In this document: piece by piece, positions 1 through 64,000 of the stretch
Position numbering within the stretch: the first letter of the stretch is position 1
Layout of the letters: the number at the start of each line of letters is the position of its first letter
Origin: Escherichia coli
GTDB taxonomy: Bacteria > Pseudomonadota > Gammaproteobacteria > Enterobacterales > Enterobacteriaceae
Strand: one strand, 5' to 3'
Assembly: GCF_003019035.1 (NCBI RefSeq)
Contig: NZ_CP027447.1
Length of the DNA stretch: 64,000 nucleotides
Translations under genes and position numbers: made by a program
The notes under the pieces: model-generated
Databases searched by the model: none
What the model was told of the DNA's origin: nothing
What the model saw: only the letters and a program-made list of their open reading frames with translations

Positions 1-12592: not shown

Positions 12593-13674
12593 TGCAACCT
12601 TTTGGCGTACTTGACCGCTATATCGGTAAAACTATTTTCACCACCATCATGATGACGCTGTTCATGCTGGTGTCGCTGTCGGGCATTATCAAGTTTGTCG
12701 ATCAGCTGAAAAAAGCCGGGCAGGGGAGTTACGACGCGTTAGGCGCAGGAATGTATACCTTGCTGAGCGTGCCGAAAGATGTGCAAATCTTCTTCCCGAT
12801 GGCGGCTCTGCTTGGGGCGTTGCTTGGTCTTGGGATGCTGGCGCAGCGCAGCGAACTGGTGGTGATGCAGGCTTCTGGTTTTACCCGTATGCAGGTGGCG
12901 CTGTCGGTGATGAAAACCGCCATTCCGCTGGTCTTGCTGACGATGGCGATTGGTGAATGGGTCGCGCCGCAAGGCGAGCAGATGGCGCGTAACTACCGTG
13001 CGCAGGCGATGTACGGCGGCTCGTTGCTCTCCACTCAGCAAGGCTTATGGGCGAAAGATGGCAACAACTTCGTCTACATTGAGCGGGTTAAAGGTGACGA
13101 AGAGTTAGGTGGCATCAGTATTTATGCCTTTAACGAGAATCGTCGTCTGCAATCCGTACGTTATGCCGCTACCGCGAAGTTTGACCCGGAACATAAAGTC
13201 TGGCGTCTGTCGCAGGTTGATGAATCTGATCTGACCAATCCGAAACAGATCACCGGTTCGCAGACGGTGAGCGGCACCTGGAAAACCAACCTCACGCCAG
13301 ACAAACTGGGCGTGGTGGCGCTGGACCCGGATGCACTCTCTATCAGCGGTTTGCACAACTATGTGAAGTATCTGAAGTCGAGCGGTCAGGATGCCGGACG
13401 TTATCAGCTCAACATGTGGAGCAAAATCTTCCAGCCGCTATCCGTGGCGGTGATGATGCTGATGGCGCTGTCGTTCATCTTTGGTCCACTGCGTAGCGTA
13501 CCGATGGGCGTGCGTGTGGTCACCGGTATCAGCTTCGGTTTTGTCTTCTACGTACTGGACCAGATCTTCGGCCCGCTGACGTTGGTTTACGGCATCCCGC
13601 CGATCATTGGCGCACTGTTGCCAAGCGCCAGCTTCTTCTTAATCAGCCTGTGGCTGTTAATGAGAAAATCGTAA
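12589..13674 (+). CDS. lptG: LPS export permease LptG (YjgQ)
   Basis: 361-aa paralogue of LptF; start overlaps the lptF stop (ATGA). Confidence 0.9.
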   Translation: MMQPFGVLDRYIGKTIFTTIMMTLFMLVSLSGIIKFVDQLKKAGQGSYDALGAGMYTLLSVPKDVQIFFPMAALLGALLGLGMLAQRSELVVMQASGFTRMQVALSVMKTAIPLVLLTMAIGEWVAPQGEQMARNYRAQAMYGGSLLSTQQGLWAKDGNNFVYIERVKGDEELGGISIYAFNENRRLQSVRYAATAKFDPEHKVWRLSQVDESDLTNPKQITGSQTVSGTWKTNLTPDKLGVVALDPDALSISGLHNYVKYLKSSGQDAGRYQLNMWSKIFQPLSVAVMMLMALSFIFGPLRSVPMGVRVVTGISFGFVFYVLDQIFGPLTLVYGIPPIIGALLPSASFFLISLWLLMRKS

Positions 13675-13680
13675 TCTAAC

Positions 13681-13710
13681 AAGGGAGCGAAAGCTCCCTT
13701 TATTATTGTT
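13681..13710 (+). terminator. Rho-independent terminator after lptFG
   Basis: AAGGGAGC-GAAA-GCTCCCTT hairpin (13681-13700) followed by a T-rich tract. Confidence 0.75.
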
Positions 13711-13736
13711 GACAAAGTCAAATACGAGTTCGAACG

Positions 13737-13775
13737 GTCCCCTCGCCCCTTTGGGGAGAGGGTTAGGGTGAGGGG
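13737..13775. repeat. GC-rich palindromic intergenic repeat (inverted relative to the copies at 51190 and 55935)
   Basis: GTCCCCTCGCCCCTTTGGGGAGAGGGTTAGGGTGAGGGG is the reverse complement of the 55935 copy; it generates spurious small ORFs translating ..PHPNPLPKGARG... Confidence 0.55.
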
Positions 13776-13792
13776 CACAGATCACGTCTGAC

Positions 13793-15295
13793 TTACCTTT
13801 TTCTCCCCCCCAGCAAACTCCCCAACATCCCGCGTACAATCTGATTCGTCACCTGGCGAGCGGCGCTTTTCGCCATTGTTTGCACCACACCATCTTTCTT
13901 CCCGCCGCGTGGTCCGGTAGTGCCAAACAAAATATCCTTCAATCCACCAAGAATACCGTCATCCACCGCCACCTCTTTCCCTTTCACGGGGGGATTATTT
14001 TGCTGCTCGGTACTGGCCTGAAAGCCTTTTTGCAGCATCTCATAGGCGGACTCGCGGTCCACCTCATCTTCATATTTGCCATACACCGGGGAGTGATTAA
14101 TCAGGCCATTACGCTCATCTTCCGTCACCGGCCCCATTCGCGAACAAGGTGCGATCACCATCGCCCGTTCCACCACAGAAGGACTTCCTTTTGCATCGAG
14201 AAACGAGATTAACGCCTCGCCGGTCCCCAGTTCCTGGATTGCCTTTTCGGTATCAAATGCCGGATTGGCCCGCATGGTTTGCGCCGCTGCCTTCACTGCT
14301 TTCTGATCTTTTGGCGTAAAAGCCCGCAAAGCGTGCTGAACGCGATTACCGAGCTGGCCGAGCACATTATCCGGAATATCAGACGGGTTTTGCGAAACGA
14401 ACCAGACGCCCACGCCTTTTGAGCGAATAAGCCTTATCACCTGCTCAATCTTATCCAGCAGTACCTGCGGTGCATCGTTAAACAGCAGATGTGCCTCGTC
14501 GAAGAAAAACACCAGTTTTGGTTTCTCCAGATCGCCCGCTTCAGGCAATTGTTCATACAATTCTGAAAGCATCCACAGCAGGCTGGCGGCGTACAGTTTC
14601 GGCATCTGATAAAGCTTCTCGGCGCTGAGGATATTGATAACGCCTTTACCGTTGGCATCGGTACGCATCCAGTCTTTGATATCCAGCATCGGCTCACCAA
14701 AAAAGTGCGCCGCGCCTTGCTGTTCCAGCGATAACAGCCCGCGCTGGATGGCACCAACCGATGCGCTACTGATATTACCGTACTGATTCTGGAAGGATTT
14801 GGCGTTATCGCCGATGTACTGGGTAATCGCCCGCAAATCTTTAAAGTCGAGCAGCAACAATCCCTGATCGTCCGCAATGCGGAAGATAATATTCAGCACG
14901 CCAGATTGCACATCGTTGAGATTCAACAGTCGTGCCAGCAACAGCGGCCCCAGATCCGAAACCGTCGCCCGCACCGGATGGCCTTTCTCGCCAAAGATAT
15001 CCCACACCACCACCGGATTGGCATGCGGTTGCCAGTCGTTGACGCCGATATTTTTCAGTCTTGCGAGCAGTTTTTCCGACGCCGTTCCTGCCTGCGCGAT
15101 GCCGGTCAGATCGCCTTTCACATCGGCCATAAACACCGGAACACCGATTTCCGACAATGACTCTGCCAGTTTTTGCAACGTGACAGTTTTACCCGTCCCC
15201 GTTGCGCCAGTAATCAGCCCGTGACGGTTAGCCATTCCCGGCAGTAAAAACAGTTCTGTGTCCGGCGTGCGGGCAATTAACAGGGGTTCGCTCAT
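13793..15295 (-). CDS. yjgR: YjgR, DUF853/HerA-like P-loop NTPase
   Basis: 500-aa protein with Walker A (GATGTGKT) and a Walker B-like FFDEAHLLF stretch; conserved position. Confidence 0.85.
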
Positions 15296-15372
15296 GAGAT
15301 TTCCTCCAGTTTCCTGCCTGGAGTATAGGCAACGTCCGGCAAAGAGAATATGTGTAATGAAGAGAAAATAAC

Positions 15373-16371
15373 CTAAAGCGTGTTACCGTGATAAATCTGA
15401 TACCCGAGGTCAACAGTGTTGTGGTTGTGATCGTTATTCTTAATCTTGCTCAGCAACATTTGGGCGGCCATCCGACCAATATCAAAACGGGGAGTAATTA
15501 CGCTGGCGAGGCTTGGGATCATTTGCCTGCCAATCTCCAGCCCATGAAAACCCGCAATGGAAATTTGTTCTGGCACGGCGAGGTTTCGCTCGCGGCACAG
15601 CAGAAGCGCACCCATCGCAATATCGTCATTGGTGCAAAATACACCGTCTAAATCCGGGTTTGCGCTAAGGGCATCACGCATTAACTGCATTCCTAAATGA
15701 ATGGATGAGATGGCGCGTGGATTCATGCGTAATGGGGAAAGATTATGCAGCATCATCGCATCGCAATACCCCTGATAACGCTGTTCATCGCGGGTGTCAT
15801 CTTTGGAACCGAGATACAGAATTTTGCGCCTGACTCGCTTATCCAGCATGGTACACACCATGTCAAAAGCAGCCTGCCGATTATCAAAACCGACCTCCAT
15901 ATCCAGCCGTTCTCCCTGTACATCCATCAATTCCACGACCGGAATGGTGGCTGAACGCAGAAATTTCACCGTCCTGATGGTGTGATATTTTTCCGAAAGA
16001 ATAATCCCGTCAATGTTATAAGAGAGCAGGTTAATCACCGACTCTTCTTCGGAATCGCGATCGTAATTGTAATTAGCAATAAGGGTCTGATAATTATGCA
16101 CAGAGGTGACGGATTCTATTCCCGCGAGAATGTCAGCGAAGAGTTGATTTTGAAATGACGGAATCAAGATACCGAGGGTATAACTTTGTGCATTCAACAA
16201 CATGCCGGGAGCGCGATTAGGGATATAATTGATCTCTTCCATAATTTTGGCGATGCGCTCGCCTGTTTCCTTTGCCACCTTTTTCGGCGAGCGGATATAA
16301 CGACTCACGGTCATTTTTGTTACGCCAGCCAGCGTAGCGATATCCTGTAAAGAAATTCTGTGATTGCGCAT
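15373..16371 (-). CDS. idnR: LacI-family regulator of the L-idonate operon
   Basis: N-terminal [30 protein letters not shown] plus periplasmic-binding-fold domain; the track ORF has a 10-codon upstream extension. Confidence 0.85.
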
Positions 16372-16437
16372 AACTTCTCCCAACGTCGGGGGAATCTTCA
16401 ATCTTCCCCCGAAACTACATCACAATATTTTATTCTT

Positions 16438-17757
16438 TCAGTGCAATACGGCGTTAATGGCTAACACGCCGAGCAAACCCATAATAGAAATAAGGGTTTC
16501 CATCACTGTCCAGGTACGCAACGTTTCACCAACCGTCAGATTAAAATACCCTTTAAATAGCCAGAAGCCAGGGTCGTTTACGTGTGACGCGATCACGCTG
16601 CCCGCACCAGTTGCCAGTACCATTAAAGCGGGATCGGCATGGGTAACGTTGATAATCGGCAACACCACACCCGCGGTGGTAATGGCCGCGACGGTGGCAG
16701 AGCCCAGAGCGATACGCAACAGCGCCGCGACAGTCCAGCACATCAATAACGGCGAAAGCGTAGTTCCGGTCATTAAGTGTGAAATATACTGCCCGACACC
16801 ACTATCTACTAATACCTGCTTAAACGCGCCGCCGCCAGCGATAATAAACACAATCATCGCGATAGCGCCTATAGAATCCCCAATGATATCCATGATTTGC
16901 TCGATGGTGCGTCCATTACGTCGGCCCAGTGTGAAAATCGCAATAACAATGGCAATAAACAGCGCAACGGCAGGGTTACCGACAAATTCAAAGAAGAGGC
17001 GCACGGTGTTAGTTTTCGGTAACGTAATTTCACAAACGGCGGCGATAGCCATCAGGATGACCGGGATCACGGCAGCGAAAATACTGTTCCAGAAGGAGGG
17101 CATCTCCTCTTCGCTAAACAGATGAGGATTAAATAAGCCTTCCGGTGGTGCTTTCTCAAAGCGAGTTAGCAGTTTAGAAAACAGCGGTCCTGCGACAATA
17201 ACTGTCGGAATGGTAATGATAAATCCATACAGTAAAGTCGTTCCGAGATTAGCCTCAAAGATAGTCGCGATGGCAGTAGGCCCTGGATGTGGCGGCAGAA
17301 AACAGTGGGTTACAGAGAGCGCTGCTACCATCGGTACGCCAACATACAACAGGGGTAATCCAGATGATGCCACGATGGTAAATACCAACGGCAGCAGCAG
17401 GACAAAACCCACTTCAAAAAACATGGCGAGGCCCACAACCAGACCGGTGATCACTAGCGCCCATTGCACGCGTTTTTTACCAAAAGTAGCAATCAGCGTA
17501 GTGGCGATACGTTGTGCCGCGCCCGTATCAGAAATCAGCTTGCCTAACATGGCCCCGAAACCGAGGATCATTGCCAGCCCGCCGAGCGTGCTGCCGATAC
17601 CATTTTGTATAGAGTGCAGGACGGCCTGTGCATCCATCCCTTCGGCAAATCCGACGACGGCAGCTACCAGAACGAGGGCAATAAAGCCGTTAACTTTAAA
17701 GCCGATCATCAGGATAAGAAGCAGCGCGACGCCTGCCGCAATAATGATTAATGGCAT
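16438..17757 (-). CDS. idnT: GntP-family L-idonate/5-ketogluconate/gluconate transporter
   Basis: 439-aa polytopic membrane protein of the GntP permease family; in the idn operon. Confidence 0.9.
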   Translation of the reverse strand: MPLIIIAAGVALLLILMIGFKVNGFIALVLVAAVVGFAEGMDAQAVLHSIQNGIGSTLGGLAMILGFGAMLGKLISDTGAAQRIATTLIATFGKKRVQWALVITGLVVGLAMFFEVGFVLLLPLVFTIVASSGLPLLYVGVPMVAALSVTHCFLPPHPGPTAIATIFEANLGTTLLYGFIITIPTVIVAGPLFSKLLTRFEKAPPEGLFNPHLFSEEEMPSFWNSIFAAVIPVILMAIAAVCEITLPKTNTVRLFFEFVGNPAVALFIAIVIAIFTLGRRNGRTIEQIMDIIGDSIGAIAMIVFIIAGGGAFKQVLVDSGVGQYISHLMTGTTLSPLLMCWTVAALLRIALGSATVAAITTAGVVLPIINVTHADPALMVLATGAGSVIASHVNDPGFWLFKGYFNLTVGETLRTWTVMETLISIMGLLGVLAINAVLH

Positions 17758-17821
17758 AGTCTTTATCTCTTATTAGTGCCAGAAAAGCAGCGCTTTCGCG
17801 CTGCACGTAGGGTGGTGGCTG

Positions 17822-18586
17822 TTAAACAGCCACTAACATGCCGCCATCAACAAACAACAGGTGGCCGTTTACGAAATCAGAGGCTTTTGAAGAAAGGAAC
17901 ACCGCAGCACCAATCAGTTCCTGCGGATCTCCCCAGCGTGCGGCGGGGGTCCGTTTGCACAACCAGGCGGTGAAGGCTTCGTCCTCAACCAGTGCTTTAG
18001 TCATTTCTGTTTTGAAATAGCCCGGCGCAATACCGTTGACCTGAATATTGTGGCGCGCCAGCTCGACGCACATGCCGCGGGTGAGCATTTTTACCGCCCC
18101 TTTCGATGCGGCATAAGGGGTGATGGTGTCACGTCCCAGTTCGCTTTGCATCGAGCAAATATTAATAACTTTACCTGCCTTGCGTTCAACCATGTGACGA
18201 GTTACCGCTTGCGATACCAGGAACACGGCGGTCTGGTTTACTGCGATCACATCATTCCACTCTTGTTCAGGGAACTCAGTAAAAGGATGACGGCGCTGGA
18301 TACCGGCGTTATTCACCAGCACATCAATGGGGCCGATGTCCTTTTCGATATGTTCAACGGCGGCATCAATTTCATGTTTATGAGTAACATTAAAAGGTGC
18401 GGCAACGGCCTGAATACCCTCCTGGTGGAGTTTTTCTACAGCAAGTTCTGCGCGTTCGGCAGTAATATCATTAATAATTATTTGTGCGCCATATTTACCC
18501 AGACCGGTTGCCAGTAAATAGCCAATGCCCTGTGCTGAACCGGTAATCAAGATATTTTTTCCTGCCAGTGAAAATAGATCGTTCAT
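17822..18586 (-). CDS. idnO: 5-keto-D-gluconate 5-reductase (short-chain dehydrogenase)
   Basis: 254-aa SDR with TGSAQGIG glycine-rich NAD(P) motif and a downstream catalytic Tyr/Lys (YAASKGAV). Confidence 0.9.
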   Translation of the reverse strand: MNDLFSLAGKNILITGSAQGIGYLLATGLGKYGAQIIINDITAERAELAVEKLHQEGIQAVAAPFNVTHKHEIDAAVEHIEKDIGPIDVLVNNAGIQRRHPFTEFPEQEWNDVIAVNQTAVFLVSQAVTRHMVERKAGKVINICSMQSELGRDTITPYAASKGAVKMLTRGMCVELARHNIQVNGIAPGYFKTEMTKALVEDEAFTAWLCKRTPAARWGDPQELIGAAVFLSSKASDFVNGHLLFVDGGMLVAV

Positions 18587-18609
18587 TGTATTATTCCTTT
18601 ATTTATCTC

Positions 18610-19641
18610 TTAGAAAACAAGCTGGACTTTTGCTGCCTGGGTTTTATCACCGGCGAAACGTAGCGCCTCTTCCAGGTCAGTGAAGAGATATTCAGCACTC
18701 AGTAAAGGCAGTGGATTGATAACGCCATTCGCCAGCCATGACACTGCGGTATTAAATTCGCTGGTAAAACGGAAAGAGCCTTTGAGTGAAATCTCCTTAC
18801 CAATCAACGTCATCATTGGGAATTCTGCCATCGCGCCTCCCATCCCTACCTGCACCATTACGCCGCGTGCACGAGTGACCTCCAGACAGGTATTCACTGA
18901 TGAAGGATGACCGGACACTTCAAAGCTGACATCGAAATAGCCTTTTTCCGCTTTCCAGTGATCCATGTCGTCGTTTTGTGGGTTTACGAGCACCTCCGCC
19001 CCCATCTCTTTGCCCAGCGAAAGGGAACGGGGACTCACATCGGCACAGACAATTTCCGCGGCCCCCAGTGTTTTCACAGCACTGACAATCAGGCAGCCAA
19101 TGGGCCCAACACCAGAAATAAATACTCGCTTGCCCTGTAACTCGCCGGCCTGATGTGCGGCATGAATCGCGACGGCTAAAGGTTCGGCAAAAGCCATAAC
19201 CTTTTCGTCAGCTTTGGCCGGATAAGGGACACATTGCGACGTTTCGACCATTTTATAACGGGTAAAACCACCATCAACATGAGGGAAATACATGGCACTG
19301 CCAAAAAAACGCATATCTGTACACTGATTCTCGTTATGTTCAATGCAGTATTTGCAGTGACCGCACGGTTTAGACGGATTAATGGCTACCGTTTGCCCTT
19401 CATGTAATTCTGATGAGTCGCTATGAATAACTTTACCGATAACTTCATGACCTAACACCATCGGTGCCTTTATCATGAAATTACCTACTTTTCCTTCCTG
19501 ATAATAATGTAAATCGGAACCGCAAATTCCACCTCGGGTTATTTGTACTAATGTTCCATTATTATTCCAATCTATCGTCTGCTCGGTAACGGCAACAGTT
19601 TTCTTGCCCGCAACAACGCAGGACTGTGTTTTCACTTGCAT
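18610..19641 (-). CDS. idnD: L-idonate 5-dehydrogenase (Zn-dependent MDR family)
   Basis: 343-aa medium-chain dehydrogenase with GHE..G Zn motif (GICGSDLHYY, GHEVIG). Confidence 0.9.
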   Translation of the reverse strand: MQVKTQSCVVAGKKTVAVTEQTIDWNNNGTLVQITRGGICGSDLHYYQEGKVGNFMIKAPMVLGHEVIGKVIHSDSSELHEGQTVAINPSKPCGHCKYCIEHNENQCTDMRFFGSAMYFPHVDGGFTRYKMVETSQCVPYPAKADEKVMAFAEPLAVAIHAAHQAGELQGKRVFISGVGPIGCLIVSAVKTLGAAEIVCADVSPRSLSLGKEMGAEVLVNPQNDDMDHWKAEKGYFDVSFEVSGHPSSVNTCLEVTRARGVMVQVGMGGAMAEFPMMTLIGKEISLKGSFRFTSEFNTAVSWLANGVINPLPLLSAEYLFTDLEEALRFAGDKTQAAKVQLVF

Positions 19642-19740
19642 AAATTCCTCACTGGTCAGGTAGACACCTCGGAAGCATTTAAGCGGTTTTAATTGTCATT
19701 ATTTGTGATGAAGATCACGTCAGAAAATTGTTACATTACT

Positions 19741-19756
19741 ATGTTACGCATAACGT
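19741..19756. promoter_or_regulatory. Candidate GntR/IdnR operator in the idnK-idnD divergent promoter region
   Basis: ATGTTAcgcaTAACGT resembles the ATGTTA-N4-TAACAT GntR/IdnR operator palindrome; a partial second copy lies at about 19729-19741. Confidence 0.5.
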
Positions 19757-19857
19757 GATGTGCCTTGTAATTCTTATCAGCAGAAATAAAAAAACGTGAA
19801 ATTATTATGCCACCAGGCGTAGTATCGCAGCAGGTAAGATGATTCAGGAGATTTTAA

Positions 19858-20421
19858 ATGGCGGGTGAAAGCTTTATTTTGATGGGCGTTTCAGGGAGTG
19901 GTAAAACATTAATTGGTAGCAAGGTTGCCGCGTTATTATCTGCTAAATTTATTGATGGTGACGATCTTCATCCAGCCAAAAATATAGATAAAATGTCGCA
20001 GGGTATTCCATTATCTGATGAAGATCGACTTCCCTGGCTGGAACGCTTAAATGATGCTTCATACAGTCTTTATAAAAAGAATGAAACAGGATTTATTGTC
20101 TGTTCATCATTAAAAAAACAGTATCGTGATATTTTACGCAAGGGTAGCCCCCATGTTCATTTCCTCTGGTTAGATGGCGACTATGAAACTATTCTCGCGC
20201 GAATGCAGCGGCGGGCTGGGCATTTTATGCCGGTAGCGTTACTAAAAAGTCAGTTTGAGGCGCTGGAGCGTCCACAAGCAGATGAACAGGATATTGTGCG
20301 CATTGATATCAACCATGATATTGCCAATGTCACCGAACAATGTCGGCAGGCTGTGCTGGCGATACGACAAAACAGAATATGTGCGAAAGAGGGCAGCGCC
20401 TCAGATCAGCGCTGCGAATGA
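19858..20421 (+). CDS. idnK: Gluconokinase (thermosensitive, idn-associated)
   Basis: 187-aa kinase with P-loop GVSGSGKT; divergent from idnD. Confidence 0.9.
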   Translation: MAGESFILMGVSGSGKTLIGSKVAALLSAKFIDGDDLHPAKNIDKMSQGIPLSDEDRLPWLERLNDASYSLYKKNETGFIVCSSLKKQYRDILRKGSPHVHFLWLDGDYETILARMQRRAGHFMPVALLKSQFEALERPQADEQDIVRIDINHDIANVTEQCRQAVLAIRQNRICAKEGSASDQRCE

Positions 20422-20424
20422 TTT

Positions 20425-21444
20425 TCAAAAATCGGCTTTCAACACCACGCGGTAACGCGCCTTACCGTCGCGCACATGCTGGATGGCGTCGTTAATTTTC
20501 GACATCGGGAACAGTTCGGTAGTTGGCGCAACCTTGCTGCGGGCGGCAAAGCGCATCAGCTTACGCAGCTCATAAGGCGTGCCGGTAGCAGAGCCAGAGA
20601 CGCAGCGGTCGCCCGCAATTAACGTAAAGGCCGGAACAGACAGCGGCGTGAGAACCGCACCGACCGTATGGAAATTACCGCCATACGTCAGCGCCTCAAA
20701 ATAAGGCTGCCAGTCGAGGCTGACGTTCACAGTATTGATAATGAGATCAAACTGCCCCGCCAGAGTTTTCAGTGCCTGCGGATCGCGGCTATTCACCACT
20801 TTATCGGCACCCATCGCCAGTACTTCCTGCTCTTTCGCCGGATTTGAACTAAAGGCTGTCACCTCGCATCCCATTGCGTGCAGAAGTTTTATAGCGATAT
20901 GCCCCAGCCCGCCAATACCAATTACCCCAACGCGGCTGGTAGCAGTGATATGGTGCATCAACAGTGGTTTAAAGACCGTGATACCGCCGCACAACAGCGG
21001 CCCGGCGGACTCGATATCAATATTTTCTGGCAGCGGAATCACCCATTGCCAGTCCGCACGCAACTTCTCGGCAAAGCCGCCGCGATTCATAATTGTTGGC
21101 ACCGCACCTTGCTCGCAGTTGATCTGATTACCGCTAATACAGGCATCGCAATGCCCGCAGCTGCGTGCCGTCCAGCCAATCCCGACACGCTGACCGACCT
21201 GCAAACCTTTATCCTGTGCGGCACTCCCGAGCGCCACCACGCGACCAATCACCTCATGCCCGGCAACCAGCGGATACTGTGAAAATCCCCATTCATTGTC
21301 GATCATCGATAGATCGGAATGGCAGATCCCGCAATAATCCACCTGCACTTCAACATCTTGTGGCCTCAGCTCACCGGGATCGTACTCATAAACTTCCAGT
21401 TCGCCGCCCGCTTCTTTTGCGGCATAGCTTTTTATCATCGACAT
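20425..21444 (-). CDS. ahr: NADPH-dependent aldehyde reductase Ahr (YjgB), Zn-dependent alcohol dehydrogenase family
   Basis: [24 protein letters not shown]... with Zn-binding GHEVIG and NAD(P) motif GIGGLGH; the track ORF is extended 14 codons upstream. Confidence 0.85.
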
Positions 21445-21582
21445 GCTTTTATCCTTCTCTGGTGTTGTCTGGGAAGTGTAGAGCATGGCAGGGCGGAGTG
21501 CCTGGAGTGTGACAAAGGTTACACATCGCTGAGTGTAATGCTGAAAATTTCAGCACTTAGCGAGATGCGAGCAAGCTGGCGC

Positions 21583-21610
21583 TTGCATGGTGGCGTGCGA
21601 CAGGTATAAT
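21583..21610 (+). promoter_or_regulatory. Candidate sigma70 promoter of leuX
   Basis: TTGCAT (21583-21588), 16-bp spacer, TATAAT (21605-21610), about 30 bp upstream of the tRNA 5' end. Confidence 0.55.
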
Positions 21611-21639
21611 CCACAACGTTTTCCGCATACCTCTTCAGT

Positions 21640-21724
21640 GCCGAAGTGGCGAAATCGGTAGACGCAGTTGATTCAAAATCAACCGTAGAAATACGTGCCG
21701 GTTCGAGTCCGGCCTTCGGCACCA
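21640..21724 (+). tRNA. leuX: tRNA-Leu (anticodon CAA), 85 nt with long variable arm and encoded CCA
   Basis: GCCGAAGTGGCGAAATCGGTAGACGCAGTTGATTCAAAATCAACCGTAGAAATACGTGCCGGTTCGAGTCCGGCCTTCGGCACCA: acceptor stem GCCGAAG/CTTCGGC, anticodon loop tTCAAaa, T-arm GGTTCGAGTCC. Confidence 0.95.
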
Positions 21725-21913
21725 TACAAAGCTTTTTTTAAGTCTACTAACGTCTACTTTAGTCCATAAAAACAGTAAGTTAAGCGAGTTTCTGACTTGG
21801 CTTAGTCTGTTAACGTCTACTCAATTCCTTGAACATATACCAACCGATGATGGTATAACTGATGGTATTCCCGGTTCGATTGATTTTGATACCAACACAG
21901 GAGGTATCAACTG

Positions 21914-23161
21914 ATGGCTCTCACGGATATCAAAGTTAGGACTACCAAGCCCTCTGACAAACCCTTCAAACTTACTGATGGGCAGGGTATGCACCTCCTG
22001 GTCAACCCCAATGGTTCAAAATACTGGCGACTCCAATACCGTTTCGATGGCAAACAAAAAGTTTTAGCATTGGGTGTTTATCCAATGGTCTCTCTTGGTG
22101 AAGCTCGCAGGAAACGAGATGAGGCCAAAAAGTTGGTATCTGATGGTATCGACCCTTCCGAGAAGAAAAAAGCAGACAAGATCGAGCAGAGCGAAGCCCT
22201 GACATTCGAAGCTGTTGCAAGGGACTGGCATACTGCCTGTAAAAGGAAATGGTCAGATTCCCATAGTGAAAGGGTTTTAAAGAGCCTTGAAGACAACCTT
22301 TTCTCTTCCATAGGACAGAGAAAAATAGCCGAGCTTAAAACTAAGGATCTTCTCGAACCAGTCAAAACTGTTGCGGCTTCTGGACGACTAGAAGTAGCTG
22401 CTCGTCTGCAACAACGAACCACAGCAATCATGCGATATGCCGTCCAGAATGGCTTAATTGACTACAATCCAGCACAAGATATGTCTGGGGCAATTACAGT
22501 TGCGAAACGAACCCACAGACCAGCCTTACCATTTGATAGGTTCTCAGAGCTTTTAGAGCGCATTGAAAGCTTTAAAGGTAGGAAACTTACTAAATTAGTT
22601 GTGAAGCTGACATTGCTCATTTTTATCCGTTCCAGTGAACTCCGATTCGCAAGATGGTCGGAGATCGACTTTGAAAATGCGATGTGGACTATCCCTGGAG
22701 AACGCGAGCCATTACCAGGAGTCAAACATTCCCATCGAGGCTCAAAAATGAAGACCCCACACCTCGTGCCGTTAAGTCGTCAGGCCTTAGAACTTCTAAA
22801 AGTCATCAGAGAAATCAGCGGTGAATGCGACCTTGTATTCATTGGCGATCATGATTTCAGAAAACCTATGAGCGAAAACACAGTCAACAAGGCACTAAGG
22901 TCAATGGGTTATGACACAACCGTTGAGGTATGTGGGCATGGTTTTAGAGCAATGGCTTGTAGTGCTTTGATCGAGTCAGGAAAGTGGTCGAGAGATGCTG
23001 TTGAACGGCAGATGAGCCATCAGGAGCGGAACTCCGTTCGTGCCGCATACATTCATAAAGCTGAGCATTTGGACGAGCGTAGGTTGATGTTGCAGTGGTG
23101 GGCTGATTATCTTGATGAAACAACTAAGAGAAGAATTGCACCTTTCGATTTTAATAACTAA
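21914..23161 (+). CDS. P4-family tyrosine integrase (tRNA-associated)
   Basis: 415-aa protein with N-terminal Arm-type domain (MALTDIKVRTTKPSDKPFKLTDGQGMHLLVNPNGSKYWRLQYRF) and C-terminal catalytic region (..HGFRAM.., ..RAAYIH..); sits next to the tRNA as expected for IntB-like integrases. Confidence 0.9.
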   Translation: MALTDIKVRTTKPSDKPFKLTDGQGMHLLVNPNGSKYWRLQYRFDGKQKVLALGVYPMVSLGEARRKRDEAKKLVSDGIDPSEKKKADKIEQSEALTFEAVARDWHTACKRKWSDSHSERVLKSLEDNLFSSIGQRKIAELKTKDLLEPVKTVAASGRLEVAARLQQRTTAIMRYAVQNGLIDYNPAQDMSGAITVAKRTHRPALPFDRFSELLERIESFKGRKLTKLVVKLTLLIFIRSSELRFARWSEIDFENAMWTIPGEREPLPGVKHSHRGSKMKTPHLVPLSRQALELLKVIREISGECDLVFIGDHDFRKPMSENTVNKALRSMGYDTTVEVCGHGFRAMACSALIESGKWSRDAVERQMSHQERNSVRAAYIHKAEHLDERRLMLQWWADYLDETTKRRIAPFDFNN

Positions 23162-23230
23162 CTGATTTTTATAAGTAAAATGGCGTATTCAATAACCAAT
23201 TGAGACGCCATTTTTTTATTTGCGATTTAT

Positions 23231-24142
23231 GTGCTATTACGAAGTAAAGCTTTTTACAACGGAGTGGCATTAATGAAATCTTGGGTAAAAATGAATAGTT
23301 GGACATCAGAAGACACCAAAGCAGTGAAAACGTGGTTTGATTTGGACAAATATCGAGAGTTTGAAAACATTTCTATTAATATGCTTTACCATGAAATATG
23401 GGCGAGAACCTATTTTTTCAAACCAGTAATAGAAGAAGGAATGCAGAACACAGTATTGAAAAATTATATGCAGATATTGGATGGTGATCCTTTTCTTATC
23501 AAAGAGAAGCACTTAAATTATATGGATGCCGAAAATAAATTATATCAACCCCCATACTTTTTTATTACTACTGTTGATCGAATAGCAAATATCAGTTTTG
23601 ATTGTATGAGAAAGGCTTTATTCATTAGAGCAAATACAGAACAATATAAAATTGATTCCACTATTGAAAATGAATATATTTCCGAAAAAATTCCTGAACA
23701 GTTTCCTACTACGATTATGTTAGAAATCGATCTTGCGGGTGGAAGCGATGATGAGATAGCTGAGGCCCTGCGAGTATCATTACCACAATGGCGAAAAGTA
23801 AAAGGCGTTAAACCTGCACCACTTGATGCAGTCAGATTTGGTTATGGGGCAATAAAAAAATTAATTAGCTATCGAATTATTCCTATGCTTGATTTGCTCG
23901 CATGGTCAGAAAGAAAAAAAGTACTTCTGTCAGACGACAGATTATCTCGATTGCTATACACGGATGAAGATGATGATAAGGCGATTCGCCAAGGATATCA
24001 TATAAGAGATGCTGATCGGCCTTTCGCAATGAAAACTGTAGAAATTGATTTTTTAAGGCAATTTAACTTTTTTATCAATAAAAATCAGCATGTTAAAGAA
24101 ATGAGGGTTTCGGATGTTATGAAACTCTCAGATTCTGAGTGA
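23231..24142 (+). CDS. Hypothetical protein (303 aa), island cargo, no recognisable motif
   Basis: Long AT-rich ORF (GTG start in track; internal ATG candidates) between integrase and alpA. Confidence 0.5.
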   Translation: MLLRSKAFYNGVALMKSWVKMNSWTSEDTKAVKTWFDLDKYREFENISINMLYHEIWARTYFFKPVIEEGMQNTVLKNYMQILDGDPFLIKEKHLNYMDAENKLYQPPYFFITTVDRIANISFDCMRKALFIRANTEQYKIDSTIENEYISEKIPEQFPTTIMLEIDLAGGSDDEIAEALRVSLPQWRKVKGVKPAPLDAVRFGYGAIKKLISYRIIPMLDLLAWSERKKVLLSDDRLSRLLYTDEDDDKAIRQGYHIRDADRPFAMKTVEIDFLRQFNFFINKNQHVKEMRVSDVMKLSDSE

Positions 24143-24262
24143 TATGAATATCCAGAGACTCATAGTTTCGAGCCAAGGATGGCTCTGGTGTTCGTAATCT
24201 CGCTTCATCCATTCGAAATTCATTTGTACTGTAGCCCTGTAGACACAACAGAGGACATACAC

Positions 24263-24466
24263 ATGGAAAATCAAGCTCGTCTCATCCGTTTACCAGAAGT
24301 CATGAAGAAAACTGGATTTGGTAAAGCGTGGATCTATAGGCTTATCAGCAAGGGATGTTTTCCTCAACCAGTAAAAATTGGTCTTCGTGCAGTAGCTTTT
24401 GTAGAGAGCGAAGTAGATAATTGGATCCATGAAACGATTAGTTCTTCGAGAAATAAAGTTTCTTAG
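24263..24466 (+). CDS. alpA: AlpA-like phage/island transcriptional regulator (small HTH, 67 aa)
   Basis: MENQARLIRLPEVMKKTGFGKAWIYRLISKGCFPQPVKIGLRAVAFVESEVDNWI has the AlpA-family pattern (RLP.V...TG......Y......FP.P.K.G.R...W...E...W); the track ORF is extended upstream. Confidence 0.75.
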   Translation: MENQARLIRLPEVMKKTGFGKAWIYRLISKGCFPQPVKIGLRAVAFVESEVDNWIHETISSSRNKVS

Positions 24467-24913
24467 AAAATAAATAAAGAATATTAACACAAATTGTTAG
24501 ACTTTATGGTTGATGTTAATTAAGAGACGATTATGGTATATTAATATAATTTATGAGGTTGAATCCATTTTAAAAAATGGGGTAATAAAAAGGGGCTGTT
24601 TAGAAGCAATTACGCATTGTTATTCTAAATATGAACTAATTAATTATAAAATATCTTTTTTATTTTAAAATGATTATTGTGGTTCTTTCTTCAAATGTCA
24701 ATTTCCTTAACCTATTAAATTAGTGGATCACCGTAATGTATAAGAGTGAACCGTTTGTATTAGATTTTACTTATGAATATTTAGTCGTTTTCACTCAGGC
24801 ATCAAATTGTTGATGAATATATGTTGATTTTGATTCAAAACGAAATAGTCTATTTCTTATACATTTGATATAAAGGGTTATATTGGTATGCTGTACATCA
24901 GAAATGATATGCT

Positions 24914-25168
24914 TTATTTGTTTTTCGCTAATGCTACATATCGTCTATAATATGCAATTGCGCTATATTTTGTCGTATTCATTTTTTCAGCAACTTCTTT
25001 CCATTTTAAACCTGATGATCTTAGTTCAAAAGCAAGCTTTCTTTTTTCAGTTGCTACCCTTTCGTAATTCTCACGGCTAATGCCGTAATATTTTATCACT
25101 GTTGAACGAGATACACCTGCAGCCTTAGCTAAGTCTTTTGCTTTAATTAATTTCCCATGAATTATCAT
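24914..25168 (-). CDS. Small HTH DNA-binding protein (84 aa), co-transcribed downstream of the Rep-like gene
   Basis: HTH-like segment AKDLAKAAGVSRSTVIKYY; its start overlaps the stop of the upstream gene by 4 nt. Confidence 0.5.
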   Translation of the reverse strand: MIIHGKLIKAKDLAKAAGVSRSTVIKYYGISRENYERVATEKRKLAFELRSSGLKWKEVAEKMNTTKYSAIAYYRRYVALAKNK

Positions 25169-26013
25169 AATAATGCCTCCAATGCTATTTCTAATTTTTT
25201 TTGCGTTTTTCTTGTTTTTTTTGCTCTTATTGATTGTATTGTCGAAAATTTCTGAATTGAAAAATTACGCCATGTCCATTTACAAATACTGCTACAAATT
25301 TGTTTTGTCTCTTCATGAGATAATGGATTATGAGGGTTGCTATGATTATTAAGTAAAGTCGCTTTTGATAGCATATCATAAAAAAAACAACGATAGTTTT
25401 TACGTTTTTTAAAACTTAATACTTCTTTATAAGCAATAATTCTTAAATCTTCGAATAAGTTAACGTTGCGGCCCAACCCATGTATAACACTTTTCTTTTT
25501 ACTCGAAATTCTTATTTTGTCTGGGATAAAATCTAAGAGGTATTGTAGATCATATGCTGAAGTATTTGTCCATGTCGTTCTCCATTCATGAATGTTGAGA
25601 GGGTTTTTCATTAAAACATCAGCATAAGCTCTGTCTGCATCTAACCTTTCTGTAAATCCACTCTGAACAATAGCGGCCAATTTTAAAGGCTTATCTCTTG
25701 CCATGTCTGTTTTTAATACCGGATTTTTTAAAGCATAAAGTAAATGAGCATGGCCATTTTTTATGTTTTGTATGATCGTATTTGGTATTGGTAAACCAAC
25801 TAAGTCCCATGCGACCGCTCCATATTTGTGATCTATATCAAAAACCAAACCGTTAATAAAAGATTTGTTATTAAAACAAATATATTTCTTTAGAAGGGCT
25901 TTGTCTTTAGGGGCTCTGTATACCCCATCTCTAAAATCATCACAGCATAAAGCATATTTTTGAATTTGCAGCTTGTATTTTTCTACATTATATATATTTT
26001 CGTCATTTAACAT
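25165..26013 (-). CDS. Replication initiator-like protein (Replicase/primase-like N-terminal domain)
   Basis: 282-aa protein with FDIDHKYGAVAWDLVGLPIPN and NGHAHLLYAL (HxH) motifs reminiscent of plasmid/satellite Rep proteins; family assignment is by motif resemblance only. Confidence 0.5.
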   Translation of the reverse strand: MLNDENIYNVEKYKLQIQKYALCCDDFRDGVYRAPKDKALLKKYICFNNKSFINGLVFDIDHKYGAVAWDLVGLPIPNTIIQNIKNGHAHLLYALKNPVLKTDMARDKPLKLAAIVQSGFTERLDADRAYADVLMKNPLNIHEWRTTWTNTSAYDLQYLLDFIPDKIRISSKKKSVIHGLGRNVNLFEDLRIIAYKEVLSFKKRKNYRCFFYDMLSKATLLNNHSNPHNPLSHEETKQICSSICKWTWRNFSIQKFSTIQSIRAKKTRKTQKKLEIALEALL

Positions 26014-26561
26014 TTATAATCTCCTTATTGTATTCTCCATTTTATTGTATTTTTCTAAAAAGGAGATGCATATTATTTTTATAATTATTTAATAAGGGAT
26101 TTTAAAAGTTTGTCAAGTGTCTAAAAGCCATATCAGATATTAGGTGTTTCTTTTAGGGTTATAATAACAAGAGGGAGGTGCTTCAATGACAATATAAATG
26201 ATGATAGTTTTTTTTAAGTGCAGCTCATAAATCATTATGGCATATTGTAATATGATTACTTTTTATCTGATTAAAAGTAAATATCGATCGCAGATCTTTT
26301 AATTTAATTGTTAATTCAATAATCTGGTCTTGTCAAATTTTCATGGTTAAACTTCAACTTCCTTTATATACAAATCAGATATTTTAAATTTATAACAACA
26401 ATATTTGTAAGCCATAGGAGATATAGAATGTATAAGTTAATTTTTTTTCCAGTTAATACCTGTGATTGTTTTTATTTTGGCGATATAGTTCATTACTTGA
26501 CAATTTAAAAAAAGAATATATAAGTATTTAGATTGATATAGTTAAATTTAAGGATGGTACC

Positions 26562-26975
26562 ATGCAAAATACAAAGCTTAATATTATGGAGCGATATTTG
26601 ATACTGCTCGATAAGTTTGTCGATAAAATTATCGAATCAGGCGTTTCTGAACAACAATTGATCGAGAAGTCGTATCTGTTCTGTGCAGGGTATTATATTA
26701 AGTACCAGCAAGAAATTGAAAGGCTGACATTCTCAAATAAAGATGTCGTTTTAACATTTCTATTATTTTCATACTACAATTATATTAATGAGTTAGATAA
26801 TAATTTAATTAACAAAGTAAGGATGAGGAGAACATGTTCATTACTTATTAATTTCATTGTCGATAATGGTAGTCAGACAGAAAAAATTTATGTGCAGGAA
26901 AAAAAGAAGTACAAATCTTATACATTGAAAAGGGATTTATCAGTAAAGAATAAAAGGAAAAAATATGGTTTATAA
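26562..26975 (+). CDS. Hypothetical protein (137 aa)
   Basis: AT-rich ORF with plausible RBS (AAGGATGG) a few bases upstream; no recognisable motif. Confidence 0.4.
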   Translation: MQNTKLNIMERYLILLDKFVDKIIESGVSEQQLIEKSYLFCAGYYIKYQQEIERLTFSNKDVVLTFLLFSYYNYINELDNNLINKVRMRRTCSLLINFIVDNGSQTEKIYVQEKKKYKSYTLKRDLSVKNKRKKYGL

Positions 26976-27292
26976 CAATATGAAAACTTCCGTGATTTGA
27001 ATTTAAGGCTTTCACCTTATTATCCGATGCCTACATGAAAAATGCCAAAACTTACATAGCTTGCTCCAGCACAAGCAATGTAGAAATCAACTTTATCTCC
27101 TTTAAACATAATCGTGATTGTTTCGTTGCTTCCATGGAGTACCGATGGCAGGGATTTATATCGTTGTCTGGGACTGACCGTTATGCTTATTGTATAAACA
27201 TTTATCTTTGCTGCCAGAAGGGCTCAGACTGTAAGATTCGATAAGGATGCTAACATATTCTATTCGCGATTTTACCGTTCAAGATTTTAATT

Positions 27293-27964
27293 TTAAAATT
27301 GTATTGACTTAATAACGCTTCTGAGTGCGTTATCAAATCTTTGGCTTCTTCTCTTTATCCATTTAATGCAGGTAAAGCTTCCAAGTCGTGAGGCAAAATA
27401 GGTTAACCACATATATTTGTGTTCGTCAAAAACATATCCAGATTTAAACCCCCATGGCAATACAAAAAATGAAATAATCGCAATGCAACAAAGCAAGATA
27501 AATATGGTGGAAAAAAATTTAGGAACAGGCATCGCCCTATAATAAAATGCCATCGAAGCGTTAGGGAAAAGTACGGTGAGAAACGCAGGGATAATAATTG
27601 TCTTTCTATTTAAGTTGACTTCGTATTCACCCGTGGTTGTATTAACAATGAGAGCATCTTTGAAGGCACTAAATGAACCATTAACTCTATACTGGCGAAG
27701 CTCGTATTTACAAATTTTGTGAGATTTTATAAATGTGATACCAAAGGCTGGAATCTGTGTCTCATCCCCCGTATCGGTTTTAACCCAAACTTGGTCAGTA
27801 ATTGGGAGGGGACTGATGACAGTAGCAGAAAAGGTCTCAACGAACATGTAGGTTTCGCCGAACAACTCGAATTTAGGTGTTGTCATCTCAGCTTTCGTTT
27901 CCCGGCGACTTAACGGGTCAATGTTAACTTCTTTATTGCAGTGTTTCGTGATGGAGCTGCTCAT
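27293..27964 (-). CDS. Hypothetical protein with C-terminal transmembrane segments (223 aa)
   Basis: N-terminal soluble region followed by hydrophobic stretches (IIIPAFLTVLFPNASMAFYY, FSTIFILLCCIAIISFFVL). Confidence 0.45.
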   Translation of the reverse strand: MSSSITKHCNKEVNIDPLSRRETKAEMTTPKFELFGETYMFVETFSATVISPLPITDQVWVKTDTGDETQIPAFGITFIKSHKICKYELRQYRVNGSFSAFKDALIVNTTTGEYEVNLNRKTIIIPAFLTVLFPNASMAFYYRAMPVPKFFSTIFILLCCIAIISFFVLPWGFKSGYVFDEHKYMWLTYFASRLGSFTCIKWIKRRSQRFDNALRSVIKSIQF

Positions 27965-28249
27965 ACAAATTCCTATGTTTAAGATGAAATCAGATTCGAT
28001 GATGTATGAAATCGTTCAGTTCCAAAGATGGAATAATGTCTGCCATTTCCAGTACCGGTGCATTAATGAAAAGGATATAGACTAGTAAAATCATAATGTT
28101 AGCATTACAGTGTGAACTAACATTTTGACTAGGTTTACAGGAAACGCAAATCACTTGTACCGATCGATTAACAAATAATGATAGATTATAGCTATCAGTC
28201 TATCTTTATCGATCGGTATAAACGATCAATTTTAGGGGTATGTTGCTTA

Positions 28250-29518
28250 CTAAAATCTACATGTAAGGTGGTAATGTTGCCTTGGCGGCACTAAATTGCC
28301 GTCAAGTAAAGGCTCCACAAAAGTGTTTTTGGGATTGATGGGATGGATTTCTATCTTCATCGCTTCAGTGATGACTTGGTGCTTTGCGGGGCGTCTAAGA
28401 ATTGGGATTTTAAGTTGTCTCAGCAGACGATAAATCGTATCAAGGTAAGGGATGGTTTCCATCCATCTGAATGCTGAGACCTCGTAGCTTTGATTAGGCA
28501 TCTCTTTTACGGCTATAGTAGCTATCGCTTTCTTACTCCCTGCTAAAGCTTCCGAGGAACACTTCTCTTCTACATAAGCGACAGCACTTTCGTCTTTACC
28601 TGCATGCCTATCAATAATAAAAGCTTCGAAGGAGTTTTTAACGTTTTCCTTTAATATTTCGTTTGGATTCGCTTTAGTGATAGTTGCTTTTAGGTCAAAC
28701 AGAAAGCCGTTATCGCGTTCTGGTCTATAATCGAGTTTACCCTGCAAGGTCGACCATGAATAACACTTAGCTAATTGCGAAGCTTTGAAAGCAATCCCGG
28801 CGTATTCGAATGAGAAACCATTCATTTTACCTGTAGATGTGATATTGGGTAATGCATTAATATTTTGTTCAAAAAGCTGTTGGACAAACTCAGTGGTCGA
28901 TACTCTTTTAGAAACTAACGTCTCTAAAGCGTTCTGGATGATGGTTTTTGGGCATTGTTCACCTGTCCTTTTCTCTTGCATCGCTTCATTTCGTGTTTTT
29001 TTTCGTTTTAGTTTAGGGCAGGGCAATGCTAAAGAGGTTTTTGTTTTAGGGCCTTTGGTTCTTAGTAGCGAATAGTCGTGTTCAAGCTGTTGGATAATGC
29101 GTGTACTAATCAGGTTTTCATTTTTTCCGAGATAGAGTTTGCCTGTAATACGGTCTATGCGGCTGGCGATAATGTGGATGTGTTGACCGACCGCATCGTC
29201 ATGCAACACGTAGCATCTGAGATGCGTTTCCGAGAAGCCGATGCGCTTCATATAGTCATCAGCTATAGCGGACCACTGAGCATCGGTTAGCACTTCGTCC
29301 TTTGGTAAACGAAGCGAATTGTGCCAAACAGGTTTATCCACATCAGGGCGAAGCGTTTTTGTTAGATTGAATTCAGTGATCAGATCTTTCGCTGCACACC
29401 CATCCATATTTCCCCCGATCACGACAGGAGCTACCCTATGATGAGAATCTGGTTTTAACGTATAGAGGACGATCCCGATAAAATTCTTACCTCTGCGGAT
29501 CTTTTGCATTCCCTTCAT
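28250..29518 (-). CDS. Mobilization relaxase (MobA/MobL-type)
   Basis: Relaxase three-histidine motif HDDAVGQHIHIIASRID (HxDx4HxH); probable start MKGMQKIRRG at 29518 (track ORF extends to 29569); overlaps the upstream mobC. Confidence 0.75.
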   Translation of the reverse strand: MKGMQKIRRGKNFIGIVLYTLKPDSHHRVAPVVIGGNMDGCAAKDLITEFNLTKTLRPDVDKPVWHNSLRLPKDEVLTDAQWSAIADDYMKRIGFSETHLRCYVLHDDAVGQHIHIIASRIDRITGKLYLGKNENLISTRIIQQLEHDYSLLRTKGPKTKTSLALPCPKLKRKKTRNEAMQEKRTGEQCPKTIIQNALETLVSKRVSTTEFVQQLFEQNINALPNITSTGKMNGFSFEYAGIAFKASQLAKCYSWSTLQGKLDYRPERDNGFLFDLKATITKANPNEILKENVKNSFEAFIIDRHAGKDESAVAYVEEKCSSEALAGSKKAIATIAVKEMPNQSYEVSAFRWMETIPYLDTIYRLLRQLKIPILRRPAKHQVITEAMKIEIHPINPKNTFVEPLLDGNLVPPRQHYHLTCRF

Positions 29519-29924
29519 CGGAGTCTCCCCACAAGTCGGCGGTGATGAGATGTAAGCGAAGATCGGCAATTTGTCGCTTCACTGCAAATAGTTCCGTTTT
29601 TGTCAGGTGGCTTCCGGTACTTTTGTTATCAAGGTGGGCAACAATTTTATTTAGTTTCTGTGAAAGGTCAGCTAAAGATCTCCATGCTTTTATATTAATA
29701 GCTGGAACAACACCAGGAAGCGCATTAAGAAAAGATAAACGAAGCCATTCCCCTTTGCGATGCTGGCCACGTTTTTCATTTAGAAGCGTCAGCTCTTTAT
29801 CATTAAGCCTGACACTGACGCAATGATTACGAATTTGCTTGCGTGAAAGCTTCGTTTCGCAAGAGCTTCTACAGGAAGCTCGCGTATTTATAATAGTCTT
29901 ATTGAAATTATTATTACTGACCAT
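29487..29924 (-). CDS. MobC-like relaxosome accessory protein
   Basis: 145-aa basic protein with a MobC-like LSQKLNKIVAHLDNK motif (similar to the NLNQiARhlN signature), immediately upstream of and overlapping the relaxase gene. Confidence 0.6.
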   Translation of the reverse strand: MVSNNNFNKTIINTRASCRSSCETKLSRKQIRNHCVSVRLNDKELTLLNEKRGQHRKGEWLRLSFLNALPGVVPAINIKAWRSLADLSQKLNKIVAHLDNKSTGSHLTKTELFAVKRQIADLRLHLITADLWGDSDEGNAKDPQR

Positions 29925-30053
29925 ATTAACCTCTTTTTAAATATATAAATAAAAATATTATTTTATTTATATAATAAAATAGTCAGATGTCAATATACAT
30001 GTATTATATTGATTTTAACTTTTTTCAACTGAAAGGCGAAAAAACAAGGGGAA

Positions 30054-30085
30054 ACTCAATGAAGCAGCGTAGCGCTTCGTTGAGT
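30054..30085. promoter_or_regulatory. Candidate oriT inverted repeat upstream of mobC
   Basis: ACTCAATGAAGC...GCTTCGTTGAGT near-perfect inverted repeat (11/12 arms) in the AT-rich leader of the mobC-mobA operon. Confidence 0.4.
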
Positions 30086-30148
30086 TAGCCCTTGCTTTAA
30101 CAATATTGACCAAAATCTCTTTTTAATATAAAATGAATCCTAAGAGGG

Positions 30149-30724
30149 ATGGAGGTATACATGCTCAATGATAATAAAATTCGCACTGCATTAATAAATT
30201 TTTTACTGGCTAAAAAACCAGCGCCAGAAAGGATTATTGAAGAATTGCATATCGAGAACGGAAGAGCAATAGCTGATGTCGTAGCAGCATATAGTTATTT
30301 GCATTGCTACGAGATTAAAGGAGAGACTGATTCAATTGGAAGAATCCTTACTCAAGCTAATTATTATAATACTTCTTTCAACAAAATTACACTTGTAACT
30401 ACAAAAAATCATTTAACATGGGCATTAAAGCGTTCCCCATCCTTCTGGGGAATCATATTAGTAGAATTAAAAGATAATAACATTACTTTCAAATATATAA
30501 GGGGGGCTAAAGATAATATTTTCTTCAGAAAAGAAAATGCTTTCATGATGTTATGGAAGGACGAAATGTTGAAGGTAGCAAATGAAGCCTCTGTACCAGT
30601 TAAAAGATCACACACGAGGATGGAAATAGCCGAAATGCTTAGTAGTTCGCTTAAGAAAAGTGATGCTTTGCAAACTATACAAAGCATCATATCTAATCGA
30701 CTAAAATTAAGGGATGCAGTGTAA
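30149..30724 (+). CDS. Hypothetical protein with PD-(D/E)xK nuclease-like signature (191 aa)
   Basis: Motif ..ENGRAIADVVAAYSYLHCYEIKGE.. (hydrophobic-D ... E-I-K) matches the PD-(D/E)xK core pattern; convergent with and overlapping the 3' end of the three-gene operon. Confidence 0.5.
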   Translation: MEVYMLNDNKIRTALINFLLAKKPAPERIIEELHIENGRAIADVVAAYSYLHCYEIKGETDSIGRILTQANYYNTSFNKITLVTTKNHLTWALKRSPSFWGIILVELKDNNITFKYIRGAKDNIFFRKENAFMMLWKDEMLKVANEASVPVKRSHTRMEIAEMLSSSLKKSDALQTIQSIISNRLKLRDAV

Positions 30725-31822
30725 AACAAACTTAATATGTGAAGTCAGCATGGCTTTAATCCAGGATGAGGGATTACCTGCTTTATCTGGTTTTTTAGGC
30801 GAATAACTACTTCTATCATAAACATATTGTTCCCCATATGAGAATGTAGTTGCCCTGAAGAATTTTTGGTCATGGATTATTGTGGCAATATCATAATATT
30901 GACCATTTCCTCTCTCATCATTCTGGAAAGATCCACCTCTAACACAAAACATATTATTCTTATACGTATAAAATACTTTTGGTGCGGAAACTTTTCTAAA
31001 TAGCTTCGGATCTAAATCTATATCAGAATAATCAGGGCTAACAATTCCATAATCCCCGTATATAATATTACCAATTTTCTTTTCGTTAACTAATGTGTCC
31101 CAAATTTTCCACTCCGCTCTCGTGAACGATTTTCTTTGATAGGTTTCAAGTAATGAGGAAATATTAGCCGGTATCGAAGAGGCTGATATAATGCACTTAT
31201 CAAAGTGAAAGTCTTTATTTACATTTAGAATAAAGTATTCAGCCATGTCAGTTAGTCGCTTTATGTCAGTTGGCTGAATGTATCGTAGATCTATAATTAA
31301 GTGCAATTGTTCTACTTTCAGATTTCTAATGATTACCATCATCTTCAAGAGATGCATTTTTGTTATTTTATAGCTCTCAATATCTTCAGCAACTAACCTT
31401 ATGGCTAATTTCCCTCCGTTAATTGATAGGCTATCGTAAACACTTTTATTGTGTTTCTCTAATCGGTTGATACCGATCACAGGAATATATAAGTAATCAC
31501 GAAAAAGAGATAGTATATATTCGTATTGCTCCACTCCATCAATTAATATTTCATCATCCAGGTCATAATTATCTATGTAAAATTCCATGTTTTTAAATAA
31601 AGCTTTATTATCCAATCTCTTTTTGAAAGAATGAGCTTTATTCAATACATTTTCCATTGTTTGATTATTTGATTCTCTTGGTATATCGAAGAATGGAGTG
31701 ATTTGTGTGAAGATTGTAGCATCTTTTTTGTAAAGCTCTTCGAGGGCTTGAGTTTCGTTGCTTTTTGCTTTTAAAAATGGGATATATTTACTCATTGAAA
31801 CCAAGCTCCCTTCTGACATCAA
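30707..31822 (-). CDS. Hypothetical protein (371 aa), third gene of the ImmA-containing operon
   Basis: Long AT-rich ORF whose start overlaps the stop of the ImmA/IrrE gene; no recognisable catalytic motif. Confidence 0.6.
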   Translation of the reverse strand: MMSEGSLVSMSKYIPFLKAKSNETQALEELYKKDATIFTQITPFFDIPRESNNQTMENVLNKAHSFKKRLDNKALFKNMEFYIDNYDLDDEILIDGVEQYEYILSLFRDYLYIPVIGINRLEKHNKSVYDSLSINGGKLAIRLVAEDIESYKITKMHLLKMMVIIRNLKVEQLHLIIDLRYIQPTDIKRLTDMAEYFILNVNKDFHFDKCIISASSIPANISSLLETYQRKSFTRAEWKIWDTLVNEKKIGNIIYGDYGIVSPDYSDIDLDPKLFRKVSAPKVFYTYKNNMFCVRGGSFQNDERGNGQYYDIATIIHDQKFFRATTFSYGEQYVYDRSSYSPKKPDKAGNPSSWIKAMLTSHIKFVLHCIP

Positions 31823-32717
31823 TTGAATTAACTAAACTTGAGAAGATAACATAATTTTTGTGTTTATTTCTTACCGCACCAGCAGCGATTATTGGGTGTA
31901 TATTAAATCTTTCGCAGACAGATATTAGACTATCAGGTTCATTAAATGTCCGAAAGACAGCTCTATTTGCTTCTCTGGGTATCAGACTATCAGCTGCGGC
32001 TCTGTTAGCCTCAATCTCTACGTCTGTTTCTGTGTCAATGTCTAAATCATCGAGGATTGGCGTATCTAATTTATCATAGTGCAGAGCAATGTGGGATAAT
32101 TCATGCATTAATGTAAACCAAAAGTAATCATATCTCGAATATCTTAAACTTAGACCTATGACTGGTGTTTTATTTGGTAAACAAAAGGTACAGCCATCTA
32201 ACTTCATACCTTTGAATGATTTTTCAATTATTAGAATAATACCATATTCTTCTTTAAGGATTCTTGAAATATAATGAATAGATTGTACATCCCTGCTCAA
32301 ACTTGCAATTATTCCGAGGTTTTCAAAATCCAGATCTGTGAAGACCTTTGTATTTCCTTTTAAATAGGTGTTTAATGACTTTTTTTCTATTAATGATAAC
32401 CATAAATTTATGAGTTCAGAATTAGCATCATCTCTTTTTCTAAATAGTTTATTTTTGTTAAATGTTAAATTTTTTGCTACATCAAGTAGGAATTGATTTT
32501 CGTTTTCCATTTCTGGTTTACGGGAAATAATATCTTTTATTTTTTTGCTGTTTTTTATCTTTTGGAAATTTAGTAAAATTTCCAAATCAGACTCACTAAA
32601 CTGATTTGATACAAAGAAATCTTTCTCATGCGGCATTTGAAATTCCTCCGAGAGTTGATGCGACAACCTGTGATGCCTCATAAAATCGGAGATTTTCTTT
32701 TTCATGGTCGACGCCAA
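31788..32717 (-). CDS. ImmA/IrrE-family Zn-metallopeptidase (COG2856-type) with ~190-aa N-terminal extension
   Basis: HExxH motif WFTLMHELSHIALH followed by the third zinc-ligand region EIEANRAAADSLIP, characteristic of ImmA/IrrE peptidases. Confidence 0.8.
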   Translation of the reverse strand: MASTMKKKISDFMRHHRLSHQLSEEFQMPHEKDFFVSNQFSESDLEILLNFQKIKNSKKIKDIISRKPEMENENQFLLDVAKNLTFNKNKLFRKRDDANSELINLWLSLIEKKSLNTYLKGNTKVFTDLDFENLGIIASLSRDVQSIHYISRILKEEYGIILIIEKSFKGMKLDGCTFCLPNKTPVIGLSLRYSRYDYFWFTLMHELSHIALHYDKLDTPILDDLDIDTETDVEIEANRAAADSLIPREANRAVFRTFNEPDSLISVCERFNIHPIIAAGAVRNKHKNYVIFSSLVNSIDVRRELGFNE

Positions 32718-33273
32718 AATCAGTCATGCCAAGATGGTTATAGAAACCCTCTGCACTTGGGAGTGCATGTAGGCAAAAACCAGGTCTATACCCCCAGTTT
32801 GAACAGGCATAATTAATTGTATGTTGGATAAGCTCTTTGCCTACTCCACTATATTTAGGGGTAAAGTTAGGACGAGGACGATTCCAGTATGCTGTTGCAA
32901 TATAATCCACGTAGAAAATTTTATTATTATCAAATCGACTTTCTTTTGGATGGTAAAGAACACAAACACCTTGAACTGCGTCGTTTATTTGCAGAAAAAA
33001 CCACTGATAATCATCACCATTACATTGCAAAAGCTTGCGGCACCAGTCCCAATGCCAATCAGAAAGGCTGTTATCTGCCAGAATTTTCCTTGCTAACTCG
33101 TTATCAGTGGCCATACCGGGGTTAGCAGTAATTAGAGCTGACAATAAATCAGCACGATAGGCACCCCATTTGCTCTGCAAGTCAACCACTTTAGCATAGT
33201 CAATCCCTACGTGAATTTGGTAATCAACTGATTTTCCTGAACAATTTTCAACGACCATAAGCTCCCTTTCCAT
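32626..33273 (-). CDS. GNAT-fold acetyltransferase-like protein (215 aa), first gene of the operon
   Basis: GNAT-like motifs ..FYVDYIATAY..RP.....GVGKELIQ.. and ..SAEGFYNHLGMTDFG..; its stop overlaps the start region of the ImmA gene. Confidence 0.5.
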   Translation of the reverse strand: MERELMVVENCSGKSVDYQIHVGIDYAKVVDLQSKWGAYRADLLSALITANPGMATDNELARKILADNSLSDWHWDWCRKLLQCNGDDYQWFFLQINDAVQGVCVLYHPKESRFDNNKIFYVDYIATAYWNRPRPNFTPKYSGVGKELIQHTINYACSNWGYRPGFCLHALPSAEGFYNHLGMTDFGVDHEKENLRFYEASQVVASTLGGISNAA

Positions 33274-33505
33274 TGTGTCGGCTCATTTTGACTAATAATA
33301 CAACTTTATAGTCTTTAAGAATGCTCTGCTGGTCAAATTTCTTATTTGATCTATAGAAGGCTATGTTTTGAAGCTGGTTGTTAATCTGGTTATGATGTGG
33401 TCATATTAGAATTGGTAAATCAAACCAATTTTGTTGGTATGAATGATGGTATCTTCGCTAATGTAATATGCTTTATTCACTAAAAATCATAAGGATAGTT
33501 GCGAT

Positions 33506-33529
33506 GTTCGAGTCCGGCATCCGCACCAC
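33506..33529 (+). repeat. Degenerate direct repeat of the leuX 3' end (candidate att site at the distal island boundary)
   Basis: GTTCGAGTCCGGCATCCGCACCAC versus leuX GTTCGAGTCCGGCCTTCGGCACCA: 13 identical bases followed by 8 of 11 matching with one gap. Confidence 0.5.
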
Positions 33530-34203
33530 ACTGTATGCAAATCGAGTCGCTCAAGAGCGGCTTTTTTTGTGTCTGAAATCACCCATATCCGTGCAGTATA
33601 TAGGCCTGCCAGAAAAGCAATTCAGTATTCTTCATTTTGTAGTCGATGGTCCCAAGTTTGCTCTGGCTGGAAGCTGCATCGTCCACATTACGTGGGCAGG
33701 GTGGTTTCGCTATGCTACTTGAACGTTTTGACCATGTGGCTCAGGTAGCATATCAAAAGACGTCATTTTGTCTCCACGCCCACCTTGGTGAACATTCAAT
33801 AAATAGTTTCGGTCGAGAGCAGTTATGTAGGGCTAGCAGACGAAATGCGCAGACATCTTGTTGAAGACAATTTTACTGACCACCTGAGAACGCTATTCTA
33901 CCGAATAATATTTATTATCTTGGTGAATAATGATGATTACCTGTGTAACTATGGTTTTATGCTGATGGGACCGGCAGTACAATTTCTGTAGTGTACTCGC
34001 AATTTCAGGTCTCTGGCGTTTATTCTGGTGCAAAGGATGTATGTGATGAAAACTTTGCTACCATGCCATTAAATGCGACCAATATCGGATTATCCATCAG
34101 TTGCTTGTTGTAGATTTCATTGGTTATAAAAATGCAAGGTGTAAAAGATGAAATTTATAATTATTAGTTAAGTGGCTAGTTTTATAGTAATTTAGACAAT
34201 AGG

Positions 34204-36252
34204 ATGTATGGAAAAATGGAAAAAGTTTATGATACCACTAGAATTAGTAATCTTGCTAACGACCCGAAACAGTTTTGTTCTTTTTTTTGTGAGTACATAA
34301 AAAGAGATGATATTAGTATAGATATCGCCTTGGATGTGCTGAGAATATCTTCCATCTATTATAATAGATTTTCAGTTCAGACTGAAGTTGAGTATAACAA
34401 TACATTCAAAAAATGTATTAATGAGCTAGTAAACTCATTTCCTGATAACATTGAACTAATCTCTGAGTTCGAGAGTCAATGTAAAATTATGCATGATATA
34501 AATAATTCTTTCTTTGCGGCTACAAAATGTGCTGGTATTTGGCGTAAAAATACAAAAAAATCACATGCATTAATACTTAATCTCATCATGTTTTGTGAGA
34601 TGTTTTTATCATTATTATCATCCTTGGTTGTGGTCAATGATCCTAAAAAAATGAAGAGGATTTTTCCATTGTTTATCGTTTCTGAAAATATTAATATTCA
34701 TGCTGAACCTGATATCGAATATTTTCGAGTTATCGATAGGGCATTTGATGAGGTAGCCAATTACACCGGAAGAATATTTTCTTATTTACGGACTCATGGG
34801 CCATTGAAACTAACTTCTTGTGTGAATAAACAAACCTTGCTTTCAATGGGAGGGTACCTTAATGAGTGGAATGTTTTTGACTCATTAAGCAGAGTAAGAG
34901 ACTTTTTCAGACTAAGTAGTGCAGTATTTACAAAATTGGATAATAACATTTACTCTCTTGAGGTTGATAGTTTTTGTTTATACCGAGATTATGAGATTGC
35001 AAGAAATAGACTAATGATGAGAGCGTCACATCTATATAGCGAAGTTCATGAATTTAGTAACAAACATTTTCATCTAAATAGTTGGGTAAAGGATCATATG
35101 CCATCTTACTTAAATTCTGATGGCGTTTTTAGCTCATTTCATCTAAGCGAGTTGGAAAATATGTCTCCTGATGACCTTCATGAAGAATATGGGAATATAT
35201 CATTATTTAATTGGGTGCACGCTTATCAATGTTTAGTCGAGTTATCTAAAGAAGAAATGAGCAAAAGATTTTCATCGACAAAACCTATACCCCTACAGTT
35301 GGATCGCTGGCTGATCATAAAAAGCCGTGAGAGTTGGTTATCATTCTTTCAACGTAAGGGGATTGCAGTAGATGCAGCAAAAAAACTGATAGATTATTTT
35401 ACCTTCAATTCAAAATCACATGATCTTAATGATTGCCCATTTATTCCCTGTATGGACGGTTTATGCTTAATGCCTGCATTAATAGCAAATAGCTCAGTGA
35501 CTCGCTCTCTAATGTCATTATTTGGTTCCAAAAAAATTTCTCAAGCAAGTAAAGGGCGATTTCATGAGCAACAATTTATAAAACAAGTTCGTGATGCGGG
35601 GATTAAAGCTTCTCCAATTGATGCTCATGCTAATTATCAGTGCGATTGCGTGATTCTCCTGGATGATTGTTTGATTTTTACAGAACTAAAATCAAATGGT
35701 CAACCAATATATTATGGTAAGTACTATCAGCAAGTGTGTAACATCGTTGGAGATAGCTCATTAATACATGATCATAATAATAAATTTATGCGTTCTTATT
35801 TTCAACAAATAAATCGAATTTCTGAACATTATCTTAATCATCTTAATGTGATCATTAAAGAATTCGAACTACCATCAACATGGCAACCCAAAGGTGTGTA
35901 TAAGCTTATTGTTACTACAACTATGCTCGGTGGGAAATATCATGTGGATGATACATATGTAGCGGACAAATATGCATTATCTAGTTTTTTTCAACGAATA
36001 CCTGGAGTGATATATCAAACAAATGAAAATGGAAAAATGGCGAAAAATATCATTGATGGGTTTGAGTGTTGCGAAGGGGAAATCACTATCGATAAGTTTA
36101 TAGATTATCTTTCCTCTTTGCCCAGTATTAATGCTGTACGTAAAAATATAAAAAAATTAACTTATAGTGTTCGATTTAATGAAAAATTAGTCCATCACCC
36201 TTATTATGATTCTTGGGCTTTTGGCCCATATATTCGTAAGGGAAATGATTAG
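34204..36252 (+). CDS. Large hypothetical protein (682 aa), AT-rich, possible C-terminal PD-(D/E)xK-like motif
   Basis: Uninterrupted 2 kb ORF with strong terminator downstream; C-terminal stretch CDCVILLDDCLIFTELKS has a D...E.K pattern; otherwise unrecognised. Confidence 0.6.
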   Translation: MYGKMEKVYDTTRISNLANDPKQFCSFFCEYIKRDDISIDIALDVLRISSIYYNRFSVQTEVEYNNTFKKCINELVNSFPDNIELISEFESQCKIMHDINNSFFAATKCAGIWRKNTKKSHALILNLIMFCEMFLSLLSSLVVVNDPKKMKRIFPLFIVSENINIHAEPDIEYFRVIDRAFDEVANYTGRIFSYLRTHGPLKLTSCVNKQTLLSMGGYLNEWNVFDSLSRVRDFFRLSSAVFTKLDNNIYSLEVDSFCLYRDYEIARNRLMMRASHLYSEVHEFSNKHFHLNSWVKDHMPSYLNSDGVFSSFHLSELENMSPDDLHEEYGNISLFNWVHAYQCLVELSKEEMSKRFSSTKPIPLQLDRWLIIKSRESWLSFFQRKGIAVDAAKKLIDYFTFNSKSHDLNDCPFIPCMDGLCLMPALIANSSVTRSLMSLFGSKKISQASKGRFHEQQFIKQVRDAGIKASPIDAHANYQCDCVILLDDCLIFTELKSNGQPIYYGKYYQQVCNIVGDSSLIHDHNNKFMRSYFQQINRISEHYLNHLNVIIKEFELPSTWQPKGVYKLIVTTTMLGGKYHVDDTYVADKYALSSFFQRIPGVIYQTNENGKMAKNIIDGFECCEGEITIDKFIDYLSSLPSINAVRKNIKKLTYSVRFNEKLVHHPYYDSWAFGPYIRKGND

Positions 36253-36275
36253 AGCAATTTATTATATAGTCCATG

Positions 36276-36330
36276 TTATTCACTGATTATATTATTGATA
36301 ATATAATCAGTGAATAACTCTAATTTTTTT
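36276..36330 (+). terminator. Rho-independent terminator after the 682-aa gene
   Basis: 17-bp perfect inverted repeat TTATTCACTGATTATAT / ATATAATCAGTGAATAA (36276-36317) followed by a T7 run at 36324-36330. Confidence 0.7.
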
Positions 36331-36650
36331 AATGTTGGGGTTTAGCCTGAAGTTGAAATTGGTACTACGGAACGGTATGATCATATCGCATCAAAATATC
36401 AAGGTAGTGATGATTTTCTACGCACCGATCCAGAAATGTGGATTTTATCATCACCATAAGCAATGGCAGCGACAACACCATCAATTTCTATATCAAAGGT
36501 GGTAAAATAAATTAGAAAATTGTTTATTTAATCCATTAGCGATAAGTTTTATTGTTATTTAGCCGAGATATATTCCATTGAAAAAAGTAAATTGGCACTG
36601 ATATTATATCAAATGGGAATAATCCTTTTGTAAATAAGCTGAGGAATGTG

Positions 36651-36830
36651 TTAATTCACATCCAGCGCCTTATAAACCGCATCAACCGGTTCTGAGTAAA
36701 AACTTACCTGAAACTTGGTAAACAACTCTGCCGGAACTGTTGGAATATCCATAGCCGAGGATATCGGCAACAGAACTCGTTTTGCGCCGCTATCGAAGGC
36801 GAGTTGTAAACTAGCGGCAAGATCCTGCAC
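36651..36830 (-). pseudogene. Orphan 3' gene fragment (about 59 codons), probable remnant of a deleted gene
   Basis: Minus-strand frame translating ..VQDLAASLQLAFDSGAKRVLLPISSAMDIPTVPAELFTKFQVSFYSEPVDAVYKALDVN-stop with normal GC content but no upstream continuation; adjacent plus-strand fragments are also present. Confidence 0.3.
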
Positions 36831-36874
36831 TGATTATGTCAGCAATATTGAACATACTGCGATAGTTATCAACC

Positions 36875-37747
36875 TCACCCCCTAAAAACCTCTTTCCGAT
36901 GCCACTCCACAAATCCCTCATAAGGGTAATTTTTACGTACCTGCGGCAACGCAATAGTTTTCCCGTCAAAATCCCAGAATAGTTTCTCAACGATCCCTCC
37001 GCCGTTTACCGCATCTGATACCAGTACCCGCATATTTTCATCCAGGCCAATCGATCCTTTATCAAAGGCTTTATGGTGTATTGCACAAAGCGCCAGACCA
37101 TTAGGAATTTCACAAGGACCGCCGTGCTGTTTCCATTTTATATGCGCCGCTTCCAGCGCGACGGTGGTGTCGTCGTGGCGCATATTAAAGCCACATATCG
37201 CGCACTGGTAGTTATAAGCGCGTAATACATTTTTGCGAAATAACGGGTCGCGCTGTTTACGGATTTGCTGGAGATCAAAACCCAGTTCGTCAGCAATTTC
37301 TTCCTGAATACTCTCGGTGAAGTGCGCTTCGAGTATCTGTTGCGCCAGAGTATTGATGAGTTTTTTATTGCCAGTTACCAGGGCGTAGTGCTGTTCATCG
37401 AAACCGCCTGCAACGTGGTATTCAGTCAGTTCCTTCACTGGTGGTTGTCGGCTGCTCCCTGCTGTTGAGCAAAGCCCGGCATTGTGTAATTGCCAGAATC
37501 CGTCGCCTTGTAATCGCCAGAACGGCATATCAGGTCGGTACTGTGAACGCTGTGGCCCAAAACGTTCCAGTAAATTGTGCAGAGGTTCGTAGATTTCCGA
37601 TCCATAATCGAAAAGGCGCGGATGCCCATTCAGGTATCCCGCTAATACGTATAGCAGTAACAATGGTTTATGCGGCGCGCGCTGTTCACCCTTGTGCCAG
37701 ATTTTTATATTGGCAATTGCCTGCTGTAGCGATTTACTGGAAGCCAT
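36875..37747 (-). CDS. HNH-motif endonuclease with N-terminal DNA-recognition domain (candidate modification-dependent restriction enzyme)
   Basis: C-terminal His-Me finger CAICGF...HIKWKQHGGPCEIPNGLALCAIHHKAFD; probable start MASSKS at 37747 (track ORF extends to 37804). Confidence 0.7.
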   Translation of the reverse strand: MASSKSLQQAIANIKIWHKGEQRAPHKPLLLLYVLAGYLNGHPRLFDYGSEIYEPLHNLLERFGPQRSQYRPDMPFWRLQGDGFWQLHNAGLCSTAGSSRQPPVKELTEYHVAGGFDEQHYALVTGNKKLINTLAQQILEAHFTESIQEEIADELGFDLQQIRKQRDPLFRKNVLRAYNYQCAICGFNMRHDDTTVALEAAHIKWKQHGGPCEIPNGLALCAIHHKAFDKGSIGLDENMRVLVSDAVNGGGIVEKLFWDFDGKTIALPQVRKNYPYEGFVEWHRKEVFRG

Positions 37748-37958
37748 TGATATCCCTGGCAGTGAAATAATTGCGATCATGCTCGCAAATTTTCTGCTGT
37801 TCAAGCCTGCAAGTGAAGATATATTACCTTGATCTCATTTGTTTTTTTGCTGCCTGTGTACCCTAATTGCCATGCGATGTTGCACCGACGCAAACCACCG
37901 TTTACGCCGGAGGAGTTAAAAGCGCTGATGGATGCAAATAAATCAAATTAATGAACGC

Positions 37959-38939
37959 TCACCTTTCGCGCCAAAACCGCAAAATTGCTTCTACAAACCT
38001 GTCAGAAATAATCCCCCGACGGGCTGCCGCGCTGAAATGACTGCTTCGCAGTGCCGTCGTCCAGTTCTCCGGTGACCGGTACGCTGAACCGTAATATCCC
38101 GTGCTTAAATCGTCCGGGTCTTCAACAGGCGCGTTCGTCAGTCCTCTTTCACCTTGTTGCTGGAAGTCGACGAAAATAATATTGGCTAAAACATTATTTT
38201 GATAATTGCCATAAATAGCTTCATACGCATGAGGGAAATTTTCTTTCCAGTACCAGGTGGTATCGCCGCAAAACCACGGCGCGTCAGTAATATTATTAAG
38301 CTGAGAATGGTATTGTTTTAGATCCCTACGAAAGGCTTCAACCATATGATTAAAGTGTTGAGGGTGTGACGCGTAGTCACTGGTCATTAAGTCAAATTCG
38401 CCTTGCATCCAGCATACGCCGAGGAATTTGTTCTGCGGATTTTTTGCCAGTGCGGCTCGCGTTCTGCTGACTAAATCCTGGTATAGCGGAGTATCCGTTC
38501 CCCAACGACAAGCATCATGGCTGGCTCCGTGCCGTTCTGAATATGTCCCTTCGCTGCCCGCGGTAAAAGCCGATCCGCCACGGCAACACGGAACGATGAG
38601 AACCCCTGCATTATCAGGAATGAAGGGCAGTAATTTCCGTGCAATATGCAGTGCCTGGCCAACGGTGCCGTACTGTGTTTGATGATTCGTTGCCAGAGGA
38701 TGGTGATAACCCTGCATATCCTGAACATCGTGTGGGCAGTGAGTCAGTGGAATAATGTCGTTAAAGTGACATGACGGGCCTCCGGGATGCGTATGCGCAA
38801 ATCTCGCTAATTGTTTAATTCTGGGATGAGGCGCATCTTCCCCGTCCGGTAATGGCAGTCCTTCGCCATACGCCATGGCATTAGACTGACCAGCAACGGT
38901 AAGAACATAGTAATAATCGGGCGATATTATCGCGTTCAT
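37959..38939 (-). CDS. nanS: 9-O-acetyl-N-acetylneuraminate esterase
   Basis: 326-aa MNAIISPDYYYVLTVAGQSNAM...; SGNH-like esterase next to nanM-nanC. Confidence 0.9.
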   Translation of the reverse strand: MNAIISPDYYYVLTVAGQSNAMAYGEGLPLPDGEDAPHPRIKQLARFAHTHPGGPSCHFNDIIPLTHCPHDVQDMQGYHHPLATNHQTQYGTVGQALHIARKLLPFIPDNAGVLIVPCCRGGSAFTAGSEGTYSERHGASHDACRWGTDTPLYQDLVSRTRAALAKNPQNKFLGVCWMQGEFDLMTSDYASHPQHFNHMVEAFRRDLKQYHSQLNNITDAPWFCGDTTWYWKENFPHAYEAIYGNYQNNVLANIIFVDFQQQGERGLTNAPVEDPDDLSTGYYGSAYRSPENWTTALRSSHFSAAARRGIISDRFVEAILRFWRER

Positions 38940-39003
38940 ATAATTTTCGCGTAATTGAAATGATAAATTGATAGCAGGGCCCCTTTACCGGGGCCCTGAA
39001 GCG

Positions 39004-40110
39004 TTAGTTTTGTACTGTGACTTTATTATCCTTCACAGAAATTAAAACTGAATCCGTCACCGCTTTGCCGCCTGCAGTTTCACCGCCAATAATTAATAAA
39101 CTATTATTCCAGGGCAATGATACTCCGTAGGCCCGACCTTGCGATAATTCACCCGATTTATCCCATTTCCCGTTATGCCAAAGATGAATATCAGTGCTAT
39201 ATGATTTTTTCAGGCCTTCATGCGCATAGTTCTTACCGTTCTGGTAATTTTCTCGTGAACCTTTGAATCCGGCCCCCCCGGCAAATATAAGAGAATCATT
39301 GCTTATCCCCGCAAAACCGCCAGCGACGCCATCTGGTGATGAGACGGGAGCAAGCTTATTCCATTTTAAATTATTACCGGTGAAATCAAGTTCAAATACG
39401 GCATCCGTTCGCAATCCTGGTTTGGCTTCGCCATTAATAAGCCAGGTTTTATCACCTTTATTCACAACCGCCGCACCAGCCGTTCCGTACCAGGGAGATT
39501 CGCCAGCGTAACTCCATTGCTGTGTTGAGGGATCAAAAGACAACAGAAACTTATTGAAGAAATAATCTTCTGCTTTTTTGTCAAAATAGTGGGCGTTGAT
39601 TTTATCTATAGCGGTTGAATCTTTTCCAGCCTCGTTGAGATCTTCAAAATAGCCATTGAAGATATTCTGGTTAACACCGCCAGTAACATAAGCCTTGCCG
39701 TTGTGTACAAAAGTCACATGACCCGCCATGCCCATCGGCGCGTGCGACATCAATTTAACCCAGCTATTGGTTTTGGGGTTGTATTTGTGTACGTCATTAA
39801 ATACCTGAGTCAAGCCCTCGCTGTTTTTGCCAATGCCGCCAAACACATACAGATTGCCATCAATAAATGCCGAGGTTGCTTGATCTCTTGGTCCGCCAGG
39901 GAATGCAGCTAACGCTGTCCATTTTTTATCTTTGGCCTGTGTATCCAGCTTGTACCATGCCGTACCTGCGCTACCTAAACCAATGTAGACAGTGTCGTTA
40001 TCAATTGCTCCGGTACCACTTTTAAATGCCACAGGAGTTTCCGGTAATACAGACGCGTTTGCGGCAAATGAAGCCATCATGATAGCAAGCGCCGTTATTG
40101 TTTTATTCAT
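39004..40110 (-). CDS. nanM: N-acetylneuraminate mutarotase (Kelch-repeat beta-propeller, signal peptide)
   Basis: MNKTITALAIMMASFAANA signal peptide and repeated GG-containing Kelch blades; the track ORF is extended 36 codons upstream. Confidence 0.9.
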   Translation of the reverse strand: MNKTITALAIMMASFAANASVLPETPVAFKSGTGAIDNDTVYIGLGSAGTAWYKLDTQAKDKKWTALAAFPGGPRDQATSAFIDGNLYVFGGIGKNSEGLTQVFNDVHKYNPKTNSWVKLMSHAPMGMAGHVTFVHNGKAYVTGGVNQNIFNGYFEDLNEAGKDSTAIDKINAHYFDKKAEDYFFNKFLLSFDPSTQQWSYAGESPWYGTAGAAVVNKGDKTWLINGEAKPGLRTDAVFELDFTGNNLKWNKLAPVSSPDGVAGGFAGISNDSLIFAGGAGFKGSRENYQNGKNYAHEGLKKSYSTDIHLWHNGKWDKSGELSQGRAYGVSLPWNNSLLIIGGETAGGKAVTDSVLISVKDNKVTVQN

Positions 40111-40129
40111 TGTGACTGTCTCCTGTCTA

Positions 40130-40846
40130 CTACAGTTTAAATGACACACCAATGCGATAACTGTTTTCCGATAAATTATCTCTGCCGTTGTAAACACCCT
40201 GACGGTCCAGGTAGTCATATTCTATGTATGGCGTAATATCGGGCGTCATATGGTATTGTAGAACAAATGCATTTTCCGTCGCCCATTTCTTGTGGTTTGC
40301 ATAGCGATAATCGTTCTGTTTGCTGTATAGCGTCGTTTGCCATGCGAAGGTGAAATCACTATTAATATGGTAAGTGACATATCCATCCCAACGATGAACG
40401 TTATCACGAGACATATCACCGGATAAGTCTTGTTGTCGGTAAGCTTTCCAGTCGTAACGATAGCGAATGCCAAAATTAAGATCTTTTGTCGCGTCCCAGG
40501 ACAGTTTTACGTAGGGTCCGTAGCGTGTGCCGTTGCTGCTAAAATGCGTTAACATTCCCGGGCGCACCGTCCATTGATCATCAAGTTTAATCGCGTAATT
40601 AACTTCAACCTGAACATCATTGAGTGCGGCATTTTCCTTTTTATTATCATGAATGGTATTCCAGGTATTACTTTCCATGCTTGCCCACCATCCATTTTGC
40701 CATCCCTCACTGACTTTGAGTCGAGTCTCATAGGCGTGGCTTCCACTACGATATCCACCACGTACGTCCAGTGTCGCAGCCTGAGAAATTAATGGTGACG
40801 AAAAGCACAGTAATAATACGCCAGAAAGTATTTTAGCCTTTTTCAT
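40130..40846 (-). CDS. nanC: N-acetylneuraminic acid outer-membrane channel (KdgM family porin)
   Basis: MKKAKILSGVLLLCFSSPLISQA signal peptide, beta-barrel-type alternating pattern, C-terminal ..RIGVSFKL. Confidence 0.85.
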   Translation of the reverse strand: MKKAKILSGVLLLCFSSPLISQAATLDVRGGYRSGSHAYETRLKVSEGWQNGWWASMESNTWNTIHDNKKENAALNDVQVEVNYAIKLDDQWTVRPGMLTHFSSNGTRYGPYVKLSWDATKDLNFGIRYRYDWKAYRQQDLSGDMSRDNVHRWDGYVTYHINSDFTFAWQTTLYSKQNDYRYANHKKWATENAFVLQYHMTPDITPYIEYDYLDRQGVYNGRDNLSENSYRIGVSFKL

Positions 40847-42299
40847 AAATTTCACTCATTTGTAGGATACAGAAAGCAATACAAAGCCCGCATAAACAAT
40901 TAGCATTTATGTTGTGTAATATTTTTTTGCCAGGCTTATAGTGTCTTTGGCAACGGGTAACTGTATTTTATATTTTTTGTATAAGGTCTCCTGTGAAAAT
41001 TCTCTTTTCACATTATTTAAATAAACAGAGATCCAGATTAAATACCTGAGTATAAAATCTCTTCTGATGTTTAATTGATTTGAATGTTCGTAAGCTATAT
41101 CACTTACTCAATCCATTTTACCCAGAGTCATAAAATAGAGTGTCTGTTGATCTCATTTTCATATTCCTTTCAGACTGAAGTGCATTTTCATCACCCGATG
41201 TGAAAGAACTGAAGTGATGTTTGCCATAGATTACGAGATGCCCAGTCTCATTGACTATCGTGGTGCACCTTTATACCTGTTATACCAGATCAAAAATCAC
41301 GCAATCCATACAACAAAACCAGATTTGCAATTCGTGTCACAAAATATGTCGATCTTTTTCTAAGAGGCAGATGCCATGTGAAGCCAGACGAACACTTGCA
41401 GTGGTCTTCAAAAACTAAAAATTTTCTTTTAAATATATGTTTTATAAATAATTTATTTAGAATCTAAACAAAGAAAGCTTTGCAAGCTAACTCAGTGAGC
41501 TTGGTGAAAATAAGTGTTTACCCGCCATCAGGCTGAGCATAATTCTCACCATGAAATATGTTTCTTGGTTTGTGGCTTGTAACTGGTCACTCCTGATGTC
41601 GATCTGGAGAGGCTTGTTGATGTTGGTGTTTTCAGGATGATGTTTCACTTAGTTTGTTTGCCGTATCGTCCGGCGAATAGCTGTGATTGAGGAAGGTTTA
41701 AGTCGTAGTGACCAAAGCCATATTTACCAACGGATGTAGATGAAAAAGCGTCGCCTGCGTTCCCCCATATCTCCAGGATAAAAAGGAATGTAACAATCTC
41801 GTGGCGTAAGCTGATGAACCAGGCAGGAATAATCGCTAGGGACCTAAGAATTAGCATGATAATAGCCACTAAGAAATAACTGCGTTCCATGAAATAGCCA
41901 TTTTGTGGCAAATGCAGTTGACTAATAATGTCATATGTGAGACGGCTAGTTGAACGAATATTAAATTTTGCTGAATTTTTTATGTTGATTTTACTTGTTA
42001 CAGAACATATCACATGATATATAGATAAGATTAGTTGCATTAATGATGAGGGTTATTATTAGATTCGTATCCGATTGATAAATATATAAAGGTACATAGC
42101 ATGCAAGAGCATGGCGTTTGTATGGCAACGTTATTATAATTAACTGTTGCTACTCTATTTAAGTTCACTCAGAAGAACTGGTCCACTTACGTTAGTTATT
42201 AAGCAAACGTTCGCTTTTATAAACATAATCAGGATTAAAATGTTGGATTATTGCTAACCCAGCACAGCTAGTGCGCGTCTGTAATTATAAGGGAAAACG

Positions 42300-42902
42300 A
42301 TGAAGAATAAGGCTGATAACAAAAAAAGGAACTTCCTGACCCATAGTGAAATCGAATCACTCCTTAAAGCAGCAAATACCGGGCCTCATGCAGCACGTAA
42401 TTATTGTCTGACTTTGCTTTGTTTTATTCATGGTTTCCGGGCGAGTGAAATTTGTCGATTGAGGATTTCGGATATTGATCTTAAGGCAAAGTGTATATAT
42501 ATCCATCGATTAAAAAAAGGCTTTTCAACAACGCACCCGCTATTGAACAAAGAAGTTCAGGCTTTAAAAAACTGGTTGAGTATCCGTACTTCTTATCCGC
42601 ATGCTGAGAGCGAGTGGGTATTTTTATCACGTAAGGGGAATCCGCTTTCTCGGCAACAGTTTTACCATATTATCTCGACTTCTGGTGGTAATGCCGGGTT
42701 GTCACTGGAGATTCATCCGCACATGTTACGCCATTCGTGTGGTTTTGCTTTGGCGAATATGGGAATAGATACGCGACTTATCCAGGATTATCTTGGGCAT
42801 CGCAATATTCGTCATACTGTCTGGTATACCGCCAGCAATGCAGGGCGTTTTTACGGCATCTGGGATAGAGCCAGAGGGAGACAGCGTCACGCTGTTTTAT
42901 AG
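42300..42902 (+). CDS. fimB: Type 1 fimbriae switch recombinase FimB (tyrosine recombinase)
   Basis: 200-aa MKNKADNKKRNFLTHSEIESLLKAANTGPHAARNY... with the conserved HxxRH..Y catalytic region. Confidence 0.95.
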   Translation: MKNKADNKKRNFLTHSEIESLLKAANTGPHAARNYCLTLLCFIHGFRASEICRLRISDIDLKAKCIYIHRLKKGFSTTHPLLNKEVQALKNWLSIRTSYPHAESEWVFLSRKGNPLSRQQFYHIISTSGGNAGLSLEIHPHMLRHSCGFALANMGIDTRLIQDYLGHRNIRHTVWYTASNAGRFYGIWDRARGRQRHAVL

Positions 42903-43379
42903 AGATAGTTGAGATACCATGGATGGTGTTAAAAACTACATTATTCTTACGATATATCAAAAATGATTAACCATTTATTAATTGATGTTATTGTAAGTGT
43001 GATTCTTAATTATCATAATAAACATTAAGTTAACCATATCCATACAAAATACAATGGTTTATGTTCTTCAAAATAAATAAACAAAATCATTCATAAATTT
43101 ACACATCACTTAAATCCTCCTGTTTCCACACTTTTTTCTTTATTTTTTAAGCAACTGGAAGTTAATCTTCTGCAATCTATTGTTATATTGAATCAAATCA
43201 ATGAAAATAGATGTTGTCACATCGGTGATATTTTATTTTTGTATGATATTTAATGTAATTGACTGATAGCCACATCACTTCGTGTGTGGTTATCTTTTTA
43301 TCTATTGGGCTAATTTTGACCGATTGAGGTTTCCTATAGGTATTCATTCAAATATATCTCAGTCAGGAGTACTACTATT

Positions 43380-43976
43380 GTGAGTAAACGTCGTTATCTT
43401 ACCGGTAAAGAAGTTCAGGCCATGATGCAGGCGGTTTGTTACGGGGCAACGGGAGCCAGAGATTATTGTCTTATTCTGTTGGCATATCGGCATGGGATGC
43501 GTATTAGTGAACTGCTTGATCTGCATTATCAGGATCTTGACCTTAATGAAGGTCGAATAAATATTCGCCGACTGAAGAACGGATTTTCTACCGTTCACCC
43601 GTTACGTTATGATGAGCGTGAAGCCGTGGAACGCTGGACCCAGGAACGTGCTAACTGGAAAGGCGCTGACCGGACCGACGCTATATTTATTTCTCGCCGT
43701 GGGAGTCGGCTTTCTCGCCAGCAGGCCTATCGCATTATTCGCGATGCCGGTATTGAAGCTGGAACCGTAACGCAGACTCATCCTCATATGTTAAGGCATG
43801 CTTGCGGTTATGAACTGGCAGAGCGTGGTGCAGATACCCGTTTAATTCAGGATTATCTCGGGCATCGAAATATTCGCCATACTGTGCGTTATACCGCCAG
43901 TAATGCTGCTCGTTTTGCCGGATTATGGGAAAGAAATAATCTCATAAACGAAAAATTAAAAAGAGAAGAGGTTTGA
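43380..43976 (+). CDS. fimE: Type 1 fimbriae switch recombinase FimE
   Basis: 198-aa paralogue of FimB (SKRRYLTGKEVQAMMQAVCYGATGARDY...), GTG start. Confidence 0.95.
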   Translation: MSKRRYLTGKEVQAMMQAVCYGATGARDYCLILLAYRHGMRISELLDLHYQDLDLNEGRINIRRLKNGFSTVHPLRYDEREAVERWTQERANWKGADRTDAIFISRRGSRLSRQQAYRIIRDAGIEAGTVTQTHPHMLRHACGYELAERGADTRLIQDYLGHRNIRHTVRYTASNAARFAGLWERNNLINEKLKREEV

Positions 43977-44023
43977 TTTAACTTATTGATAATAAAGTTA
44001 AAAAACAAATAAATACAAGACAA

Positions 44024-44337
44024 TTGGGGCCAAACTGTCCATATCATAAATAAGTTACGTATTTTTTCTCAAGCATAAAAATATCAAAAAACGACAAAAA
44101 GCATCTAACTGTTTGATATGTAAATTATTTCTCTTGTAAATTAATTTCACATCACCTCCGCTATATGTAAAGCTAACGTTTCTGTGGCTCGATGCATCTT
44201 CCTCATTCTTCTCTCCAAAAACCACCTCATGCAATATAAAAATCTATAAATAAAGATAACAATAGAATATTAAGCCAACAAATAAACTGAAAAAGTTTGT
44301 GCGCGATGCTTTCCTCTATGAGTCAAAATGGCCCCAA
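44024..44337. promoter_or_regulatory. fimS: fimS invertible switch (314 bp between 9-bp inverted repeats), apparently in phase-OFF orientation
   Basis: TTGGGGCCA at 44024-44032 and its inverse TGGCCCCAA at 44329-44337; the internal promoter lies at the fimE-proximal end on the minus strand. Confidence 0.8.
44043..44072 (-). promoter_or_regulatory. fimA sigma70 promoter inside fimS, pointing away from fimA
   Basis: On the minus strand: -35 TTGAGA (44072-44067), 18-bp spacer, -10 TATGAT (44048-44043). Confidence 0.6.
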
Positions 44338-44456
44338 ATGTTTCATCTTTTGGGGGGAAACTGTGCAGTGTTGGCAGTCAAACTCGTTGACAAAACAAAG
44401 CGTACAGAACGACTGCCCATGTCGATTTAGAAATAGTTTTTTTAAAGGAAAGCAGC

Positions 44457-45005
44457 ATGAAAATTAAAACTCTGGCAATCGTTGTTCTGTCGGCTCTGTC
44501 CCTCAGTTCCGCAGCGGCTCTGGCTGATACTACGACGGTAAATGGTGGGACCGTTCACTTTAAAGGGGAAGTTGTTAACGCCGCTTGCGCAGTTGATGCA
44601 GGCTCTGTTGATCAAACCGTTCAGTTAGGACAGGTTCGTACCGCATCGCTGGCACAAGAAGGAGCAACCAGTTCTGCTGTCGGTTTTAACATTCAACTGA
44701 ACGATTGTGACACTACTGTTGCAGACAAAGCTGCTATTGCCTTCCTTGGTACCGCAATTGATGGAACTCATCCTAACGTATTAGCTTTGCAGAGTTCAGC
44801 TGCGGGTAGCGCAACAAAAGTTGGTGTGCAGATCCTGGACAGAACGGGTGCTGTGCTGGCGCTGGACGGTGCGACATTCAGTGAGCAAACAACCCTGAAT
44901 AACGGTACTAACACCATTCCGTTCCAGGCGCGTTATTATGCAACCGGTGTCGCAACCCCGGGTGCTGCTAATGCGGATGCGACCTTCAAGGTTCAGTATC
45001 AATAA
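44457..45005 (+). CDS. fimA: Type 1 fimbrial major subunit
   Basis: 182-aa pilin with signal peptide [23 protein letters not shown] and the conserved C-terminal ..ATFKVQYQ. Confidence 0.95.
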
Positions 45006-45069
45006 CCTACCCAGGATCAGGGACGTCATTACGGGCAGGGATGCCCACCCTTGTGCGATAAAAATAACG

Positions 45070-45609
45070 ATGAAAAGGAAGAGATTATTTCTGTTAGCGT
45101 CGTTGCTGCCGGTGTTTGCTCTGGCCGGAAATAAATGGAATACCACGCTGCCCGGCGGAAATATGCAATTTCAGGGCGTCATTATTGCGGAAGCTTGCCG
45201 GATTGAAGCCGGTGATAAACAAATGACGGTCAATATGGGGCAAATCAGCAGTAACCGGTTTCATGCGGTAGGGGAAGATAGCGCACCGGTGCCTTTTGTT
45301 ATTCATTTACGGGAATGTAGCACGGTGGTGAGTGAACGTGTGGGTGTGGCGTTTCACGGTGTCGCGGATGGTAAAAATCCGGATGTGCTTTCCGTGGGAG
45401 AGGGGCCAGGGATAGCCACCAATATTGGCGTAGCGTTATTTGATGATGAAGGAAACCTCGTACCGATTAATCGTCCTCCAGCAAACTGGAAACGGCTTTA
45501 CTCAGGCTCTACTTCGCTACATTTCATCGCCAAATATCGTGCTACCGGGCGTCGGGTTACTGGCGGCATCGCCAATGCCCAGGCCTGGTTCTCTTTAACC
45601 TATCAGTAA
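45070..45609 (+). CDS. fimI: Fimbrial protein FimI
   Basis: 179-aa pilin-like protein starting [19 protein letters not shown]; the track ORF is extended 44 codons upstream into fimA. Confidence 0.9.
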
Positions 45610-45645
45610 TTGTTCAGCAGATAATGTGATAACAGGAACAGGACA

Positions 45646-46371
45646 GTGAGTAATAAAAACGTCAATGTAAGGAAATCGCAGGAAATAACATTCTGCTTGC
45701 TGGCAGGTATCCTGATGTTCATGGCAATGGTGGTTGCCGGACGCGCTGAAGCGGGAGTGGCCTTAGGTGCGACCCGCGTAATTTATCCGGCAGGGCAAAA
45801 ACAAGTGCAACTTGCCGTGACAAATAATGATGAAAATAGCACCTATTTAATTCAATCATGGGTGGAAAATGCCGATGGTGTTAAGGATGGTCGTTTTATC
45901 GTGACGCCACCTCTGTTTGCGATGAAGGGAAAAAGAGAGAATACCTTGCGTATTCTTGATGCAACAAATAACCAATTGCCACAGGATCGGGAAAGTTTAT
46001 TCTGGATGAACGTTAAAGCGATTCCGTCAATGGATAAATCAAAATTGACTGAGAATACGCTACAGCTCGCAATTATCAGCCGCATTAAACTGTACTATCG
46101 CCCGGCTAAATTAGCGTTGCCACCCGATCAGGCCGCAGAAAAATTAAGATTTCGTCGTAGCGCGAATTCTCTGACGCTGATCAACCCGACACCCTATTAC
46201 CTGACGGTAACAGAGTTGAATGCCGGAACCCGGGTTCTTGAAAATGCATTGGTGCCTCCAATGGGCGAAAGCACGGTTAAATTGCCTTCTGATGCAGGAA
46301 GCAATATTACTTACCGAACAATAAATGATTATGGCGCACTTACCCCCAAAATGACGGGCGTAATGGAATAA
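45646..46371 (+). CDS. fimC: Periplasmic fimbrial chaperone
   Basis: 241-aa PapD-like chaperone, GTG start. Confidence 0.95.
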   Translation: MSNKNVNVRKSQEITFCLLAGILMFMAMVVAGRAEAGVALGATRVIYPAGQKQVQLAVTNNDENSTYLIQSWVENADGVKDGRFIVTPPLFAMKGKRENTLRILDATNNQLPQDRESLFWMNVKAIPSMDKSKLTENTLQLAIISRIKLYYRPAKLALPPDQAAEKLRFRRSANSLTLINPTPYYLTVTELNAGTRVLENALVPPMGESTVKLPSDAGSNITYRTINDYGALTPKMTGVME

Positions 46372-46437
46372 CGCAGGGGGATTTTTTCGCCTGAATAAAA
46401 AGAATTGACTGCCGGGTGATTTTAAACCGGAGGAATA

Positions 46438-49074
46438 ATGTCATATCTGAATTTAAGACTTTACCAGCGAAACACACAATGCTTGCATATTCGTAAGCAT
46501 CGTTTGGCTGGTTTTTTTGTCCGGCTCTTTGTCGCCTGTGCTTTTGCCGCACAGGCACCTTTGTCATCTGCCGAACTCTATTTTAACCCGCGTTTTTTAG
46601 CGGATGATCCCCAGGCTGTGGCCGATTTATCGCGTTTTGAAAATGGGCAAGAATTACCGCCAGGGACGTATCGCGTCGATATCTATTTGAATAATGGTTA
46701 TATGGCAACGCGTGATGTCACATTTAATACGGGCGACAGTGAACAAGGGATTGTTCCCTGCCTGACACGCGCGCAACTTGCCAGTATGGAGCTGAATACG
46801 GCTTCTGTCTCCGGTATGAATCTGCTGGCGGATGATGCCTGCGTGCCATTAACCTCAATGATCCATGACGCTACTGCGCATTTAGATGTTGGTCAGCAGC
46901 GACTCAACCTGACGATCCCTCAGGCATTTATGAGTAATCGCGCGCGTGGATATATTCCTCCTGAGTTGTGGGATCCCGGTATTAATGCCGGATTGCTCAA
47001 TTATAATTTCAGCGGAAATAGTGTACAGAATCGGATTGGGGGTAACAGCCATTATGCATATTTAAACCTACAGAGTGGGTTAAATATTGGTGCGTGGCGT
47101 TTACGCGACAATACCACCTGGAGTTATAACAGTAGCGACAGATCATCAGGTAGCAAAAATAAATGGCAGCATATCAATACCTGGCTTGAGCGAGACATAA
47201 TACCGTTACGTTCCCGGCTGACGCTGGGTGATGGTTATACTCAGGGCGATATTTTCGATGGTATTAACTTTCGCGGCGCACAATTGGCCTCAGATGACAA
47301 TATGTTACCCGATAGCCAAAGAGGATTTGCCCCGGTGATCCACGGTATTGCTCGTGGTACTGCACAGGTCACTATTAAACAAAATGGGTATGACATTTAT
47401 AATAGTACGGTGCCACCGGGGCCTTTTACCATCAACGATATCTATGCCGCAGGTAATAGTGGTGACTTGCAGGTAACGATTAAAGAGGCTGACGGCAGTA
47501 CGCAGATTTTTACCGTACCCTATTCGTCAGTCCCGCTTTTGCAACGTGAAGGGCATACACGTTATTCCATTACGGCAGGAGAATACCGTAGTGGAAATGC
47601 GCAACAGGAAAAACCCCGCTTTTTCCAGAGTACATTACTCCACGGCCTTCCGGCTGGCTGGACAATATATGGTGGAACGCAACTGGCGGATCGTTATCGT
47701 GCGTTTAATTTCGGTATCGGGAAAAATATGGGGGCACTGGGCGCTCTGTCTGTGGATATGACGCAGGCTAATTCCACACTTCCCGATGACAGTCAGCATG
47801 ACGGAAAATCGGTGCGTTTTCTTTATAACAAATCGCTCAATGAGTCAGGCACGAATATTCAGTTAGTGGGTTACCGTTATTCGACCAGTGGGTATTTTAA
47901 TTTCGCTGATACAACATACAGTCGAATGAATGGCTACAACATCGAAACACAGGATGGTGTTATTCAGGTTAAGCCGAAATTCACCGACTATTACAATCTC
48001 GCTTATAACAAACGCGGGAAATTACAACTCACCGTTACTCAGCAACTCGGGCGCACATCAACACTGTATTTGAGTGGTAGCCATCAAACTTATTGGGGAA
48101 CGAGTAATGTCGATGAGCAATTCCAGGCTGGATTAAATACTGCGTTCGAAGATATTAACTGGACGCTCAGCTATAGCCTGACGAAAAACGCCTGGCAAAA
48201 AGGACGGGATCAGATGTTAGCTCTTAACGTCAATATTCCTTTCAGCCACTGGCTGCGTTCTGACAGTAAATCTCAGTGGCGACATGCCAGTGCCAGCTAC
48301 AGCATGTCACACGATCTCAACGGTCGGATGACCAATCTGGCCGGTGTATACGGTACGTTGCTGGCAGACAACAACCTCAGCTATAGCGTGCAAACCGGCT
48401 ATGCCGGGGGAGGCGATGGTAATAGCGGAAGTACAGGCTACGCCACGCTGAATTATCGCGGTGGCTACGGCAATGCCAACATCGGTTACAGCCATAGCGA
48501 TGATATTAAGCAGCTCTATTACGGAGTCAGCGGTGGGGTACTGGCTCATGCCAATGGCGTAACGCTGGGGCAGCCGTTAAACGATACGGTGGTGCTTGTT
48601 AAAGCGCCTGGCGCAAAAGATGCAAAAGTCGAAAACCAGACAGGAGTGCGTACCGACTGGCGGGGTTATGCCGTGCTGCCTTATGCCACTGAATATCGGG
48701 AAAACAGAGTGGCGCTGGATACCAATACCCTGGCTGATAACGTCGATTTAGATAATGCGGTCGCTAACGTTGTTCCCACCCGTGGGGCGATCGTGCGAGC
48801 AGAGTTTAAAGCGCGCGTTGGGATAAAACTGCTCATGACGCTGACCCACAATAATAAGCCGCTGCCGTTTGGGGCGATGGTGACATCAGAGAGTAGCCAG
48901 AGTAGCGGCATTGTTGCGGATAATGGTCAGGTTTACCTCAGCGGAATGCCTTTAGCGGGAAAAGTTCAGGTGAAATGGGGAGAAGAGGAAAATGCTCACT
49001 GTGTCGCCAATTATCAACTGCCACCAGAGAGTCAGCAGCAGTTATTAACCCAGCTATCAGCTGAATGTCGTTAA
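46438..49074 (+). CDS. fimD: Outer-membrane fimbrial usher
   Basis: 878-aa usher with signal peptide; full-length. Confidence 0.95.
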   Translation: MSYLNLRLYQRNTQCLHIRKHRLAGFFVRLFVACAFAAQAPLSSAELYFNPRFLADDPQAVADLSRFENGQELPPGTYRVDIYLNNGYMATRDVTFNTGDSEQGIVPCLTRAQLASMELNTASVSGMNLLADDACVPLTSMIHDATAHLDVGQQRLNLTIPQAFMSNRARGYIPPELWDPGINAGLLNYNFSGNSVQNRIGGNSHYAYLNLQSGLNIGAWRLRDNTTWSYNSSDRSSGSKNKWQHINTWLERDIIPLRSRLTLGDGYTQGDIFDGINFRGAQLASDDNMLPDSQRGFAPVIHGIARGTAQVTIKQNGYDIYNSTVPPGPFTINDIYAAGNSGDLQVTIKEADGSTQIFTVPYSSVPLLQREGHTRYSITAGEYRSGNAQQEKPRFFQSTLLHGLPAGWTIYGGTQLADRYRAFNFGIGKNMGALGALSVDMTQANSTLPDDSQHDGKSVRFLYNKSLNESGTNIQLVGYRYSTSGYFNFADTTYSRMNGYNIETQDGVIQVKPKFTDYYNLAYNKRGKLQLTVTQQLGRTSTLYLSGSHQTYWGTSNVDEQFQAGLNTAFEDINWTLSYSLTKNAWQKGRDQMLALNVNIPFSHWLRSDSKSQWRHASASYSMSHDLNGRMTNLAGVYGTLLADNNLSYSVQTGYAGGGDGNSGSTGYATLNYRGGYGNANIGYSHSDDIKQLYYGVSGGVLAHANGVTLGQPLNDTVVLVKAPGAKDAKVENQTGVRTDWRGYAVLPYATEYRENRVALDTNTLADNVDLDNAVANVVPTRGAIVRAEFKARVGIKLLMTLTHNNKPLPFGAMVTSESSQSSGIVADNGQVYLSGMPLAGKVQVKWGEEENAHCVANYQLPPESQQQLLTQLSAECR

Positions 49075-49083
49075 GGGGGCGTG

Positions 49084-49614
49084 ATGAGAAACAAACCTTT
49101 TTATCTTCTGTGCGCTTTTTTGTGGCTGGCGGTGAGTCACGCTTTGGCTGCGGATAGCACGATTACTATCCGCGGCTATGTCAGAGATAACGGCTGTAGT
49201 GTGGCTGCTGAATCAACCAATTTTACTGTTGATCTGATGGAAAACGCGGCGAAGCAATTTAACAACATTGGCGCGACGACTCCTGTCGTTCCATTTCGTA
49301 TTTTGCTGTCACCCTGTGGTAATGCCGTTTCTGCCGTAAAAGTTGGGTTTACCGGTGTTGCAGATAGCCACAATGCCAACCTGCTTGCACTTGAAAATAC
49401 GGTGTCAGCGGCTTCGGGACTGGGAATACAGCTTCTGAATGAGCAGCAAAATCAAATACCCCTTAATGCTCCATCGTCCGCGATTTCGTGGACGACCCTG
49501 ACGCCAGGTAAACCAAATACGCTGAATTTTTACGCCCGGCTAATGGCGACACAGGTGCCTGTCACTGCAGGGCATATCAATGCCACGGCTACCTTCACTC
49601 TTGAATATCAGTAA
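49084..49614 (+). CDS. fimF: Type 1 fimbrial minor subunit FimF
   Basis: 176-aa pilin-like protein [22 protein letters not shown]...; ATG one codon after the track GTG. Confidence 0.9.
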
Positions 49615-49626
49615 CTGGAGATGCTC

Positions 49627-50130
49627 ATGAAATGGCGCAAACGTGGGTATTTATTGGCGGCAATATTGGCGCTCGCAAGTGCGACGATACAGGCAGCCGA
49701 TGTCACCATCACGGTGAACGGTAAGGTCGTCGCCAAACCGTGCACGGTTTCCACCACCAATGCCACGGTTGATCTCGGCGATCTTTATTCTTTCAGTCTT
49801 ATGTCTGCCGGGGCGGCATCGGCCTGGCATGATGTTGCGCTTGAGTTGACTAATTGTCCGGTGGGAACGTCGAGGGTCACTGCCAGCTTCAGCGGGGCAG
49901 CCGACAGTACCGGATATTATAAAAACCAGGGGACCGCGCAAAACATCCAGTTAGAGCTACAGGATGACAGTGGCAACACATTGAATACTGGCGCAACCAA
50001 AACAGTTCAGGTGGATGATTCCTCACAATCAGCGCACTTCCCGTTACAGGTCAGAGCATTGACCGTAAATGGTGGAGCCACTCAGGGAACCATTCAGGCA
50101 GTGATTAGCATCACCTATACCTACAGCTGA
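49627..50130 (+). CDS. fimG: Type 1 fimbrial minor subunit FimG
   Basis: 167-aa pilin-like protein MKWRKRGYLLAAILALASATIQA... Confidence 0.9.
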   Translation: MKWRKRGYLLAAILALASATIQAADVTITVNGKVVAKPCTVSTTNATVDLGDLYSFSLMSAGAASAWHDVALELTNCPVGTSRVTASFSGAADSTGYYKNQGTAQNIQLELQDDSGNTLNTGATKTVQVDDSSQSAHFPLQVRALTVNGGATQGTIQAVISITYTYS

Positions 50131-50149
50131 ACCCGAAGAGATGATTGTA

Positions 50150-51052
50150 ATGAAACGAGTTATTACCCTGTTTGCTGTACTGCTGATGGGCTGGTCGGTA
50201 AATGCCTGGTCATTCGCCTGTAAAACCGCCAATGGTACCGCAATCCCTATTGGCGGTGGCAGCGCCAATGTTTATGTAAACCTTGCGCCTGCCGTGAATG
50301 TGGGGCAAAACCTGGTCGTAGATCTTTCGACGCAAATCTTTTGCCATAACGATTACCCGGAAACCATTACAGACTATGTCACACTGCAACGAGGTTCGGC
50401 TTATGGCGGCGTGTTATCTAATTTTTCCGGGACCGTAAAATATAGTGGCAGTAGCTATCCATTTCCGACCACCAGTGAAACGCCGCGCGTTGTTTATAAT
50501 TCGAGAACGGATAAGCCGTGGCCGGTGGCGCTTTATTTGACGCCGGTGAGCAGTGCGGGGGGAGTGGCGATTAAAGCTGGCTCATTAATTGCCGTGCTTA
50601 TTTTGCGACAGACCAACAACTATAACAGCGATGATTTCCAGTTTGTGTGGAATATTTACGCCAATAATGATGTGGTGGTGCCCACTGGCGGCTGTGATGT
50701 TTCTGCTCGTGATGTCACCGTTACTCTGCCGGACTACCCTGGTTCAGTGCCGATTCCTCTTACCGTTTATTGTGCGAAAAGCCAAAACCTGGGGTATTAC
50801 CTATCCGGCACAACCGCAGATGCGGGCAACTCGATTTTCACCAATACCGCGTCGTTTTCACCCGCGCAGGGCGTCGGCGTACAGTTGACGCGCAACGGTA
50901 CGATTATTCCAGCGAATAACACGGTATCGTTAGGAGCAGTAGGGACTTCGGCGGTAAGTCTGGGATTAACGGCAAATTACGCACGTACAGGAGGGCAGGT
51001 GACTGCAGGGAATGTGCAATCGATTATTGGCGTGACTTTTGTTTATCAATAA
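50150..51052 (+). CDS. fimH: Type 1 fimbrial mannose-binding adhesin FimH
   Basis: 300-aa MKRVITLFAVLLMGWSVNAWS FACKTANGTAIPIGGGSANVYVNLAP... (lectin domain) plus pilin domain. Confidence 0.95.
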   Translation: MKRVITLFAVLLMGWSVNAWSFACKTANGTAIPIGGGSANVYVNLAPAVNVGQNLVVDLSTQIFCHNDYPETITDYVTLQRGSAYGGVLSNFSGTVKYSGSSYPFPTTSETPRVVYNSRTDKPWPVALYLTPVSSAGGVAIKAGSLIAVLILRQTNNYNSDDFQFVWNIYANNDVVVPTGGCDVSARDVTVTLPDYPGSVPIPLTVYCAKSQNLGYYLSGTTADAGNSIFTNTASFSPAQGVGVQLTRNGTIIPANNTVSLGAVGTSAVSLGLTANYARTGGQVTAGNVQSIIGVTFVYQ

Positions 51053-51124
51053 AGAAATCACAGGACATTGCTAATGCTGGTACGCAATATTACCTGAAGC
51101 TAAAAACCTGCACGTTAGCCCTTT

Positions 51125-51161
51125 GTAGGCCAGATAAGACGCGTCAGCGTCGCATCTGGCA
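51125..51161. repeat. REP (repetitive extragenic palindromic) element
   Basis: GTAGGCCAGATAAGACGCGTCAGCGTCGCATCTGGCAT: REP-like GC-rich imperfect palindrome between convergent fimH and gntP. Confidence 0.6.
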
Positions 51162-51189
51162 TAAACAAAGCGCACTTTGCTGGTCTGTT

Positions 51190-51228
51190 CCCCTCACCCT
51201 AACCCTCTCCCCGGAGGGGCGAGGGGAC
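51190..51228. repeat. GC-rich palindromic intergenic repeat
   Basis: CCCCTCACCCTAACCCTCTCCCCGGAGGGGCGAGGGGAC; near-identical to the 55935 copy. Confidence 0.55.
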
Positions 51229-51294
51229 TGGCCGGGCACATTTTTAGACTTTGTCATCAGTCTGAGCCTGCCATTGGCAGGCTCCGGTGTTCTT

Positions 51295-52638
51295 TTACGC
51301 TACCATGCTAATAATCAACACAATAATCAGCCCAACCACGGAGTTGACCAGCTCCAGCAGTCCCCAGGTTTTCAACGTGTCTTTTACCGACAGGTCAAAG
51401 TAACCTTTGAACAGCCAGAATGAGGCATCATTAATGTGGGTGAGGGTGTTGGAACCCGCAGCCGTCGCCAGTACCAGCAGCGCCGGATTCACGCCAACCA
51501 GCTGACCGGTTGCTGGATCAAGGATTGCAGCACTGATAATCCCGGCGGCGGTCATCGCCGAAACGACACCCTGACCCGTCGCCAGACGAATTAGCACAGT
51601 GATCAGCCATGCCATGATGTAGGGCGAGATATTGCCGTGGGACATCAACATGCCGATGGTGTCGCCAATGCCGGTGTCGATGATGGTCTGCTTCAGCACG
51701 CCACCCGCACCGATGATCAGAATCACCATTGCAATACTCTTCACCGCGCTTTCAAAAGCGTTCATCACCCACTGCATGTCATGACCACGCGCGGTGCCAA
51801 AGAGTACGAATGCAACCACCATCGCAATAAACATTGCAATCGGCGAGGAACCGATAAAGTTAACCACTTCCCAGGCAGGGGTATCTTTTACCAGCCAGAT
51901 ATTGGCGATGGTGGTGGAGATCATAATGATCGCTGGGATCAGCGGCACCAGAATCGAAACGCCGAAAGAGGGCAGATTATTCATATCTACCGGTTGATCT
52001 GCTTTCAGGAATGATGGCGTTGGGCGCTCAAGATTGCCGAGGAACTTCGGCAGGATCAGACCTGCGCAGATGACACTTGGGATCGTCACCAGTACGCCAT
52101 AGATATAAACCATCCCCATATCCGCGCCATAAGCATTCACCAGCGCCACCGGACCCGGCTGCGGTGGGAACAGTGAATGTGCGGTAGTGGCAGCTGCTAC
52201 TGCCGGGATCGCCAGTTTCAGGAACGGAATTTTAGCTTCGGCGGCAATAACAATAACCAGCGGCGCTAACATGATAAAGGCCACTTCATAAAACATCGCC
52301 AGACCGAAAATCAGGCCGATGATAATCACCGACAGCTGTACATAGCGCAGACCGAGACGCGCCAGCAGCGTATGTGCTATCTGGTGAGCCGCGCCGGAGT
52401 CGACCATCAATTTACCGATGACCGCACCGAACACCACGATGATAGCCAGTTCCCCCAGCGTGTTGCCGAAGCCCGCTTTCATGGTGTGCAGCAGCGACAT
52501 CAAATCCATGCCCGCCAGCATCCCGACGGACAGCGCCGCCACCAACAAAGCCACCATTGAATTGATTTTGAACTTCAAATTCAGTACCAGCATCAGACCA
52601 ATGCCGAATACCACCCAGAGAATGTTAAGCACATGCAT
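51295..52638 (-). CDS. gntP: High-affinity gluconate permease (GntP family)
   Basis: 447-aa polytopic transporter [23 protein letters not shown]...; divergent from uxuA. Confidence 0.9.
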
Positions 52639-52692
52639 AACGTTTTTACCTTACCTGGTTGAACCGTTGTTATTTTGGGCGACATGTTATGT

Positions 52693-52710
52693 AAATTGGT
52701 CAACCATTGT
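52693..52710. promoter_or_regulatory. Candidate UxuR/ExuR-type operator (site 1) in the gntP-uxuA intergenic region
   Basis: AAATTGGTCAACCATTGT: imperfect palindrome with TTGGT / ACCA half-sites. Confidence 0.35.
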
Positions 52711-52800
52711 TGCGATGAATGTCACATCCTCTGATCAATAACCATCGATTACCCTTTGCTGCAATTTGCAGCAACAACCATGAGAGTGAAATTCTTGTGA

Positions 52801-52817
52801 TGTGGTTAACCAATTTT
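52801..52817. promoter_or_regulatory. Candidate UxuR/ExuR-type operator (site 2) upstream of uxuA
   Basis: TGTGGTTAACCAATTTT containing the palindrome GGTTAACC with flanking AATT. Confidence 0.35.
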
Positions 52818-52978
52818 AGAATTCGGGTTGACATGTCTTACCAAAAGGTAGAACTTATACGCCATCTCATCCGATGCAACGCCACGGCTGCGGTCTGGTT
52901 GTTCATCCGGATACCTAAACAACTCCGGGGCTCCACGTCTCTTTGCTGTGGAACCCACTATGTGAAAGAGGAAAAATC

Positions 52979-54163
52979 ATGGAACAGACCTGGCGCTGGT
53001 ACGGCCCAAACGATCCGGTTTCTTTAGCTGATGTCCGTCAGGCGGGCGCAACTGGCGTGGTTACCGCGCTGCACCATATCCCGAACGGCGAAGTATGGTC
53101 CGTAGAAGAGATCCTCAAACGCAAGGCGATCGTTGAAGACGCAGGCCTGGTGTGGTCTGTCGTTGAAAGCGTACCAATTCACGAAGATATCAAAACCCAC
53201 ACTGGCAACTATGAGCAGTGGATCGCTAACTATCAGCAGACCCTGCGCAACCTGGCGCAGTGCGGCATTCGCACCGTGTGCTACAACTTCATGCCGGTGC
53301 TCGACTGGACCCGTACTGACCTCGAATACGTGCTGCCAGACGGCTCCAAAGCTCTGCGCTTCGACCAGATCGAATTCGCTGCATTCGAAATGCATATCCT
53401 GAAGCGTCCAGGCGCGGAAGCGGATTACACCGAAGAAGAAATTGCTCAGGCCGCTGAACGCTTCGCCACTATGAGCGACGAAGACAAAGCGCGTCTGACC
53501 CGTAACATCATTGCCGGTCTGCCAGGTGCGGAAGAAGGGTATACCCTCGACCAGTTCCGTAAGCACCTGGAGCTGTACAAAGATATCGACAAAGCCAAAC
53601 TGCGCGAAAACTTTGCTGTCTTCCTGAAAGCGATTATTCCAGTTGCTGAAGAAGTTGGCGTGCGTATGGCGGTTCACCCGGACGATCCGCCGCGCCCGAT
53701 CCTCGGCCTGCCGCGCATTGTTTCCACCATTGAAGATATGCAGTGGATGGTTGATACCGTAAACAGCATGGCGAATGGTTTCACCATGTGCACCGGTTCC
53801 TACGGCGTGCGTGCTGACAACGATCTGGTTGATATGATCAAGCAGTTCGGTCCGCGTATTTACTTCACCCATCTGCGCTCCACCATGCGTGAAGATAACC
53901 CGAAAACCTTCCACGAAGCGGCGCACCTGAACGGTGACGTTGATATGTACGAAGTGGTGAAAGCGATTGTTGAAGAAGAACACCGTCGTAAAGCGGAAGG
54001 CAAAGAAGACCTGATCCCGATGCGTCCGGACCACGGTCATCAGATGCTGGACGACCTGAAGAAGAAAACCAACCCAGGTTACTCCGCAATTGGTCGTCTG
54101 AAAGGCCTGGCCGAAGTTCGCGGTGTCGAACTGGCGATCCAGCGCGCTTTCTTTAGCCGTTAA
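52979..54163 (+). CDS. uxuA: Mannonate dehydratase
   Basis: 394-aa [35 protein letters not shown]...; RBS AAAGAGGAAAAA upstream; the track ORF is extended 12 codons. Confidence 0.95.
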
Positions 54164-54243
54164 TATCCACCGGCATGGCTGCGCGCCGTGCCGGTTCCTT
54201 CTTCCTTGCCGTCACTCTCTGAAGACGGATTCTGGAGTTTACG

Positions 54244-55704
54244 ATGACTACTATTGTTGACAGCAATCTGCCGGTTGCCCGCCCGTCATGGGATCATTCT
54301 CGTCTGGAATCACGCATTGTGCATCTCGGTTGCGGGGCGTTTCACCGCGCGCACCAGGCGCTGTACACCCATCATCTGCTGGAAAGCACCGACAGCGACT
54401 GGGGTATCTGCGAAGTTAACCTGATGCCAGGCAACGACCGCGTGCTGATCGAAAACCTGAAAAAACAGCAACTGCTGTACACCGTGGCGGAAAAAGGCGC
54501 AGAAAGCACCGAGCTGAAAATTATCGGTTCGATGAAAGAAGCCCTGCACCCGGAAATCGACGGTTGTGAAGATATTCTCAACGCGATGGCGCGTCCGCAG
54601 ACGGCGATTGTCTCCCTGACGGTCACAGAGAAAGGTTATTGCGCCGATGCGGCAAGCGGTCAGCTGGATCTCAATAATCCGCTGATTAAGCACGATCTGG
54701 AAAACCCGACTGCGCCGAAGTCCGCGATTGGTTACATCGTAGAAGCCCTGCGTCTGCGTCGTGAAAAAGGGCTGAAAGCGTTTACGGTGATGTCCTGCGA
54801 CAACGTGCGTGAAAACGGTCATGTGGCGAAGGTCGCGGTTCTGGGGCTGGCTCAGGCGCGTGATCCACAGCTGGCGGCATGGATTGAAGAAAACGTCACC
54901 TTCCCGTGCACCATGGTTGACCGCATCGTTCCGGCGGCGACGCCAGAAACCTTACAGGAAATTGCTGACCAGCTGGGTGTTTACGACCCGTGCGCCATTG
55001 CCTGCGAACCGTTCCGTCAGTGGGTGATTGAAGATAACTTCGTTAATGGTCGCCCGGACTGGGATAAAGTCGGCGCGCAGTTTGTTGCGGATGTTGTACC
55101 GTTCGAAATGATGAAGCTGCGTATGCTGAACGGTAGCCACTCTTTCCTGGCGTACCTCGGTTACCTCGGCGGCTATGAAACTATTGCCGACACCATGACT
55201 AACCCGGATTATCGCAAAGCGGCCTTTGCCCTGATGATGCAGGAACAAGCGCCAACGCTGTCGATGCCGGAAGGTACGGACCTGAACGCCTATGCGACGC
55301 TGCTGATCGAGCGTTTCAGCAACCCGTCTCTGCGTCACCGTACCTGGCAGATTGCAATGGACGGCAGCCAGAAGTTACCGCAGCGTCTGCTGGATCCGGT
55401 GCGTCTGCACCTGCAAAACGGCGGCAGCTGGCGTCACCTGGCGCTGGGCGTGGCTGGCTGGATGCGTTACACCCAGGGCGTGGATGAGCAGGGTAATGCC
55501 ATTGACGTGGTCGACCCGATGCTGGCGGAGTTCCAGAAGATCAACGCGCAGTATCAGGGCGTAGACCGCGTGAAAGCGCTGCTGGGCCTGAGCGGTATTT
55601 TTGCCGATGATCTGCCGCAGAATGCCGACTTTGTTGGCGCGGTGACGGCGGCATATCAGCAGCTGTGCGAACGCGGTGCGCGCGAGTGTGTGGCTGCGCT
55701 GTAA
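54244..55704 (+). CDS. uxuB: D-mannonate oxidoreductase (fructuronate reductase)
   Basis: 486-aa long-chain mannitol-dehydrogenase-family protein; follows uxuA. Confidence 0.95.
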   Translation: MTTIVDSNLPVARPSWDHSRLESRIVHLGCGAFHRAHQALYTHHLLESTDSDWGICEVNLMPGNDRVLIENLKKQQLLYTVAEKGAESTELKIIGSMKEALHPEIDGCEDILNAMARPQTAIVSLTVTEKGYCADAASGQLDLNNPLIKHDLENPTAPKSAIGYIVEALRLRREKGLKAFTVMSCDNVRENGHVAKVAVLGLAQARDPQLAAWIEENVTFPCTMVDRIVPAATPETLQEIADQLGVYDPCAIACEPFRQWVIEDNFVNGRPDWDKVGAQFVADVVPFEMMKLRMLNGSHSFLAYLGYLGGYETIADTMTNPDYRKAAFALMMQEQAPTLSMPEGTDLNAYATLLIERFSNPSLRHRTWQIAMDGSQKLPQRLLDPVRLHLQNGGSWRHLALGVAGWMRYTQGVDEQGNAIDVVDPMLAEFQKINAQYQGVDRVKALLGLSGIFADDLPQNADFVGAVTAAYQQLCERGARECVAAL

Positions 55705-55729
55705 CTAACTGATTACCCTACAGACTTAC

Positions 55730-55773
55730 TGGTCAATCAAACGCATATTTGGTTGACCAGTTTTCGTTTTTTT
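55730..55773 (+). terminator. Rho-independent terminator after uxuAB
   Basis: Stem TGGTCAATCAAA / TTTGGTTGACCA (one mismatch) followed by GTTTTCGTTTTTTT. Confidence 0.75.
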
Positions 55774-55934
55774 GCCCACCTGTACGTGCCAACTTCCAGT
55801 GCTAATGGTATAGTTTGAAAATAAATAACCGCATCTAACCAGATTGCTGACAAACCTGTTTATGAGCGATTCAGTCACTGTTTTTCTCCCCAGTCCAGGA
55901 AGGCAATAGGGCGGGGTAATGGCTACAGTCATTT

Positions 55935-55973
55935 CCCCTCACCCTAACCCTCTCCCCAAAGGGGCGAGGGGAC
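55935..55973. repeat. GC-rich palindromic intergenic repeat
   Basis: CCCCTCACCCTAACCCTCTCCCCAAAGGGGCGAGGGGAC upstream of uxuR. Confidence 0.55.
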
Positions 55974-56026
55974 TGAACGTGCCCTTTACAGGATTTGTTA
56001 CCAGTCTCATCAAATGGATATTACTT

Positions 56027-56800
56027 ATGAAATCTGTCACCTCTGCGCAAAGACCTTACCAGGAAGTCGGGGCGATGATCCGCGATCTGATCATAAAGAC
56101 GCCGTACAATCCTGGCGAACGGCTGCCGCCGGAGCGTGAAATTGCAGAAATGCTTGATGTCACGCGGACGGTGGTACGTGAAGCGCTGATCATGCTGGAG
56201 ATCAAAGGGCTGGTGGAAGTGCGCCGGGGTGCCGGTATTTATGTTCTTGATAGCTCAGACAGCCAGAACACAGACAGTCCGGATGCCAACGTCTGTAATG
56301 ATGCCGGTCCTTTTGAGCTGTTACAGGCGCGTCAGTTACTGGAAAGTAACATCGCCGAGTTTGCCGCCCTGCAGGCTACCCGCGAAGATATCGTCAAAAT
56401 GCGTCAGGCATTGCAACTGGAAGAGCGTGAACTGGCTTCCAGCGCGCCGGGCAGCAGCGAAAGCGGTGATATGCAGTTCCATCTCGCCATTGCCGAAGCA
56501 ACGCATAACAGCATGCTGGTGGAGTTATTCCGTCAGTCCTGGCAGTGGCGGGAAAACAATCCAATGTGGATCCAATTGCACAGCCATCTGGATGACAGCC
56601 TGTATCGCAAAGAGTGGTTGGGCGATCACAAACAGATCCTCGCCGCGTTAATCAAAAAAGATGCCCGAGCGGCGAAGCTGGCAATGTGGCAGCATCTGGA
56701 AAACGTTAAGCAACGTCTGCTGGAATTCTCGAACGTTGACGATATTTATTTTGACGGCTATCTGTTTGATTCATGGCCGCTGGATAAAGTCGACGCCTGA
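56027..56800 (+). CDS. uxuR: GntR-family repressor of the uxu regulon
   Basis: 257-aa MKSVTSAQRPYQEVGAMIRDLI... with N-terminal GntR HTH and FadR-type C-domain; the track ORF is artificially extended through the upstream repeat. Confidence 0.9.
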   Translation: MKSVTSAQRPYQEVGAMIRDLIIKTPYNPGERLPPEREIAEMLDVTRTVVREALIMLEIKGLVEVRRGAGIYVLDSSDSQNTDSPDANVCNDAGPFELLQARQLLESNIAEFAALQATREDIVKMRQALQLEERELASSAPGSSESGDMQFHLAIAEATHNSMLVELFRQSWQWRENNPMWIQLHSHLDDSLYRKEWLGDHKQILAALIKKDARAAKLAMWQHLENVKQRLLEFSNVDDIYFDGYLFDSWPLDKVDA

Positions 56801-56940
56801 CTTATTATGATAAGCGCAAGGGTAAACGTTCCTTGCGCTTTCTTAAATTAAGAAGTCGCAATGAGTATTACTTTGTAAATTGCAGGGTATTGTTTAACTA
56901 TCTGTATAACCTGAATGTTAGTACTCATTCTTCTCAGTAG

Positions 56941-57771
56941 TCATTTACCAATATAATTCCATTCACCATTTTTTAATTCAAACAGTTCTGGAAGAGATGA
57001 CGGTTGCAGAGTCATGCGTTTGAGTGGCGCATCTTCATCACCGGGGATAACTTTATATCCCATTTTTGCATGGATCTCCGCGGTACCGGGATAGGCTTCT
57101 ATACCAATTATTGGGTCATTTCCCATCTCAATATTAGCATTAAGTAATGCGGCAACGGCGAATCCGGAAGAATTTGCTACCCCTGTTACCGTCATTATCT
57201 GATCAATATAGATATCAATCCTTGGCTGTTCATTGGTCCATCTTTTTGCCTGAGAAGCTGGAAGGGTTGAAATATATCCTATCGTGGTTCCGGCATAACC
57301 AGGAACATTGCAGCCAGGGCCTAATGTTATTTCATGCACAGTATAGTCCTCTACAGGATCGGAGGGGCTCTTCATAAATAAATTTAGTTGTAATCCTTCC
57401 GCTAACTCTGTGGCAGCATGCGCCTTTTTACATATACCACCATATATTTCGTCTAAAGCTGAGGTGATTTTCAAGTTTCGATAGAGCATACGTCCTGTTG
57501 TTGTAATACCATTGAATTCTCTGCATGTTTCTGTCACATAATTAAATGGCCAGGACTGTTTGCTAATATTAAGTTTTCTAATTTCGACAACACTTTTTCC
57601 ATCGTAATTATGGTTATTGCCACGAGCAAGAGGCAGAAGATAGATATTTTCCGTATCCATGCGTGCATATTCATATTCACGTGTTAACTTATTGTCGACT
57701 CTTGGGTGATGAAGGAAGTGATTATTTGTATTGAATTGGTTAATAGCGGCATTGCTTAATGGCATAGACAT
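56941..57771 (-). CDS. yjiC: Uncharacterised protein YjiC
   Basis: 276-aa ORF in the conserved position between uxuR and iraD. Confidence 0.75.
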   Translation of the reverse strand: MSMPLSNAAINQFNTNNHFLHHPRVDNKLTREYEYARMDTENIYLLPLARGNNHNYDGKSVVEIRKLNISKQSWPFNYVTETCREFNGITTTGRMLYRNLKITSALDEIYGGICKKAHAATELAEGLQLNLFMKSPSDPVEDYTVHEITLGPGCNVPGYAGTTIGYISTLPASQAKRWTNEQPRIDIYIDQIMTVTGVANSSGFAVAALLNANIEMGNDPIIGIEAYPGTAEIHAKMGYKVIPGDEDAPLKRMTLQPSSLPELFELKNGEWNYIGK

Positions 57772-58433
57772 AATAGTTACCTTTTATGAGTATTTCACTG
57801 ATGTTTAGAAAAATAGATAAATTTTTCTGTAGTAAAAAAGAAGTAAAAAAATGACATGCATGTTTCTGTTGTAGTGATATCAACTCTACACGGTGATATT
57901 AAAGGGTAGGAAACACTCTAAAGTATCAAAAAACGCTCATTTGAAATTATTTTCATGCAATTAAAAAGCATATCTTATTACTAATTGGAATTTGATGTTG
58001 CTATATTTATGTCTATATTAATAATGCCTATGAATGGTATTTTTGATGTATTTGATATGTTATCAATTTATATTATTTACAAACTAATTGTTTCAAGTAA
58101 TACATGGCTGATTATGCGGAAATAAATAATTTCCCACCGGAATTAAGTAGCGGCGGTGACAAGTATTTTCATCTACATAACTATTCGGAATATTCAGAAT
58201 ATACTAGCAGTTTTTTTTTGAGTTTGATGATTTTTATCAAATCATGACTTTTTTCCTGAAAAGTCAGTAGATATTCATAGGCAAGTAAGGTTTTATACTT
58301 TGCTGACAGGATTCAGGCCTGTCTCAGACTGACATGGATGTAATGAACAAAAGGGAATGGCTATGGAAAATGAGCATCAATACAGTGGTGCCCGGTGTTC
58401 AGGGCAAGCCGCATATGTTGCTAAACGTCAGGA

Positions 58434-58826
58434 GTGCGCAAAATGATGCGCCAATCACTTCAGGCTGTTTTACCTGAAATTTCAGGCAATAAAACGTCAT
58501 CGCTGCGTAAATCGGTATGCAGCGATCTCCTCACACTTTTTAATTCTCCTCATTCGGCATTACCGTCATTACTTGTTTCAGGCATGCCCGAGTGGCAAGT
58601 GCATAACCAGAGCGACAAACATCTTCAGAGCTGGTATTGCCGTCAGCTGCGTTCTGCACTGTTATTTCATGAGCCACGGATTGCGGCGTTGCAGGTCAAT
58701 TTGAAAGAAGCGTACTGCCACACGCTGGCGATCAGCCTTGAGATAATGCTGTACCACGACGATGAACCGCTAACGTTTGATCTGGTCTGGCAGAAGGGGA
58801 GTTGGCATCGCACGATGCCGCAGTAA
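58434..58826 (+). CDS. iraD: Anti-adaptor protein IraD (RssB inhibitor stabilising RpoS)
   Basis: [25 protein letters not shown]...; track ORF starts at GTG 58434, first ATG at 58443 preceded by AGGAG. Confidence 0.85.
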
Positions 58827-58835
58827 ATGACGGGA

Positions 58836-58864
58836 AACGCGATACGCGCAAGACGTATCGCGTT
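58836..58864. terminator. Hairpin between convergent iraD and the dhaM-like gene (possible bidirectional terminator)
   Basis: AACGCGATACG-cgcaaga-CGTATCGCGTT: perfect 11-bp stem in the 47-bp gap; no strong T-run. Confidence 0.45.
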
Positions 58865-58873
58865 AGGTCACAA

Positions 58874-61255
58874 TTAGTGGGAGGTTCTGATTGCTGCTTT
58901 CAAGGCCGGAAGCCGGGACGGACTGGCACTGAGCTTATCAATCCCCATGGTGAGCAGTCGTGCTGTTTGCTGGGTATCTCCAGCCATTTCGCCGCACATA
59001 CTGACCGGAATTTCATTATTACGTCCGGCCTGACACACCATAGCAATAGCGTTAATCACCGCGTCATTACGATAATCGACCAGTTCCGCGACGGTGCTAT
59101 TTCCTCTGTCTGCCGCCATAATATATTGCGTCAGATCGTTGGTGCCGATGGAAAAGAAATCGACTTCACTGGCTAATTTTTCTGCAATCATGACTGCAGC
59201 AGGAACCTCAATCATAATTCCCAGCGCCGGAAGATTTTCTGCAGTAAGTCCCAGCAGTTTTGCCTGCGTTTGTATCAGCGTTTTGACGGCGTTGACCTCC
59301 TCGAGCGTTGAAACCATCGGCAGCATAATTTGCAGCGTTGGGTATTCTTTCCCGGCCCGGAGAAGTGCGCGTAATTGCGGAATAAATATTTGCGGATGCG
59401 CCAGGCACAACCGGATACCGCGAAGTCCCAGGAACGGGTTGTCCTCTGCGGGTAAAGGGTACGAAGGTAATGGCTTGTCACCGCCAATATCCAGAGTGCG
59501 GATGGTGACTGGTTTATCGCCAAAAGCCTGAGCAACAGAACAATACACGCGAAACTGCTCTTCTTCATCGGGTAATGTTGCAGACTCATGGAATAAAAAC
59601 TCTGTGCGCAGTAAACCCACGCCCTCAGCCCCGTGAGATAGCGCAGCCTCAATATCTTGCAGGTCACCAATATTCGCCAGCACGCTGATTTTTCGCCCAC
59701 CTTGCGTGACAGCGGGCAGCATGGCATCAGCTAACTGACGATCCCTTTGTTGCCGCCATGCTTCGGCGCGTTGCAGTAAATCCAGGCGGGTGACCTCATC
59801 CGGCTGTAGCCACAAACGGCCTGTTTCACCATCAAGAATGACTGTGTCGTTATCGCGGACGTTTTGCGGGGTAATAGCTGCCTTCACAATGGCAGGAATA
59901 CCCATTGCTCTGGCAAGGATCGCTGTATGTGAAGTTGTTCCGCCATTATGAAGACAAATGCCAAGAATGTGTGCTTTATTCAGGCTGGTTATCTGTGATG
60001 GCAACAGATCGTTGGCTAACAAAATGCAGGGCGCGGTAGTAATAAAGTGTTGTTCACTTACCCCGCAAAGCTGGTTCAGTACCTGACGTGTAAGGTCACG
60101 GATATCTGCCTCGCGTTCACGTAAATACAGTGTTTCCGCCTGACAATATTGCTCTGCTAATGCCTGCATGACTTCTAACCATGCGAATTCCGCCTGTTTG
60201 CCCTTTGCCAGACGTTGCTGTAATTGCCGGTTAATCTTTGGATCTTCAAGCATCATTTTATGGGCGGCAAAAATATCGCCTTCAGGGCCTGCCGCTTTAT
60301 CGGCAAGTTCACAAACAACAATGTCGATAGCAGACTCGATTCGCGACAGCTCTTCTTGCGGAGAATCGACGGTGCGCTGCGTAATTTCTGGTCGTTCGCA
60401 GGTAAACCATTTAACAGGACCAATAGCGATACCATTTTGTACTGACAAGCCTGATATTGCGCCATCAACAGGGGCGCTGACCACCGGCGTTTCCGTTAGC
60501 GGAATCTCTGAAGAAGCGAGCAGGTGAGCTTCACCAAAATGATTTTTCGCCAACGTTTCAATTGCCTTGAGAGCGTCACTGGCATCGGTGCCTTCGGCCT
60601 GGAAGATGATTTCATCGCCACAGCGGACGCCCAGCATTGCCAGTTCGTTGAGACTGCGGGTGCTGGCGCGTTTATCGCCTTTGATGACGATAATGTTTGC
60701 CGAAAATTGTGCGGATACTTTCAGGATGCTGGCTGCCGGACGAGCATGAATGCCGTGGGGATTACGTATCGTCCAGCAAAAAGTTTGCCATTCATCGCAA
60801 TGATTGATTGGTGATATTGCTGGAATAACCTCGCCTGCAGTTGAGGATGGCGTGAGTTGCTGCTGTTTAGCACACAGCGCAAGATCCACTTCAGCGATAA
60901 TCTCCGTCACCGAAAGCCCCGCTGCGGCAGACGTTACCGCTGACATGGCACCTTCCACTACAGGGGCGGCGAGCAGATAAATTGCACTTCTTTGCTCTTC
61001 AGAAAGCAGCTCCAGCGCCATCTCGGTACTAAGCAGCGCACTGCCCATATCCATGAGTACCAGAACGCCATCCGGTGACCAGACCGATTCAATCGCAGAC
61101 ATAATGGCAATAGCATCAGTGCCAATCGGATTTTGCGGATCATCAATACCTGCAGCAATGGCCAGAGGAACGTCCCCTCCAGACATCTGTAGTGCTAATT
61201 CCTCAACCCCCTGGGCGAGACGTAGACTATGAGAAACAATAACAATGGCAACCAT
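58874..61255 (-). CDS. DhaM-like PTS multiphosphoryl transfer protein: EIIA(Man-type)-HPr-complete Enzyme I fusion
   Basis: N-terminal MVAIVIVSHS (DhaM EIIA-type), HPr-like HGIHARPAA, Enzyme I phospho-His region GGTTSHTAILARAMGIPAIV and PEP-binding domain motifs IGTNDLTQY and CGEMAGD. Confidence 0.85.
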   Translation of the reverse strand: MVAIVIVSHSLRLAQGVEELALQMSGGDVPLAIAAGIDDPQNPIGTDAIAIMSAIESVWSPDGVLVLMDMGSALLSTEMALELLSEEQRSAIYLLAAPVVEGAMSAVTSAAAGLSVTEIIAEVDLALCAKQQQLTPSSTAGEVIPAISPINHCDEWQTFCWTIRNPHGIHARPAASILKVSAQFSANIIVIKGDKRASTRSLNELAMLGVRCGDEIIFQAEGTDASDALKAIETLAKNHFGEAHLLASSEIPLTETPVVSAPVDGAISGLSVQNGIAIGPVKWFTCERPEITQRTVDSPQEELSRIESAIDIVVCELADKAAGPEGDIFAAHKMMLEDPKINRQLQQRLAKGKQAEFAWLEVMQALAEQYCQAETLYLREREADIRDLTRQVLNQLCGVSEQHFITTAPCILLANDLLPSQITSLNKAHILGICLHNGGTTSHTAILARAMGIPAIVKAAITPQNVRDNDTVILDGETGRLWLQPDEVTRLDLLQRAEAWRQQRDRQLADAMLPAVTQGGRKISVLANIGDLQDIEAALSHGAEGVGLLRTEFLFHESATLPDEEEQFRVYCSVAQAFGDKPVTIRTLDIGGDKPLPSYPLPAEDNPFLGLRGIRLCLAHPQIFIPQLRALLRAGKEYPTLQIMLPMVSTLEEVNAVKTLIQTQAKLLGLTAENLPALGIMIEVPAAVMIAEKLASEVDFFSIGTNDLTQYIMAADRGNSTVAELVDYRNDAVINAIAMVCQAGRNNEIPVSMCGEMAGDTQQTARLLTMGIDKLSASPSRLPALKAAIRTSH

Positions 61256-61258
61256 AAT

Positions 61259-61891
61259 TTATCCCGCGAATCCTTCCTGCATAGCCTTAATCATCAGCCA
61301 GGAGGAGGTCGCGCCTGGATCCTGATGGCCCACACTGCGAGCGCCGAGATAACTGGCACGTCCTTTTTTCGCCTGCATATTGATGGTGTTATCGACGGCT
61401 GTTGCCGCATCTTGCACCATCGTATTCAGCAGAAGGGAAGGCGACATTCCGGCTTGCAGGTTCTTTTTGGCTTCGTGGAGAACTGGAACCCAGACATCAC
61501 ACAGAGTTTTATCCCTTTGTTCTGCTTTTCCTCGTGCGATAACGCCTGCAATCCCTTCTTCCAGACACGCCAGCCACTCTTCCAGAGTTAATTCTGTTCT
61601 GGCTCCCACTGCCGCAGAAGCGCGAATAAATAATGTGCCGTAAAGAGGACCACTGGCACCGCCAACGCTGGAAAGTAGTTTCATGCCAGTATTTTTAAGA
61701 ATATTGCCAATATGCTGACGTTCAATGTCGGGCAACGTCGCTTTCACTGCACTGAAACCACGATTCATATTGAGGCCGTGGTCGGCATCACCAATATCTC
61801 TGTCAAGTGCGGTTAGAAAATCTTGTTGTTCAGTGAGATGTGCAGCACAACTCTCCAGCCAGGCAATAACATGTTTGTTTTGAATTTTCAT
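61259..61891 (-). CDS. Dihydroxyacetone kinase subunit L-like (ADP-binding)
   Basis: 210-aa DhaL-fold protein with DxxxGDxDxG-like motif (DRDIGDADHGLNM). Confidence 0.85.
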   Translation of the reverse strand: MKIQNKHVIAWLESCAAHLTEQQDFLTALDRDIGDADHGLNMNRGFSAVKATLPDIERQHIGNILKNTGMKLLSSVGGASGPLYGTLFIRASAAVGARTELTLEEWLACLEEGIAGVIARGKAEQRDKTLCDVWVPVLHEAKKNLQAGMSPSLLLNTMVQDAATAVDNTINMQAKKGRASYLGARSVGHQDPGATSSWLMIKAMQEGFAG

Positions 61892-61903
61892 ATAATGTCC
61901 TTA

Positions 61904-62968
61904 TTAACATCCCCAACGAAGCGCTGGCGTATTGACCGGGGCATCCCAAAGTTGCAAAAACTCTGGGGTACATTTCAGCAGGCTGATGGAAAATCCGGCC
62001 ATATCTAATGATGTACAATAATTACCGACCAACTGGCGGCTAATTTTAATTCCCTGGCGCTGTGCGGCGCACATAAATACCCTGGCTACACCATATAACT
62101 CTGATTCAGGCGTGCTGCCAAGTCCGTTAATTAACACAATATATTCGGCATTTTGATCGAATGACTCATTCATTGATGATGCGTCAATCCATCCCCCCGC
62201 ATGGCGATCCCAATGGCGTAATGTGCGTCGCCAGGGGGTATTATCCAGTAATTGCGCTATCACGCTGTCGATTAAAGTGTTCAGATCTTGCAAAGTGCGG
62301 CGTTCAATGCCGGGTTCACCGTGGATCCCGACACCAAATTCGATTTCATTATCAGCCAGTTCAAATGAGGGTTTTCCCGCGGCGGGAACCGTACAGGCTG
62401 ACAGTGCGATGCCAAAAGAACGGGTGGCATTGTTAACATTTTTGCCAAGTTGCTCGCACTGCCCCAGGTTATATCCCTGAAGTGCAGCCGCACCGACAAT
62501 CTTTTCAACAAAAACTGTACCCGCAACACCGCGACGTCCGGCTGTATACAGGCTATCTTTTACCGCTACATCATCATCAATAATGACGGTCCCAACGGCG
62601 ATGCCTTCTTCGTGTAACATCTCGACTGCCGTTTCGAAATTCAGAATATCGCCTGTGTAATTTTTGATGAAAAACAGAACGCCAGAACCATTATCAACCG
62701 CTTTGGCACATTCGATCATTTGATCTGGCGTGGGCGATGTGAAGATTTCACCAGGACATGCACCGGTTAACATTCCCATACCGACAAAACCTGCATGCAG
62801 TGGTTCATGGCCTGAGCCGCCGCCTGAAATCAGCGCCACTGCATTATCGGTTTGTTTGCACCACACATATCGGGGCGCGTAATTTGCCTGCAGGTGTGGC
62901 CAGGTGGCGATGAGTCCTTCCATTTGTTCTGTGACAACAGAATCAATCTGGTTAATTAATTTCTTCAT
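61904..62968 (-). CDS. Dihydroxyacetone kinase subunit K-like (substrate-binding)
   Basis: MKKLINQIDSVV... with the conserved DhaK motifs GGGSGHEP and substrate-binding His region (GVGIHGEPG). Confidence 0.85.
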   Translation of the reverse strand: MKKLINQIDSVVTEQMEGLIATWPHLQANYAPRYVWCKQTDNAVALISGGGSGHEPLHAGFVGMGMLTGACPGEIFTSPTPDQMIECAKAVDNGSGVLFFIKNYTGDILNFETAVEMLHEEGIAVGTVIIDDDVAVKDSLYTAGRRGVAGTVFVEKIVGAAALQGYNLGQCEQLGKNVNNATRSFGIALSACTVPAAGKPSFELADNEIEFGVGIHGEPGIERRTLQDLNTLIDSVIAQLLDNTPWRRTLRHWDRHAGGWIDASSMNESFDQNAEYIVLINGLGSTPESELYGVARVFMCAAQRQGIKISRQLVGNYCTSLDMAGFSISLLKCTPEFLQLWDAPVNTPALRWGC

Positions 62969-63293
62969 AGTCATTCCTGTTCTGATAAATTACGTAAATC
63001 GCGCTAAATATGTTTGCGAGATTAATTCTCCAGCCGCAATAAAACAAATCGCACGATAATAAGATTCATAATGAAACAGTTAATTCATGGTGTTGTTTCA
63101 AAATGAAAAGGGACCAGTATGGATATTGATATATTGTGATTAAGGCATGAAAAGTGTTTTTTATTATCATCTGCAGATGATGTTTTTTACAGCGCGATCA
63201 TAAAACATAATTTTTCGCGAATGAAATGTTTGCCGCCACTGGATGCAACGAGTAGGTTAACAGTGAAGCAAAACAAGTTACGCGAGGAATGAT

Positions 63294-64000
63294 ATGGATA
63301 AGATTATTATAAGTCCGGCTAAATATATCCAGGGAAATGGTTCTCTGGATAATATTGCTACATATGCGGCGAGTTTGGGAACAGAACCATTAATTATTGC
63401 AGATGAATTTGTGACCGGTCTGGTTGGTGACAGAGTAAGCCAGAGCTTTGCAAGAGAAAACATTATTGCGGATCTTGATGTTTTTTGCGGTGAATGCTCG
63501 CAAAATGAAATTTCTCGAATTCGTGAGAAATTTAATCAGCGTAAATATAATGTCGTTATTGGTATTGGCGGCGGTAAAACGTTGGATACGGCAAAAGCCG
63601 TAGCGTATTACCAAAAAATTCCGGTGGTGGTGGTGCCGACAATTGCTTCCACAGATGCGCCAACCAGTTCTCTGGCAGTAATTTACACCCCGGAAGGCCA
63701 GTTTAGCGAATATCTGTTTTTCCCGAAAAACCCGGATATGGTGATTATGGATACTGGCGTCATTTCAGCCGCGCCAGTGCGTCTGCTGGTGGCCGGTATG
63801 GGAGATGCATTGTCAACCTGGTTTGAGGCGAGAGCCAATCAGGCGTCAGGAAAAGCCACAATGGCAGGTGGGGCGTCGACACTGGCGGCACTGGCTATTG
63901 CCCGACTCTGTTATACCACGCTACTGGAAGATGGCTATAAGGCAAAAGTCGCGGTTGAACAAGGTGTTAGCACCAAAGCGGTAGAGAATATTATCGAAGC
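63294..64000 (+). CDS. Glycerol dehydrogenase-like (iron-containing ADH family), 5' part; runs off the window end
   Basis: MDKIIISPAKYIQGNGSLDNIA... with GGGKTLDTAKA NAD-binding motif; RBS GAGGAA upstream; no stop within the window. Confidence 0.8.
   Translation, partial: MDKIIISPAKYIQGNGSLDNIATYAASLGTEPLIIADEFVTGLVGDRVSQSFARENIIADLDVFCGECSQNEISRIREKFNQRKYNVVIGIGGGKTLDTAKAVAYYQKIPVVVVPTIASTDAPTSSLAVIYTPEGQFSEYLFFPKNPDMVIMDTGVISAAPVRLLVAGMGDALSTWFEARANQASGKATMAGGASTLAALAIARLCYTTLLEDGYKAKVAVEQGVSTKAVENIIE

Follow-up and report, generated by a model that had tools for sequence, protein, structure and literature searches.

Positions 21725-33528 of the window, a 64,000-nt stretch of Escherichia coli contig NZ_CP027447.1 (RefSeq assembly GCF_003019035.1), hold an 11,804-bp insert directly 3' of the tRNA-Leu(CAA) gene leuX. 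We read it, with good confidence, as an integrative mobilizable element (IME) of 11.8 kb, site-specific for the leuX 3' end. The element unites a P4-like integration kit with the replication and transfer kit of small plasmids. Its ends are marked by the following features:

21640-21724, + strand: leuX, tRNA-Leu(CAA) (ARAGORN; Rfam tRNA, 59 bits)
21701-21724, + strand: attL core, the leuX 3' end GTTCGAGTCCGGCCTTCGGCACCA, direct-repeat partner of 33506-33528
21837-21895, unstranded: left-arm TGGTAT/GATGGTAT repeats, two tandem direct and two inverted copies, just upstream of int
33412-33452, unstranded: right-arm TTGGTA/GATGGTAT repeats, ~55 nt from the core
33506-33528, + strand: attR core GTTCGAGTCCGGCATCCG-CACCA, an imperfect, element-borne copy of the leuX 3' end

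The insertion is precise. In the empty site of strain 06-00048, the tRNA sequence ...GCACCA is followed at once by CATCGTATGCAAATCGAGTCGC, which in the window starts at 33529, and the spans of the occupied and empty leuX loci differ by ~11.8 kb. Many complete E. coli genomes likewise fuse leuX directly to the post-repeat sequence, so the boundaries are exact, and they match the repeat at single-base resolution. The first-pass annotation had proposed such an empty-site comparison and had placed a degenerate distal repeat at 33506-33529; the repeat is real but one base shorter, ending at 33528. The 85 nt of leuX match the tRNA of empty-site genomes exactly, leaving the tRNA intact despite the insertion. 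K-12, as the first-pass annotation stated, carries a different element at leuX, consisting of the intB pseudogene and the cryptic prophage PR-Y. The GC content of the insert is 35.5%, compared to 49.1% upstream. The earlier description of the element as more AT-rich than its flanks needs one correction: low GC runs on to ~37900, owing to a distinct AT-rich islet (37.8% GC) downstream. This islet is also found in empty-site genomes and lies outside the element. The element has four GATGGTAT copies in its 11.8 kb, three of which sit at its two ends. The positions of the arm repeats relative to the core mirror those annotated in P4 attP, and the attL core contains the whole 20-bp P4 attP core GAGTCCGGCCTTCGGCACCA. 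We regard the left- and right-arm repeats as candidate arm-type binding sites for the integrase.

The backbone of the element comprises the following genes and cis-elements:

21914-23161, + strand: P4-type tyrosine integrase, 415 aa (phrog_1 integrase, 6e-66)
23273-24142, + strand: DUF6387 protein, 289 aa (PF19924, 8.1e-77)
24263-24466, + strand: AlpA/Vis-like small HTH protein, 67 aa (Phage_AlpA PF05930, 6.7e-18)
24914-25168, - strand: HTH-like protein, 84 aa, downstream of rep in a layout shared with plasmids
25165-26013, - strand: replication initiator, Replicase family, 282 aa (PF03090, 6.2e-29)
26089-26149, unstranded: conserved non-coding block upstream of rep, 78% identical to the same position in pKAM621_5
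26562-26975, + strand: backbone protein, 137 aa, position conserved across all relatives
27293-27964, - strand: backbone protein, 223 aa, C-terminal half hydrophobic, always after the relaxase gene in relatives
28112-28226, - strand: cis-element B, a nested hairpin then a near-invariant ~50 nt ATCGATCGGTACAAGTGATTTGCSTTTCCTGTAAACCYAGTCAAAATGT (DNA-fold z-score -3.6)
28250-29518, - strand: relaxase with MobA/VirD2-type nuclease domain, 422 aa (PF03432, 8.8e-24)
29487-29924, - strand: MobC-family relaxosome accessory protein, 145 aa, overlapping the relaxase start
29965-29993, - strand: promoter-like TTGACAT ... TATAAAT of the mobC-relaxase operon, both hexamers kept in an eight-relative alignment
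30021-30098, - strand: candidate oriT, block A, AAGCAAGGGCTAACTCAACGAAGC-loop-GCTTCATTGAGTTTCCCCTTG, then TTTTTTCGCCTTTCAGTTG (mob strand)

The integrase ORF begins 190 nt 3' of the tRNA, and its product is 58% identical to phage P4 Int over the full length. A Klebsiella homolog (97% identical) has precomputed Pfam matches to Arm-DNA-bind_3, Phage_int_M and Phage_integrase. DUF6387 is the constant partner of int and AlpA in every relative examined. The AlpA-like protein matches the PHROG family "excisionase and transcriptional regulator" and its gene aligns with P4 ORF88 (42% over 60 aa, E 2e-10, tblastx); the protein presumably acts as an excisionase/regulator.

The replication module resembles that of small plasmids. 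Rep is 70% identical to the Rep of the 4.9-kb Citrobacter plasmid pKAM621_5 and 61% identical to Reps from further enterobacterial plasmids of ~4 kb. The layout of rep and small gene recurs in pKAM621_5, to which the block is 69% identical at the nucleotide level, and in a Serratia plasmid. A 4.8-kb Serratia plasmid also unites rep and mob modules of these types. The 84-aa protein corresponds to the small "plasmid replication protein" that related plasmids encode, and the 26089-26149 block is a candidate rep promoter or control region. No oriV was located in the element. The family-specific 137-aa and 223-aa backbone proteins match no family in Pfam, NCBIfam, PHROGs or PADLOC, and the latter has just 20 representatives among 1.84 billion proteins.

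The relaxase matches NCBIfam TraI/MobA(P) (8e-17) and shares 57% identity with a Salmonella small-plasmid relaxase and 37% with that of a MOBP-typed IncQ2 plasmid. It has 3,079 homologs at E<=1e-20, and many of the top-scoring ones are on chromosome-sized contigs. The 145-aa MobC has no profile match in Pfam, NCBIfam or PHROG; it is 38% identical (E 4e-18) to RefSeq MobC WP_013250886 (pIPM1H6qnr, IncQ2/MOBP) and 28% identical (E 2e-6) to the product of a gene lying upstream of that for a related relaxase in Pseudomonas. Upstream of mobC, block A contains a conserved hairpin with inverted-repeat arms of 25 nt and DNA-fold z-scores of -4.8 and -4.9. Six elements, with relaxases sharing ~63% identity, keep block A, and block B is near-invariant among them. 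The AGGGCTAACTC-hairpin-GAGTTYCC signature of block A also occurs upstream of Pseudomonas plasmid mob genes, where the relaxase is 47.6% identical. Among plasmid records, block B is found only in one related Salmonella 3.6-kb record; it may be an oriT in place of block A, a promoter/operator for the 223-aa gene, or a priming site. Block A is the preferred candidate for oriT, with block B as its competitor. Because block A shows no detectable DNA similarity to any PLSDB plasmid, no helper can be named.

In NCBIfam searches, none of the 13 element proteins matched T4SS, T4CP or phage structural families, and subsets of them searched against PHROGs, PADLOC and Pfam likewise gave no such match. 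The integrase, AlpA-like regulator, Rep-like initiator with a small HTH protein, MobC/MobA pair and candidate oriT of the first-pass annotation were all recovered, as was its picture of a mobilizable island without conjugation machinery or phage structural genes.

The life cycle that we infer, including excision, replication, the nic site, the identity of the helper and any anti-phage activity, would run as follows. The integrase would recombine attP, consisting of the imperfect tRNA 3'-end copy with TGGTAT-type arms, with the last bases of leuX, leaving the tRNA intact at attL. The AlpA/Vis-like protein, possibly together with DUF6387, would direct or activate excision to give a circle, which Rep, of the small-plasmid type, and its small HTH partner could maintain or amplify. 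MobC and the relaxase would assemble at the conserved oriT, for which block A is favored, and the nicked strand would leave with the help of a conjugative element in the same cell, which would supply the coupling protein and the mating channel; the IME itself encodes neither. In the recipient, the element would recircularize and then integrate at leuX.

The remainder of the element is a 3.4-kb cargo (30101-33490, ~29% of the element), in the order GNAT / M78 peptidase / Beta protein / P4-cII-like:

32626-33258, - strand: cargo gene 1, GNAT-fold protein, 210 aa (AlphaFold pLDDT 87)
31788-32636, - strand: cargo gene 2, ImmA/IrrE (M78) metallopeptidase with HEXXH motif (Pfam Peptidase_M78, 1.4e-9)
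30707-31795, - strand: cargo gene 3, Beta-family protein (Pfam Beta_protein PF14350, 2e-52)
30161-30724, + strand: cargo gene 4, sce7726 / P4-cII-like protein (NCBIfam sce7726_fam, 9.4e-44), convergent with the other three

The GNAT-fold protein belongs to a rare family (just 10 clusters found) and has no PADLOC match; its Foldseek matches in the PDB are all GNAT acetyltransferases, with the toxin-antitoxin toxins KacT and AtaT near the top. The M78 peptidase matches PADLOC PD-Lambda-2_B (3e-47) over profile positions 175-396 of 402 only; the HTH part that PD-lambda-2 B has at its N terminus is missing. The Beta-family protein matches PD-Lambda-2_C (2.6e-47). The cII-like protein matches PADLOC "cll" (7e-23) and is 25% identical to P4 cII (E 5e-14). 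Synteny of the four genes is kept in Pantoea, Burkholderia and one metagenome contig. Among anti-phage systems, Gop-beta-cII and PD-lambda-2 are related to the cluster, which lacks their Gop and HigB-like components. The cargo is most likely a toxin-antitoxin-like abortive-infection anti-phage system. This defense-like cargo, DUF6387 and the two conserved backbone proteins did not feature in the first-pass annotation. Homology to the Klebsiella element stops just past block A, at ~30100, and the cargo slot there contains MTase/R-M genes; in more distant relatives it contains Pycsar, SIR2 and Hxs-like genes. These comparisons indicate that the slot between oriT and attR holds exchangeable cargo.

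The rep-mob backbone is present in 3 of 5,426 complete E. coli genomes, and Rep is absent from species-representative genomes. Between E. coli and Klebsiella the backbone is 93-98% identical at the nucleotide level, whereas identity in the neighboring ahr gene is 77.8%; the drop falls at leuX. This pattern indicates horizontal movement of the backbone between genera and argues against vertically inherited core genes, a case that had been raised beforehand. An immobile relic, that is, a once-mobile island now fixed at leuX, its att sites degenerate, and retained for its cargo alone, is nevertheless the strongest competing explanation, albeit an unlikely one. It would account for the rarity in E. 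coli, for the predicted attP junction not being found in genome or metagenome collections, and for strain MSI001, in which a sister element at leuX is broken by IS3; decay does occur within the element family. It would also fit attR, which differs from attL by two substitutions and a 1-nt deletion. However, this deletion and the upstream aggatagttgcgat are common to E. coli S19-651 and Klebsiella, where the downstream DNA differs, and in all three copies chromosomal sequence restarts right after the attR CACCA. The deletion belongs to the attP arm of the element as a conserved trait and does not reflect decay. The two substitutions are absent from the S19-651 and Klebsiella copies, and might lower excision in the window copy. 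Further against a relic, near-identical backbones occur in two genera with differing downstream contexts, the cis-elements are conserved, and the nine backbone genes all remain intact, aligning to the Klebsiella copy free of gaps, with dN/dS of 0.05-0.42 (integrase 0.06, DUF6387 0.05, Rep 0.13, 137-aa protein 0.10). The backbone genes are under purifying selection.

We consider it very improbable that the element is a P4-like or PICI-like phage satellite, which a helper phage would induce and package, with no transfer by conjugation. The affinities to P4 are considerable: the Int and ORF88 similarities, the shared leuX target and attP arm geometry, a beta/cII-like locus placed near att and int in P4 fashion, and a size of 11.8 kb compared to 11.6 kb. 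Gram-negative PICIs likewise have a front end of int, alpA and a primase-like Rep. However, the element lacks the 19-nt cos sequence, its blastn matches to the P4 cos region are chance-level only, and it contains no homolog of P4 alpha, epsilon, sid, delta or psu and no PHROG match to packaging, capsid or terminase families. It has instead a complete relaxase/MobC/oriT module under purifying selection. The label "satellite-like" given earlier thus fits the P4-type integration/excision module, but does not extend to packaging, capsid hijacking or a cos site. Least probable of all is a mostly autonomous small mobilizable plasmid with an acquired integrase and an occasionally parked chromosomal copy, which the pKAM621_5-like rep block and a 4.8-kb Serratia plasmid joining rep and mob modules of the same types would favor, but all 57 megablast matches of the backbone (23200-30140) to E. 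coli replicons are chromosomal and 0 plasmid, copies with enough recovered flank are all integrated at leuX (several Logan contigs are too short for both ends), no attP-containing contig was found, and the oriT region lacks a PLSDB match.

The preferred reading, an IME at leuX, has a close functional parallel. PIMEs, which combine int, alpA, rep and mob, carry immune systems; they excise and replicate, and IncP plasmids mobilise them (bioRxiv 10.64898/2026.01.12.698999). The leuX element is functionally analogous to PIMEs but lies outside the PIME family; it adds a new case of an element type already known, not a new kind of biology.

The element is inserted site-specifically at leuX, the tRNA-Leu(CAA) gene at 21640-21724. 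This is the sole tRNA in the window by ARAGORN, with Rfam in agreement, and bears out the first-pass annotation, which had placed a tRNA-Leu on the integrase side. The Rfam scan returned no other known RNA, and promoter and terminator scans gave background levels only. Directly past the tRNA, the GC content falls from ~50% to 26-42%. By segment, it is 49.1% upstream, 35.5% in 21725-33528, 37.8% in 33529-37900 and 47.1% further downstream, in keeping with the AT-rich composition relative to the flanks that had been noted earlier. A repeat of the tRNA 3' end is present at the distal side as proposed, but it spans 33506-33528 and does not reach 33529. The element-side copy reads GTTCGAGTCCGGCATCCG-CACCA and the tRNA copy GTTCGAGTCCGGCCTTCGGCACCA, giving a 23/24-nt imperfect direct repeat.

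The boundaries were searched by megablast with 21500-38000 as the query against 5,426 complete E. coli genomes. None of these genomes reached at least 80% query coverage, and in many of them leuX is joined straight to the downstream block. In strain 06-00048, the 85-nt tRNA is identical to that of the window and is followed directly by CATCGTATGCAAATCGAGTCGCTCAAGAGCGG; the window carries the same sequence at 33529, just past the repeat (CACTGTATGC...). The matched span is 4,699 bp in 06-00048 and 16,501 bp in the window, a difference of 11,802 bp that approximates the 11,804-bp insert. Comparative alignment, suggested earlier as the check for an empty leuX site, thus located such sites with boundaries exact to the base in two loci (L001, from 06-00048, and L002). 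In the window, in E. coli S19-651 and in a Klebsiella copy of the element (L006), the element-side repeat is always preceded by aggatagttgcgat and has the same 1-nt deletion, and the local chromosomal sequence resumes right after CACCA. These shared features in three contexts show that the repeat comes from the attP arm carried by the element itself, with strand exchange at the very 3' end of leuX. Two substitutions are private to the attR of the window. The hairpin and T-run at 33544-33563 adjoins leuX in the empty sites and is therefore the native leuX terminator. The insertion has pushed it 11.8 kb from the tRNA. At attL, a T-run contributed by the element (TACAAAGCTTTTTTT) now comes after the tRNA, without an obvious hairpin. 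In S19-651 (L003, 18231-24081), a second leuX island is found in tandem with the element. It opens with an integrase of 72% identity and goes on with genes that include a Ser/Thr kinase and a HerA-type helicase, an example of island accretion at one tRNA site.

The low-GC block at 33529-37900 occurs in the empty-site genomes, and so lies outside the element. It encodes the following:

34204-36252, a protein of 682 aa, unmatched in Pfam, NCBIfam and PHROGs and with a marginal PADLOC match only
36875-37804, a phosphorothioated-DNA-binding HNH restriction endonuclease (NF045808, 2e-131)

Beyond the restriction endonuclease gene there is a truncated HNH remnant, where other strains have an HNH endonuclease gene. 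Since there is no integrase within 33529-37900, the block resembles an old defence islet that has become fixed at leuX.

The integrase (21914-23161) shares 58% identity with P4 Int over its full length. Two further genes of the integration region were identified by Pfam:

DUF6387 protein (PF19924, 8e-77)
AlpA (PF05930, 7e-18)

By tblastx, the alpA gene aligns with P4 ORF88 (42% over 60 aa, E 2e-10), which we take to be Vis, the excisionase of P4. An AlphaFold model of the DUF6387 protein from an 8-sequence alignment had a pLDDT of 37 and was unusable. The sequence GATGGTAT is present in four copies in the element, three of them within the two ~200-bp ends, where inverted TGGTAT half-copies are also found. 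In the reconstructed attP, two tandem arm-repeat copies lie ~55 nt from the core on the upstream side, while on the downstream side, at the start of int, two tandem copies are flanked by two inverted ones. In P4 attP, the arm repeats are annotated in a closely parallel arrangement, with a different repeat sequence. The integration/excision module is plainly related to that of P4. The predicted attP junction was found in none of the genome or metagenome contig collections.

The replication module is of a plasmid type. Rep matches PF03090 (6e-29); its identity is 70% to the Rep of Citrobacter pKAM621_5 (4.9 kb) and 61% to those of three further plasmids of ~4 kb. The block formed by rep and the small gene downstream shows 69% DNA identity to pKAM621_5, and a 64-bp block upstream of rep is also conserved. 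The element therefore has both the Rep homolog and the small downstream partner gene of PF03090 small-plasmid replicons. The AT-rich intergenic regions contain short repeats; neither repeat analysis nor plasmid comparison located an oriV.

The 422-aa relaxase has a MobA/VirD2 nuclease domain (PF03432, 9e-24). Its best matches are MobB/TraI-MobA(P) models, and its best relatives among plasmids are small and mobilizable, one of them an IncQ2 plasmid typed MOBP. The 145-aa protein matched no profile but is 38% identical (E 4e-18) to the annotated MobC of this IncQ2 plasmid. With the P4 Int identity, the Pfam assignments and this plasmid MobC homology, all parts of the int, alpA, rep and mob combination read from the sequence in the first pass were recovered. 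The 137-aa and 223-aa proteins matched nothing in any library scanned, and a sensitive search of 1.84 billion proteins returned only 20 representatives of the 223-aa family, with no informative relatives. None of the 13 element proteins matched T4SS or coupling-protein families (NCBIfam for all; subsets against Pfam, PHROGs and PADLOC), and none matched phage structural families, in agreement with the earlier claim that the element lacks conjugation machinery and phage structural genes. The element thus combines its own relaxase and a candidate oriT with an integration module and an empty site, without mating-pair formation or a coupling protein, as in the generic definition of an integrative mobilizable element (IME).

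Two non-coding blocks in the mobilisation region are of interest as cis-elements:

30021-30098, upstream of mobC, block A, the candidate oriT
28112-28226, minus strand, block B, between the relaxase and 223-aa genes

Block A belongs to a ~95-bp non-coding stretch with 25-nt inverted-repeat arms followed by TTTTTTCGCCYTTCRGTTG; next comes a promoter-like TTGACAT / TATAAAT element, which is conserved. As single-stranded DNA, block A has a favourable fold (z = -4.8), and it is kept among elements with only ~63% relaxase identity. The AGGGCTAACTC-hairpin-GAGTTYCC signature of block A also occurs upstream of the mob genes in a plasmid from Pseudomonas with a 47.6% identical relaxase. Block B consists of a nested hairpin and ~50 near-invariant nucleotides including TTTCCTG. 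It is better conserved than block A and than the flanking coding sequence, in a family whose proteins are ~63% identical. By what we take to be the nic consensus sequences, CGCCYT in block A reads as MOBQ-like and TTTCCTG in block B as MOBP-like, readings that do not count as evidence here. In PLSDB, block A matched nothing, and block B matched just a related record of 3.6 kb from Salmonella and a single short stretch that resembles chance; neither block pointed to a helper plasmid. We favour block A as the oriT candidate.

The distal part of the element carries exchangeable cargo. Homology between the E. coli and Klebsiella copies ends at ~30100 and returns ~20 nt before the attR core; in the window, four genes lie between these points:

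GNAT-fold protein (AlphaFold pLDDT 87; PDB neighbours all acetyltransferases, with KacT and AtaT among the top)
M78 peptidase (Pfam 1.4e-9; PADLOC PD-Lambda-2_B 3e-47, peptidase half only)
Beta protein (PF14350, 2e-52; PADLOC PD-Lambda-2_C, 2.6e-47)
sce7726 / cII-like protein, convergent (NCBIfam 9e-44; PADLOC cll 7e-23; 25% identity to P4 cII, E 5e-14)

A GNAT-family profile found nothing meaningful among PDB sequences, and the GNAT identity comes from the fold search only. The PD-Lambda-2_B match to the peptidase covers profile positions 175-396 of 402, with the HTH part absent. The GNAT family is rare (10 clusters found). Homologs come from Pantoea (55% identity), from Burkholderia (45%) and from one metagenome contig (37%). 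At these three loci the same three partner genes are kept, with order and orientation unchanged, in unrelated surroundings. In Pantoea sp. (L024, 2440-9098), the GNAT / M78 / Beta / cII module comes directly after a P4-type integrase and adjoins prophage-type regulatory genes (CI repressor, Phage_CP76 and a second integrase). The four-gene module thus travels with P4-type integration modules outside the IME family of the element as well.

The cargo shares components with two known defence systems. The P4 locus is ordered gop > beta > < cII, and the cII-like gene of the cargo is likewise convergent with beta, so that beta and cII are common to the cargo and Gop-beta-cII. The Beta relationship lies at the profile level only, as a pairwise BLASTP against P4 beta was not significant and a tblastn search of phages did not recover P4. 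Neither the GNAT protein nor the peptidase matched P4 Gop by BLASTP, and the GNAT protein has no PADLOC match; assignment of the cargo as Gop-beta-cII was rejected for the absence of Gop. For PD-lambda-2, the Beta protein of the cargo matches component C, and the M78 peptidase matches B over the peptidase half only. Its peptidase is without the Xre HTH of B, and there is no counterpart of the HigB-like A, the gene upstream being the GNAT-fold one. Assignment as PD-lambda-2 was rejected on these two points. The rare GNAT-fold protein occupies the Gop / HigB-like position, in a cargo of four genes against three in either system, and TA-like gene overlaps are common to all. Gop-beta-cII protects against lambda and P1 and shows TA/Abi-like behaviour (PMC9122126); in PD-lambda-2, B is toxic and neutralised by A, and the Beta component is needed for defence (PMC9519451). 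By analogy, the cargo is probably an abortive-infection system, and its shared components suggest a variant of known defence systems. The element thus points to a candidate four-gene relative of Gop-beta-cII / PD-lambda-2.

To place the element among its relatives, we collected 3,079 relaxase homologs at E <= 1e-20, many of the best-scoring on chromosome-sized Enterobacterales contigs. The element has spread horizontally. The Klebsiella copy (L006, its relaxase cluster named for K. michiganensis) has a 96% identical relaxase and the same nine-gene backbone at leuX, beside an ahr-like gene, with methyltransferase/R-M genes as its cargo. The backbone genes are 93-98% identical at the nucleotide level and gap-free between E. 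coli and Klebsiella, compared with 77.8% for ahr. All nine backbone genes are under purifying selection, with dN/dS of 0.05-0.42 between the window and L006. In the same comparison, dS varies several-fold: it is ~0.28 in int and in DUF6387 and 0.31 in mobC, against 0.05-0.08 in the relaxase gene, rep and the 223-aa gene. This module-wise spread (0.05-0.31) suggests mosaicism through recombination between element lineages.

E. coli, Salmonella, Pectobacterium and Kosakonia have more distant relatives of the element (relaxase ~63-65% identical). Retained in these are DUF6387, AlpA, the 137-aa and ~221-aa proteins, the relaxase and MobC, and their cargo includes Pycsar, SIR2, Hxs-like or SMC-type genes. 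Some are located at tRNA-Thr(CGT), with an integrase 40% identical to that of the element. Across the relatives, the slot between oriT and attR contains:

Two N6/N4 methyltransferases and a BfiI-DBD protein
Pycsar-like cyclase and PycTM
SIR2
HxsD and radical-SAM genes
DUF6119
CTD1/MComp1 and an SMC-type protein
DNA methylase and a histidine-kinase-like ATPase

Defence-type genes differ per relative in the cargo slot of L006 (4039-9419) and upstream of 9595 in the distant loci L014, L017, L021 and L023. The oriT-attR slot is an exchangeable cassette site for defence genes.

In the distant relatives, the small HTH gene and rep are replaced by a four-gene module, which encodes two tyrosine recombinases of ~401 and ~437 aa together with proteins of 543-631 aa and ~132 aa. 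The module is located as follows:

L031 (E. coli MSI001), 15652-20199
L017, 12811-17358
L014 and L021-L023, equivalents

This module could be a GInt-type cassette, of the kind cited in Hochhauser 2023, or could include a MOB_M-type relaxase, a class that resembles tyrosine recombinases (bioRxiv 10.64898/2026.01.13.699239). Sister elements are present at leuX in ~20 E. coli genomes, with 95-97% identity over the int-DUF6387-alpA region. The Rep-bearing element occurs in 3 of the 5,426 complete E. coli genomes, and no Rep-related loci were found in species-representative genomes. Since the distant relatives carry the recombinase module instead of Rep, the element in the window is a rare Rep-bearing variant, in which Rep is interchangeable with the recombinase module of the sister elements at leuX. 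In MSI001 (L031, 21740-25802), the relaxase region of the sister element is broken by two IS3-family copies and the downstream nanS is truncated, an example of decay within the family.

From these modules, a life cycle can be proposed in which Int and the AlpA/Vis-like protein would excise the element, Rep would replicate the circle, the relaxase with MobC would nick at block A, and the DNA would leave via the T4SS of a helper and then reintegrate. Near-identity between genera and the exchange of cargo are indirect evidence for such excision and helper-borne transfer. Because plasmid-type Rep, relaxase, MobC and oriT stand in place of P4 genes, the helper would be expected to be a conjugative element and not phage P2. 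[quoted passage not shown]

A more far-reaching reading, which we put forward tentatively and consider rather unlikely, is that of a 'helper-switch' chimera: a P4-satellite chassis had its phage-hijacking and alpha-primase genes swapped for a small-plasmid Rep/Mob core, and its cargo is a functional four-gene anti-phage system with the GNAT protein replacing the Gop/HigB-like toxin. The element and P4 have in common the chassis features Int, a Vis-like excisionase, the attP geometry, a beta/cII locus beside att and a length of ~11.7 kb. If true, the chimera would directly connect phage satellites with conjugation-dependent IMEs in evolution, and the GNAT / M78 / Beta / cII-like cargo a previously uncharacterised anti-phage system.

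We found no description of this IME or of its wider family in the literature searchable here, and compared it with known families. Like the element, PIMEs are IMEs integrated in chromosomes; they have int and alpA along with replicase and mobilisation genes, a large accessory region with immune systems, near-identical copies across genera and Rep relatives on small mobilizable plasmids. The element contains the integrase, alpA and replicase that partly define PIMEs; these are defined also by trbJ and trbL, and no element protein matched TrbJ or TrbL in NCBIfam or Pfam, the 137-aa and 223-aa proteins being the only ones left unassigned. By the PIME description, their repA is RSF1010-like, in contrast to the Replicase-family PF03090 Rep of the element. 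PIME subfamilies are reported to share an attB beside guaA, whereas the element uses leuX; most are ~20 kb in length against 11.8 kb; and their oriT resembles that of IncP helpers, while the candidate oriT of the element has no plasmid match. The absence of trbJ/trbL, the other Rep type and the other integration site indicate that the element is not a PIME.

P4 (X51522 / NC_001609) shares with the element the leuX target, the 58% identical Int, the arrangement of attP, with tandem and inverted arm repeats on either side of a shared core derived from the tRNA, a small HTH protein of the Vis/AlpA type, the convergent beta/cII genes and a similar length (11.6 kb against 11.8 kb). The element has nothing that corresponds to cos, sid, delta, psu, epsilon, gop or the alpha primase-helicase of P4; no blastn or tblastx match was found outside int, att, cII and ORF88, and the exact cos 19-mer is absent. 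Without a cos site or hijack genes, the element is not a P4-like satellite or a PICI. Of the earlier description as a 'mobilizable island or satellite-like' element, the mobilizable part stands, and the satellite part applies to the P4-type integration/excision module only.

EARL/ROD21-like islands such as ICEKp258.2 (PMC10763509) are likewise enterobacterial and low in GC. They have a P4-related integrase and lie at the 3' end of a tRNA gene, and they combine cargo of the defence type with a relaxase but no complete T4SS. The paper on them mentions DUF6387 once, which we infer may relate to the DUF6387 gene of the element. As characterised there (PMC10763509), they occupy Asn-tRNA genes and not tRNA-Leu(CAA), carry TraD, a 506-aa MOBQ relaxase and type IV pilus genes, none of which is in the element, and, unlike it, are ~27 kb long with an RDF at the distal end; on the site, TraD, relaxase and pilus genes, the element does not belong to them.

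The pKAM621_5-type small Replicase-family plasmids resemble the element in Rep, the small downstream protein and the block upstream of rep, but they are autonomous 4-5 kb replicons without an integrase or att site. The Serratia marcescens plasmid NZ_OW967880 (4.8 kb) holds mobC, a relaxase, a small rep protein and Rep together, with mobC-relaxase adjoining rep, so that the element's rep-mob core resembles a mobilizable plasmid of small size; the two relaxases share only 33.5% identity. P4-type integration parts and plasmid-type replication and transfer parts can thus combine in leuX islands of Enterobacterales. Replicating, mobilizable IMEs with immune systems are an established kind of element, and the one in the window leaves current concepts unchallenged. 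It is compact and cleanly delimited, each of its modules is assigned, an empty site is available and another genus has natural variants with swapped cargo, and it offers a practical model for the inter-genus spread of defence systems by hitch-hiking on conjugation.

Follow-up and report, generated by a model that had tools for sequence, protein, structure and literature searches.

A conserved gene pair, encoding a predicted inner-membrane protein and a small basic protein, in the mobilization block of an Enterobacterales family of integrative mobilizable elements

Our analysis of a 64-kb stretch of an Escherichia chromosome (the window) shows that two convergent genes, ORF137 and ORF223, are conserved backbone genes of an Enterobacterales family of integrative mobilizable elements (IMEs) and form one block with the mobilization genes. 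The block comprises an oriT-like site, the genes for a MobC/NikA-like protein and a relaxase, a 285-315-nt leader, ORF223, an optional gene for a BamE-type lipoprotein, and the convergent ORF137 (Table 1). The preliminary description of this DNA had put the pair between the Rep and Mob modules, and this placement holds: a Replicase/PriCT_1 protein is encoded on one side and a PF03432 relaxase on the other.

Table 1. Features of the island and its mobilization block (positions in the window)
Feature	Position	Strand	Description
tRNA-Leu(CAA)	21640-21724		
int	21914-23161		
Rep	25165..26013	-	Replicase/PriCT_1 protein
ORF137	26562..26975	+	137 aa, cytoplasmic, basic, pI 9.5; Lys/Arg-rich C-terminal tail; backbone gene
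Lipoprotein remnant	27038..27124	-	BamE domain; C-terminal 29 codons, stop codons before; translation ...ETITIMFKGDKVDFYIACAGASYVSFGIF
ORF223	27293..27964	-	223 aa; hydrophilic N-terminal domain and C-terminal membrane helices
Upstream ORF	27990..28046	-	18 codons, MADIIPSLELNDFIHHRI; ends 26 nt before the ORF223 start
Nested palindrome	28150..28226	-	inside the relaxase-ORF223 spacer
Relaxase	28250..29569	-	PF03432; MOBP-like by NCBIfam TraI_MobP_relax
MobC/NikA-like protein	29487..29924	-	145 aa, relaxosome accessory protein
oriT-like element	29990..30098	-	conserved, non-coding, upstream of MobC

The host of the pair is a ~16-kb element at tRNA-Leu (leuX), and the local DNA is 26-38% G+C. 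Its other ORFs are defence or unknown genes, followed by nanS/nanM/nanC/fimB. The island contains no T4SS genes, and no att direct repeat of at least 14 nt was found at its right end. Judged from its genes, which include a tRNA-site integrase, a relaxase and an oriT-like site but no T4SS, the island is classed as an IME.

ORF137 and ORF223 are real genes under purifying selection, not chance frames. Both start with ATG, ORF137 with an AAGGA 8 nt upstream (ORF listing and sequence inspection) and ORF223 preceded by AGGAA, and their stop codons are 317 nt apart. In sufficiently diverged pairs, dN/dS (Nei-Gojobori) is 0.07-0.19 for ORF137 and 0.15-0.29 for ORF223. Homologues of both proteins, down to 23-45% identity, occur in many Enterobacterales, with the family also present in Klebsiella, Salmonella, Enterobacter, Citrobacter, Pectobacterium and Serratia, and consecutive locus tags for both protein families appear in at least seven further genomes. 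Among 5,426 complete E. coli genomes, DNA similarity finds ORF223 in 99 and ORF137 in 325. Neither was found in 72,556 plasmids (tblastn). A tblastn search of 50,697 phage records with ORF223 as the sole query gave no match, and a peptide-pattern scan of IMG/VR did not find ORF223 either. A scan of genome contigs returned only 5 loci, and we found no mention of the RefSeq accessions of the two proteins in the literature.

Gene order was judged in every related element with sufficient flanking DNA. The order MobC/NikA-like protein, relaxase, ORF223, lipoprotein where present, and oppositely oriented ORF137 is kept in the window, L001-L007, L010, L012 and L018; in L014, the relaxase C-terminus is visible upstream of ORF223, and ORF223 directly follows the relaxase in all informative loci. 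The distance between ORF137 and ORF223 varies from 67 nt to about 2 kb. Around this constant block, the integration/replication modules of the family are of at least four kinds: a P4-type int with DUF6387, AlpA and Rep; this set joined by two Tyr recombinases and by genes of 543 and 134 aa; a recombinase of 487 aa with Rep; and the L010 type. Defence cargo differs as well, with PD-Lambda-2 in the window, an ABC-three-component system in L002 and Mov34/ThiF in L018. Most relatives have no Rep at all; it is Rep that is the variable part, not ORF137/ORF223. Between L004 and the window, the pair and the Mob block share 69-72% DNA identity, compared with 94% for the int-AlpA block. Homology of ORF137 to other elements begins only 12-19 bp before its ATG and ends at its stop codon, and on the far side of MobC the homology boundary is sharp at 30098, where variable cargo starts.

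Since the pair stays constant and the int, Rep and defence modules do not, neither gene is cargo, the label under which the preliminary description had filed them: every related element examined whose contig reaches this position keeps the pair, whereas Rep, integrase type and defence genes are exchanged. We therefore regard it as very improbable that the two genes are accessory passengers lodged between modules, such as an effector, secreted or in the membrane, that has no part in the life cycle of the element. The pair does have no known function and sits in low-G+C DNA near defence cargo, as such passengers might, but cargo varies between related elements, the backbone homology runs on to its boundary beyond MobC, and a signal peptide is lacking. 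The earlier suggestion of an effector likewise finds no support: ORF223 has no signal peptide, most of it is predicted to be cytoplasmic, and toxin and effector families gave no match.

The relaxase probably starts at the ATG at 29518 (MKGMQKIRRG...), matching the RefSeq annotation of L001; its catalytic N-terminal part is 63-72% conserved, whereas its C-terminal 140 aa diverge fast (23-40%). The L010 homologue of the MobC-like protein has a weak match to PF21983 (NikA-like). Upstream of MobC, the oriT-like element consists of AGCAAGGGCTAAC, an inverted repeat GAAGCGCTACGCTGCTTC (30061-30078) and then GAGTTTCCCCTTGTTTTTTCGCC, and the IncQ2/MOBP plasmid pUL3AT shares the AGCAAGGnnTAAC motif with an inverted repeat in the region upstream of its mobC. 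We tentatively prefer this element as the putative oriT over the ORF223 leader because the candidate nick site TTCCTG|T of the leader is present in only half of the loci.

An intact lipoprotein gene follows ORF223 in six loci (L002, L003, L005, L006, L008 and L010), 12-35 nt downstream when present, and its product has a LAGC lipobox and matches Pfam BamE (1.8e-6). The gene was lost repeatedly (the window, L001, L004, L007, L012 and L018); the remnant in the window aligns with the 124-aa lipoprotein at 52% over 29 aa (tblastn, E 1.9e-4).

The two proteins themselves have the general architecture proposed in the preliminary description. ORF137 appears soluble, with no 19-residue window reaching a mean Kyte-Doolittle value of 1.5, and for ORF223 a soluble N-terminal domain followed by C-terminal membrane helices is indicated in agreement by hydropathy and by the AlphaFold model. 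Kyte-Doolittle analysis of ORF223 marks residues 122-141 (1.7) and 144-176 (up to 2.8) as hydrophobic and 185-203 as a weaker, amphipathic segment, with no hydrophobic stretch at the N-terminus that could be a signal peptide, and AlphaFold places helices at 149-174 and 183-222. In the combined model, a disordered stretch (1-27) leads into a seven-stranded OB-like beta-barrel (about 28-120, pLDDT 91.8), a hydrophobic linker (124-143), a membrane hairpin (149-174 and 183-203) and a basic amphipathic cytoplasmic tail (204-223). Of the 20 tail residues, 6 are K or R; the loop between TM1 and TM2 comprises 7 residues, one of them K. Hydropathy, charge and the AlphaFold model thus predict an N-in/C-in inner-membrane protein with its mass on the cytoplasmic face and very short periplasmic loops. 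Distant members (P0114-P0118, P0129, P0130 and P0133) all have an extra K/R-flanked pair of membrane helices at the N-terminus, so that the barrel would stay on the N-terminal, cytoplasmic side.

ORF223 founds a small family with no Pfam match. For both proteins, Pfam, NCBIfam, PHROGs and PADLOC returned nothing at E<=0.1 other than noise (Hyccin, Glyco_transf_64, TomB at E 0.03, choice_anch_I), and searches of the barrel and of ORF137 against PDB sequence profiles gave no match at E<=10. Among the distant members, a CptA_toxin match of P0129 (E 0.29) is noise, and the others have no family match. Structure comparison of the model found no close relative of the barrel. Among known systems, we place OB-fold small beta-barrels (SfsA N-domain, PmrD, HIN, RsgA, LysRS, PAN and S17) with the closest. 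An OB fold proper would have a closed core of five strands and match OB proteins significantly in structure. No homology to any housekeeping membrane protein, which would have spoken against the preliminary description, was found, although a very distant homologue, P0133 (E 3.5e-6), lies in a core-chromosome context.

The leader of ORF223 is strikingly conserved. The spacer between relaxase and ORF223 measures 285 nt in the window and holds a nested palindrome, built from a pair of 12-bp near-palindromes TAYCGATCGRTA with TGATAG-N7-CTATCA at the centre. Near-invariant AATCGATCGGTACAAGTGATTTGC and GTCAAAAT come next, and conservation extends to three GATC sites. This is the most conserved non-coding stretch, and the palindrome persists in loci whose ORF223 identity is as low as 23-25%. 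Within the window, the palindromic 12-mer is confined to this leader. Further downstream, 12 of the 13 loci with a readable spacer have an ATG-started ORF of 12-18 codons ending in [FL][ILY][HY](H)RI-stop. In L003 and L007 an indel of 3 nt leaves it in frame, and its substitutions show no bias to third codon positions, which indicates that the reading frame is conserved but not most of the peptide sequence. A longer spacer ORF of 54 aa (27990-28154) was rejected, as only its last 12-18 codons (from the ATG) are conserved, and a sigma-70-like site at 28212-28185 is not called a promoter because its -10 is not conserved in the other loci. A search of 25900-30300 against Rfam gave chance matches only. 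We infer that expression of ORF223 depends on a tightly controlled leader of its own, with operator-like palindromes, GATC sites and an upstream ORF, and not on plain read-through from the relaxase. Instead of a promoter/operator, the conserved leader could be a cis site for DNA processing, for example a priming site or a second oriT.

ORF223 is also the fastest-diverging protein of the block, with at least three allele classes that are 21-27% identical to one another, compared with about 50-70% for the neighbouring relaxases. Between L012 and L004, identity is 71% for MobC, 69% for the relaxase and 60% for ORF137, but 21% for ORF223, which is not the pattern of co-evolution with a cognate relaxase. 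Close co-variation of ORF223 with ORF137 is not seen either. In L003 the relaxase has decayed while ORF223 and ORF137 are intact, and decayed copies in O157:H7 have ORF137 but no ORF223.

Our leading guess, which we hold tentatively, is that ORF223 is an entry-exclusion or immunity-type inner-membrane factor; an entry-exclusion-type function, already raised in the preliminary description, is plausible. In an island-carrying cell, ORF223 would sit in the inner membrane and act from the cytoplasmic face against productive entry or establishment of incoming conjugative DNA, following the logic known from TraS and Eex. In elements that have it, the lipoprotein would serve as an independent partner in the envelope, of the TraT or Sfx type, and ORF137 would be a small basic cytoplasmic partner that might regulate the leader or bind the barrel. 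None of these steps is backed by homology: family-profile, PDB-sequence and structure searches showed no similarity of ORF223 to exclusion proteins such as TraS, Eex, TrbK, TraT and ExcA. The traits that speak for exclusion are a small protein with a predicted inner-membrane location encoded inside the transfer block, a lipoprotein gene often adjacent, a sequence that is the most divergent in the block and decoupled from the relaxase, a conserved leader of its own, and an intact state beside the decayed relaxase of L003. The majority of the exclusion factors described reside in the cytoplasmic membrane, and the determinants of TraS and Eex lie on the cytoplasmic side; such factors are known for ColE1, and Sfx shows that IMEs are able to encode one (PMC11493245).

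Against this reading, the exclusion factors described so far act on a component of a T4SS whose gene, as a rule, lies beside their own (PMC11493245). An island that lacks a T4SS would need a target supplied by its helper, and keeping the helper out would impede the spread of the island itself. The repeated loss of the lipoprotein also counts against exclusion, and fast divergence could simply reflect weak constraint.

The main rival reading makes ORF223 a relaxosome-to-membrane adaptor like R1162/RSF1010 MobB, with ORF137 as a relaxosome accessory like RP4 TraK; we consider this unlikely. The cytoplasmic barrel would anchor the relaxase-DNA complex at the inner membrane and present it to the coupling protein of the helper. 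MobB is membrane-associated, and R1162/RSF1010 MobB, RP4 TraK/TraH and IncQ2 MobD/MobE are, like ORF223, small proteins encoded with the relaxase of a mobilizable element; an adaptor would share with MobB-type proteins an action at the relaxosome-membrane step. However, the divergence of ORF223 is decoupled from both relaxase domains, and its elaborately conserved separate leader and the convergent ORF137 are unexpected for a simple operon partner. Both ORFs survive where the relaxase is degraded, and in L011 a distant homologue lies in the core chromosome with no relaxase nearby. Neither protein matches a Mob accessory family, and the MobC/NikA-like protein is a separate one.

The leader and the basic ORF137 could also be read as parts of a maintenance or regulatory pair, in which a potentially toxic ORF223 is held in check by ORF137 and the leader (addiction), or ORF223 is a tether that sequesters ORF137; this we find doubtful. 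In the tether version, ORF137 would be released on an envelope or helper-derived signal and would control excision or transfer. Joint inheritance of the two genes fits such a pair, as do the seemingly tight control of ORF223, with a palindromic 12-mer confined to the leader within the window, and the Lys/Arg tail of ORF137, which is compatible with nucleic-acid binding; for related IMEs, the way in which the helper is sensed is unknown (bioRxiv 10.64898/2026.01.12.698999). Type II toxin-antitoxin pairs, though, are co-directional and usually an overlapping two-gene operon, for which convergent genes are atypical. Moreover, toxin-antitoxin, anti-sigma and regulator families gave no match, ORF137 outlives ORF223 in O157:H7, and the two do not closely co-vary.

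Finally, ORF223 might be a new kind of membrane-tethered cytoplasmic receptor that captures incoming relaxase-ssDNA or holds ORF137 at the membrane, a proposal we rate as improbable. In the first version, the OB-like barrel would bind the relaxase-ssDNA of its own family, and exclusion would be specific to the transferred DNA, contrary to the published view. In the second, ORF137 would be freed when the helper mating apparatus assembles, making ORF223 a direct membrane sensor for the helper. In either version, expression would be limited by the upstream ORF and the palindromic, GATC-rich leader to a period after DNA entry or replication.

Taken together, these observations describe an IME family with a four-protein mobilization core, two members of which are uncharacterised, namely the small basic ORF137 and the membrane protein ORF223 with its new barrel domain. 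IMEs carry much of the anti-phage defence repertoire in E. coli and its relatives, and to our knowledge their communication with helper plasmids and their avoidance of re-acquisition are largely unknown. An exclusion or immunity role, if true, would make the island a rare example of a helper-dependent element that controls DNA entry, and an adaptor role, if true, would explain the access of this relaxase family to foreign coupling proteins. In annotation, both genes should be listed among the backbone markers of IMEs and not under cargo or candidate defence genes.

Comparison with known systems sets out what is shared and what differs. Like F TraS, SXT/R391 Eex and IncI ExcA, ORF223 is a small, transfer-region-encoded protein of the inner membrane with its functional mass in the cytoplasm, as far as predicted, and it shares with them a highly variable sequence in allele classes. 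The gene next to it can be likened to the lipoprotein companions of exclusion systems (F TraT, IncP TrbK and IncC/IME Sfx). Unlike those systems, the island has no neighbouring T4SS target gene (VirB6/TraG, TraY or TraN), and a 100-residue OB-like barrel is no described feature of TraS, Eex or ExcA-type proteins. From MobB-type proteins, ORF223 differs in its lack of homology, its own leader, its evolution independent of the relaxase and its absence, like that of ORF137, from the 72,556 plasmids searched. The Pseudomonadota IMEs called PIMEs are defined by int, alpA, a replicase, trbJ and trbL, and the ORF137/ORF223 pair is not described in the paper on them (bioRxiv 10.64898/2026.01.12.698999). 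The island has int, an AlpA-like gene and Rep but falls outside that definition, with no Pfam match to TrbJ or TrbL among the scanned ORFs of 21.7-37.9 kb, and most of its relatives, unlike PIMEs, are Rep-less. With PIMEs it nevertheless shares a chromosomal location, an integrase, AlpA, a replicase, relaxase/TraJ-type mobilization genes, a large defence cargo and dependence on a helper plasmid.

ORF137 and ORF223 have exactly the coordinates, lengths, strands and convergent layout of the preliminary description in our ORF listing, and the protein properties it assigned to them hold as well. The ORF137 product is soluble and non-membrane, a hydrophilic, basic protein (pI 9.5) whose tail is rich in Lys/Arg. 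ORF223 combines a hydrophilic N-terminus, in which hydropathy reveals no signal peptide, with C-terminal hydrophobic segments (residues 122-141 and 144-176) and an amphipathic segment (185-203). Shine-Dalgarno-like sequences precede both, and dN/dS values of 0.07-0.29 show purifying selection. At 90% identity, homologues form 93 clusters for ORF223 and, for ORF137, 20 clusters with a single-sequence query or 373 with a profile, all from Enterobacterales and all annotated ‘hypothetical’. The two are genuine genes. Neither family has a Pfam or NCBIfam model, no literature was found under the RefSeq accessions of the proteins, and no ORF137 relative with known function was detectable.

Both genes lie on an island of ~16 kb that adjoins tRNA-Leu(CAA) (21640-21724) of the Escherichia chromosome. 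To its left, idnD, idnK, ahr and leuX match E. coli at 98% identity; to its right, nanS, nanM, nanC, fimB and fimE resume after ~37.9 kb. From 23 to 37 kb the G+C content is as low as 26-41%. Because the island has no type IV secretion system (T4SS) genes, it is classed as an integrative mobilizable element (IME).

Features of the island in the window
Feature	Position	Strand	Remark
P4-type integrase	21914-23161	+	
DUF6387 protein	23231-24142	+	
AlpA-like HTH protein	24179-24466	+	
84-aa HTH protein (HTH84)	24914-25168	-	
Replicase/PriCT_1 Rep	25165-26013	-	
Rep/ORF137 spacer	26013-26561		549 nt, 26% G+C
ORF137	26562-26975	+	
Lipoprotein pseudogene remnant	27038-27124	-	last 29 codons, behind stop codons
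ORF223	27293-27964	-	
uORF in ORF223 leader	27990-28046	-	18 codons, MADIIPSLELNDFIHHRI
PF03432 relaxase	28250-29569	-	
145-aa MobC/NikA-like protein	29487-29924	-	
oriT-like conserved non-coding element	~29990-30098		upstream of MobC
sce7726/cll-like gene	30149-30724	+	defence cargo
PD-Lambda-2 C beta protein	30707-31822	-	defence cargo
PD-Lambda-2 B ImmA/IrrE peptidase	31788-32717	-	defence cargo
GNAT protein	32626-33273	-	component A position of PD-Lambda-2; no PADLOC match
682-aa ORF	34204-36252	+	no Pfam match
HNH_2 endonuclease	36875-37804	-	

The relaxase ORF as tabulated has a mechanical TTG start at 29569, which probably lies too far upstream: in the related locus L001 the RefSeq homologue begins at an ATG equivalent to 29518 (MKGMQKIRRG...), and from there the gene overlaps that of the MobC-like protein by 32 nt. 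The 682-aa ORF and the HNH_2 gene, between the PD-Lambda-2 genes and chromosomal nanS, may extend the defence cargo or form a second islet; in L001 the GNAT gene is instead followed by a second integrase.

The preliminary description had called ORF137 and ORF223 cargo, and this label fails. We compared the island proteins with seven loci (E. coli O157:H7/O55:H7, Pectobacterium, Enterobacter, Pantoea, Klebsiella and a gut Enterobacteriaceae genome), adding further loci through distant homologues. All loci with sufficient flanking DNA (the window, L001-L007, L010, L012 and L018) keep the order MobC-like, relaxase, ORF223, then convergent ORF137, and in L014 a relaxase C-terminus lies upstream of ORF223. 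In comparison with L004, identity reaches 94% in the int-DUF6387-AlpA block, no homology is seen over 24430-26542, and the values are 69% for ORF137 (26543-26971) and 69-72% for the stretch from ORF223 to oriT (27312-30098). Because their identity to L004 matches the Mob block and not the int block, the two genes share the history of the Mob block. They are IME backbone genes, and we regard true cargo as very improbable.

The two genes were found in none of 72,556 plasmids, and ORF223 in none of 50,697 phage records and the IMG/VR contigs. Among 5,426 complete E. coli genomes, ORF223 DNA occurs in 99 and ORF137 DNA in 325, always on the chromosome. The one ORF137-only genome inspected, E. coli O157:H7 PA20, carries a decayed island copy that has lost ORF223, the relaxase and MobC to an IS30 fragment and a prophage. 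Still present are ORF137, DUF6387, HTH, two recombinases, genes for 543 and 132 aa, the lipoprotein gene described below and a 424-aa Pro/Glu-repeat protein. Decayed copies of this island family occur in PA20 and probably in other O157:H7/O121 genomes. Many of the surplus ORF137 genomes among the matches listed are O157:H7, and therefore the PA20 deletion probably accounts for them.

The HTH84-Rep segment is an exchangeable module (24430-26542 against L004, L002, L010 and L018). Of the relatives, L001 and L018 alone have Rep; the others show in its position two tyrosine recombinases together with a 543-aa and a 134-aa gene, a set that resembles the published ‘GInt’ four-gene operon. In L018 the integrase differs and sits at mutS, and Rep, HTH84 and ORF137 are co-directional there, with Rep-HTH84 reading toward ORF137; this pair is inverted in the window. 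The Rep/ORF137 spacer has no homology to other elements and may contain an oriV and promoters; a repeat search found no iterons in it. A TTGACA-16 nt-TATAAG site at ~26498-26525 could drive ORF137. Homology of ORF137 to other elements begins at its ribosome-binding site, so the gene has been retained as a discrete unit while all upstream DNA was swapped. ORF137 may regulate the ORF223 unit, act as its partner, or serve as a relaxosome accessory. That the two genes form a maintenance or regulatory pair we consider improbable.

ORF223 once had a further neighbor. In six loci a 124-aa lipoprotein gene (lipobox LAGC; Pfam BamE match, 1.8e-6) follows 12-35 nt after ORF223, and it stays 73-76% identical at loci whose ORF223 reaches no more than 23-45%. 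Judging from the pseudogene remnant, the window has lost this third gene of the ORF223 module. In L004 and L007 a 67-nt gap with a hairpin stands where the gene would be.

Two non-coding elements mark the mobilization block. The one upstream of MobC resembles a MOBP/MOBQ oriT in position and layout: it contains AGCAAGGGCTAAC, an inverted repeat (30061-30078) and then GAGTTTCCCCTTGTTTTTTCGCC. Its AGCAAGGnnTAAC, with an inverted repeat, also occurs ahead of mobC in the IncQ2/MOBP plasmid pUL3AT, whereas L018 lacks the motif in the 260 nt that precede MobC. At 30098 the backbone homology breaks off abruptly. Within the fast-diverging C-terminal part of the relaxase, DNA conservation peaks locally (0.86 mean pairwise identity) at codons ~372-399 (28372-28452), which may mark a translocation signal or a cis element embedded in the gene.

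The second element is the leader of ORF223, a relaxase-ORF223 spacer of 285-315 nt (window 27965-28249, core 28150-28226) that equals or exceeds the genes on either side in conservation and is the best-conserved part of the block. It is recognizable in all 13 readable loci (the window, L001-L008, L010, L012, L014 and L018), even where ORF223 is 23-25% identical. Two 12-bp near-palindromes, TAYCGATCGRTA (28158-28169 and 28207-28218), occur nowhere else in the 64 kb; the center reads TGATAG-N7-CTATCA, AATCGATCGGTACAAGTGATTTGC and GTCAAAAT are near-invariant, and three GATC (Dam) sites are conserved. In 12 of the 13 loci the leader contains an ATG-started uORF of 12-18 codons; its end, [FL][ILY][HY](H)RI-stop, lies 26-36 nt ahead of ORF223. 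An in-frame 3-nt indel is kept in L003 and L007, substitutions show no excess at third codon positions, and by codon-position pattern most of the peptide shows no selection; conservation concerns the reading frame and the last codons, as is the case for regulatory leader peptides, and the uORF may encode such a peptide. No Rfam family matches the leader. We infer that ORF223 is expressed from a unit of its own under tight control, although the leader could be a cis-acting DNA-processing site, such as a second oriT or a priming site, rather than an operator/promoter.

Profile searching against 1.84 billion representative proteins yielded only 27 matches, so the ORF223 family is small. AlphaFold models the full-length protein with mediocre confidence (pLDDT 69; helices 149-174 and 183-222), whereas residues 26-124 alone, with 22 diverse sequences, give a confident seven-stranded fold (pLDDT 91.8, pTM 0.80). 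Distant full-length members (235-283 aa) all have an extra N-terminal membrane-helix pair flanked by Lys/Arg. This hairpin, which keeps the barrel on the N-terminal side, the missing signal peptide, the 7-residue loop between the first two hydrophobic segments and the strongly positive tail favor an N-in/C-in topology of a predicted inner-membrane protein with a cytoplasmic barrel. P0133, a 283-aa protein whose barrel contains a Ser/Thr/Gly-rich insertion, is the most distant homologue (E 3.5e-6). It is encoded in core chromosome between mutY/yggX/mltC and trmB-yggL (L011 7668-8519, JGI metagenome 3300005318), with no relaxase or other mobile-element genes nearby.

A membrane adaptor for the relaxosome, with a parallel in R1162 MobB (Parker and Meyer 2007, cited in PMC3297438), is the main rival explanation for ORF223, and is supported by its invariant position and the predicted OB-like, cytoplasmic barrel. 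Its divergence, however, is decoupled from that of the relaxase. Relative to the window, the catalytic part of the relaxase is 63-72% identical and its C-terminal 140 aa 23-40%, while ORF223 is 55-70% identical in the near group and 19-34% in L012 and L010. Between L012 and L004, MobC is 71%, the relaxase 69%, ORF137 60% and ORF223 only 21% identical; ORF223 thus exists in at least three allele classes at 21-27% identity and diverges independently of the relaxase. In L003, where the relaxase is a fragment, ORF223 and ORF137 are intact and constrained. Given this decoupling and the separate leader, we find an adaptor rather unlikely.

Our leading model, held tentatively, is that ORF223 is an entry-exclusion or immunity-type factor. 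It is a predicted small inner-membrane protein of the transfer block and the most variable protein there, with discrete allele classes, its own leader and often an adjacent lipoprotein gene, traits that are hallmarks of TraS/TraT-like pairs. Exclusion factors are mostly cytoplasmic-membrane proteins, TraS and Eex determinants are cytoplasmic, ColE1 has exclusion, and IMEs are among the elements that encode the exclusion lipoprotein Sfx (PMC11493245). Against this model, no homology of ORF223 to exclusion proteins was found, the island has no T4SS target adjoining ORF223, and exclusion of the helper itself would be an evolutionary cost for the island. The remaining probability falls to something other than the explanations named here.

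The island resembles PIMEs in its int, AlpA, Rep and defence cargo, but lacks trbJ and trbL, the genes that define them. It is therefore an IME in the general sense, and its new part is an uncharacterised extra membrane unit in the mobilization module. Such a module is well defined and widespread, and will not surprise specialists.

Follow-up and report, generated by a model that had tools for sequence, protein, structure and literature searches.

MOBP relaxases nick DNA immediately 3' of a repeat, within the sequence (C/T)ATCCTG(C/T) (PMC3772185). Three plasmid systems of this superfamily were compared with the locus described here: the TraJ-TraI-oriT module of IncP-1 (RP4/R751; MOBP11), the NikA-NikB-oriT module of IncI1 (R64; MOBP12) and IncQ2 (pTF-FC2/pRAS3-type), which is classed as MOBP14 (PMC6856555; PMC3394729). 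On chromosomes, EARL islands encode a MOBQ relaxase of 506 aa as well as TraD, and the described example, ICEKp258.2, resides at an asparagine tRNA gene (PMC10763509). A preprint on chromosomal 'hitchers', either with a relaxase (iMOB) or without one (iOriT), defines 52 origin families (bioRxiv 10.64898/2026.01.13.699239). The general picture of mobilizable islands with defence genes beside the origin of transfer (oriT) has already been described, and the island reported here, in leuX of Escherichia coli, is an ordinary example of it.

We analysed a 64-kb stretch of E. coli DNA (RefSeq GCF_003019035.1, contig NZ_CP027447.1), hereafter the window. Positions 28250-30098 are probably the DNA-processing module of an integrative mobilizable element of 11.8 kb (21701-33528) that has inserted at the tRNA-Leu gene leuX. 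ARAGORN placed leuX at 21640-21724, and the 3' end of this tRNA-Leu(CAA) gene is attL (21701-21724, plus strand, GTTCGAGTCCGGCCTTCGGCACCA). It forms a direct repeat with attR (33506-33528, plus strand, GTTCGAGTCCGGCATCCGCACCA), a degenerate copy of the tRNA-Leu 3' end that matches attL at about 20 of 24 nt and differs by substitutions and one indel. Next to attL lies the gene for a 415-aa tyrosine integrase (21914-23161, plus strand), an ORF also annotated by RefSeq in a 99% identical island; its 97% identical homologue in a related locus (L009) contains Arm-DNA-bind_3, Phage_int_M and Phage_integrase domains. The integrase gene is followed by that of a DUF6387 protein (23231-24142, plus strand), a backbone gene common to EARL-type islands (PMC10763509), and by an AlpA-family helix-turn-helix gene (24179-24466, plus strand; RefSeq start at about 24263). 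The AlpA-family product is a likely excision factor or regulator, matching PHROG excisionase/regulator families with E=1.6e-11, and PF05930 was found in its homologues. A replication module (24914-26013, minus strand) consists of a Rep initiator (25165-26013, minus strand), for which a 98% identical homologue contains PF03090, and an 84-aa DNA-binding protein (24914-25168, minus strand). The island Rep is 32% identical (E=1e-43) to that of a 4.8-kb Serratia mob plasmid with the same gene layout. Two further backbone proteins are conserved: one of 137 aa (26562-26975, plus strand; 29 of 81 related loci), with no match in NCBIfam, PHROGs or PADLOC, and one of 223 aa encoded next to the relaxase gene (27293-27964, minus strand; 14 of 81 loci), with no match in NCBIfam, Pfam, PADLOC or PHROGs.

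Neither the ORF inventory nor family searches revealed coupling-protein, VirB4 or mating-pore genes in the island; a coupling protein or VirB4 can be discounted because the longest island ORF is not above 423 aa. No helper conjugative element was visible within the window. The island combines an integrase, att repeats at a tRNA gene, an AlpA-type factor, a Rep and a mob module with its own relaxase and origin, but has no coupling or pore genes, and it is therefore taken to be an integrative mobilizable element. Its integrase, AlpA-family factor and DUF6387 protein resemble those of EARL/ROD21-like islands such as ICEKp258.2 (PMC10763509); unlike these, it carries a relaxase of the PF03432/MOBP type with a MobC/NikA partner, lacks TraD and sits at a tRNA-Leu gene. 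Salmonella relatives with 63% identity were considered as ROD21/EARL relaxases, an assignment that we rejected in view of the MOBQ relaxase and TraD of EARL islands (PMC10763509).

The relaxase gene lies in the minus-strand ORF at 28250-29569, but its start had to be corrected: all 11 aligned homologues begin with MKGMQKI, which places the start at the ATG at 29518 and yields a protein of 422 aa (28250-29518, minus strand). The relaxase matched PF03432 (E=1.9e-24, residues 23-152), with no other domain in Pfam, and NCBIfam TraI/MobA(P) (E=7.5e-17). Its score of 61.5 bits against NF041893 (TraI_MobP_relax) is far under the curated cut-off of 250 and therefore indicates a distant clade and not a TraI equivalog. 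The predicted three-histidine motif HxDx4HxH is present as H106-D107-D108-AVGQ-H113-I-H115 (29174-29203), and the catalytic tyrosine, on which the original prediction hinged, was found as well. BLASTP aligned Tyr19 (codon 29462-29464) with Tyr22 of R751 TraI, which we take to be the catalytic tyrosine, and H106xD108x4H113xH115 with TraI H109xD111x4H116xH118; the alignment covered residues 12-268 (E=2e-5) and extended to the middle region of TraI, with an identity of only 23%. Among 80 unique N-termini, Tyr19, H106 and H115 were each kept in 79, H113 in 78 and D108 in 77. With R64 NikB, BLASTP aligned the His motif only, and sequence and profile searches of the PDB with the relaxase gave no match at E<=1.

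The relaxase is 37% identical over its N-terminal 280 aa to IncQ2 plasmid relaxases, which MOB-suite types as MOBP. The IncQ2 match runs directly into long further ORFs, and in IncQ2 the MobA protein carries a fused primase, whereas the island relaxase is a stand-alone protein of 422 aa with an unrelated C-terminal part. By these similarities the relaxase is assigned to the MOBP superfamily, with IncQ2 (MOBP14) as its nearest typed plasmid relatives, and its clade is a chromosomal one of its own in the Enterobacterales.

An ORF for a 145-aa protein (29487-29924, minus strand) lies immediately before the relaxase gene, beside the origin, and overlaps the relaxase start by 32 nt. An overlap of the two genes had been noted in the original prediction, and the accessory and relaxase genes are adjacent or overlapping in 68 of the 81 related loci. 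The label 'MobC-like' held by transitive homology but not by a direct Pfam MobC match. The protein itself gave no direct match to MobC (PF05713) or NikA-like (PF21983), the one Pfam match being a weak one to DUF6937 (E=8e-4), and its homologues carried PF21983 in 6 and PF05713 in 4 of 18 cases. In a tblastn search it showed 39% identity (E=2.9e-9) to an IncQ2 plasmid gene with the annotation MobC. An hhalign comparison of the accessory family profile with the annotated IncQ2 MobC gave a probability of 99.9%, a value that is partly circular because the profile includes IncQ2-like members. The ORF, its homologues, tblastn and hhalign together point to a relaxosome accessory protein of the MobC/NikA family, although the same profile gave no significant hhalign similarity to the single sequences of R751 TraJ and R64 NikA, in which respect it differs from the IncP-1 and IncI1 systems. 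A putative promoter for mobC-relaxase (29965-29993, minus strand) was read from the sequence, with TTGACA (29993-29988), a 16-17-nt spacer and TATAAA/ATAAAT. Most of the related upstream regions have TTGACA in the same position; a consensus promoter scanner did not list the TTGACA-N16-TATAAA site.

The inverted repeat first noticed at 30054-30085 proved to be real and larger than described. The main repeat spans 30041-30098, with inner arms at 30053-30065 and 30074-30086 around an 8-nt loop and outer arms CAAGGG/CCCTTG; a repeat finder reported 25-nt arms (30041-30065/30074-30098) that are 84% complementary. As single-stranded DNA, 30015-30105 folds at -21.7 kcal/mol (z=-5.66), and none of 200 shuffles folded as well. 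Across 46 related loci the position of the repeat is constant while its sequence co-varies: of the 13 pairs in the inner stem, 9 vary on both sides, and 82% of cells are paired, compared with 20-41% when the partner is slid. None of 500 shuffles reached the observed co-variation for four of five measures; for the fifth, the count of further pair types, 9 of 500 did. Both the fold and the co-variation are well beyond chance. A second small inverted repeat (30020-30044), formed by GAAAAAA (30020-30026) and TTTTTTC (30038-30044), appears as a hairpin in the fold and is conserved in relatives, including cores located 1-4 kb from mobC.

The nick-region core AGTTAGCCCTTGCTT (30083-30097, plus strand) contains the motif TTAGCCCTTGCT, which is nearly invariant beside the repeat in the 46 loci. 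Conservation extends over a core block of roughly 78 nt (30020-30097), which is found upstream of mobC in 49 loci; in 8 others it lies at a distance of 1.1-3.7 kb upstream. On the strand that points away from mobC, the 8 nt AGCCCTTG separate the repeat from a C. R751 and R64 show the same order of accessory gene, repeat, 8 nt and nick on the strand that points away from that gene, and their geometry is ACATCCTG|C/T (R751 nick region: AACTTCAC ACATCCTG|C). From position, conservation and this geometry, the nick is predicted on the plus strand between G30094 and C30095; plus-strand stretches of the nick region that could serve as relaxase substrate are GAGTTAGCCCTTGCTTT and GCTTCGTTGAGTTAGCCCTTGCTTTAACA. 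The origin element is quasi-palindromic, and a mirror nick-like site, GAGTTTCCCCTTG|TTT, is present on the other strand (stretch GCTTCATTGAGTTTCCCCTTGTTTTTTCG). The plus strand was chosen because distant relatives lack the mirror site and because of the analogy to R751 and R64.

The nick octamer is AGCCCTTG here but ACATCCTG in the IncP-1/IncI1 systems, and the hexamer reads CCCTTG, compared with ATCCTG in MOBP11/P2. Distant IncQ2-like plasmids have a related core, TTACACCTTGCT in place of TTAGCCCTTGCT, beside a short repeat upstream of the accessory gene; their octamer, ACACCTTG|C, is intermediate between that of the island and (C/T)ATCCTG(C/T). The predicted island nick follows the MOBP pattern in position and spacing (repeat plus 8 nt). 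The closest approach to an RP4-type ATCCTG in the leader is ATCCTA at the ribosome-binding site of the sce7726-family gene, which is not conserved in relatives and was rejected as the nick. A full-text literature search for the core motif and YATCCTG returned unrelated papers only. The likeness to IncQ2 thus covers the relaxase N-terminus, the accessory protein and the core; the island differs in its ColE2-like Rep, its chromosomal integration and its much longer repeat and, being chromosomal, is not an extrachromosomal IncQ-type replicon. From IncP-1 and IncI1 it also differs in having no coupling-protein or pore genes. In sum, the predicted mobC-mobA pair with a candidate oriT stands: relaxase, accessory protein and conserved repeat-plus-core appear intact and are laid out as in MOBP plasmids.

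Homology and layout suggest the following scheme for all steps of transfer. The integrase and the AlpA-type factor would excise the island as a circle, which the ColE2-like Rep may keep replicating. The MobC/NikA-type protein would bind the inverted repeat at 30041-30098, and the relaxase would cut the plus strand 8 nt 3' of the repeat (AGCCCTTG|CTT, between G30094 and C30095), in a reaction that uses Tyr19 and a metal coordinated by H106, H113 and H115, and would remain attached to the 5' end. Since the island has neither a coupling protein nor a pore, the relaxase-DNA complex would pass to those of a co-resident conjugative plasmid or element. Transfer would proceed 5' to 3' toward higher coordinates, so that the recipient would receive the defence cargo (sce7726-like and PD-Lambda-2-like genes) at the start and mobC, the relaxase gene and the repeat at the end. 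In the recipient, the relaxase would rejoin the strand at the repeat-plus-core site and the island would integrate at leuX.

The distribution of the module was assessed in 5426 complete E. coli genomes. A related origin core was found in 611 of these, always on the chromosome, and 420 contained related relaxase DNA; a megablast search of 72,556 plasmids with 28000-30300 gave no match. The locus resembles the iMOB/iOriT hitchers (bioRxiv 10.64898/2026.01.13.699239), with a chromosomal island, a relaxase, an origin upstream of the relaxase that belongs to a family found on chromosomes and not plasmids, and defence genes beside that origin. The exact island occurs in 3 of the 5426 genomes, two of which have a 472-bp deletion (window 29150-29621) that destroys the mob genes by removing the MobC C-terminus and relaxase residues 1-124; this loss in two of three copies suggests weak selection for mobility. 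Such rarity and damage, together with the substitutions and indel that separate attR from attL, would fit a decaying remnant, once mobilizable but now immobile through its degenerate attR, the want of a compatible helper or undetected point defects. We consider this quite unlikely for the window copy, in which the module genes are all full length, the catalytic residues are all kept and the origin core is intact; moreover, an island in Klebsiella michiganensis encodes proteins 94-98% identical to those of the window island, which implies recent transfer between genera.

Two other readings concern what the repeat and the relaxase do. A long hairpin followed by TTTTTT on the mobC-sense strand, with a terminator-like site listed by a scanner at 30078-30061, could make the repeat mainly a terminator or insulator between cargo and mob operon, or a MobC operator, the true nick lying elsewhere; MobC-type accessory proteins often repress their own operon. 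We regard this as very improbable: a terminator needs structure only, yet TTAGCCCTTGCT is kept even in GC-rich IncQ2-like plasmids without the T-run, the core retains the repeat at 1-4 kb from mobC, and the nick regions of R751 and R64 agree with it in spacing and strand. Terminator or operator and origin roles of the repeat are not mutually exclusive. It is less probable still, and highly unlikely, that the relaxase serves mainly as a rolling-circle replication initiator or site-specific recombinase of the excised island and not in conjugative transfer. Relaxases of some integrative elements do also drive replication of the element, and the break of inter-island homology at the predicted nick could reflect relaxase-mediated recombination; the island, however, has its own dedicated Rep initiator, and its relaxase gene, accessory gene and origin follow the arrangement of mobilizable plasmids.

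Directly 3' of the predicted nick lies the variable cargo (30149-33273), made up of a sce7726-family gene (30149-30724, plus strand), a PD-Lambda-2_C-like gene (30707-31822, minus strand), a PD-Lambda-2_B/ImmA-like gene (31788-32717, minus strand) and a GNAT gene (32626-33273, minus strand). Because the GNAT gene has no PADLOC match, a complete three-gene PD-Lambda-2 system is unsupported, and we refer to PD-Lambda-2-like genes. The cargo genes of the window occur in none of the 81 related loci. Sequence conservation ends 2-3 nt beyond the predicted nick, where the variable defence cargo starts. When related loci that differ in cargo were compared in pairs (1317 comparisons), homology was nearly always lost within 1-4 nt of the core. 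The sharp junction persists even where backbones are 96-100% identical: between the window and the Klebsiella island, whose backbones show this level of identity, the core is 92% and the promoter side 48-68% identical, and the cargo is unrelated. A 25-nt cargo flank is common to loci with different repeat variants (L019/L030 and L022/L032). In every locus inspected the DNA at the junction is defence cargo, including Pycsar, DNA methyltransferases, PD-Lambda-2-like genes, a SIR2-family protein, an ATP-dependent nuclease with a UvrD-type helicase, a retron Ec48-family effector with reverse transcriptase, and ABC-three-component genes. In many E. coli the ssrA island contains the same origin core, in copies without a relaxase. 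The predicted nick might also be a precise cargo-exchange junction at which the relaxase joins strands, from a pseudo-site to the true origin. We think this unlikely; if true, strand joining by the relaxase would explain the sharp junction, the origin would work like a cargo-capture site, and the relaxase-less cores of the ssrA island would be second-order hitchers on this relaxase family.

The leuX island represents a possible route by which a small defence-carrying island may move between enterobacterial genera, and for a chromosomal relaxase clade it provides a concrete candidate oriT whose nick is predicted. MOB-suite classifies all three of the closest plasmid records as 'non-mobilizable', and typing schemes built around plasmids may thus overlook the clade. 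The origin-cargo junction and the relaxase-less origins offer leads on how defence genes are shuffled and spread.

The minus-strand open reading frame at 28250-29569, which the original prediction had called a relaxase, is present in the window, but its start had to be moved: 11 homologues of 63-96% identity all begin with MKGMQKI and the RefSeq annotation uses the same start, so the gene spans 28250-29518 (minus strand) and encodes 422 amino acids. The protein contains the Pfam relaxase domain PF03432 (E=1.9e-24), and its matches to the NCBIfam MOBP-type relaxase models are all sub-threshold. BLASTP alignment with R751 TraI (E=2e-5, residues 12-268) placed the predicted three-histidine motif, H106-D-D108-AVGQ-H113-I-H115, opposite H109-N-D111-TDNL-H116-I-H118, and Tyr19 opposite Tyr22. 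These residues are near-invariant among 80 unique N-termini of related loci (Tyr19, H106 and H115 in 79 each, H113 in 78 and D108 in 77); loss of the catalytic tyrosine, named originally as a finding that would speak against a relaxase, was not seen.

The relaxase start is overlapped by 32 nt by the accessory gene mobC (29487-29924, minus strand, 145 aa), as had been proposed. The accessory gene is a constant partner, adjacent to the relaxase gene in 68 of 81 loci. The window protein alone matched neither Pfam MobC nor any NCBIfam model; in an 18-member alignment of its family, Pfam NikA-like was matched by six members and MobC by four. With an IncQ2 plasmid gene annotated 'plasmid mobilization relaxosome protein MobC', the window protein shares 39% identity (E=2.9e-9); the family profile matched that gene's product with 99.9% probability, a partly circular value as the profile contains IncQ2-like members. 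The label MobC-like is correct by transitive homology, holding through homologues and not through a direct Pfam match.

Upstream of mobC, an inverted-repeat search gave 25-nt arms at 30041-30065 and 30074-30098 with 84% complementarity; the shorter repeat reported earlier at 30054-30085 is present as their 13-nt inner arms (30053-30065 and 30074-30086). As single-stranded DNA, 30015-30105 folds into two hairpins (-21.7 kcal/mol, z=-5.66), and no shuffle was equally stable. The region was compared with 76 related loci from species-representative genomes, several contigs with close homologues, and related plasmids. A conserved block upstream of mobC was found in 49 loci; on the mobC-sense strand it starts abruptly with AAGCAAGGGCTAAC, followed by the inverted repeat and then by another small repeat, TTTTTC...GAAAAA. 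In eight more loci, intervening genes separate this block from mobC, and it lies 1.1-3.7 kb upstream. The repeat keeps a constant position among loci while the arm sequences change in a compensatory manner, yielding 23 distinct arm pairs (for example AACTCAGC/GCTGAGTT, AACTGAGC/GCTCAGTT, AACCAAT.GATGC/GCATC.ATTGGTT, AACTTCG/CGAAGTT and TAACC/GGTTA). Among 46 aligned sequences, both members are changed in 9 of the 13 stem pairs, and 82% of the cells are paired, compared with 20-41% when the partner column is slid. The observed covariation was reached by none of 500 shuffles for four of five measures and by 9 of 500 for further pair types. The core adjoining the repeat, TTAGCCCTTGCT on the window plus strand, is nearly invariant; distantly related IncQ2-like plasmids of high GC content retain it as TTACACCTTGCT. 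Of its positions, 11 had been selected by the initial motif search, which placed no constraint on the invariant flanking base, on the repeat or on the constant location.

Cleavage by MOBP relaxases falls within (C/T)ATCCTG(C/T), immediately 3' to a repeat of this kind (PMC3772185). In R751, the strand that leads away from traJ is repeat...AACTTCAC ACATCCTG CCCGCC, and that reading away from nikA in R64 is ...ACAATTGC ACATCCTG TCCCG. The window plus strand, reading away from mobC, is ...GCTTCGTTGAGTT(30086) AGCCCTTG(30094) CTTT, and the corresponding stretch of an IncQ2 relative is ...CTGGTT ACACCTTG CTCCC. The window core differs from the ATCCTG of the consensus; the IncQ2 octamer is an intermediate that bridges it and the R751/R64 sequence, and all four agree in spacing (8 nt), in strand and in where the site lies with respect to the accessory gene. 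By this analogy, the nick is predicted between G30094 and C30095 on the plus strand. In RP4 and R64, the cut falls exactly at G|C and the spacing is 8 nt. The element is quasi-palindromic and offers a mirror site, GAGTTTCCCCTTG|TTT, on the opposite strand; the plus strand is preferred because several distant relatives (L005, L067 and the plasmid L004) lack the mirror site.

Functionally, these features describe what is probably a MOBP-type accessory protein, relaxase and origin. The nearest typed plasmid relatives of the module are IncQ2 plasmids, which are classed MOBP14 (PMC6856555, PMC3394729); an IncQ2 plasmid was rejected as the identity of the element. An EARL island was also rejected; the excision module is common to the window island and EARL/ROD21-like islands, which use a MOBQ relaxase and TraD (PMC10763509). 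A TraI equivalog was ruled out by the relaxase score, which is 61.5 bits where the cut-off is 250. Among plasmids, the relaxase is closest to OX345050.1, NZ_CP118679.1 and NZ_OW967880.1 (L003, L004 and L006), with 34-57% identity. Relaxase genes are annotated in two of them and all three are typed 'non-mobilizable' by MOB-suite according to PLSDB, so the scheme seems to overlook this relaxase clade.

The island begins in tRNA-Leu(CAA) (21640-21724), the last 24 nt of which are repeated in degenerate form at 33506-33528. Between the repeats lie an integrase, an AlpA-family protein matching PHROG excisionase/regulator families, a DUF6387 protein, an 84-aa DNA-binding protein, two conserved proteins with no assigned function, a Rep initiator (PF03090 in a 98% identical homologue), the mob module and the cargo. 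The Rep is 32% identical to that of a 4.8-kb Serratia mob plasmid with the same gene layout. No island open reading frame exceeds 423 aa, which implies the absence of a coupling protein and a pore ATPase; with its mob module, the island would fit the definition of an integrative mobilizable element. Window 28000-30300 matches the chromosome of E. coli S19-651 at 99.4% identity, has no near match among 72,556 plasmids, and is carried by only 3 of the 5426 complete E. coli genomes. The S19-651 island is surrounded by valS, pepA, lptFG, idn genes, ahr and tRNA-Leu, identifying the leuX locus.

The motif TGATGGTAT occurs six times in the window (0.6 expected; six reached by 0 of 100 shuffles). Two copies are in tandem at 21848-21868, just inside attL and upstream of the integrase gene, one is within the integrase gene (22141-22149), and one is at 33444-33452, 54 nt inside attR; the integrase may use these as arm-type binding sites. 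Downstream of attR (33529-36252), the window differs from S19-651: it has a 682-aa open reading frame (34204-36252) with no PADLOC match, and S19-651 carries, in tandem, another integrase together with a large defence island that includes a kinase, a HerA-type helicase and type I restriction genes. Judged from sizes and order only, a series of open reading frames at ~42300-51050 resembles fimB, fimE and fimA-H. Window 1001-3000 has a low GC content (0.34-0.37) within otherwise core-like DNA.

The relaxase family comprises 2960 database proteins at E<=1e-10; the best 120 of these are mostly ~420 aa, and many are encoded on large chromosomal contigs of Escherichia, Salmonella, Klebsiella, Enterobacter, Pectobacterium and related genera. 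Relatives of the relaxase were detected by blastn in 420 and of the origin core in 611 of 5426 complete E. coli genomes, all copies being chromosomal and none on plasmids. The window copy of the mob module is intact. Of the three E. coli genomes with the island, STEC17-183 and JNEC-KY179 have lost 472 bp (window 29150-29621). This deletion joins mobC and the relaxase gene into one frame-fused gene lacking relaxase residues 1-124, and with them Tyr19 and the histidine motif; its 400-aa product is still called 'relaxase' in RefSeq.

Five origin-core places were inspected. Mob genes are present in two; in the other three, the mobC/relaxase position is taken by a type I restriction system and an IS remnant. 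Of those three, two are located in an island next to an integrase, and one such island adjoins ssrA. The three are on the E. coli chromosomes L091 (9001-9090, with ssrA adjoining), L093 and L094 (both ~5001-5080), and each has the complete core (small repeat, main repeat, GTTAGCCCTTGCTT) and a remnant of the IS3 family. Their other side carries either ParB-ParB-recombinase-integrase or a nuclease and UvrD-type helicase pair. Many of the 611 core-matching genomes have the core at similar chromosome coordinates; relaxase-less copies may therefore be common.

The cargo on the immediate 3' side of the predicted nick comprises a sce7726-family gene, genes resembling PD-Lambda-2_C and PD-Lambda-2_B, and a GNAT gene. 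In PADLOC, this cargo (30149-33273) matched PD-Lambda-2_C (E=2.6e-47), PD-Lambda-2_B (E=3e-47) and, for the sce7726-family gene, the model 'cll'; the neighbouring GNAT gene had no PADLOC match. None of the 81 related loci contains the window cargo genes. The core is adjoined by a Pycsar-type cyclase and effector in L007, DNA methyltransferases in L009 (a Klebsiella michiganensis island), a SIR2-family protein in L092, an ATP-dependent nuclease and UvrD-type helicase in L093, and a retron Ec48-family effector and reverse transcriptase with ABC-three-component genes in L095. Past the predicted nick, 2-3 nt suffice for information content to fall from 2 bits to the background level, and identity is lost within 1-4 nt in nearly all of 1317 pairwise locus comparisons. 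The window and L009 share 96-100% identity across and beyond the relaxase gene, ~90% over the 3' portion of mobC, 48-68% over its 5' portion and the promoter, and 92% over the origin core; in the cargo, identity is no better than random. The stretch 29850-30030 is a recombination patch in a backbone that is otherwise almost identical. The L009 proteins are 78% (MobC) and 96% (relaxase) identical to those of the window. Two pairs of loci, L019/L030 and L022/L032, have 25-30 nt of identity immediately beyond the predicted nick and then diverge; the repeat variants and the relaxases differ clearly within each pair, relaxase identities to the window protein being 61% and 50%, and 55% and 49%, respectively.

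At the sequence level, the original reading of a mobC-relaxase pair with a candidate oriT in a mobilizable island is supported. The very sharp origin-cargo junction is the most unusual lead, and the cargo would be the leading region if the strand assignment is right. A 2026 preprint (bioRxiv 10.64898/2026.01.13.699239) describes origin families of chromosomal relaxases distinct from plasmid ones, common origin-only relaxase-less islands, and defence genes clustered beside origins. The leuX-island mob module fits this picture, as a clearly delimited instance of an element type that is already known.

Follow-up and report, generated by a model that had tools for sequence, protein, structure and literature searches.

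A four-gene GNAT–peptidase–β–cII cassette in an Escherichia coli mobilizable element and its relation to PD-λ-2 and P4 gop-β-cII

Three minus-strand genes in the cargo of an Escherichia coli element inserted at leuX, coding for a GNAT-like protein, an ImmA/IrrE-type peptidase and a third protein in which no motif had been recognised, were originally predicted to form a defence or toxin-antitoxin-like system that could not be assigned to any named one. We asked what this locus really contains, which of the described systems it is related to, and how its products might act together.

Gene content and carrier element of the cassette

Within the window, that is, the whole 64,000-nt stretch of DNA analysed here, the three co-directional, overlapping minus-strand genes at 30707-33273 proved to be real, albeit with different starts. 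A plain listing of open reading frames runs each of them out to the first possible start; the starts of A, B and C used here are supported by Shine-Dalgarno sequences and coincide with those annotated by RefSeq PGAP at an E. coli locus of 99.6% identity, giving proteins of 210, 282 and 362 aa. The three-gene description had also overlooked a fourth gene, D, which is convergent with C. The locus is a conserved four-gene cassette, A→B→C→←D, and not a three-gene unit. Its genes, the putative signals around them and the main landmarks of the carrier element are:

33258..32626, minus strand: gene A, 210-aa protein with a GNAT fold, at the head of the operon
32636..31788, minus strand: gene B, 282-aa metallopeptidase of the ImmA/IrrE (M78) type, lacking an HTH domain
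31795..30707, minus strand: gene C, 362-aa P4 beta-family protein, predicted TIM barrel
30161..30724, plus strand: gene D, 187-aa P4 cII / sce7726-family protein, convergent with C
30661..30689, minus strand: terminator-like hairpin with a 12-bp stem and T-rich tail, just 3' of the C stop and within the 3' end of D (from a consensus scan only)
30106..30134, plus strand: promoter-like site 5' of D, TTGACC-17-TAAAAT, 10/12 matches (from a consensus scan only)
21725..33505, no strand assigned: ~11.8-kb integrative mobilizable element with tRNA-Leu(CAA) leuX as its insertion site
21640-21724: tRNA-Leu(CAA) leuX
21914-23161: integrase
28250-29569: relaxase

Genes A and B share 11 nt (ATGCCGCATGA), B and C share 8 nt (ATGAGTAA), and the convergent 3' ends of C and D overlap by 18 nt. 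Because short overlaps or junctions of 1-4 nt are found again at the gene boundaries of homologous loci, we consider the A/B and B/C overlaps conserved rather than the product of chance. Upstream of A, the consensus scan revealed no sigma70-type site on the minus strand, and the window contains no small ORF 5' of this gene.

That the operon is tightly coupled and belongs to the cargo of a mobile element at leuX was equally borne out, both by these overlaps and by the surroundings. The cassette makes up the final ~3.2 kb of the mobilizable element, beside attR, and its region has a GC content of 33% as compared to ~50% in the core genome. The element segment is missing in E. coli FCI1. At its far end, the 3' end of the tRNA recurs as a 13-nt exact repeat (33506-33518); when a complete attR copy of this leuX end was sought, nothing beyond the exact core emerged. 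Pseudocitrobacter has just positions 30033-33528 of the window in common with the E. coli sequence, and therefore the cassette moves as a module. The window additionally carries a gene for a PT-DNA restriction endonuclease.

The four encoded proteins

The proposed GNAT-like nature of protein A is backed by a Pfam match to Acetyltransf_10 (6.2e-5), confined to the C-terminal part, and by an AF2 model (pLDDT 87, pTM 0.82) that confirmed the GNAT fold. An additional N-terminal segment of ~60 aa harbours a Trp-rich DWHWxW block. The family comprises 1,012 clusters at 50% identity. Invariant residues of A are W125-N126-R127, H164 and the motif-B Tyr173, the last of which falls in an AExYYxxLGM block; the acetyl-CoA loop motif Q/RxxGxG is poorly conserved. 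None of the 5,027 PADLOC models (PADLOC-DB v2) matched A, and standard annotation therefore probably misses the cassette or calls it incomplete.

The conserved motif-B tyrosine of A may correspond to the catalytic one of the GNAT toxins in GNAT-RHH toxin-antitoxin pairs (TacAT, AtaRT, KacAT), and in two remote loci an RHH gene lies directly 5' of A, reminiscent of these pairs. In contrast with them, the window has no RHH ORF 5' of A, and A is always followed by the peptidase, β and cII genes. Compared to solved GNAT toxins, A showed no similarity at the sequence level, and a phmmer search of 40 genome loci with a single RHH query, a weak test, found no RHH gene.

For the middle gene, the assignment as an ImmA/IrrE metallopeptidase was correct: both the HELSH and the EIEANRAAADSLIP motifs are present, and the active site is intact. 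The Pfam match to Peptidase_M78 (PF06114; 2.6e-10) spans residues 134-245, so that the N-terminal region preceding it measures ~133 aa instead of the ~190 aa originally estimated. The zinc site, consisting of H178, E179 and H182 (HExxH) plus E207, is conserved in 44/44 members of the cassette family, and these four residues are invariant also in an alignment with HTH-fused relatives. The HTH segment of those relatives is missing from B in that alignment. Likewise, there was no Pfam HTH match in B at E ≤ 10 and no HTH among its 120 best homologues, all of which are 227-301 aa long with PF06114 only, in keeping with the earlier observation that an HTH partner is not visible. In PADLOC, B matched PD-Lambda-2_B (PDLC03982) with 3e-47 and 160 bits, covering only positions 175-396 of the 402 in the profile, and gave weak matches to RmrA and capP. 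Neither A nor B aligned with P4 Gop. When all four proteins and their family profiles were searched against PDB chain sequences, a motif-level match of B to 9vzy was the only useful result.

The third protein, taken for a 371-aa unknown, is in fact a 362-aa member of the P4 beta family over its full length (Pfam Beta_protein, PF14350; 2.5e-53), and it also matched PADLOC PD-Lambda-2_C (PDLC03983; 2.6e-47). Its AF2 model (pLDDT 93.9, pTM 0.92) is a TIM barrel, and the invariant or nearly invariant residues K9, D37, D75, R133, D169, E228 and D248 are located at or just past the ends of the strands, where, in the model, these charged residues form an active-site-like ring. No specific enzyme family was matched by C. 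Its relationship to P4 β is distant: the two belong to the same Pfam family, their BLASTP comparison fell short of significance, and C was matched by PD-Lambda-2_C but not by PDLC02985, the 'beta' model of PADLOC. We regard the PD-Lambda-2_C models as generic, because they also match the stand-alone β proteins of Rac-SA53 and Rhodococcus.

Protein D scored 149.5 bits against the NCBIfam model sce7726_fam (NF033832; cut-off, 70), matched the PADLOC cll model at 7e-23, and is 25% identical to P4 cII (BLASTP, E = 5e-14). Residues E28, D39 and E51-x-K53 do not vary across a diverse set of 20 cII-like proteins, P4 cII among them, and all four are kept in 43/44 cassette members. This E…D…ExK pattern is the signature of the PD-(D/E)xK nuclease type, and the putative nuclease fold of D rests on this motif. 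A Pfam scan of D gave no match with a release that did not include PF26915, the cII family, and a profile search against PDB sequences returned chance matches only. With B and C matching PD-Lambda-2_B and PD-Lambda-2_C, and the neighbouring D matching the cII model of Gop_beta_cll, the original view that this architecture corresponds to no named system has to be revised.

Distribution and modularity

Co-occurrence of the genes across genomes, listed as a check when the locus was first described, was found in full. Among the species genomes having both flanks, which represent several phyla, 35/35 retain the order A→B→C→←D, in a survey whose search patterns were taken from cassette members and which is thus biased toward the cassette subfamily. 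The arrangement was also intact in every sufficiently long locus examined, metagenomic contigs included. Besides such contigs, it is present in Pantoea, Burkholderia and Herbaspirillum, with the identity of A falling to 37% and further; by group, its carriers include Proteobacteria, Verrucomicrobia, Planctomycetota, Gemmatimonadota, Bdellovibrionia and others. The flanks of the cassette vary from locus to locus, and in several of them defence genes are found nearby, including HsdR, SNF2 helicase and E1/JAB genes.

This distribution bears on three alternative readings of the locus. GNAT and TIM-barrel folds being typical of metabolic enzymes, the cassette could in principle be a small metabolic or housekeeping operon built from an acetyltransferase, a peptidase and a TIM-barrel enzyme. 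Yet of 5,426 complete E. coli genomes just 4 carry it, it is patchy across phyla, with differing flanks, it has low GC and rides on a mobile element, and its homologues have been validated in defence, all of which makes a metabolic role highly implausible. It is also very improbable that the cassette acts as an ImmA/ImmR-type switch for excision or transfer of its host element. Induction of ICEBs1 and of prophages is well known to be under the control of ImmA-family peptidases (summarised in PMC2701414), and the cassette does lie in a mobilizable element; against this, no HTH repressor is adjacent or fused, the same cassette recurs in unrelated elements and outside mobile contexts, and it is constantly linked to β/cII-like genes, for which no part in element regulation is known. 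On context and distribution, we rejected both the metabolic operon and the element regulator.

A third alternative is that the cassette is chiefly an addiction module, stabilising the mobilizable element by post-segregational killing, rather than a phage defence. Its terminal position in an integrative mobilizable element, the fold-level resemblance of A to GNAT toxins with an RHH gene before A in some loci, and the initial prediction that peptidase-HTH fusions are components of toxin-antitoxin systems (PMC2701414) would all fit. We nevertheless think it unlikely, as both experimentally tested relatives are phage-protective and the cassette is also found in chromosomal contexts without a nearby integrase, an example being the Herbaspirillum locus L005. 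Addiction and defence roles can, moreover, coexist.

Looking beyond the complete cassette, we observed the β/cII pair without partners in the Rac-like prophage Rac-SA53, in pSTEC1024_3 and on the Rhodococcus plasmid pLP414. Elsewhere, it is preceded by other front modules, namely, gop in P4 and, in loci L059 and L054, a DUF6932 gene accompanied by an HTH-peptidase; a cII-like gene is present in L059, an HTH-fused relative. Indeed, a D-type gene adjoins the beta gene in every informative locus. This pattern points to a conserved core made up of β and the convergent, 3'-overlapping cII-like gene, ahead of which the first gene or genes can be swapped as a module.

Proposed function and comparison with known defence systems

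A defence or toxin-antitoxin-like role, as first suggested, is still the best reading of the locus. More specifically, we propose, with a probability of about 0.62, that the cassette is an architectural variant in the PD-λ-2 / P4 gop-β-cII group of Abi, toxin-antitoxin-like anti-phage systems, and we infer its mechanism by analogy with PD-λ-2 and with signal-activated proteases of the ImmA/IrrE/CapP type. In the uninfected cell, the GNAT-fold protein A would restrain peptidase B. A phage cue would free or activate the peptidase, which, together with or acting on β, might then release a toxic activity, the best candidates for which are the cII-like putative nuclease and/or acetylation by the GNAT protein. 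Arrest of the infected cell would precede phage release.

A broader idea, which we put forward tentatively and consider doubtful at present, is that the β TIM barrel and the cII-like PD-(D/E)xK protein may constitute an ancient two-enzyme effector core of a large, mostly unrecognised defence superfamily. Exchangeable front modules of toxin origin (gop, HigB with Xre-peptidase, GNAT with peptidase, and DUF6932 with HTH-peptidase) would serve as phage sensors or safety catches. In the present cassette, a protease and an acetyltransferase would gate the nuclease, and the convergent 3' overlap of β and cII could add antisense or transcriptional-interference control. If a β/cII core is indeed gated by a protease and an acetyltransferase, this would be a logic without precedent in any described defence system. 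Our literature search found no description of a GNAT–M78–β–cII cassette, a form that is widespread, with ~1,000 clusters of the GNAT-like protein at 50% identity. Being compact, native to E. coli and equipped with four mutable putative catalytic sites, the cassette offers a means to probe the function of the β family as well as the use of an HTH-less ImmA/IrrE protease in immunity.

How close is the cassette to systems already described? With the ImmA/IrrE switches (ImmA-ImmR, IrrE-DdrO, CapP-CapH and RmrA of RosmerTA) it shares the M78 HExxH and downstream Glu in B; it differs from them in having no fused or adjacent Xre-type repressor, the partners of the peptidase being a GNAT-fold protein and β. 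The stand-alone β/cII-like pairs, such as 'beta' and 'CII phage-like protein' of Rac-SA53 and their counterparts on Rhodococcus pLP414, show the same convergent, 3'-overlapping arrangement but have no partner genes upstream.

The P4 gop-β-cII system (Ghisotti 1990; Rousset et al. 2022) is 'Gop_beta_cll' in PADLOC. It confers protection from λ and P1 (PMC9122126), and a phage gene sets off killing by the system (bioRxiv 10.1101/2023.04.06.535777); phage orf184 is one known trigger. The cassette resembles it in the succession of β and a convergent cII/sce7726-family gene, with clear homology to cII and the invariant E-D-ExK. In contrast with P4, there is no gop in the cassette, as judged by the lack of a PADLOC gop match, and GNAT and peptidase genes are found instead; its β is related to P4 β at the profile level only, and its D is without the ~75-aa C-terminal tail of P4 cII. 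Furthermore, a mobilizable island carries the cassette in place of a P4 satellite hotspot, and the β and cII 3' ends, which in P4 are separated by a terminator, overlap.

A close match in operon layout is to PD-λ-2, the system of Vassallo et al. 2022 from E. coli ECOR42, called 'PD-Lambda-2' in PADLOC and DefenseFinder. PD-λ-2 is an Abi defence against λvir whose protein B is toxic when overexpressed and is neutralised by its A, with C being required as well (PMC9519451). In the original proposal for the present locus, the peptidase would control an effector; in PD-λ-2, toxicity lay with the peptidase protein itself. Both are co-directional, coupled three-gene operons with a toxin-type domain encoded by gene 1, then an M78 peptidase protein and, directly 3' of the peptidase gene, a full-length P4 β-family protein as the last product; the linker and peptidase region of B is common to the two (160 bits). 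However, gene 1 of PD-λ-2 is HigB-like (PF09907), whereas the cassette has a GNAT fold in that slot, and PD-λ-2 B is an Xre HTH fused to an ImmA/IrrE peptidase, whereas cassette B has no Xre HTH. The cassette also has a conserved convergent cII-like gene, which lies outside the validated PD-λ-2 clone. Since that protective clone reached only ~390 bp past its three genes, the cII-like gene is not always needed.

That the locus is plain PD-λ-2, incompletely annotated by current models, might be argued from the strong PADLOC matches of B and C and from the like order and coupling of A, B and C. This appears improbable given the GNAT fold of A in place of HigB, with no PADLOC match, the absence from B of the Xre HTH by which its PD-λ-2 counterpart is defined, the generic nature of the PD-Lambda-2_C models, which also match stand-alone β, and the fourth conserved gene. 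Our preferred reading remains a variant architecture in the PD-λ-2 / P4 gop-β-cII group, a cassette that bridges two validated anti-phage systems by joining a PD-λ-2-type peptidase and β with a P4-type cII.

Gene layout and its mobile carrier

That three minus-strand genes run co-directionally and overlap, as the original prediction had it, is borne out by the ORFs, their Shine-Dalgarno starts and their lengths in the PGAP annotation. The accompanying interpretation was partly right: the proteins do match named families, the supposedly unknown third protein is a β protein, and the unit comprises four genes rather than three, the missed one being D. For A, B and C we give the longest forms, as the ORF listing runs every ORF out to the first possible start codon.

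32626-33273, minus strand: ORF A (GNAT-like), longest form
31788-32717, minus strand: ORF B (M78 peptidase family), longest form
30707-31822, minus strand: ORF C (β family), longest form
30161-30724, plus strand: ORF D (cII-like), 187 aa

Reading of the sequence places the starts of A and C at ATG 33258 and ATG 31795, each preceded by the Shine-Dalgarno sequence AAGGGAG, and that of B at ATG 32636, preceded by GGAGG. These supported starts give proteins of 210 (A), 282 (B) and 362 aa (C), with overlaps of 11 nt between A and B (ATGCCGCATGA) and 8 nt between B and C (ATGAGTAA). Identical lengths are found in the RefSeq PGAP annotation of a 99.6% identical E. coli locus, where the proteins are named GNAT family N-acetyltransferase, ImmA/IrrE family metallo-endopeptidase and beta family protein, respectively. 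D is convergent with C, their 3′ ends sharing 18 nt. The GC content of the cassette region is 33%, as against ~50% in the flanking core genome.

The cassette occupies the final ~3.2 kb of a complete-looking mobilizable element. This element has a 13-nt copy of the tRNA 3′ end as its boundary repeat, is missing from most E. coli genomes and also carries a DUF6387 gene.

21725-33505: integrative mobilizable element, ~11.8 kb, at tRNA-Leu(CAA) leuX
21914-23161: integrase
25165-26013: replication initiator
28250-29569: MobP-type relaxase, with a small partner gene upstream

Only 4 of 5,426 complete E. coli genomes contain the cassette. Pseudocitrobacter faecalis has only 30033-33528 in common with the window (97.7% identity), which indicates that the four genes move together as one module. 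The element of E. coli S19-651 is followed in tandem by another integrase-bearing island, whose products include HerA, a Ser/Thr kinase and a type I RM system.

Several further genes in the window deserve mention.

36875-37750, minus strand: phosphorothioated-DNA-binding restriction endonuclease (NCBIfam PT-DNA_restrict, 1.9e-131; PADLOC HNH models)
34204-36252, plus strand: 682-aa ORF in AT-rich DNA, annotated "hypothetical protein"
997-2649, plus strand: 550-aa ORF in a low-GC patch (34-40%)
5045-6232, plus strand: 395-aa ORF in a low-GC patch (34-40%)

The restriction endonuclease gene lies 3.6 kb from the cassette, outside the element. E. coli FCI1 has an HNH endonuclease gene annotated beside it; since ~570 bp of that stretch are gone from the window (aligned FCI1 locus positions go from 7556 straight to 8128), the HNH gene has probably been truncated or lost here. 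The 682-aa ORF, which directly adjoins leuX in most E. coli genomes, had no NCBIfam or PHROG match and a marginal PADLOC one (PDC-M29B, E = 0.0012); given the restriction endonuclease beside it, it may be another defence candidate. The 550-aa and 395-aa ORFs flank an ornithine carbamoyltransferase gene (2721-3725) and matched nothing in NCBIfam or PADLOC.

Family assignments and conserved residues

Protein A is predicted to adopt a GNAT fold, with a confident AlphaFold2 model (pLDDT 87, pTM 0.82; nine homologues as input) and a weak, partial Pfam match (Acetyltransf_10, 6.2e-5). PADLOC and NCBIfam models gave no match, and the A family profile retrieved no solved GNAT structure by sequence. 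Among the residues that never vary are Y173 (the motif-B tyrosine), H164, WNR 125-127 and a Trp-rich block, DWHWxW; conservation of the pyrophosphate-loop motif is poor.

Protein B belongs to Peptidase_M78 (Pfam, 2.6e-10) and matches PADLOC PD-Lambda-2_B (3e-47) over profile positions 175-396 of 402 only. No helix-turn-helix (HTH) domain was detectable with Pfam, and in the alignment the Xre segment of HTH-fused relatives is missing, homology starting around residue 60, near a conserved LFRK…W block. The 120 best homologues range in length from 227 to 301 aa, and PF06114 is the sole domain in every one. The protease motif is intact, H178, E179, H182 and E207 being conserved in 44/44 family members.

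Protein C belongs over its full length to Pfam Beta_protein (PF14350, 2.5e-53), the family of phage P4 β. It also matches the PADLOC PD-Lambda-2_C models (~1e-47); as these models pick up stand-alone β proteins too, such a match is not enough on its own to call a PD-λ-2 system. The very confident structure model (pLDDT 93.9, pTM 0.92) predicts a TIM barrel. Among 44 β proteins, K9, D37, D75, R133, D169, E228 and D248 are invariant or nearly so, and they lie where predicted strands end on the C-terminal side or immediately beyond. Because this is where TIM-barrel active sites are located, β is probably an enzyme.

Protein D is a sce7726-family member (149.5 bits; curated cut-off, 70) that matches the cII model of PADLOC Gop_beta_cll (7e-23) and P4 cII itself (25% identity, E = 5e-14), P4 having the layout gop → β → ← cII. 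Across 20 diverse cII-like proteins including P4 cII, E28, D39, E51 and K53 are invariant, and E…D…ExK residues so spaced form the active site of PD-(D/E)xK nucleases. With this intact motif, D is a candidate nuclease of that type.

Conservation and modularity

A word-indexed search found A homologues in only 10 clusters; a full profile search found 1,012 clusters at 50% identity, nearly all of ~200-230 aa. The order A → M78 → Beta_protein → ← Phage_P4_cII was kept in every informative context sampled (Pantoea, Burkholderia, Herbaspirillum and several metagenomic contigs), reaching remote A homologues (E = 1.7e-24). A β-alignment scan of one genome per species yielded 40 loci from Gamma-, Beta-, Alpha- and Epsilonproteobacteria, Bdellovibrionia, Gemmatimonadota, Verrucomicrobia, Planctomycetota, Riflebacteria and cyanobacteria, as well as two Asgard-labelled MAG contigs. 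The four genes are tightly linked: HMMs that we derived from our alignments found them in the same order in each of the 35 loci whose flanks were long enough on either side, a linkage that holds within this subfamily rather than across all β proteins, as the scan patterns were derived from cassette members. Four of the other five loci are cut by contig ends, and in the fifth (L054) another gene takes first place. The β and cII-like genes converge and overlap at their 3′ ends in 37/38 loci (median overlap, 28 nt).

Both Asgard/Lokiarchaeota contigs (L026 and L027; ~4.3 kb, nearly identical) carry the complete cassette, which on contigs so short may reflect contamination or mis-binning. An RHH gene immediately precedes the GNAT-like gene in two loci, the layout of RHH-GNAT toxin-antitoxin pairs. 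One of these, in an Opitutaceae MAG (L060, 932-3131), adjoins an E1 (ThiF)/JAB/Y4jH-like cluster whose resemblance to ubiquitin-like conjugation defence operons suggests a defence island.

The β/cII pair is a core with interchangeable front modules. A Rhodococcus plasmid and an E. coli phage-plasmid have it without an upstream partner, as does the Rac-like prophage Rac-SA53, in which the two genes are annotated "beta" and "CII phage-like protein". In L054 and L059 it follows a DUF6932-type gene and an HTH-bearing peptidase (L054 peptidase versus PD-Lambda-2_B, 4e-76). On the Nostocales contig L054 (1597-2856), an HTH ORF (171 aa) and a peptidase ORF (224 aa) share one frame with a single stop between them, probably a PD-λ-2 B-like fusion broken by mutation or sequencing error.

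Relation to known anti-phage systems

PD-λ-2, an abortive-infection defence against λvir, comprises HigB-like A, Xre-peptidase B and P4 β-like C; B is toxic alone and rescued by A, and C is needed for defence (PMC9519451). The gop-β-cII system protects against λ and P1 (PMC9122126), and its cell killing is triggered by a phage accessory gene (bioRxiv 10.1101/2023.04.06.535777). Xre-COG2856 fusions that have toxins upstream were predicted in 2009 to be toxin-antitoxin systems, as were, in a separate prediction, GNAT-RHH pairs (PMC2701414). Our literature search turned up no account of a GNAT–M78–β–cII cassette.

We favour, at a probability of roughly 0.6, a defence or toxin-antitoxin-like system of the PD-λ-2/gop-β-cII group. 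By analogy with PD-λ-2 and signal-activated ImmA/IrrE/CapP proteases, A would restrain peptidase B until a phage cue switched B on; active B, together with β, might then set free a toxic activity, either the cII-like candidate nuclease or the GNAT protein, and infection would be aborted. This specific order of events is proposed with low confidence.

Of the features that define PD-λ-2, the cassette lacks two, a HigB-like A and a B fused to an HTH; of those that define gop-β-cII, it lacks one, the gop gene. It is therefore not filed as a member of either. The locus is not a categorically new system, but it gives experimenters a good way into an unsolved family.

Follow-up and report, generated by a model that had tools for sequence, protein, structure and literature searches.

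A convergently encoded cII-family gene with a predicted PD-(D/E)xK nuclease fold is the conserved partner of a beta-family gene in a putative anti-phage cassette of Escherichia coli

We analysed a stretch of 64,000 nucleotides from Escherichia coli (contig NZ_CP027447.1; hereafter, the window). An earlier note, made from these letters alone, had pointed to a 191-aa open reading frame on the plus strand (30149..30724) whose motifs IADVV and YEIKGE resembled the core of a PD-(D/E)xK nuclease, and whose 3′ end overlapped that of a 371-aa reading frame on the opposite strand. The reading frame is present as described and so are both motifs, which correspond to D39 and E51-x-K53 of the protein; the 371-aa reading frame on the minus strand indeed ends at 30707, leaving 18 nt (30707-30724) common to the two. 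The gene thus stands, but its length probably does not. The likelier start is ATG 30161, because a Shine-Dalgarno sequence, GGAGG, can be read off the plus strand 5 nt upstream of it (30151-30155), the PGAP annotation begins there, and homologues align from MLND... onwards. The gene (30161..30724, plus strand) then encodes 187 aa plus stop, and ATG 30149, which gives the 191-aa reading frame, becomes the less likely alternative. Residue numbers below are those of the 187-aa protein; four must be added for the longer frame. The same 3.5 kb occurs in four complete E. coli chromosomes at 98.0-99.6% identity, with the same convergent overlap in RefSeq, where the genes are named sce7726 family protein, beta family protein, ImmA/IrrE family metallo-endopeptidase and GNAT family N-acetyltransferase; a protein identical to that of the window is likewise a 'sce7726 family protein' in RefSeq. 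A megablast search against plasmids returned no match.

The protein scores 149.5 bits against NF033832 (sce7726 family, NCBIfam; cut-off 70), covering model positions 1-182 of 184, and matches the PADLOC model 'cll' (PDLC02989) at 7e-23. By tblastn it is 25% identical to cII of satellite phage P4 over 96% coverage (E 4e-7), and P4 cII is also named 'sce7726 family protein' in RefSeq. A Pfam-A scan of the protein, using a release older than PF26915, gave no match; homologues in a large protein database do carry the precomputed label PF26915 Phage_P4_cII. A word-indexed search found 303 homologues; when the database was searched exhaustively with a profile, 5,693 clusters at 50% identity matched with E ≤ 1e-3, and 1,088 with E ≤ 1e-30. 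The NF033832 score and these numbers of homologues argue that the gene is not a chance reading frame. Judged by its sequence, it is a member of the phage P4 cII (sce7726) family, and we call it cII. The gene itself is not new, since its family has already been named and annotated and is part of a validated defence system; a literature search found no experiment on any cII-family protein.

The AlphaFold2 model of cII (pLDDT 95.9) has an alpha-beta-beta-beta-alpha-beta core, which a fold search placed among restriction-endonuclease-like folds, as the nuclease reading of the earlier note had anticipated. In the model, strands one to three bear E28, D39 and E51/K53, and the next helix bears Q65/Y69; residues ~124-186 form a helical C-terminal domain, and the protein is basic (pI 9.6). 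The proposed catalytic residues D39, E51 and K53 also proved invariant among homologues. In an alignment of 68 cII sequences, which takes in P4 cII, Rac-SA53 cII, Mx4 p30 and gp32 of Gordonia phage Powerball (22-27% identity to the query), the invariant positions are E28, D39, E51, K53, D57, R61, Q65, G97, L131, E135 and R180, while Y69 is conserved at 97% and forms a QxxxY motif with Q65. The active-site codons for E28, D39, E51, K53 and Q65 (30242-44, 30275-77, 30311-13, 30317-19 and 30353-55, plus strand) are invariant in a 124-sequence alignment as well. Both marks of the PD-(D/E)xK superfamily, the core fold (in the model) and the conserved D...(D/E)-x-K motif, are therefore found in cII, and the predicted nuclease fold is well supported. 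HHpred matches P4 cII to PF06319 (MmcB-like) at 99.76% (Rousset et al. 2022, Table S3). The Pfam-A scan of the window protein gave no PF06319 match even at E ≤ 10, and sequence searches of the PDB, with the single cII sequence and with a profile, returned chance matches only. We also considered Cas4 and rejected it: cII has a single Cys, which precludes an Fe-S cluster motif, and Foldseek matched it only weakly (E 0.016).

The neighbour on the minus strand (30707..31795 from the PGAP start, 362 aa; the 371-aa reading frame extends to 31822) matches Pfam Beta_protein (PF14350) at 2.7e-53. It matches the PADLOC model PD-Lambda-2_C near full length (2.6e-47) and does not match the model for P4 'beta', with which it shares 16-17% identity. 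AlphaFold2 models it as a TIM barrel (pLDDT 94.5) for which no particular relative stands out as nearest, and three of its five invariant positions (Y13, L17, E23, D178, D257) are acidic. A literature search on Beta_protein/PF14350 found nothing relevant, and a tblastn search of plasmids and phages with beta as the query recovered the Rac-type pair only. Upstream in the same operon is an ImmA/IrrE (Peptidase_M78) gene (31788..32636, minus strand, PGAP coordinates; Pfam 3.2e-10). PADLOC PD-Lambda-2_B matches its product at 3e-47 at model positions 175-396 of 402 only, that is, over the peptidase half, and no HTH domain was detected in it with Pfam or PADLOC. The first gene of the operon (32626..33258, minus strand) encodes a GNAT-like acetyltransferase (Pfam Acetyltransf_10, 6.5e-5; 'GNAT family N-acetyltransferase' in PGAP). 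It has no PADLOC PD-Lambda-2_A match; true A proteins score 162-165 bits. PADLOC models thus recognise three of the four genes (B, C and cII), the first one escaping them, and existing tools may therefore miss the complete GNAT-ImmA-beta-cII system.

The overlap of cII with beta comprises the last six codons of each gene, stop included (18 nt). Across 46 non-redundant homologous loci the overlap has a median of 20.5 nt and is greater than zero in 40; over all loci compared, its length varies from -27 to +140 nt. A sigma-70-like promoter candidate for cII, TTGACC-17-TAAAAT (30106..30134, plus strand), agrees with the consensus at 10 of 12 positions, joint best in the scanned region, and lies 27 nt upstream of ATG 30161; it is a consensus match only. 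On the minus strand, a terminator-like hairpin of 12 pairs with the tail CTTTTCTT (30661..30689; a pattern match, with an MFE z of -4.8 against shuffles) could serve the beta operon. It lies 18 nt past the beta stop, within cII codons ~167-177. Equivalent 60-nt windows of homologous loci reached z < -2 in 27% of cases compared with 6% of controls (Mann-Whitney p = 3e-4), the embedded hairpin being significant in only about a quarter of these loci. On the plus strand no terminator-like site follows the cII stop before 31733. It is possible that these predicted expression features reflect overlapping 3′ transcript ends and mutual interference; that the convergent overlap actually regulates expression is, going by these signals, a plausible but rather doubtful proposition.

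The cassette is the last and only obvious cargo of a ~11.8-kb integrative mobilizable element inserted at tRNA-Leu(CAA) (leuX) and occupying 21640-33530 of the window. The tRNA gene (21640-21724) is followed by an integrase (21914-23161) and, on the minus strand, by a replication initiator (25165-26013), a relaxase (28250-29569) and a small accessory gene (29487-29924); the right end of the element is marked by an imperfect repeat of the tRNA 3′ end (GTTCGAGTCCGGC...CACCA) near 33507-33530. Between the mobilization genes and the cII promoter candidate we noted a 25-nt inverted repeat, 84% complementary with an 8-nt spacer (30041-30098), which may be the oriT of the element. Just past the right end, a 682-aa reading frame (34204-36252) has no NCBIfam match and a weak match to PADLOC PDC-M29B (E 0.0012). 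A diverged version of the cassette resides on another kind of element. The chromosomes of E. coli VE-T9 and A27 carry P4-like satellites (primase, psu, delta and an integrase, at leuX) in which a GNAT-like/ImmA/beta/cII cassette (positions 4956-8151 of the extracted locus) occupies the position of gop-beta-cII in P4, the defence hotspot of these satellites. It matches the same four gene models as the window and has 66% DNA identity to it over the alignable part of cII. One such P4-like satellite arrangement appears in Table S1A of Rousset et al.

The earlier note had proposed cII as either a fourth component of the peptidase operon or an independent effector, and had suggested looking for co-conservation with the operon in other genomes. 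We scanned one genome per species for cII motifs and obtained 45 loci, from Gamma-, Beta-, Delta- and Epsilonproteobacteria, Verrucomicrobia, Planctomycetota and two Asgard-labelled MAG contigs. The four-gene cassette was present in 42 of them, one having an insertion sequence between cII and beta. Of the other three, one had beta split into two reading frames, one was degraded and one was cut off by an insertion sequence right after cII; two of these count as degraded versions of the cassette. In pairwise comparisons cII diverges in step with beta, ImmA and GNAT (Mantel r 0.88-0.90), about as closely as the three operon genes track one another (0.89-0.93), and cII has the highest mean pairwise identity of the four proteins (43% versus 36-38%). 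The first of the two proposals, a fourth component, fits better than the second. The two Asgard/Lokiarchaeota-labelled contigs (~4.3-4.4 kb) hold a complete cassette of bacterial type, and may be binning contaminants or the result of horizontal transfer.

Outside this set the upstream genes change and the pair of cII and beta is kept. P4 has gop and beta on one strand and cII convergent to them, with an annotated terminator between. Prophage Rac-SA53 has cII and beta only, overlapping by 41 nt, and in Gordonia phage Powerball gp32 (annotated 'exonuclease') overlaps the beta-like gp33 by 89 nt. On Agrobacterium and Sinorhizobium plasmids, beta follows a small PDC-M63A-like gene and an Xre-ImmA gene (PD-Lambda-2_B, e-74 to e-78), and 47 nt are shared with the sce7726 gene that converges on it. 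Four distant cII representatives, an arbitrary choice from the lower part of the 150 best matches, all have a convergent, overlapping beta. Exceptions are few: cII was clearly without beta only in Myxococcus and Hymenobacter in the genome scan, and in phage Mx4 besides, and one Xre-ImmA+beta locus without cII was found, on a Sulfitobacter plasmid. Since the pairing is kept and the upstream modules change across this survey, the invariant unit is beta+cII and the upstream genes are interchangeable. The earlier reading had overlooked that cII belongs to a named family, that its 371-aa neighbour belongs to the family of the P4 'beta' protein, and that the conserved unit is cII-beta rather than cII and ImmA.

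Two further loci deserve mention in their own right. In one (L074, 1821-3423), the beta/cII pair has a different upstream variant, a 338-aa protein with a HEIGH metallopeptidase motif and then a 202-aa protein without Pfam match, in a gene order unlike that of the window cassette. On the Acinetobacter plasmids pAC1530 and pNDM-AP_882, the NDM-1 transposon Tn125 (ISAba125) is inserted in beta of a PDC-M63A-like/Xre-ImmA/beta/cII cassette (~3754-5661 of the extracted pNDM-AP_882 locus), where an annotated 66-aa 'hypothetical protein' is the N-terminus of beta (E 4e-13); the paper on these plasmids includes the sce7726 gene in its drawing of the surroundings of Tn125.

Taken jointly, membership in the cII family, the nuclease fold, an intact active site and functional linkage to beta are very probable. 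We suggest the following arrangement. An N-terminal PD-(D/E)xK domain, in which E28, D39, E51-x-K53 and QxxxY would form the metal-binding and catalytic set, is joined to the basic helical C-terminal domain in a protein that would act as partner of the beta TIM-barrel protein, from a convergent gene with a transcript of its own. The two genes would make up the core of modular anti-phage or abortive-infection cassettes borne by mobile elements, a family that would take in P4 gop-beta-cII and the cassettes whose B and C genes match PD-lambda-2 models; in the window a GNAT acetyltransferase and an ImmA/IrrE peptidase without a recognisable HTH accompany this core, which makes a four-gene cassette. 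On this proposal cII would be an active Mg2+-dependent nuclease, a DNA-cleaving effector or co-effector controlled by beta and the upstream module, and the tail-to-tail overlap, with the terminator hairpin of the beta operon inside cII, would couple expression of the two units. As a whole, a nuclease-fold cII acting as convergent partner of beta and as effector or co-effector, with expression coupled through the overlap, is the explanation we consider best and rate somewhat above even. That cII has nuclease activity and is thereby the effector or co-effector in an anti-phage cassette is, judged from sequence features, roughly an even proposition. A broader proposal is tentative and rather unlikely: beta/cII may be the ancient catalytic core of a large modular anti-phage superfamily, cII being a DNA-cleaving effector gated by beta and by antisense/terminator coupling, and the front ends being interchangeable. 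If it holds, Gop, GNAT+ImmA, PDC-M63A-like+Xre-ImmA, possibly HigB+Xre-ImmA, or no front end at all would supply sensing or backup toxicity, and cII would be an overlooked component of PD-lambda-2-type systems.

The location of cII on the opposite strand, behind a promoter-like site of its own, could also suggest a self-sufficient single-gene nuclease, for defence or DNA processing, that merely travels beside the beta operon; the family members without beta in Mx4, Myxococcus and Hymenobacter agree with this, as does the PD-lambda-2 clone, which works without room for a full cII gene. Against it, the pairing with beta is kept while the upstream genes change, in Proteobacteria, Verrucomicrobia, Planctomycetota, actinophages and E. 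coli prophages alike, the coding ends of the two genes usually overlap, and cII keeps pace with the operon genes in divergence as closely as these do with each other, so we regard independence as improbable. Slightly less probable again is a non-catalytic DNA-binding regulator or antitoxin-like factor built on a nuclease fold and controlling the beta operon or the host element, for which the name cII could be taken as a hint. The PD-(D/E)xK superfamily has known non-catalytic members, the C-terminal helical domain is basic, and the gene points away from the mob genes, beside a long inverted repeat. All canonical catalytic residues, together with QxxxY, are nevertheless invariant in the 68 homologues at identities down to 22%, a pattern not expected of a purely binding scaffold.

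The conserved tail-to-tail overlap, the terminator-like hairpin of the beta operon inside the cII reading frame and the terminator between the two genes in P4 would also suit a locus that works mainly through RNA, transcription from the cII promoter running towards beta and acting on it as an antisense or interference brake, with the protein secondary. This is unlikely, given that cII is the most conserved protein of the four and its catalytic residues are invariant, and that the length of the overlap varies so widely. A housekeeping, MmcB-like DNA-repair endonuclease is the least credible of the alternatives and very improbable: Pfam-A, PF06319 included, gave no match, and the gene is consistently placed beside beta on mobile elements, prophages, satellites or plasmids. 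The conserved pairing and the invariant catalytic residues agree better with a nuclease-fold cII acting as the partner of beta than with any of these four alternatives.

Three points are new relative to the literature. The cII-beta pair is a conserved core linking gop-beta-cII with cassettes that bear B and C genes of the PD-lambda-2 type; there is a widespread four-gene variant, GNAT-ImmA-beta-cII, and no description of this acetyltransferase-peptidase variant was found in a literature search; and the tail-to-tail overlap, with its embedded, predicted terminator-like hairpin, is conserved. Both gop-beta-cII and PD-lambda-2 are validated anti-phage systems that have so far been treated as unrelated toxin-antitoxin-like loci. 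The cII family, which numbers at least 5,693 clusters at 50% identity in bacteria and phages, supplies a concrete and testable effector candidate with a putative D39/E51/K53 site, and the convergent overlap with its hairpin is a testable regulatory feature.

Among nucleases, the MmcB-like/DUF1052 proteins (PF06319; PDB 3dnx, SPO1766) are 12% identical to the window cII and have no Pfam-A sequence match to it. Unlike them, cII has an additional C-terminal helical domain and resides in a mobile defence cassette, whereas MmcB-like genes are found among chromosomal SOS/repair genes. Can2/Card1, Cap4, HamA of Hachiman and NucS are defence nucleases in which a PD-(D/E)xK effector domain is under the control of a partner or ligand. 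In contrast to these, cII has no CARF/SAVED sensor domain or helicase partner; its partner is a TIM-barrel protein whose gene converges on cII instead of being co-transcribed with it.

The closest parallel in gene arrangement is P4, whose gop, beta and cII genes were reportedly first described by Ghisotti et al. in 1990; mutating the P4 terminator between beta and cII is said, in the same work, to impair beta function. The cII genes of P4 and the window are homologous, have the same invariant E/D/ExK/Q residues and are convergent to a beta-family gene, and both belong to the cargo of an element integrated at leuX. However, P4 cII has 264 aa, with ~80 extra C-terminal residues, against 187 aa in the window; P4 has a 27-nt gap with a terminator between the genes where the window has an 18-nt overlap; and the partner operon of P4 consists of gop (a 2-TM toxin) and beta without GNAT or ImmA, whereas that of the window has no gop-like gene. 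The P4 system protects E. coli against lambda and P1 (PMC9122126), and the phage gene orf184 triggers its toxicity (bioRxiv 10.1101/2023.04.06.535777).

PD-lambda-2 (Vassallo et al. 2022) consists of HigB-like A, Xre-ImmA/IrrE B and beta-like C; B alone is toxic, A neutralises B, and C, the beta homologue, is needed for defence (PMC9519451). Like the window, it has an ImmA-type peptidase gene followed by a beta gene, on a mobile element in E. coli. Its first gene is HigB, whereas that of the window is GNAT-like, its B protein has an N-terminal HTH part that was not detected in the window ImmA, and it is defined as three genes with no cII, whereas the window and related B/C-type cassettes have a convergent cII. 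A distant blastn search of E. coli genomes for the three-gene locus returned short HTH matches only. The validated PD-lambda-2 clone reaches only 396 bp past the stop of gene C, which is too short for a complete convergent cII gene; if the ECOR42 locus has cII, it is therefore not needed against lambda-vir. HigB+Xre-ImmA pairs with full-length matches to PD-Lambda-2 A and B, on plasmids and in Vibrio, are usually two-gene modules without beta or cII, and often adjoin type I restriction-modification genes or ThiF/multiubiquitin loci. Detection of PD-lambda-2 by A and B alone would thus mix two different architectures.

Follow-up and report, generated by a model that had tools for sequence, protein, structure and literature searches.

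The window analysed here, a stretch of 64,000 nucleotides from the Escherichia coli contig NZ_CP027447.1, contains an intact leuX gene for tRNA-Leu(CAA) (21640..21724, plus strand; ARAGORN and sequence), the 3' part of which (21701-21724) forms the attL core of a mobilizable island of 11.8 kb (21725..33505). This island has a G+C content of 35.5%. PADLOC matches and an annotated, 96.8% identical island in E. coli S19-651 show that it carries genes for a relaxase and a replication initiator as well as PD-Lambda-2-like and cII-like defence genes. At its proximal end the intact leuX is adjoined by a P4-type tyrosine integrase with an arm-binding domain (21914..23161, plus strand; Pfam Arm-DNA-bind_3, Phage_int_M and Phage_integrase), which matches NCBIfam PRK09692 with an E value of 5e-73, yet under the curated cut-off. 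Directly beyond the island lie a displaced and degenerate copy of the leuX 3' end (33506..33529, plus strand) and the native intrinsic terminator of leuX (33544..33570, plus strand; terminator scan and fold), the island now standing between the tRNA and its terminator. Downstream of these follow the remnant of a HipA-family gene, an intact gene for a putative nuclease, the remains of a PLD-like gene and of brxL, and a gene for a restriction endonuclease.

The displaced copy, GTTCGAGTCCGGCATCCGCACCAC, occurs a single time in the window. It begins with 13 bases that match leuX 21701-21713 exactly, and this 13-mer is present in exactly two copies in the 64 kb; a repeat-family search likewise pairs 21701-21718 with 33506-33523 (family D17). 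The remainder aligns to the tRNA end with a one-base gap (CCTTCGGCACCA versus CATCCG-CACCA), so that the copy consists of 13 exact bases, two substitutions and a one-base deletion. At the same position other strains have GTTCGAGTCCGGCCTTCG-CACCA, i.e. a less degenerate attR with an exact 18-bp repeat. The terminator that follows is contiguous with leuX in strain ES5, and its flank was found in 1894 genomes, where it adjoins either leuX or an attR. In 110 of the 5426 complete genomes of E. coli, ES5 included, intact leuX is joined directly to the same flank, with no integrase; in other strains the same attR and flank stand beside unrelated islands.

The resemblance of the repeat to the leuX 3' end had already been noted in the first-pass annotation, and the exact 13-mer, the gapped match and the native leuX flank beyond it bear this out. 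Although exact identity is confined to just 13 bases and the rest requires a gap and two mismatches, the probability that the likeness is coincidental is negligible: within the 64 kb the exact 13-mer occurs solely at leuX and at the repeat site, the repeat sits precisely at the island end, the next ~50 bases are native leuX terminator flank, and exact 18-bp versions occupy the same position elsewhere. Since island-free genomes have as their native leuX flank the very sequence that follows the repeat, the match is far beyond chance, and coincidence is refuted by this continuity with leuX together with the less degenerate copies of other strains. On sequence grounds, 33506-33529 is thus the attR belonging to the current 11.8-kb island at leuX, and not an extra or older attachment site. 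The P4-type tyrosine integrase would have put the island into the leuX 3' end; integration would have restored the tRNA at attL and shifted the partial tRNA 3' end and the native terminator 11.8 kb downstream; the displaced copy is under no selection and is degenerate. The main use of the att scar and of the gene debris behind it is that they set the true island boundary at 33505/33506 and identify the flank as chromosomal and not as a second island.

A well-studied counterpart is PAI II536 of UPEC 536, which integrates site-specifically at leuX (PMC3202238) and is flanked by an 18-bp direct repeat (PMC9686529); excision as a circular intermediate via attL x attR has been proved experimentally for PAI II536 only (PMC3202238). 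Both loci share the tRNA gene, the repeat register starting from GTTCGAGTCC in the T-loop and the type of integrase adjoining leuX, and the right flank of UPEC 536 is identical, with the HipA remnant, the nuclease gene, the brxL scar and the PT-dependent endonuclease. By contrast, PAI II536 is a pathogenicity island of ~100 kb, whereas the element described here is an 11.8-kb mobilizable defence island, and its attR carries two extra substitutions which leave only 13 exact bases versus 18. Published leuX-flanking primers map to 21500-21522 and 33776-33796 of the window.

The missing G of the repeat is shared by every displaced copy examined, namely those of the window, FDAARGOS_144 and FDAARGOS_1283, and it is also missing at the two-island junction in S19-651, whose right flank differs; moreover, all full-length matches to the flank query outside the tRNA span at most 79 nt, not 80. 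Such constancy could mean that the degeneracy was inherited from the attP of the element, with a crossover at the very 3' end of the tRNA; the imperfect copy would then always be island-derived. We regard this as rather unlikely, since the crossover has been located inside the 18-bp repeat, on the left-hand side of the missing G, and since the two extra substitutions of the window do not occur in the same island family in S19-651, as predicted by local decay. The constant loss of this G in all displaced leuX ends offers a simple means to map the crossover of leuX integrases.

The DNA beyond the repeat had been described as foreign-looking and attributed to successive integrations or to a decayed older island. 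The first part of this description is partly correct, in that the segment is accessory, partly AT-rich and contains decayed HipA, PLD-like and brxL remains, but the long open reading frame included in it is intact and conserved and does not belong to the debris. The segment is present in ~330 of the 5426 complete E. coli genomes (about 6%), among them UPEC 536, where it lies to the right of PAI II536, and this flank haplotype is also carried by APEC O1. The attribution itself is not supported. A second leuX island, integrated before the current one and bounded by the repeat, would agree with the accessory, AT-rich and remnant-laden character of the segment, with the formation of tandem arrays at leuX (S19-651 carries the same island and, after it, another integrase and island, an arrangement that the window does not have) and with the decayed integrase fragments that separate leuX from BREX in BREX-bearing strains. 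However, no further att copy was found downstream of 33529 in the window or in four related loci, either with the 13-mer at up to two mismatches or with the last 45 nt of leuX (blastn-short), and the interval of 36.8-37.9 kb, which had been suggested for such repeats, contains none. Likewise, neither the open reading frames nor the RefSeq annotation nor the comparison loci show an integrase, whole or fragmentary, in 33530-36870. Finally, leuX and its terminator are continuous with this segment of 3.3 kb in the 110 genomes mentioned above, which places it on the chromosomal (B') side of the attachment site. A tandem second tRNA-integrated island is therefore unsupported, and we consider an older leuX island improbable.

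We conclude that 33530-36870 is resident chromosomal flank, i.e. a variable part of the known leuX defence hotspot (hotspot 37), and not a second integrated element, although the flank itself may be the residue of a very old island whose integrase and att sites have disappeared. The anatomy of the locus, its homologies and its distribution in the population are matters of direct observation, and very probably they are explained as a whole by the attR of the current island next to a resident leuX hotspot with HipA and BREX/PLD remains and an intact nuclease gene. An Rfam search of 33300-37100 gave sub-threshold hairpin noise only.

The first of these remains is a pseudogene remnant of a HipA-family kinase gene (33694..33991, plus strand), which encodes part of the C-terminal domain in two reading frames separated by a frameshift. 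The stitched frames match Pfam HipA_C (E 5.7e-5; model positions 65-146), and the remnant shares 75% identity with an E. coli protein of 111 aa annotated as 'HipA domain-containing protein'; searches against NCBIfam and PDB returned no match, while those against Pfam and a large protein database did. The likeness to HipA kinase toxins lies in the match to HipA_C, and the differences in the ~100 codons left, the frameshift, and the lack of an N-terminal domain and of a hipB partner, which identify the element as a pseudogene remnant. No intact parent gene turned up when E. coli genomes were searched at the DNA level for distant matches. The remnant was absent from the first-pass annotation.

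The debris at the other end of the segment derives from a BREX type 1 cluster and its neighbour. The first ~60 codons of a PLD-like gene (36368..36552, minus strand) show an 85% DNA match to the PLD-like gene adjoining brxL in strain 2013C-3250; in the DNA alignment ATA stands in place of the ATG start codon, and the frame is interrupted by single-base indels. Next to it lie the last 59 codons and the stop codon of brxL (36651..36830, minus strand), recognised by DNA matches to annotated brxL genes and by two profiles, PADLOC BrxL (positions 623-680 of 680, E 1.7e-19) and TIGR02653 (positions 617-675 of 675, E 3.8e-24). The gene brxL is the Lon-like gene of BREX type 1. A 3' fragment of ~59 codons with normal GC had been noted here, which agrees with the G+C content of 46.7%, and the recommended search against protein profiles duly named brxL as its parent; the fragments had also been placed in both orientations, whereas the two that could be identified, from the start of the PLD-like gene and from the end of brxL, both lie on the minus strand. 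A plus-strand open reading frame of 57 aa (36332-36505) without a match in PADLOC or NCBIfam was rejected as a chance reading frame that for the most part runs antisense to the PLD remnant.

A filler of 35 bp (36831..36865) marks the deletion junction at which the brxL scar meets the conserved right flank, as seen in the alignments with L004 and LR-28. Strain LR-28 has an identical brxL scar and an identical junction with the right flank, combined with different left-hand cargo. The PLD and brxL scar, 463 bp in total, abuts the gene of a PT-dependent HNH restriction endonuclease that binds phosphorothioated DNA (36875..37804, minus strand; NCBIfam NF045808, 437 bits versus a cut-off of 180). 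This gene, with 873 nt in the RefSeq annotation and an open reading frame of 309 aa, was found in 2181 of the 5426 genomes, and in three strains compared here a complete BREX-1 cluster occupies the same slot beside it.

The scar resembles these complete clusters in its brxL 3' end, its intergenic spacer and its PLD-like 5' end, and in the order and orientation of the fragments at the locus. From the six-gene set of BREX type 1 (brxA, brxB, brxC, pglX, pglZ, brxL), however, the window has only the last 59 codons of brxL, and as just 463 bp of roughly 16 kb are left, no function is possible. The identity to the sampled complete clusters of 85-94% indicates that the lost cluster was a different allele. 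A deletion of ~15 kb (14.7 kb in comparison with strain 2013C-3250) would have removed the 5' part of brxL together with pglZ, pglX, brxC, brxB, brxA and one further gene, and a separate replacement from the left would have cut the PLD-like gene short and substituted the nuclease cassette for the missing part; we infer the order of these events from a handful of genomes that were compared directly and not on a phylogeny.

The decay pattern fits deletion and cassette replacement within the known leuX defence hotspot. In E. coli the leuX locus has been described as defence hotspot 37, the most occupied of all, with BREX and PT-related systems (PMC12707154). The window agrees with that description in the locus itself, in the exchange of BREX, PT-related restriction and other systems for one another, and in an integrase at the tRNA end (PMC12707154); it differs in representing a decayed state, with BREX reduced to a scar, and in its unclassified nuclease gene, which the list of systems given for the hotspot does not include. 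The whole locus is hence an ordinary instance of the leuX hotspot, and its att scar and debris are textbook features of integration and defence hotspots at leuX.

What deserves further attention at the locus is solely the intact nuclease gene (34216..36252, plus strand; 678 aa). Its open reading frame opens at 34204 and would encode 682 aa; the shorter form was chosen following the RefSeq annotation and because L001 has no upstream ATG. The reading frame (34204-36252) has a G+C content of 32.8%, and it is followed by a terminator-like hairpin (36275..36318; terminator scan), a perfect palindrome of 21+21 nt with a subsequent T-run, which folds with -24.4 kcal/mol (z -5.9). In the first-pass annotation this AT-rich reading frame was correctly recognised but regarded as an orphan, a status that is contradicted by 360 relatives at the level of cluster representatives (50% identity), mostly full length and distributed across Proteobacteria and Firmicutes. 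No match to the 682-aa protein was obtained from Pfam or NCBIfam, and the family profile retrieved nothing meaningful from PDB sequences.

The protein consists of a helical N-terminal region (~1-440), a NERD-like PD-(D/E)xK domain (~445-600) and a small C-terminal domain, and its AlphaFold model has a pLDDT of 92. Among 76 family sequences of 17-55% identity, D481, E494, K496 and D588 are invariant and E455 nearly so, i.e. the acidic-acidic-lysine signature (E...D...ExK) is conserved, and the domain has a restriction-endonuclease-like fold. Full-length structural matches bear the UniProt label 'NERD domain-containing proteins', and Pfam NERD (PF08378) matches 7 of the 76 relatives with a limit of E<=0.001, and 15 when this is relaxed to E<=0.1, the window protein not being among them. 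Judged by its predicted fold and conserved residues, the 678-aa gene is a member of a widespread and unstudied family of putative NERD/PD-(D/E)xK nucleases of ~650 aa. A tblastn search of phage genomes gave no match, and one of plasmids only five distant matches (Bacillus, Priestia, Exiguobacterium and Fusobacterium). Between E. coli alleles there are 1-14 differences per pair, too few for dN/dS to be informative; in strain ES5 the gene is frameshifted and thus can be lost.

Relatives occur as solitary genes, for instance beside type I R-M and Cap4, with Gabija in a Tn7-like element, beside AbiU2/Abi_C, or at the ends of islands and prophages. Because the genes of the family are solitary and often found in defence islands or mobile elements, the 678-aa protein is a candidate stand-alone defence nuclease. 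As an anti-phage effector, its helical N-terminal domain would hold the C-terminal nuclease inactive until infection, after which the released predicted nuclease would cut nucleic acid. In its full form this proposal, of a widespread single-gene anti-phage family with a sensor-like helical domain of ~440 aa that takes the BREX slot in ~6% of E. coli and is maybe related to ZwsA, seems to us a serious possibility that we put forward tentatively.

It is also possible, if doubtful, that the gene has no part in defence and encodes a repair or recombination factor or the toxin of a degraded toxin-antitoxin pair (in view of the neighbouring HipA remnant), or that it is a selfish passenger. In this direction point the lack of a match to any validated defence family (PADLOC-DB 2.0.0 gave no significant match, its sole and marginal one being to PDC-M29B over 50 residues, E 0.0012), the lack of a conserved partner gene, a relative situated among housekeeping genes with no island signature, the unknown role of NERD domains in most proteins, and the frameshift in ES5. 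On the other hand, catalytic residues are invariant across 76 divergent members, relatives stand repeatedly alone in defence clusters and as cargo of mobile elements, the gene lies in the most occupied E. coli defence hotspot (PMC12707154) in a slot that is BREX in other strains, and defence effectors made of a single PD-(D/E)xK protein are documented in Upx (PMC13099982) and ZwsA (bioRxiv 10.64898/2026.04.06.716636).

Both effectors differ from the window protein in the features compared. Upx (PDB 9wuf; PMC13099982) has 1212 aa and two nuclease domains, versus 678 aa and one domain here; the family profile does not match it at the level of sequence, and only ~205 residues superpose, at 12% identity. 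ZwsA of Pseudomonas aeruginosa, compared here by its description and not by sequence, has about 730 aa with VHS, DUF647, NERD and S4 domains, of which Pfam found neither VHS nor DUF647 nor S4 in the 76 family members, and in a second profile search its residue numbering (E535/D567/E580/K582) was matched by none of the collected members. Its target is the RNA of RNA phages (bioRxiv 10.64898/2026.04.06.716636), while a nucleic-acid target is not indicated for the window protein. Being conserved and structurally well modelled, with nothing above threshold in Pfam, NCBIfam or PADLOC and frequent occurrence in defence islands or among the cargo of mobile elements, the nuclease is a cheap and well-defined candidate for phage challenge.

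The repeat GTTCGAGTCCGGCATCCGCACCAC (33506-33529), which occurs only once in the window, reads on sequence comparison as the attR of the current leuX island. Its initial 13 bases are identical to leuX 21701-21713, this 13-mer occurs exactly twice within the 64 kb (the repeat search pairs both sites as family D17), and the rest of the repeat aligns with the tRNA end using one gap (CCTTCGGCACCA versus CATCCG-CACCA). The derivation from the leuX 3' end proposed in the first-pass annotation is thereby borne out. With the repeat as attR at its distal end, the island extends from 21725 to 33505: leuX itself (tRNA-Leu(CAA), 21640-21724) is followed by a tyrosine integrase of 415 aa (21914-23161; Arm-DNA-bind_3, Phage_int_M and Phage_integrase domains) and, 3' of the integrase, by an AT-rich block (35.5% G+C) reaching to ~33.5 kb. 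The best DNA matches and the flanking genes are all from Escherichia coli, and strain S19-651 possesses an island copy of 96.8% identity, the annotation of which includes replication-initiator and relaxase genes. Towards the right end, the island harbours defence-type cargo (30149-32717) with PD-Lambda-2 B-like and C-like proteins (E about 1e-47) and a cII-like protein of the gop-beta-cII type; the RefSeq names in this stretch are sce7726 family, beta family and ImmA/IrrE.

In island-free genomes, leuX runs straight into the same flank. In ES5, an intact leuX is directly followed by caccgtatgcaaatcgagtcgctcaagagcggcttttttt, an intrinsic terminator according to both terminator scan and fold, and the window sequence after the repeat is the same as this ES5 flank (98.7% identity over 33506-37857). 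A 301-bp probe of the ES5 leuX/flank junction found full coverage in 110 of 5426 complete genomes, while the whole 33.5-37.2 kb segment is present in about 330, so that an island of some kind separates leuX from the flank in roughly two thirds of the carriers and is missing from the remaining third. Strains with unrelated islands have the repeat/flank junction of the window as well: FDAARGOS_144 contains a relaxase/methylase island, and the islands of FDAARGOS_1283 and UPEC 536 are of the PAI II type and include Ag43 and CbtA/YeeU-type modules. An exact 18-bp repeat, GTTCGAGTCCGGCCTTCG, lies at the junction in the two FDAARGOS strains, in agreement with the 18-bp direct repeats bounding PAI II536 (PMC9686529). 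The attR reading is likewise consistent with PAI II536, for which site-specific integration at leuX by its own P4-like integrase was shown experimentally (PMC3202238). Of the leuX flanking primers of that study, one matches exactly at 21500-21522 and the other, with one mismatch, on the minus strand at 33776-33796, and thus the sequence right of the repeat is treated as chromosomal context in the literature.

All displaced leuX 3' ends compared, whether attR or inter-island (window 33506-33529; FDAARGOS_144, L001 9076-9098; FDAARGOS_1283, L002 9023-9045; S19-651, L015 17010-17032), lack the same G, i.e. CCTTCGGCACCA becomes CCTTCG-CACCA. This absence is seen in two different right-flank contexts, and the same flanks have GG where they complete a functional tRNA. 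Either attP is the source of the imperfect copy, with the crossover at the extreme 3' end, or the G has been lost recurrently. Because leuX is restored upon re-integration (PMC3202238), a crossover position inside the 18-bp repeat is favoured.

The first-pass annotation had further suggested successive integrations or a decayed older island, and a look for more att-like repeats near 36.8-37.9 kb. A search of the window, allowing up to two mismatches in the 13-mer and also using the 45 terminal nt of leuX, revealed no further downstream att copy, and the comparison loci contain none beyond their own leuX (ES5 and L004) or a single attR (FDAARGOS_144 and FDAARGOS_1283). Similarly, neither an integrase nor an integrase fragment was found among ORFs and annotations of 33530-36870. 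A second, tandem-integrated island beyond attR is therefore unsupported for the window; what had been observed was largely right, its interpretation half right. A true tandem array at leuX does occur in S19-651 (L015 5138-18496), where GTTCGAGTCCGGCCTTCGCACCA, a different flank and a second P4-type integrase come after the same 11.8-kb island; a Ser/Thr kinase and a HerA helicase are encoded on the second island. Another leuX island family has an integrase-proximal arm (L004 12484-12532; L015 17033-17080) that mimics the native leuX downstream flank (~78% similarity, terminator hairpin included) and presumably supplies a terminator to the rebuilt tRNA gene.

Protein-profile and DNA matches identified the parents of the gene fragments as brxL and a PLD-like gene. 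The scar (36368-36830), with all its parts on the minus strand, is 85% identical to a contiguous BREX type 1 piece of 2013C-3250 made up of the first ~60 codons of the PLD-like gene, a spacer and the 59 terminal codons of brxL. The 59-codon ORF noted earlier (36651-36830, minus strand) was confirmed and matches the last 58-59 BrxL profile positions (E 1.7e-19 and 3.8e-24); in the PLD-like remnant, the ATG has become ATA and indels break the frame. Fragments had been reported in both orientations, but both pieces lie on the minus strand, and a plus-strand ORF of 57 aa has no homologue in PADLOC or NCBIfam. A filler of 35 bp (36831-36865) joins the scar to a gene for a phosphorothioate (PT)-DNA-dependent HNH endonuclease (NF045808, 437 bits), which is present in 2181 of 5426 genomes. 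The terminator palindrome of the upstream nuclease gene (36281-36312) is built from the 20-nt motif TATTGNTNANATAATCAGTG, which recurs, with 17/20 matches, exactly at the brxL truncation junction (36828-36847); this could be chance or a trace of the recombination event behind the deletion. LR-28 has the junction copy, though without the palindrome.

In 2013C-3250 and ECOR29, the same endonuclease gene has a complete BREX-1 system directly to its left, 11PC possesses a partly deleted BREX cluster at that position, and all three have decayed integrases nearer leuX. The window lineage would have lost ~15 kb (14.7 kb measured against 2013C-3250), beginning within brxL and stopping just short of the endonuclease gene. 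LR-28 shares the identical brxL scar and filler, with a type II restriction-modification pair left of the scar in place of the PLD remnant and the nuclease gene; we therefore infer that the brxL truncation predates the left-hand cargo and that this cargo was replaced at least once. Such exchange corresponds to the cassette replacement known for the leuX-anchored E. coli defence hotspot 37, where 97% of isolates have defence genes and 9% have BREX (PMC12707154), and the whole region is an ordinary, well-explained state of this hotspot. In LR-28 (L013 11004-15184), most of nanS/nanM has given way to a type II Zorya system (zorA2, zorB2, zorE) on the right side of the PT-dependent endonuclease gene, and the variable zone therefore reaches past that gene. 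The adjoining HNH-nanS stretch (37846-38939) has two alternative states: in the window and UPEC 536, a fragment of ~105 bp is all that is left of a 216-aa HNH endonuclease gene, beside an intact nanS (326 aa), while FDAARGOS_144 and ES5 have an intact HNH gene and a truncated nanS.

The one open element at the locus is an uncharacterised yet well-defined candidate defence nuclease. It is preceded by a HipA remnant (33694-33991, plus strand), two stitched frames of which match Pfam HipA_C positions 65-146 (E 5.7e-5) and share 75% identity with an E. coli ORF of 111 aa that has the annotation HipA domain protein. A DNA search of E. coli genomes found no intact HipA parent gene; the remnant is always accompanied by the downstream nuclease gene (333 genomes). 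The large ORF was present as described (34204-36252, 682 aa); the RefSeq annotation has its start at 34216 (678 aa), the methionine at which the alignments of more distant relatives begin, and the upstream ATG is missing in one allele. A perfect 21+21-nt palindrome with T-run (36275-36318) forms its terminator hairpin. Despite the lack of Pfam and NCBIfam matches, the label "orphan" does not hold: among 1.84 billion cluster representatives, a profile search retrieved 360 relatives, mostly of 600-700 aa and aligning end to end. E. coli and Salmonella contain close relatives (75%), and Izhakiella, Xenorhabdus, Pectobacterium and Pantoea are among the genera with relatives of 40-56% identity.

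Among 76 family sequences (17-55% identity), P412, G451, D481, E494, K496 and D588 are invariant and E455, C480, Q535 and R538 nearly so, which is an E...D...ExK nuclease signature; seven of the 76 match Pfam NERD. In the AlphaFold model, which is of high confidence (pLDDT 92, pTM 0.91), residues 1-440 are helical, an alpha/beta nuclease core occupies ~445-600, and a small domain forms the C terminus. Foldseek retrieved Upx as sole match in the PDB (E 1.4e-5) and, in AFDB50, full-length matches (query-normalised TM-score 0.67-0.96) to 'NERD domain-containing proteins' of Bacillus, Paenibacillus, Listeria, Streptococcus, Legionella, Agrobacterium and others.

The relatives are solitary genes with no conserved partner, adjoining a type I R-M system and a Cap4 nuclease, in Tn7-like cargo beside Gabija, in an integrase element with a KAP NTPase and Mrr, at a prophage end adjoining a pPIWI protein, with AbiU2/Abi_C, in Pseudomonas beside a prophage or island integrase and, once, among housekeeping genes. 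The gene had no significant PADLOC match and was absent from the phage collection searched. We propose that the gene may encode a stand-alone effector, the N-terminal helical domain of which would gate the nuclease. One precedent is Upx, a single-protein PD-(D/E)xK anti-phage system switched on by a phage protein (PMC13099982), which has the nuclease fold alone in common with the 678-aa protein. ZwsA, a stand-alone NERD-domain RNA endonuclease directed against RNA phages (catalytic residues E535, D567, E580 and K582; bioRxiv 10.64898/2026.04.06.716636), offers, by its published description, a second precedent, and the 678-aa protein is assigned to neither family. In ES5 the nuclease gene is annotated as frameshifted (L003 4714-6749), so its loss has begun in some carriers.
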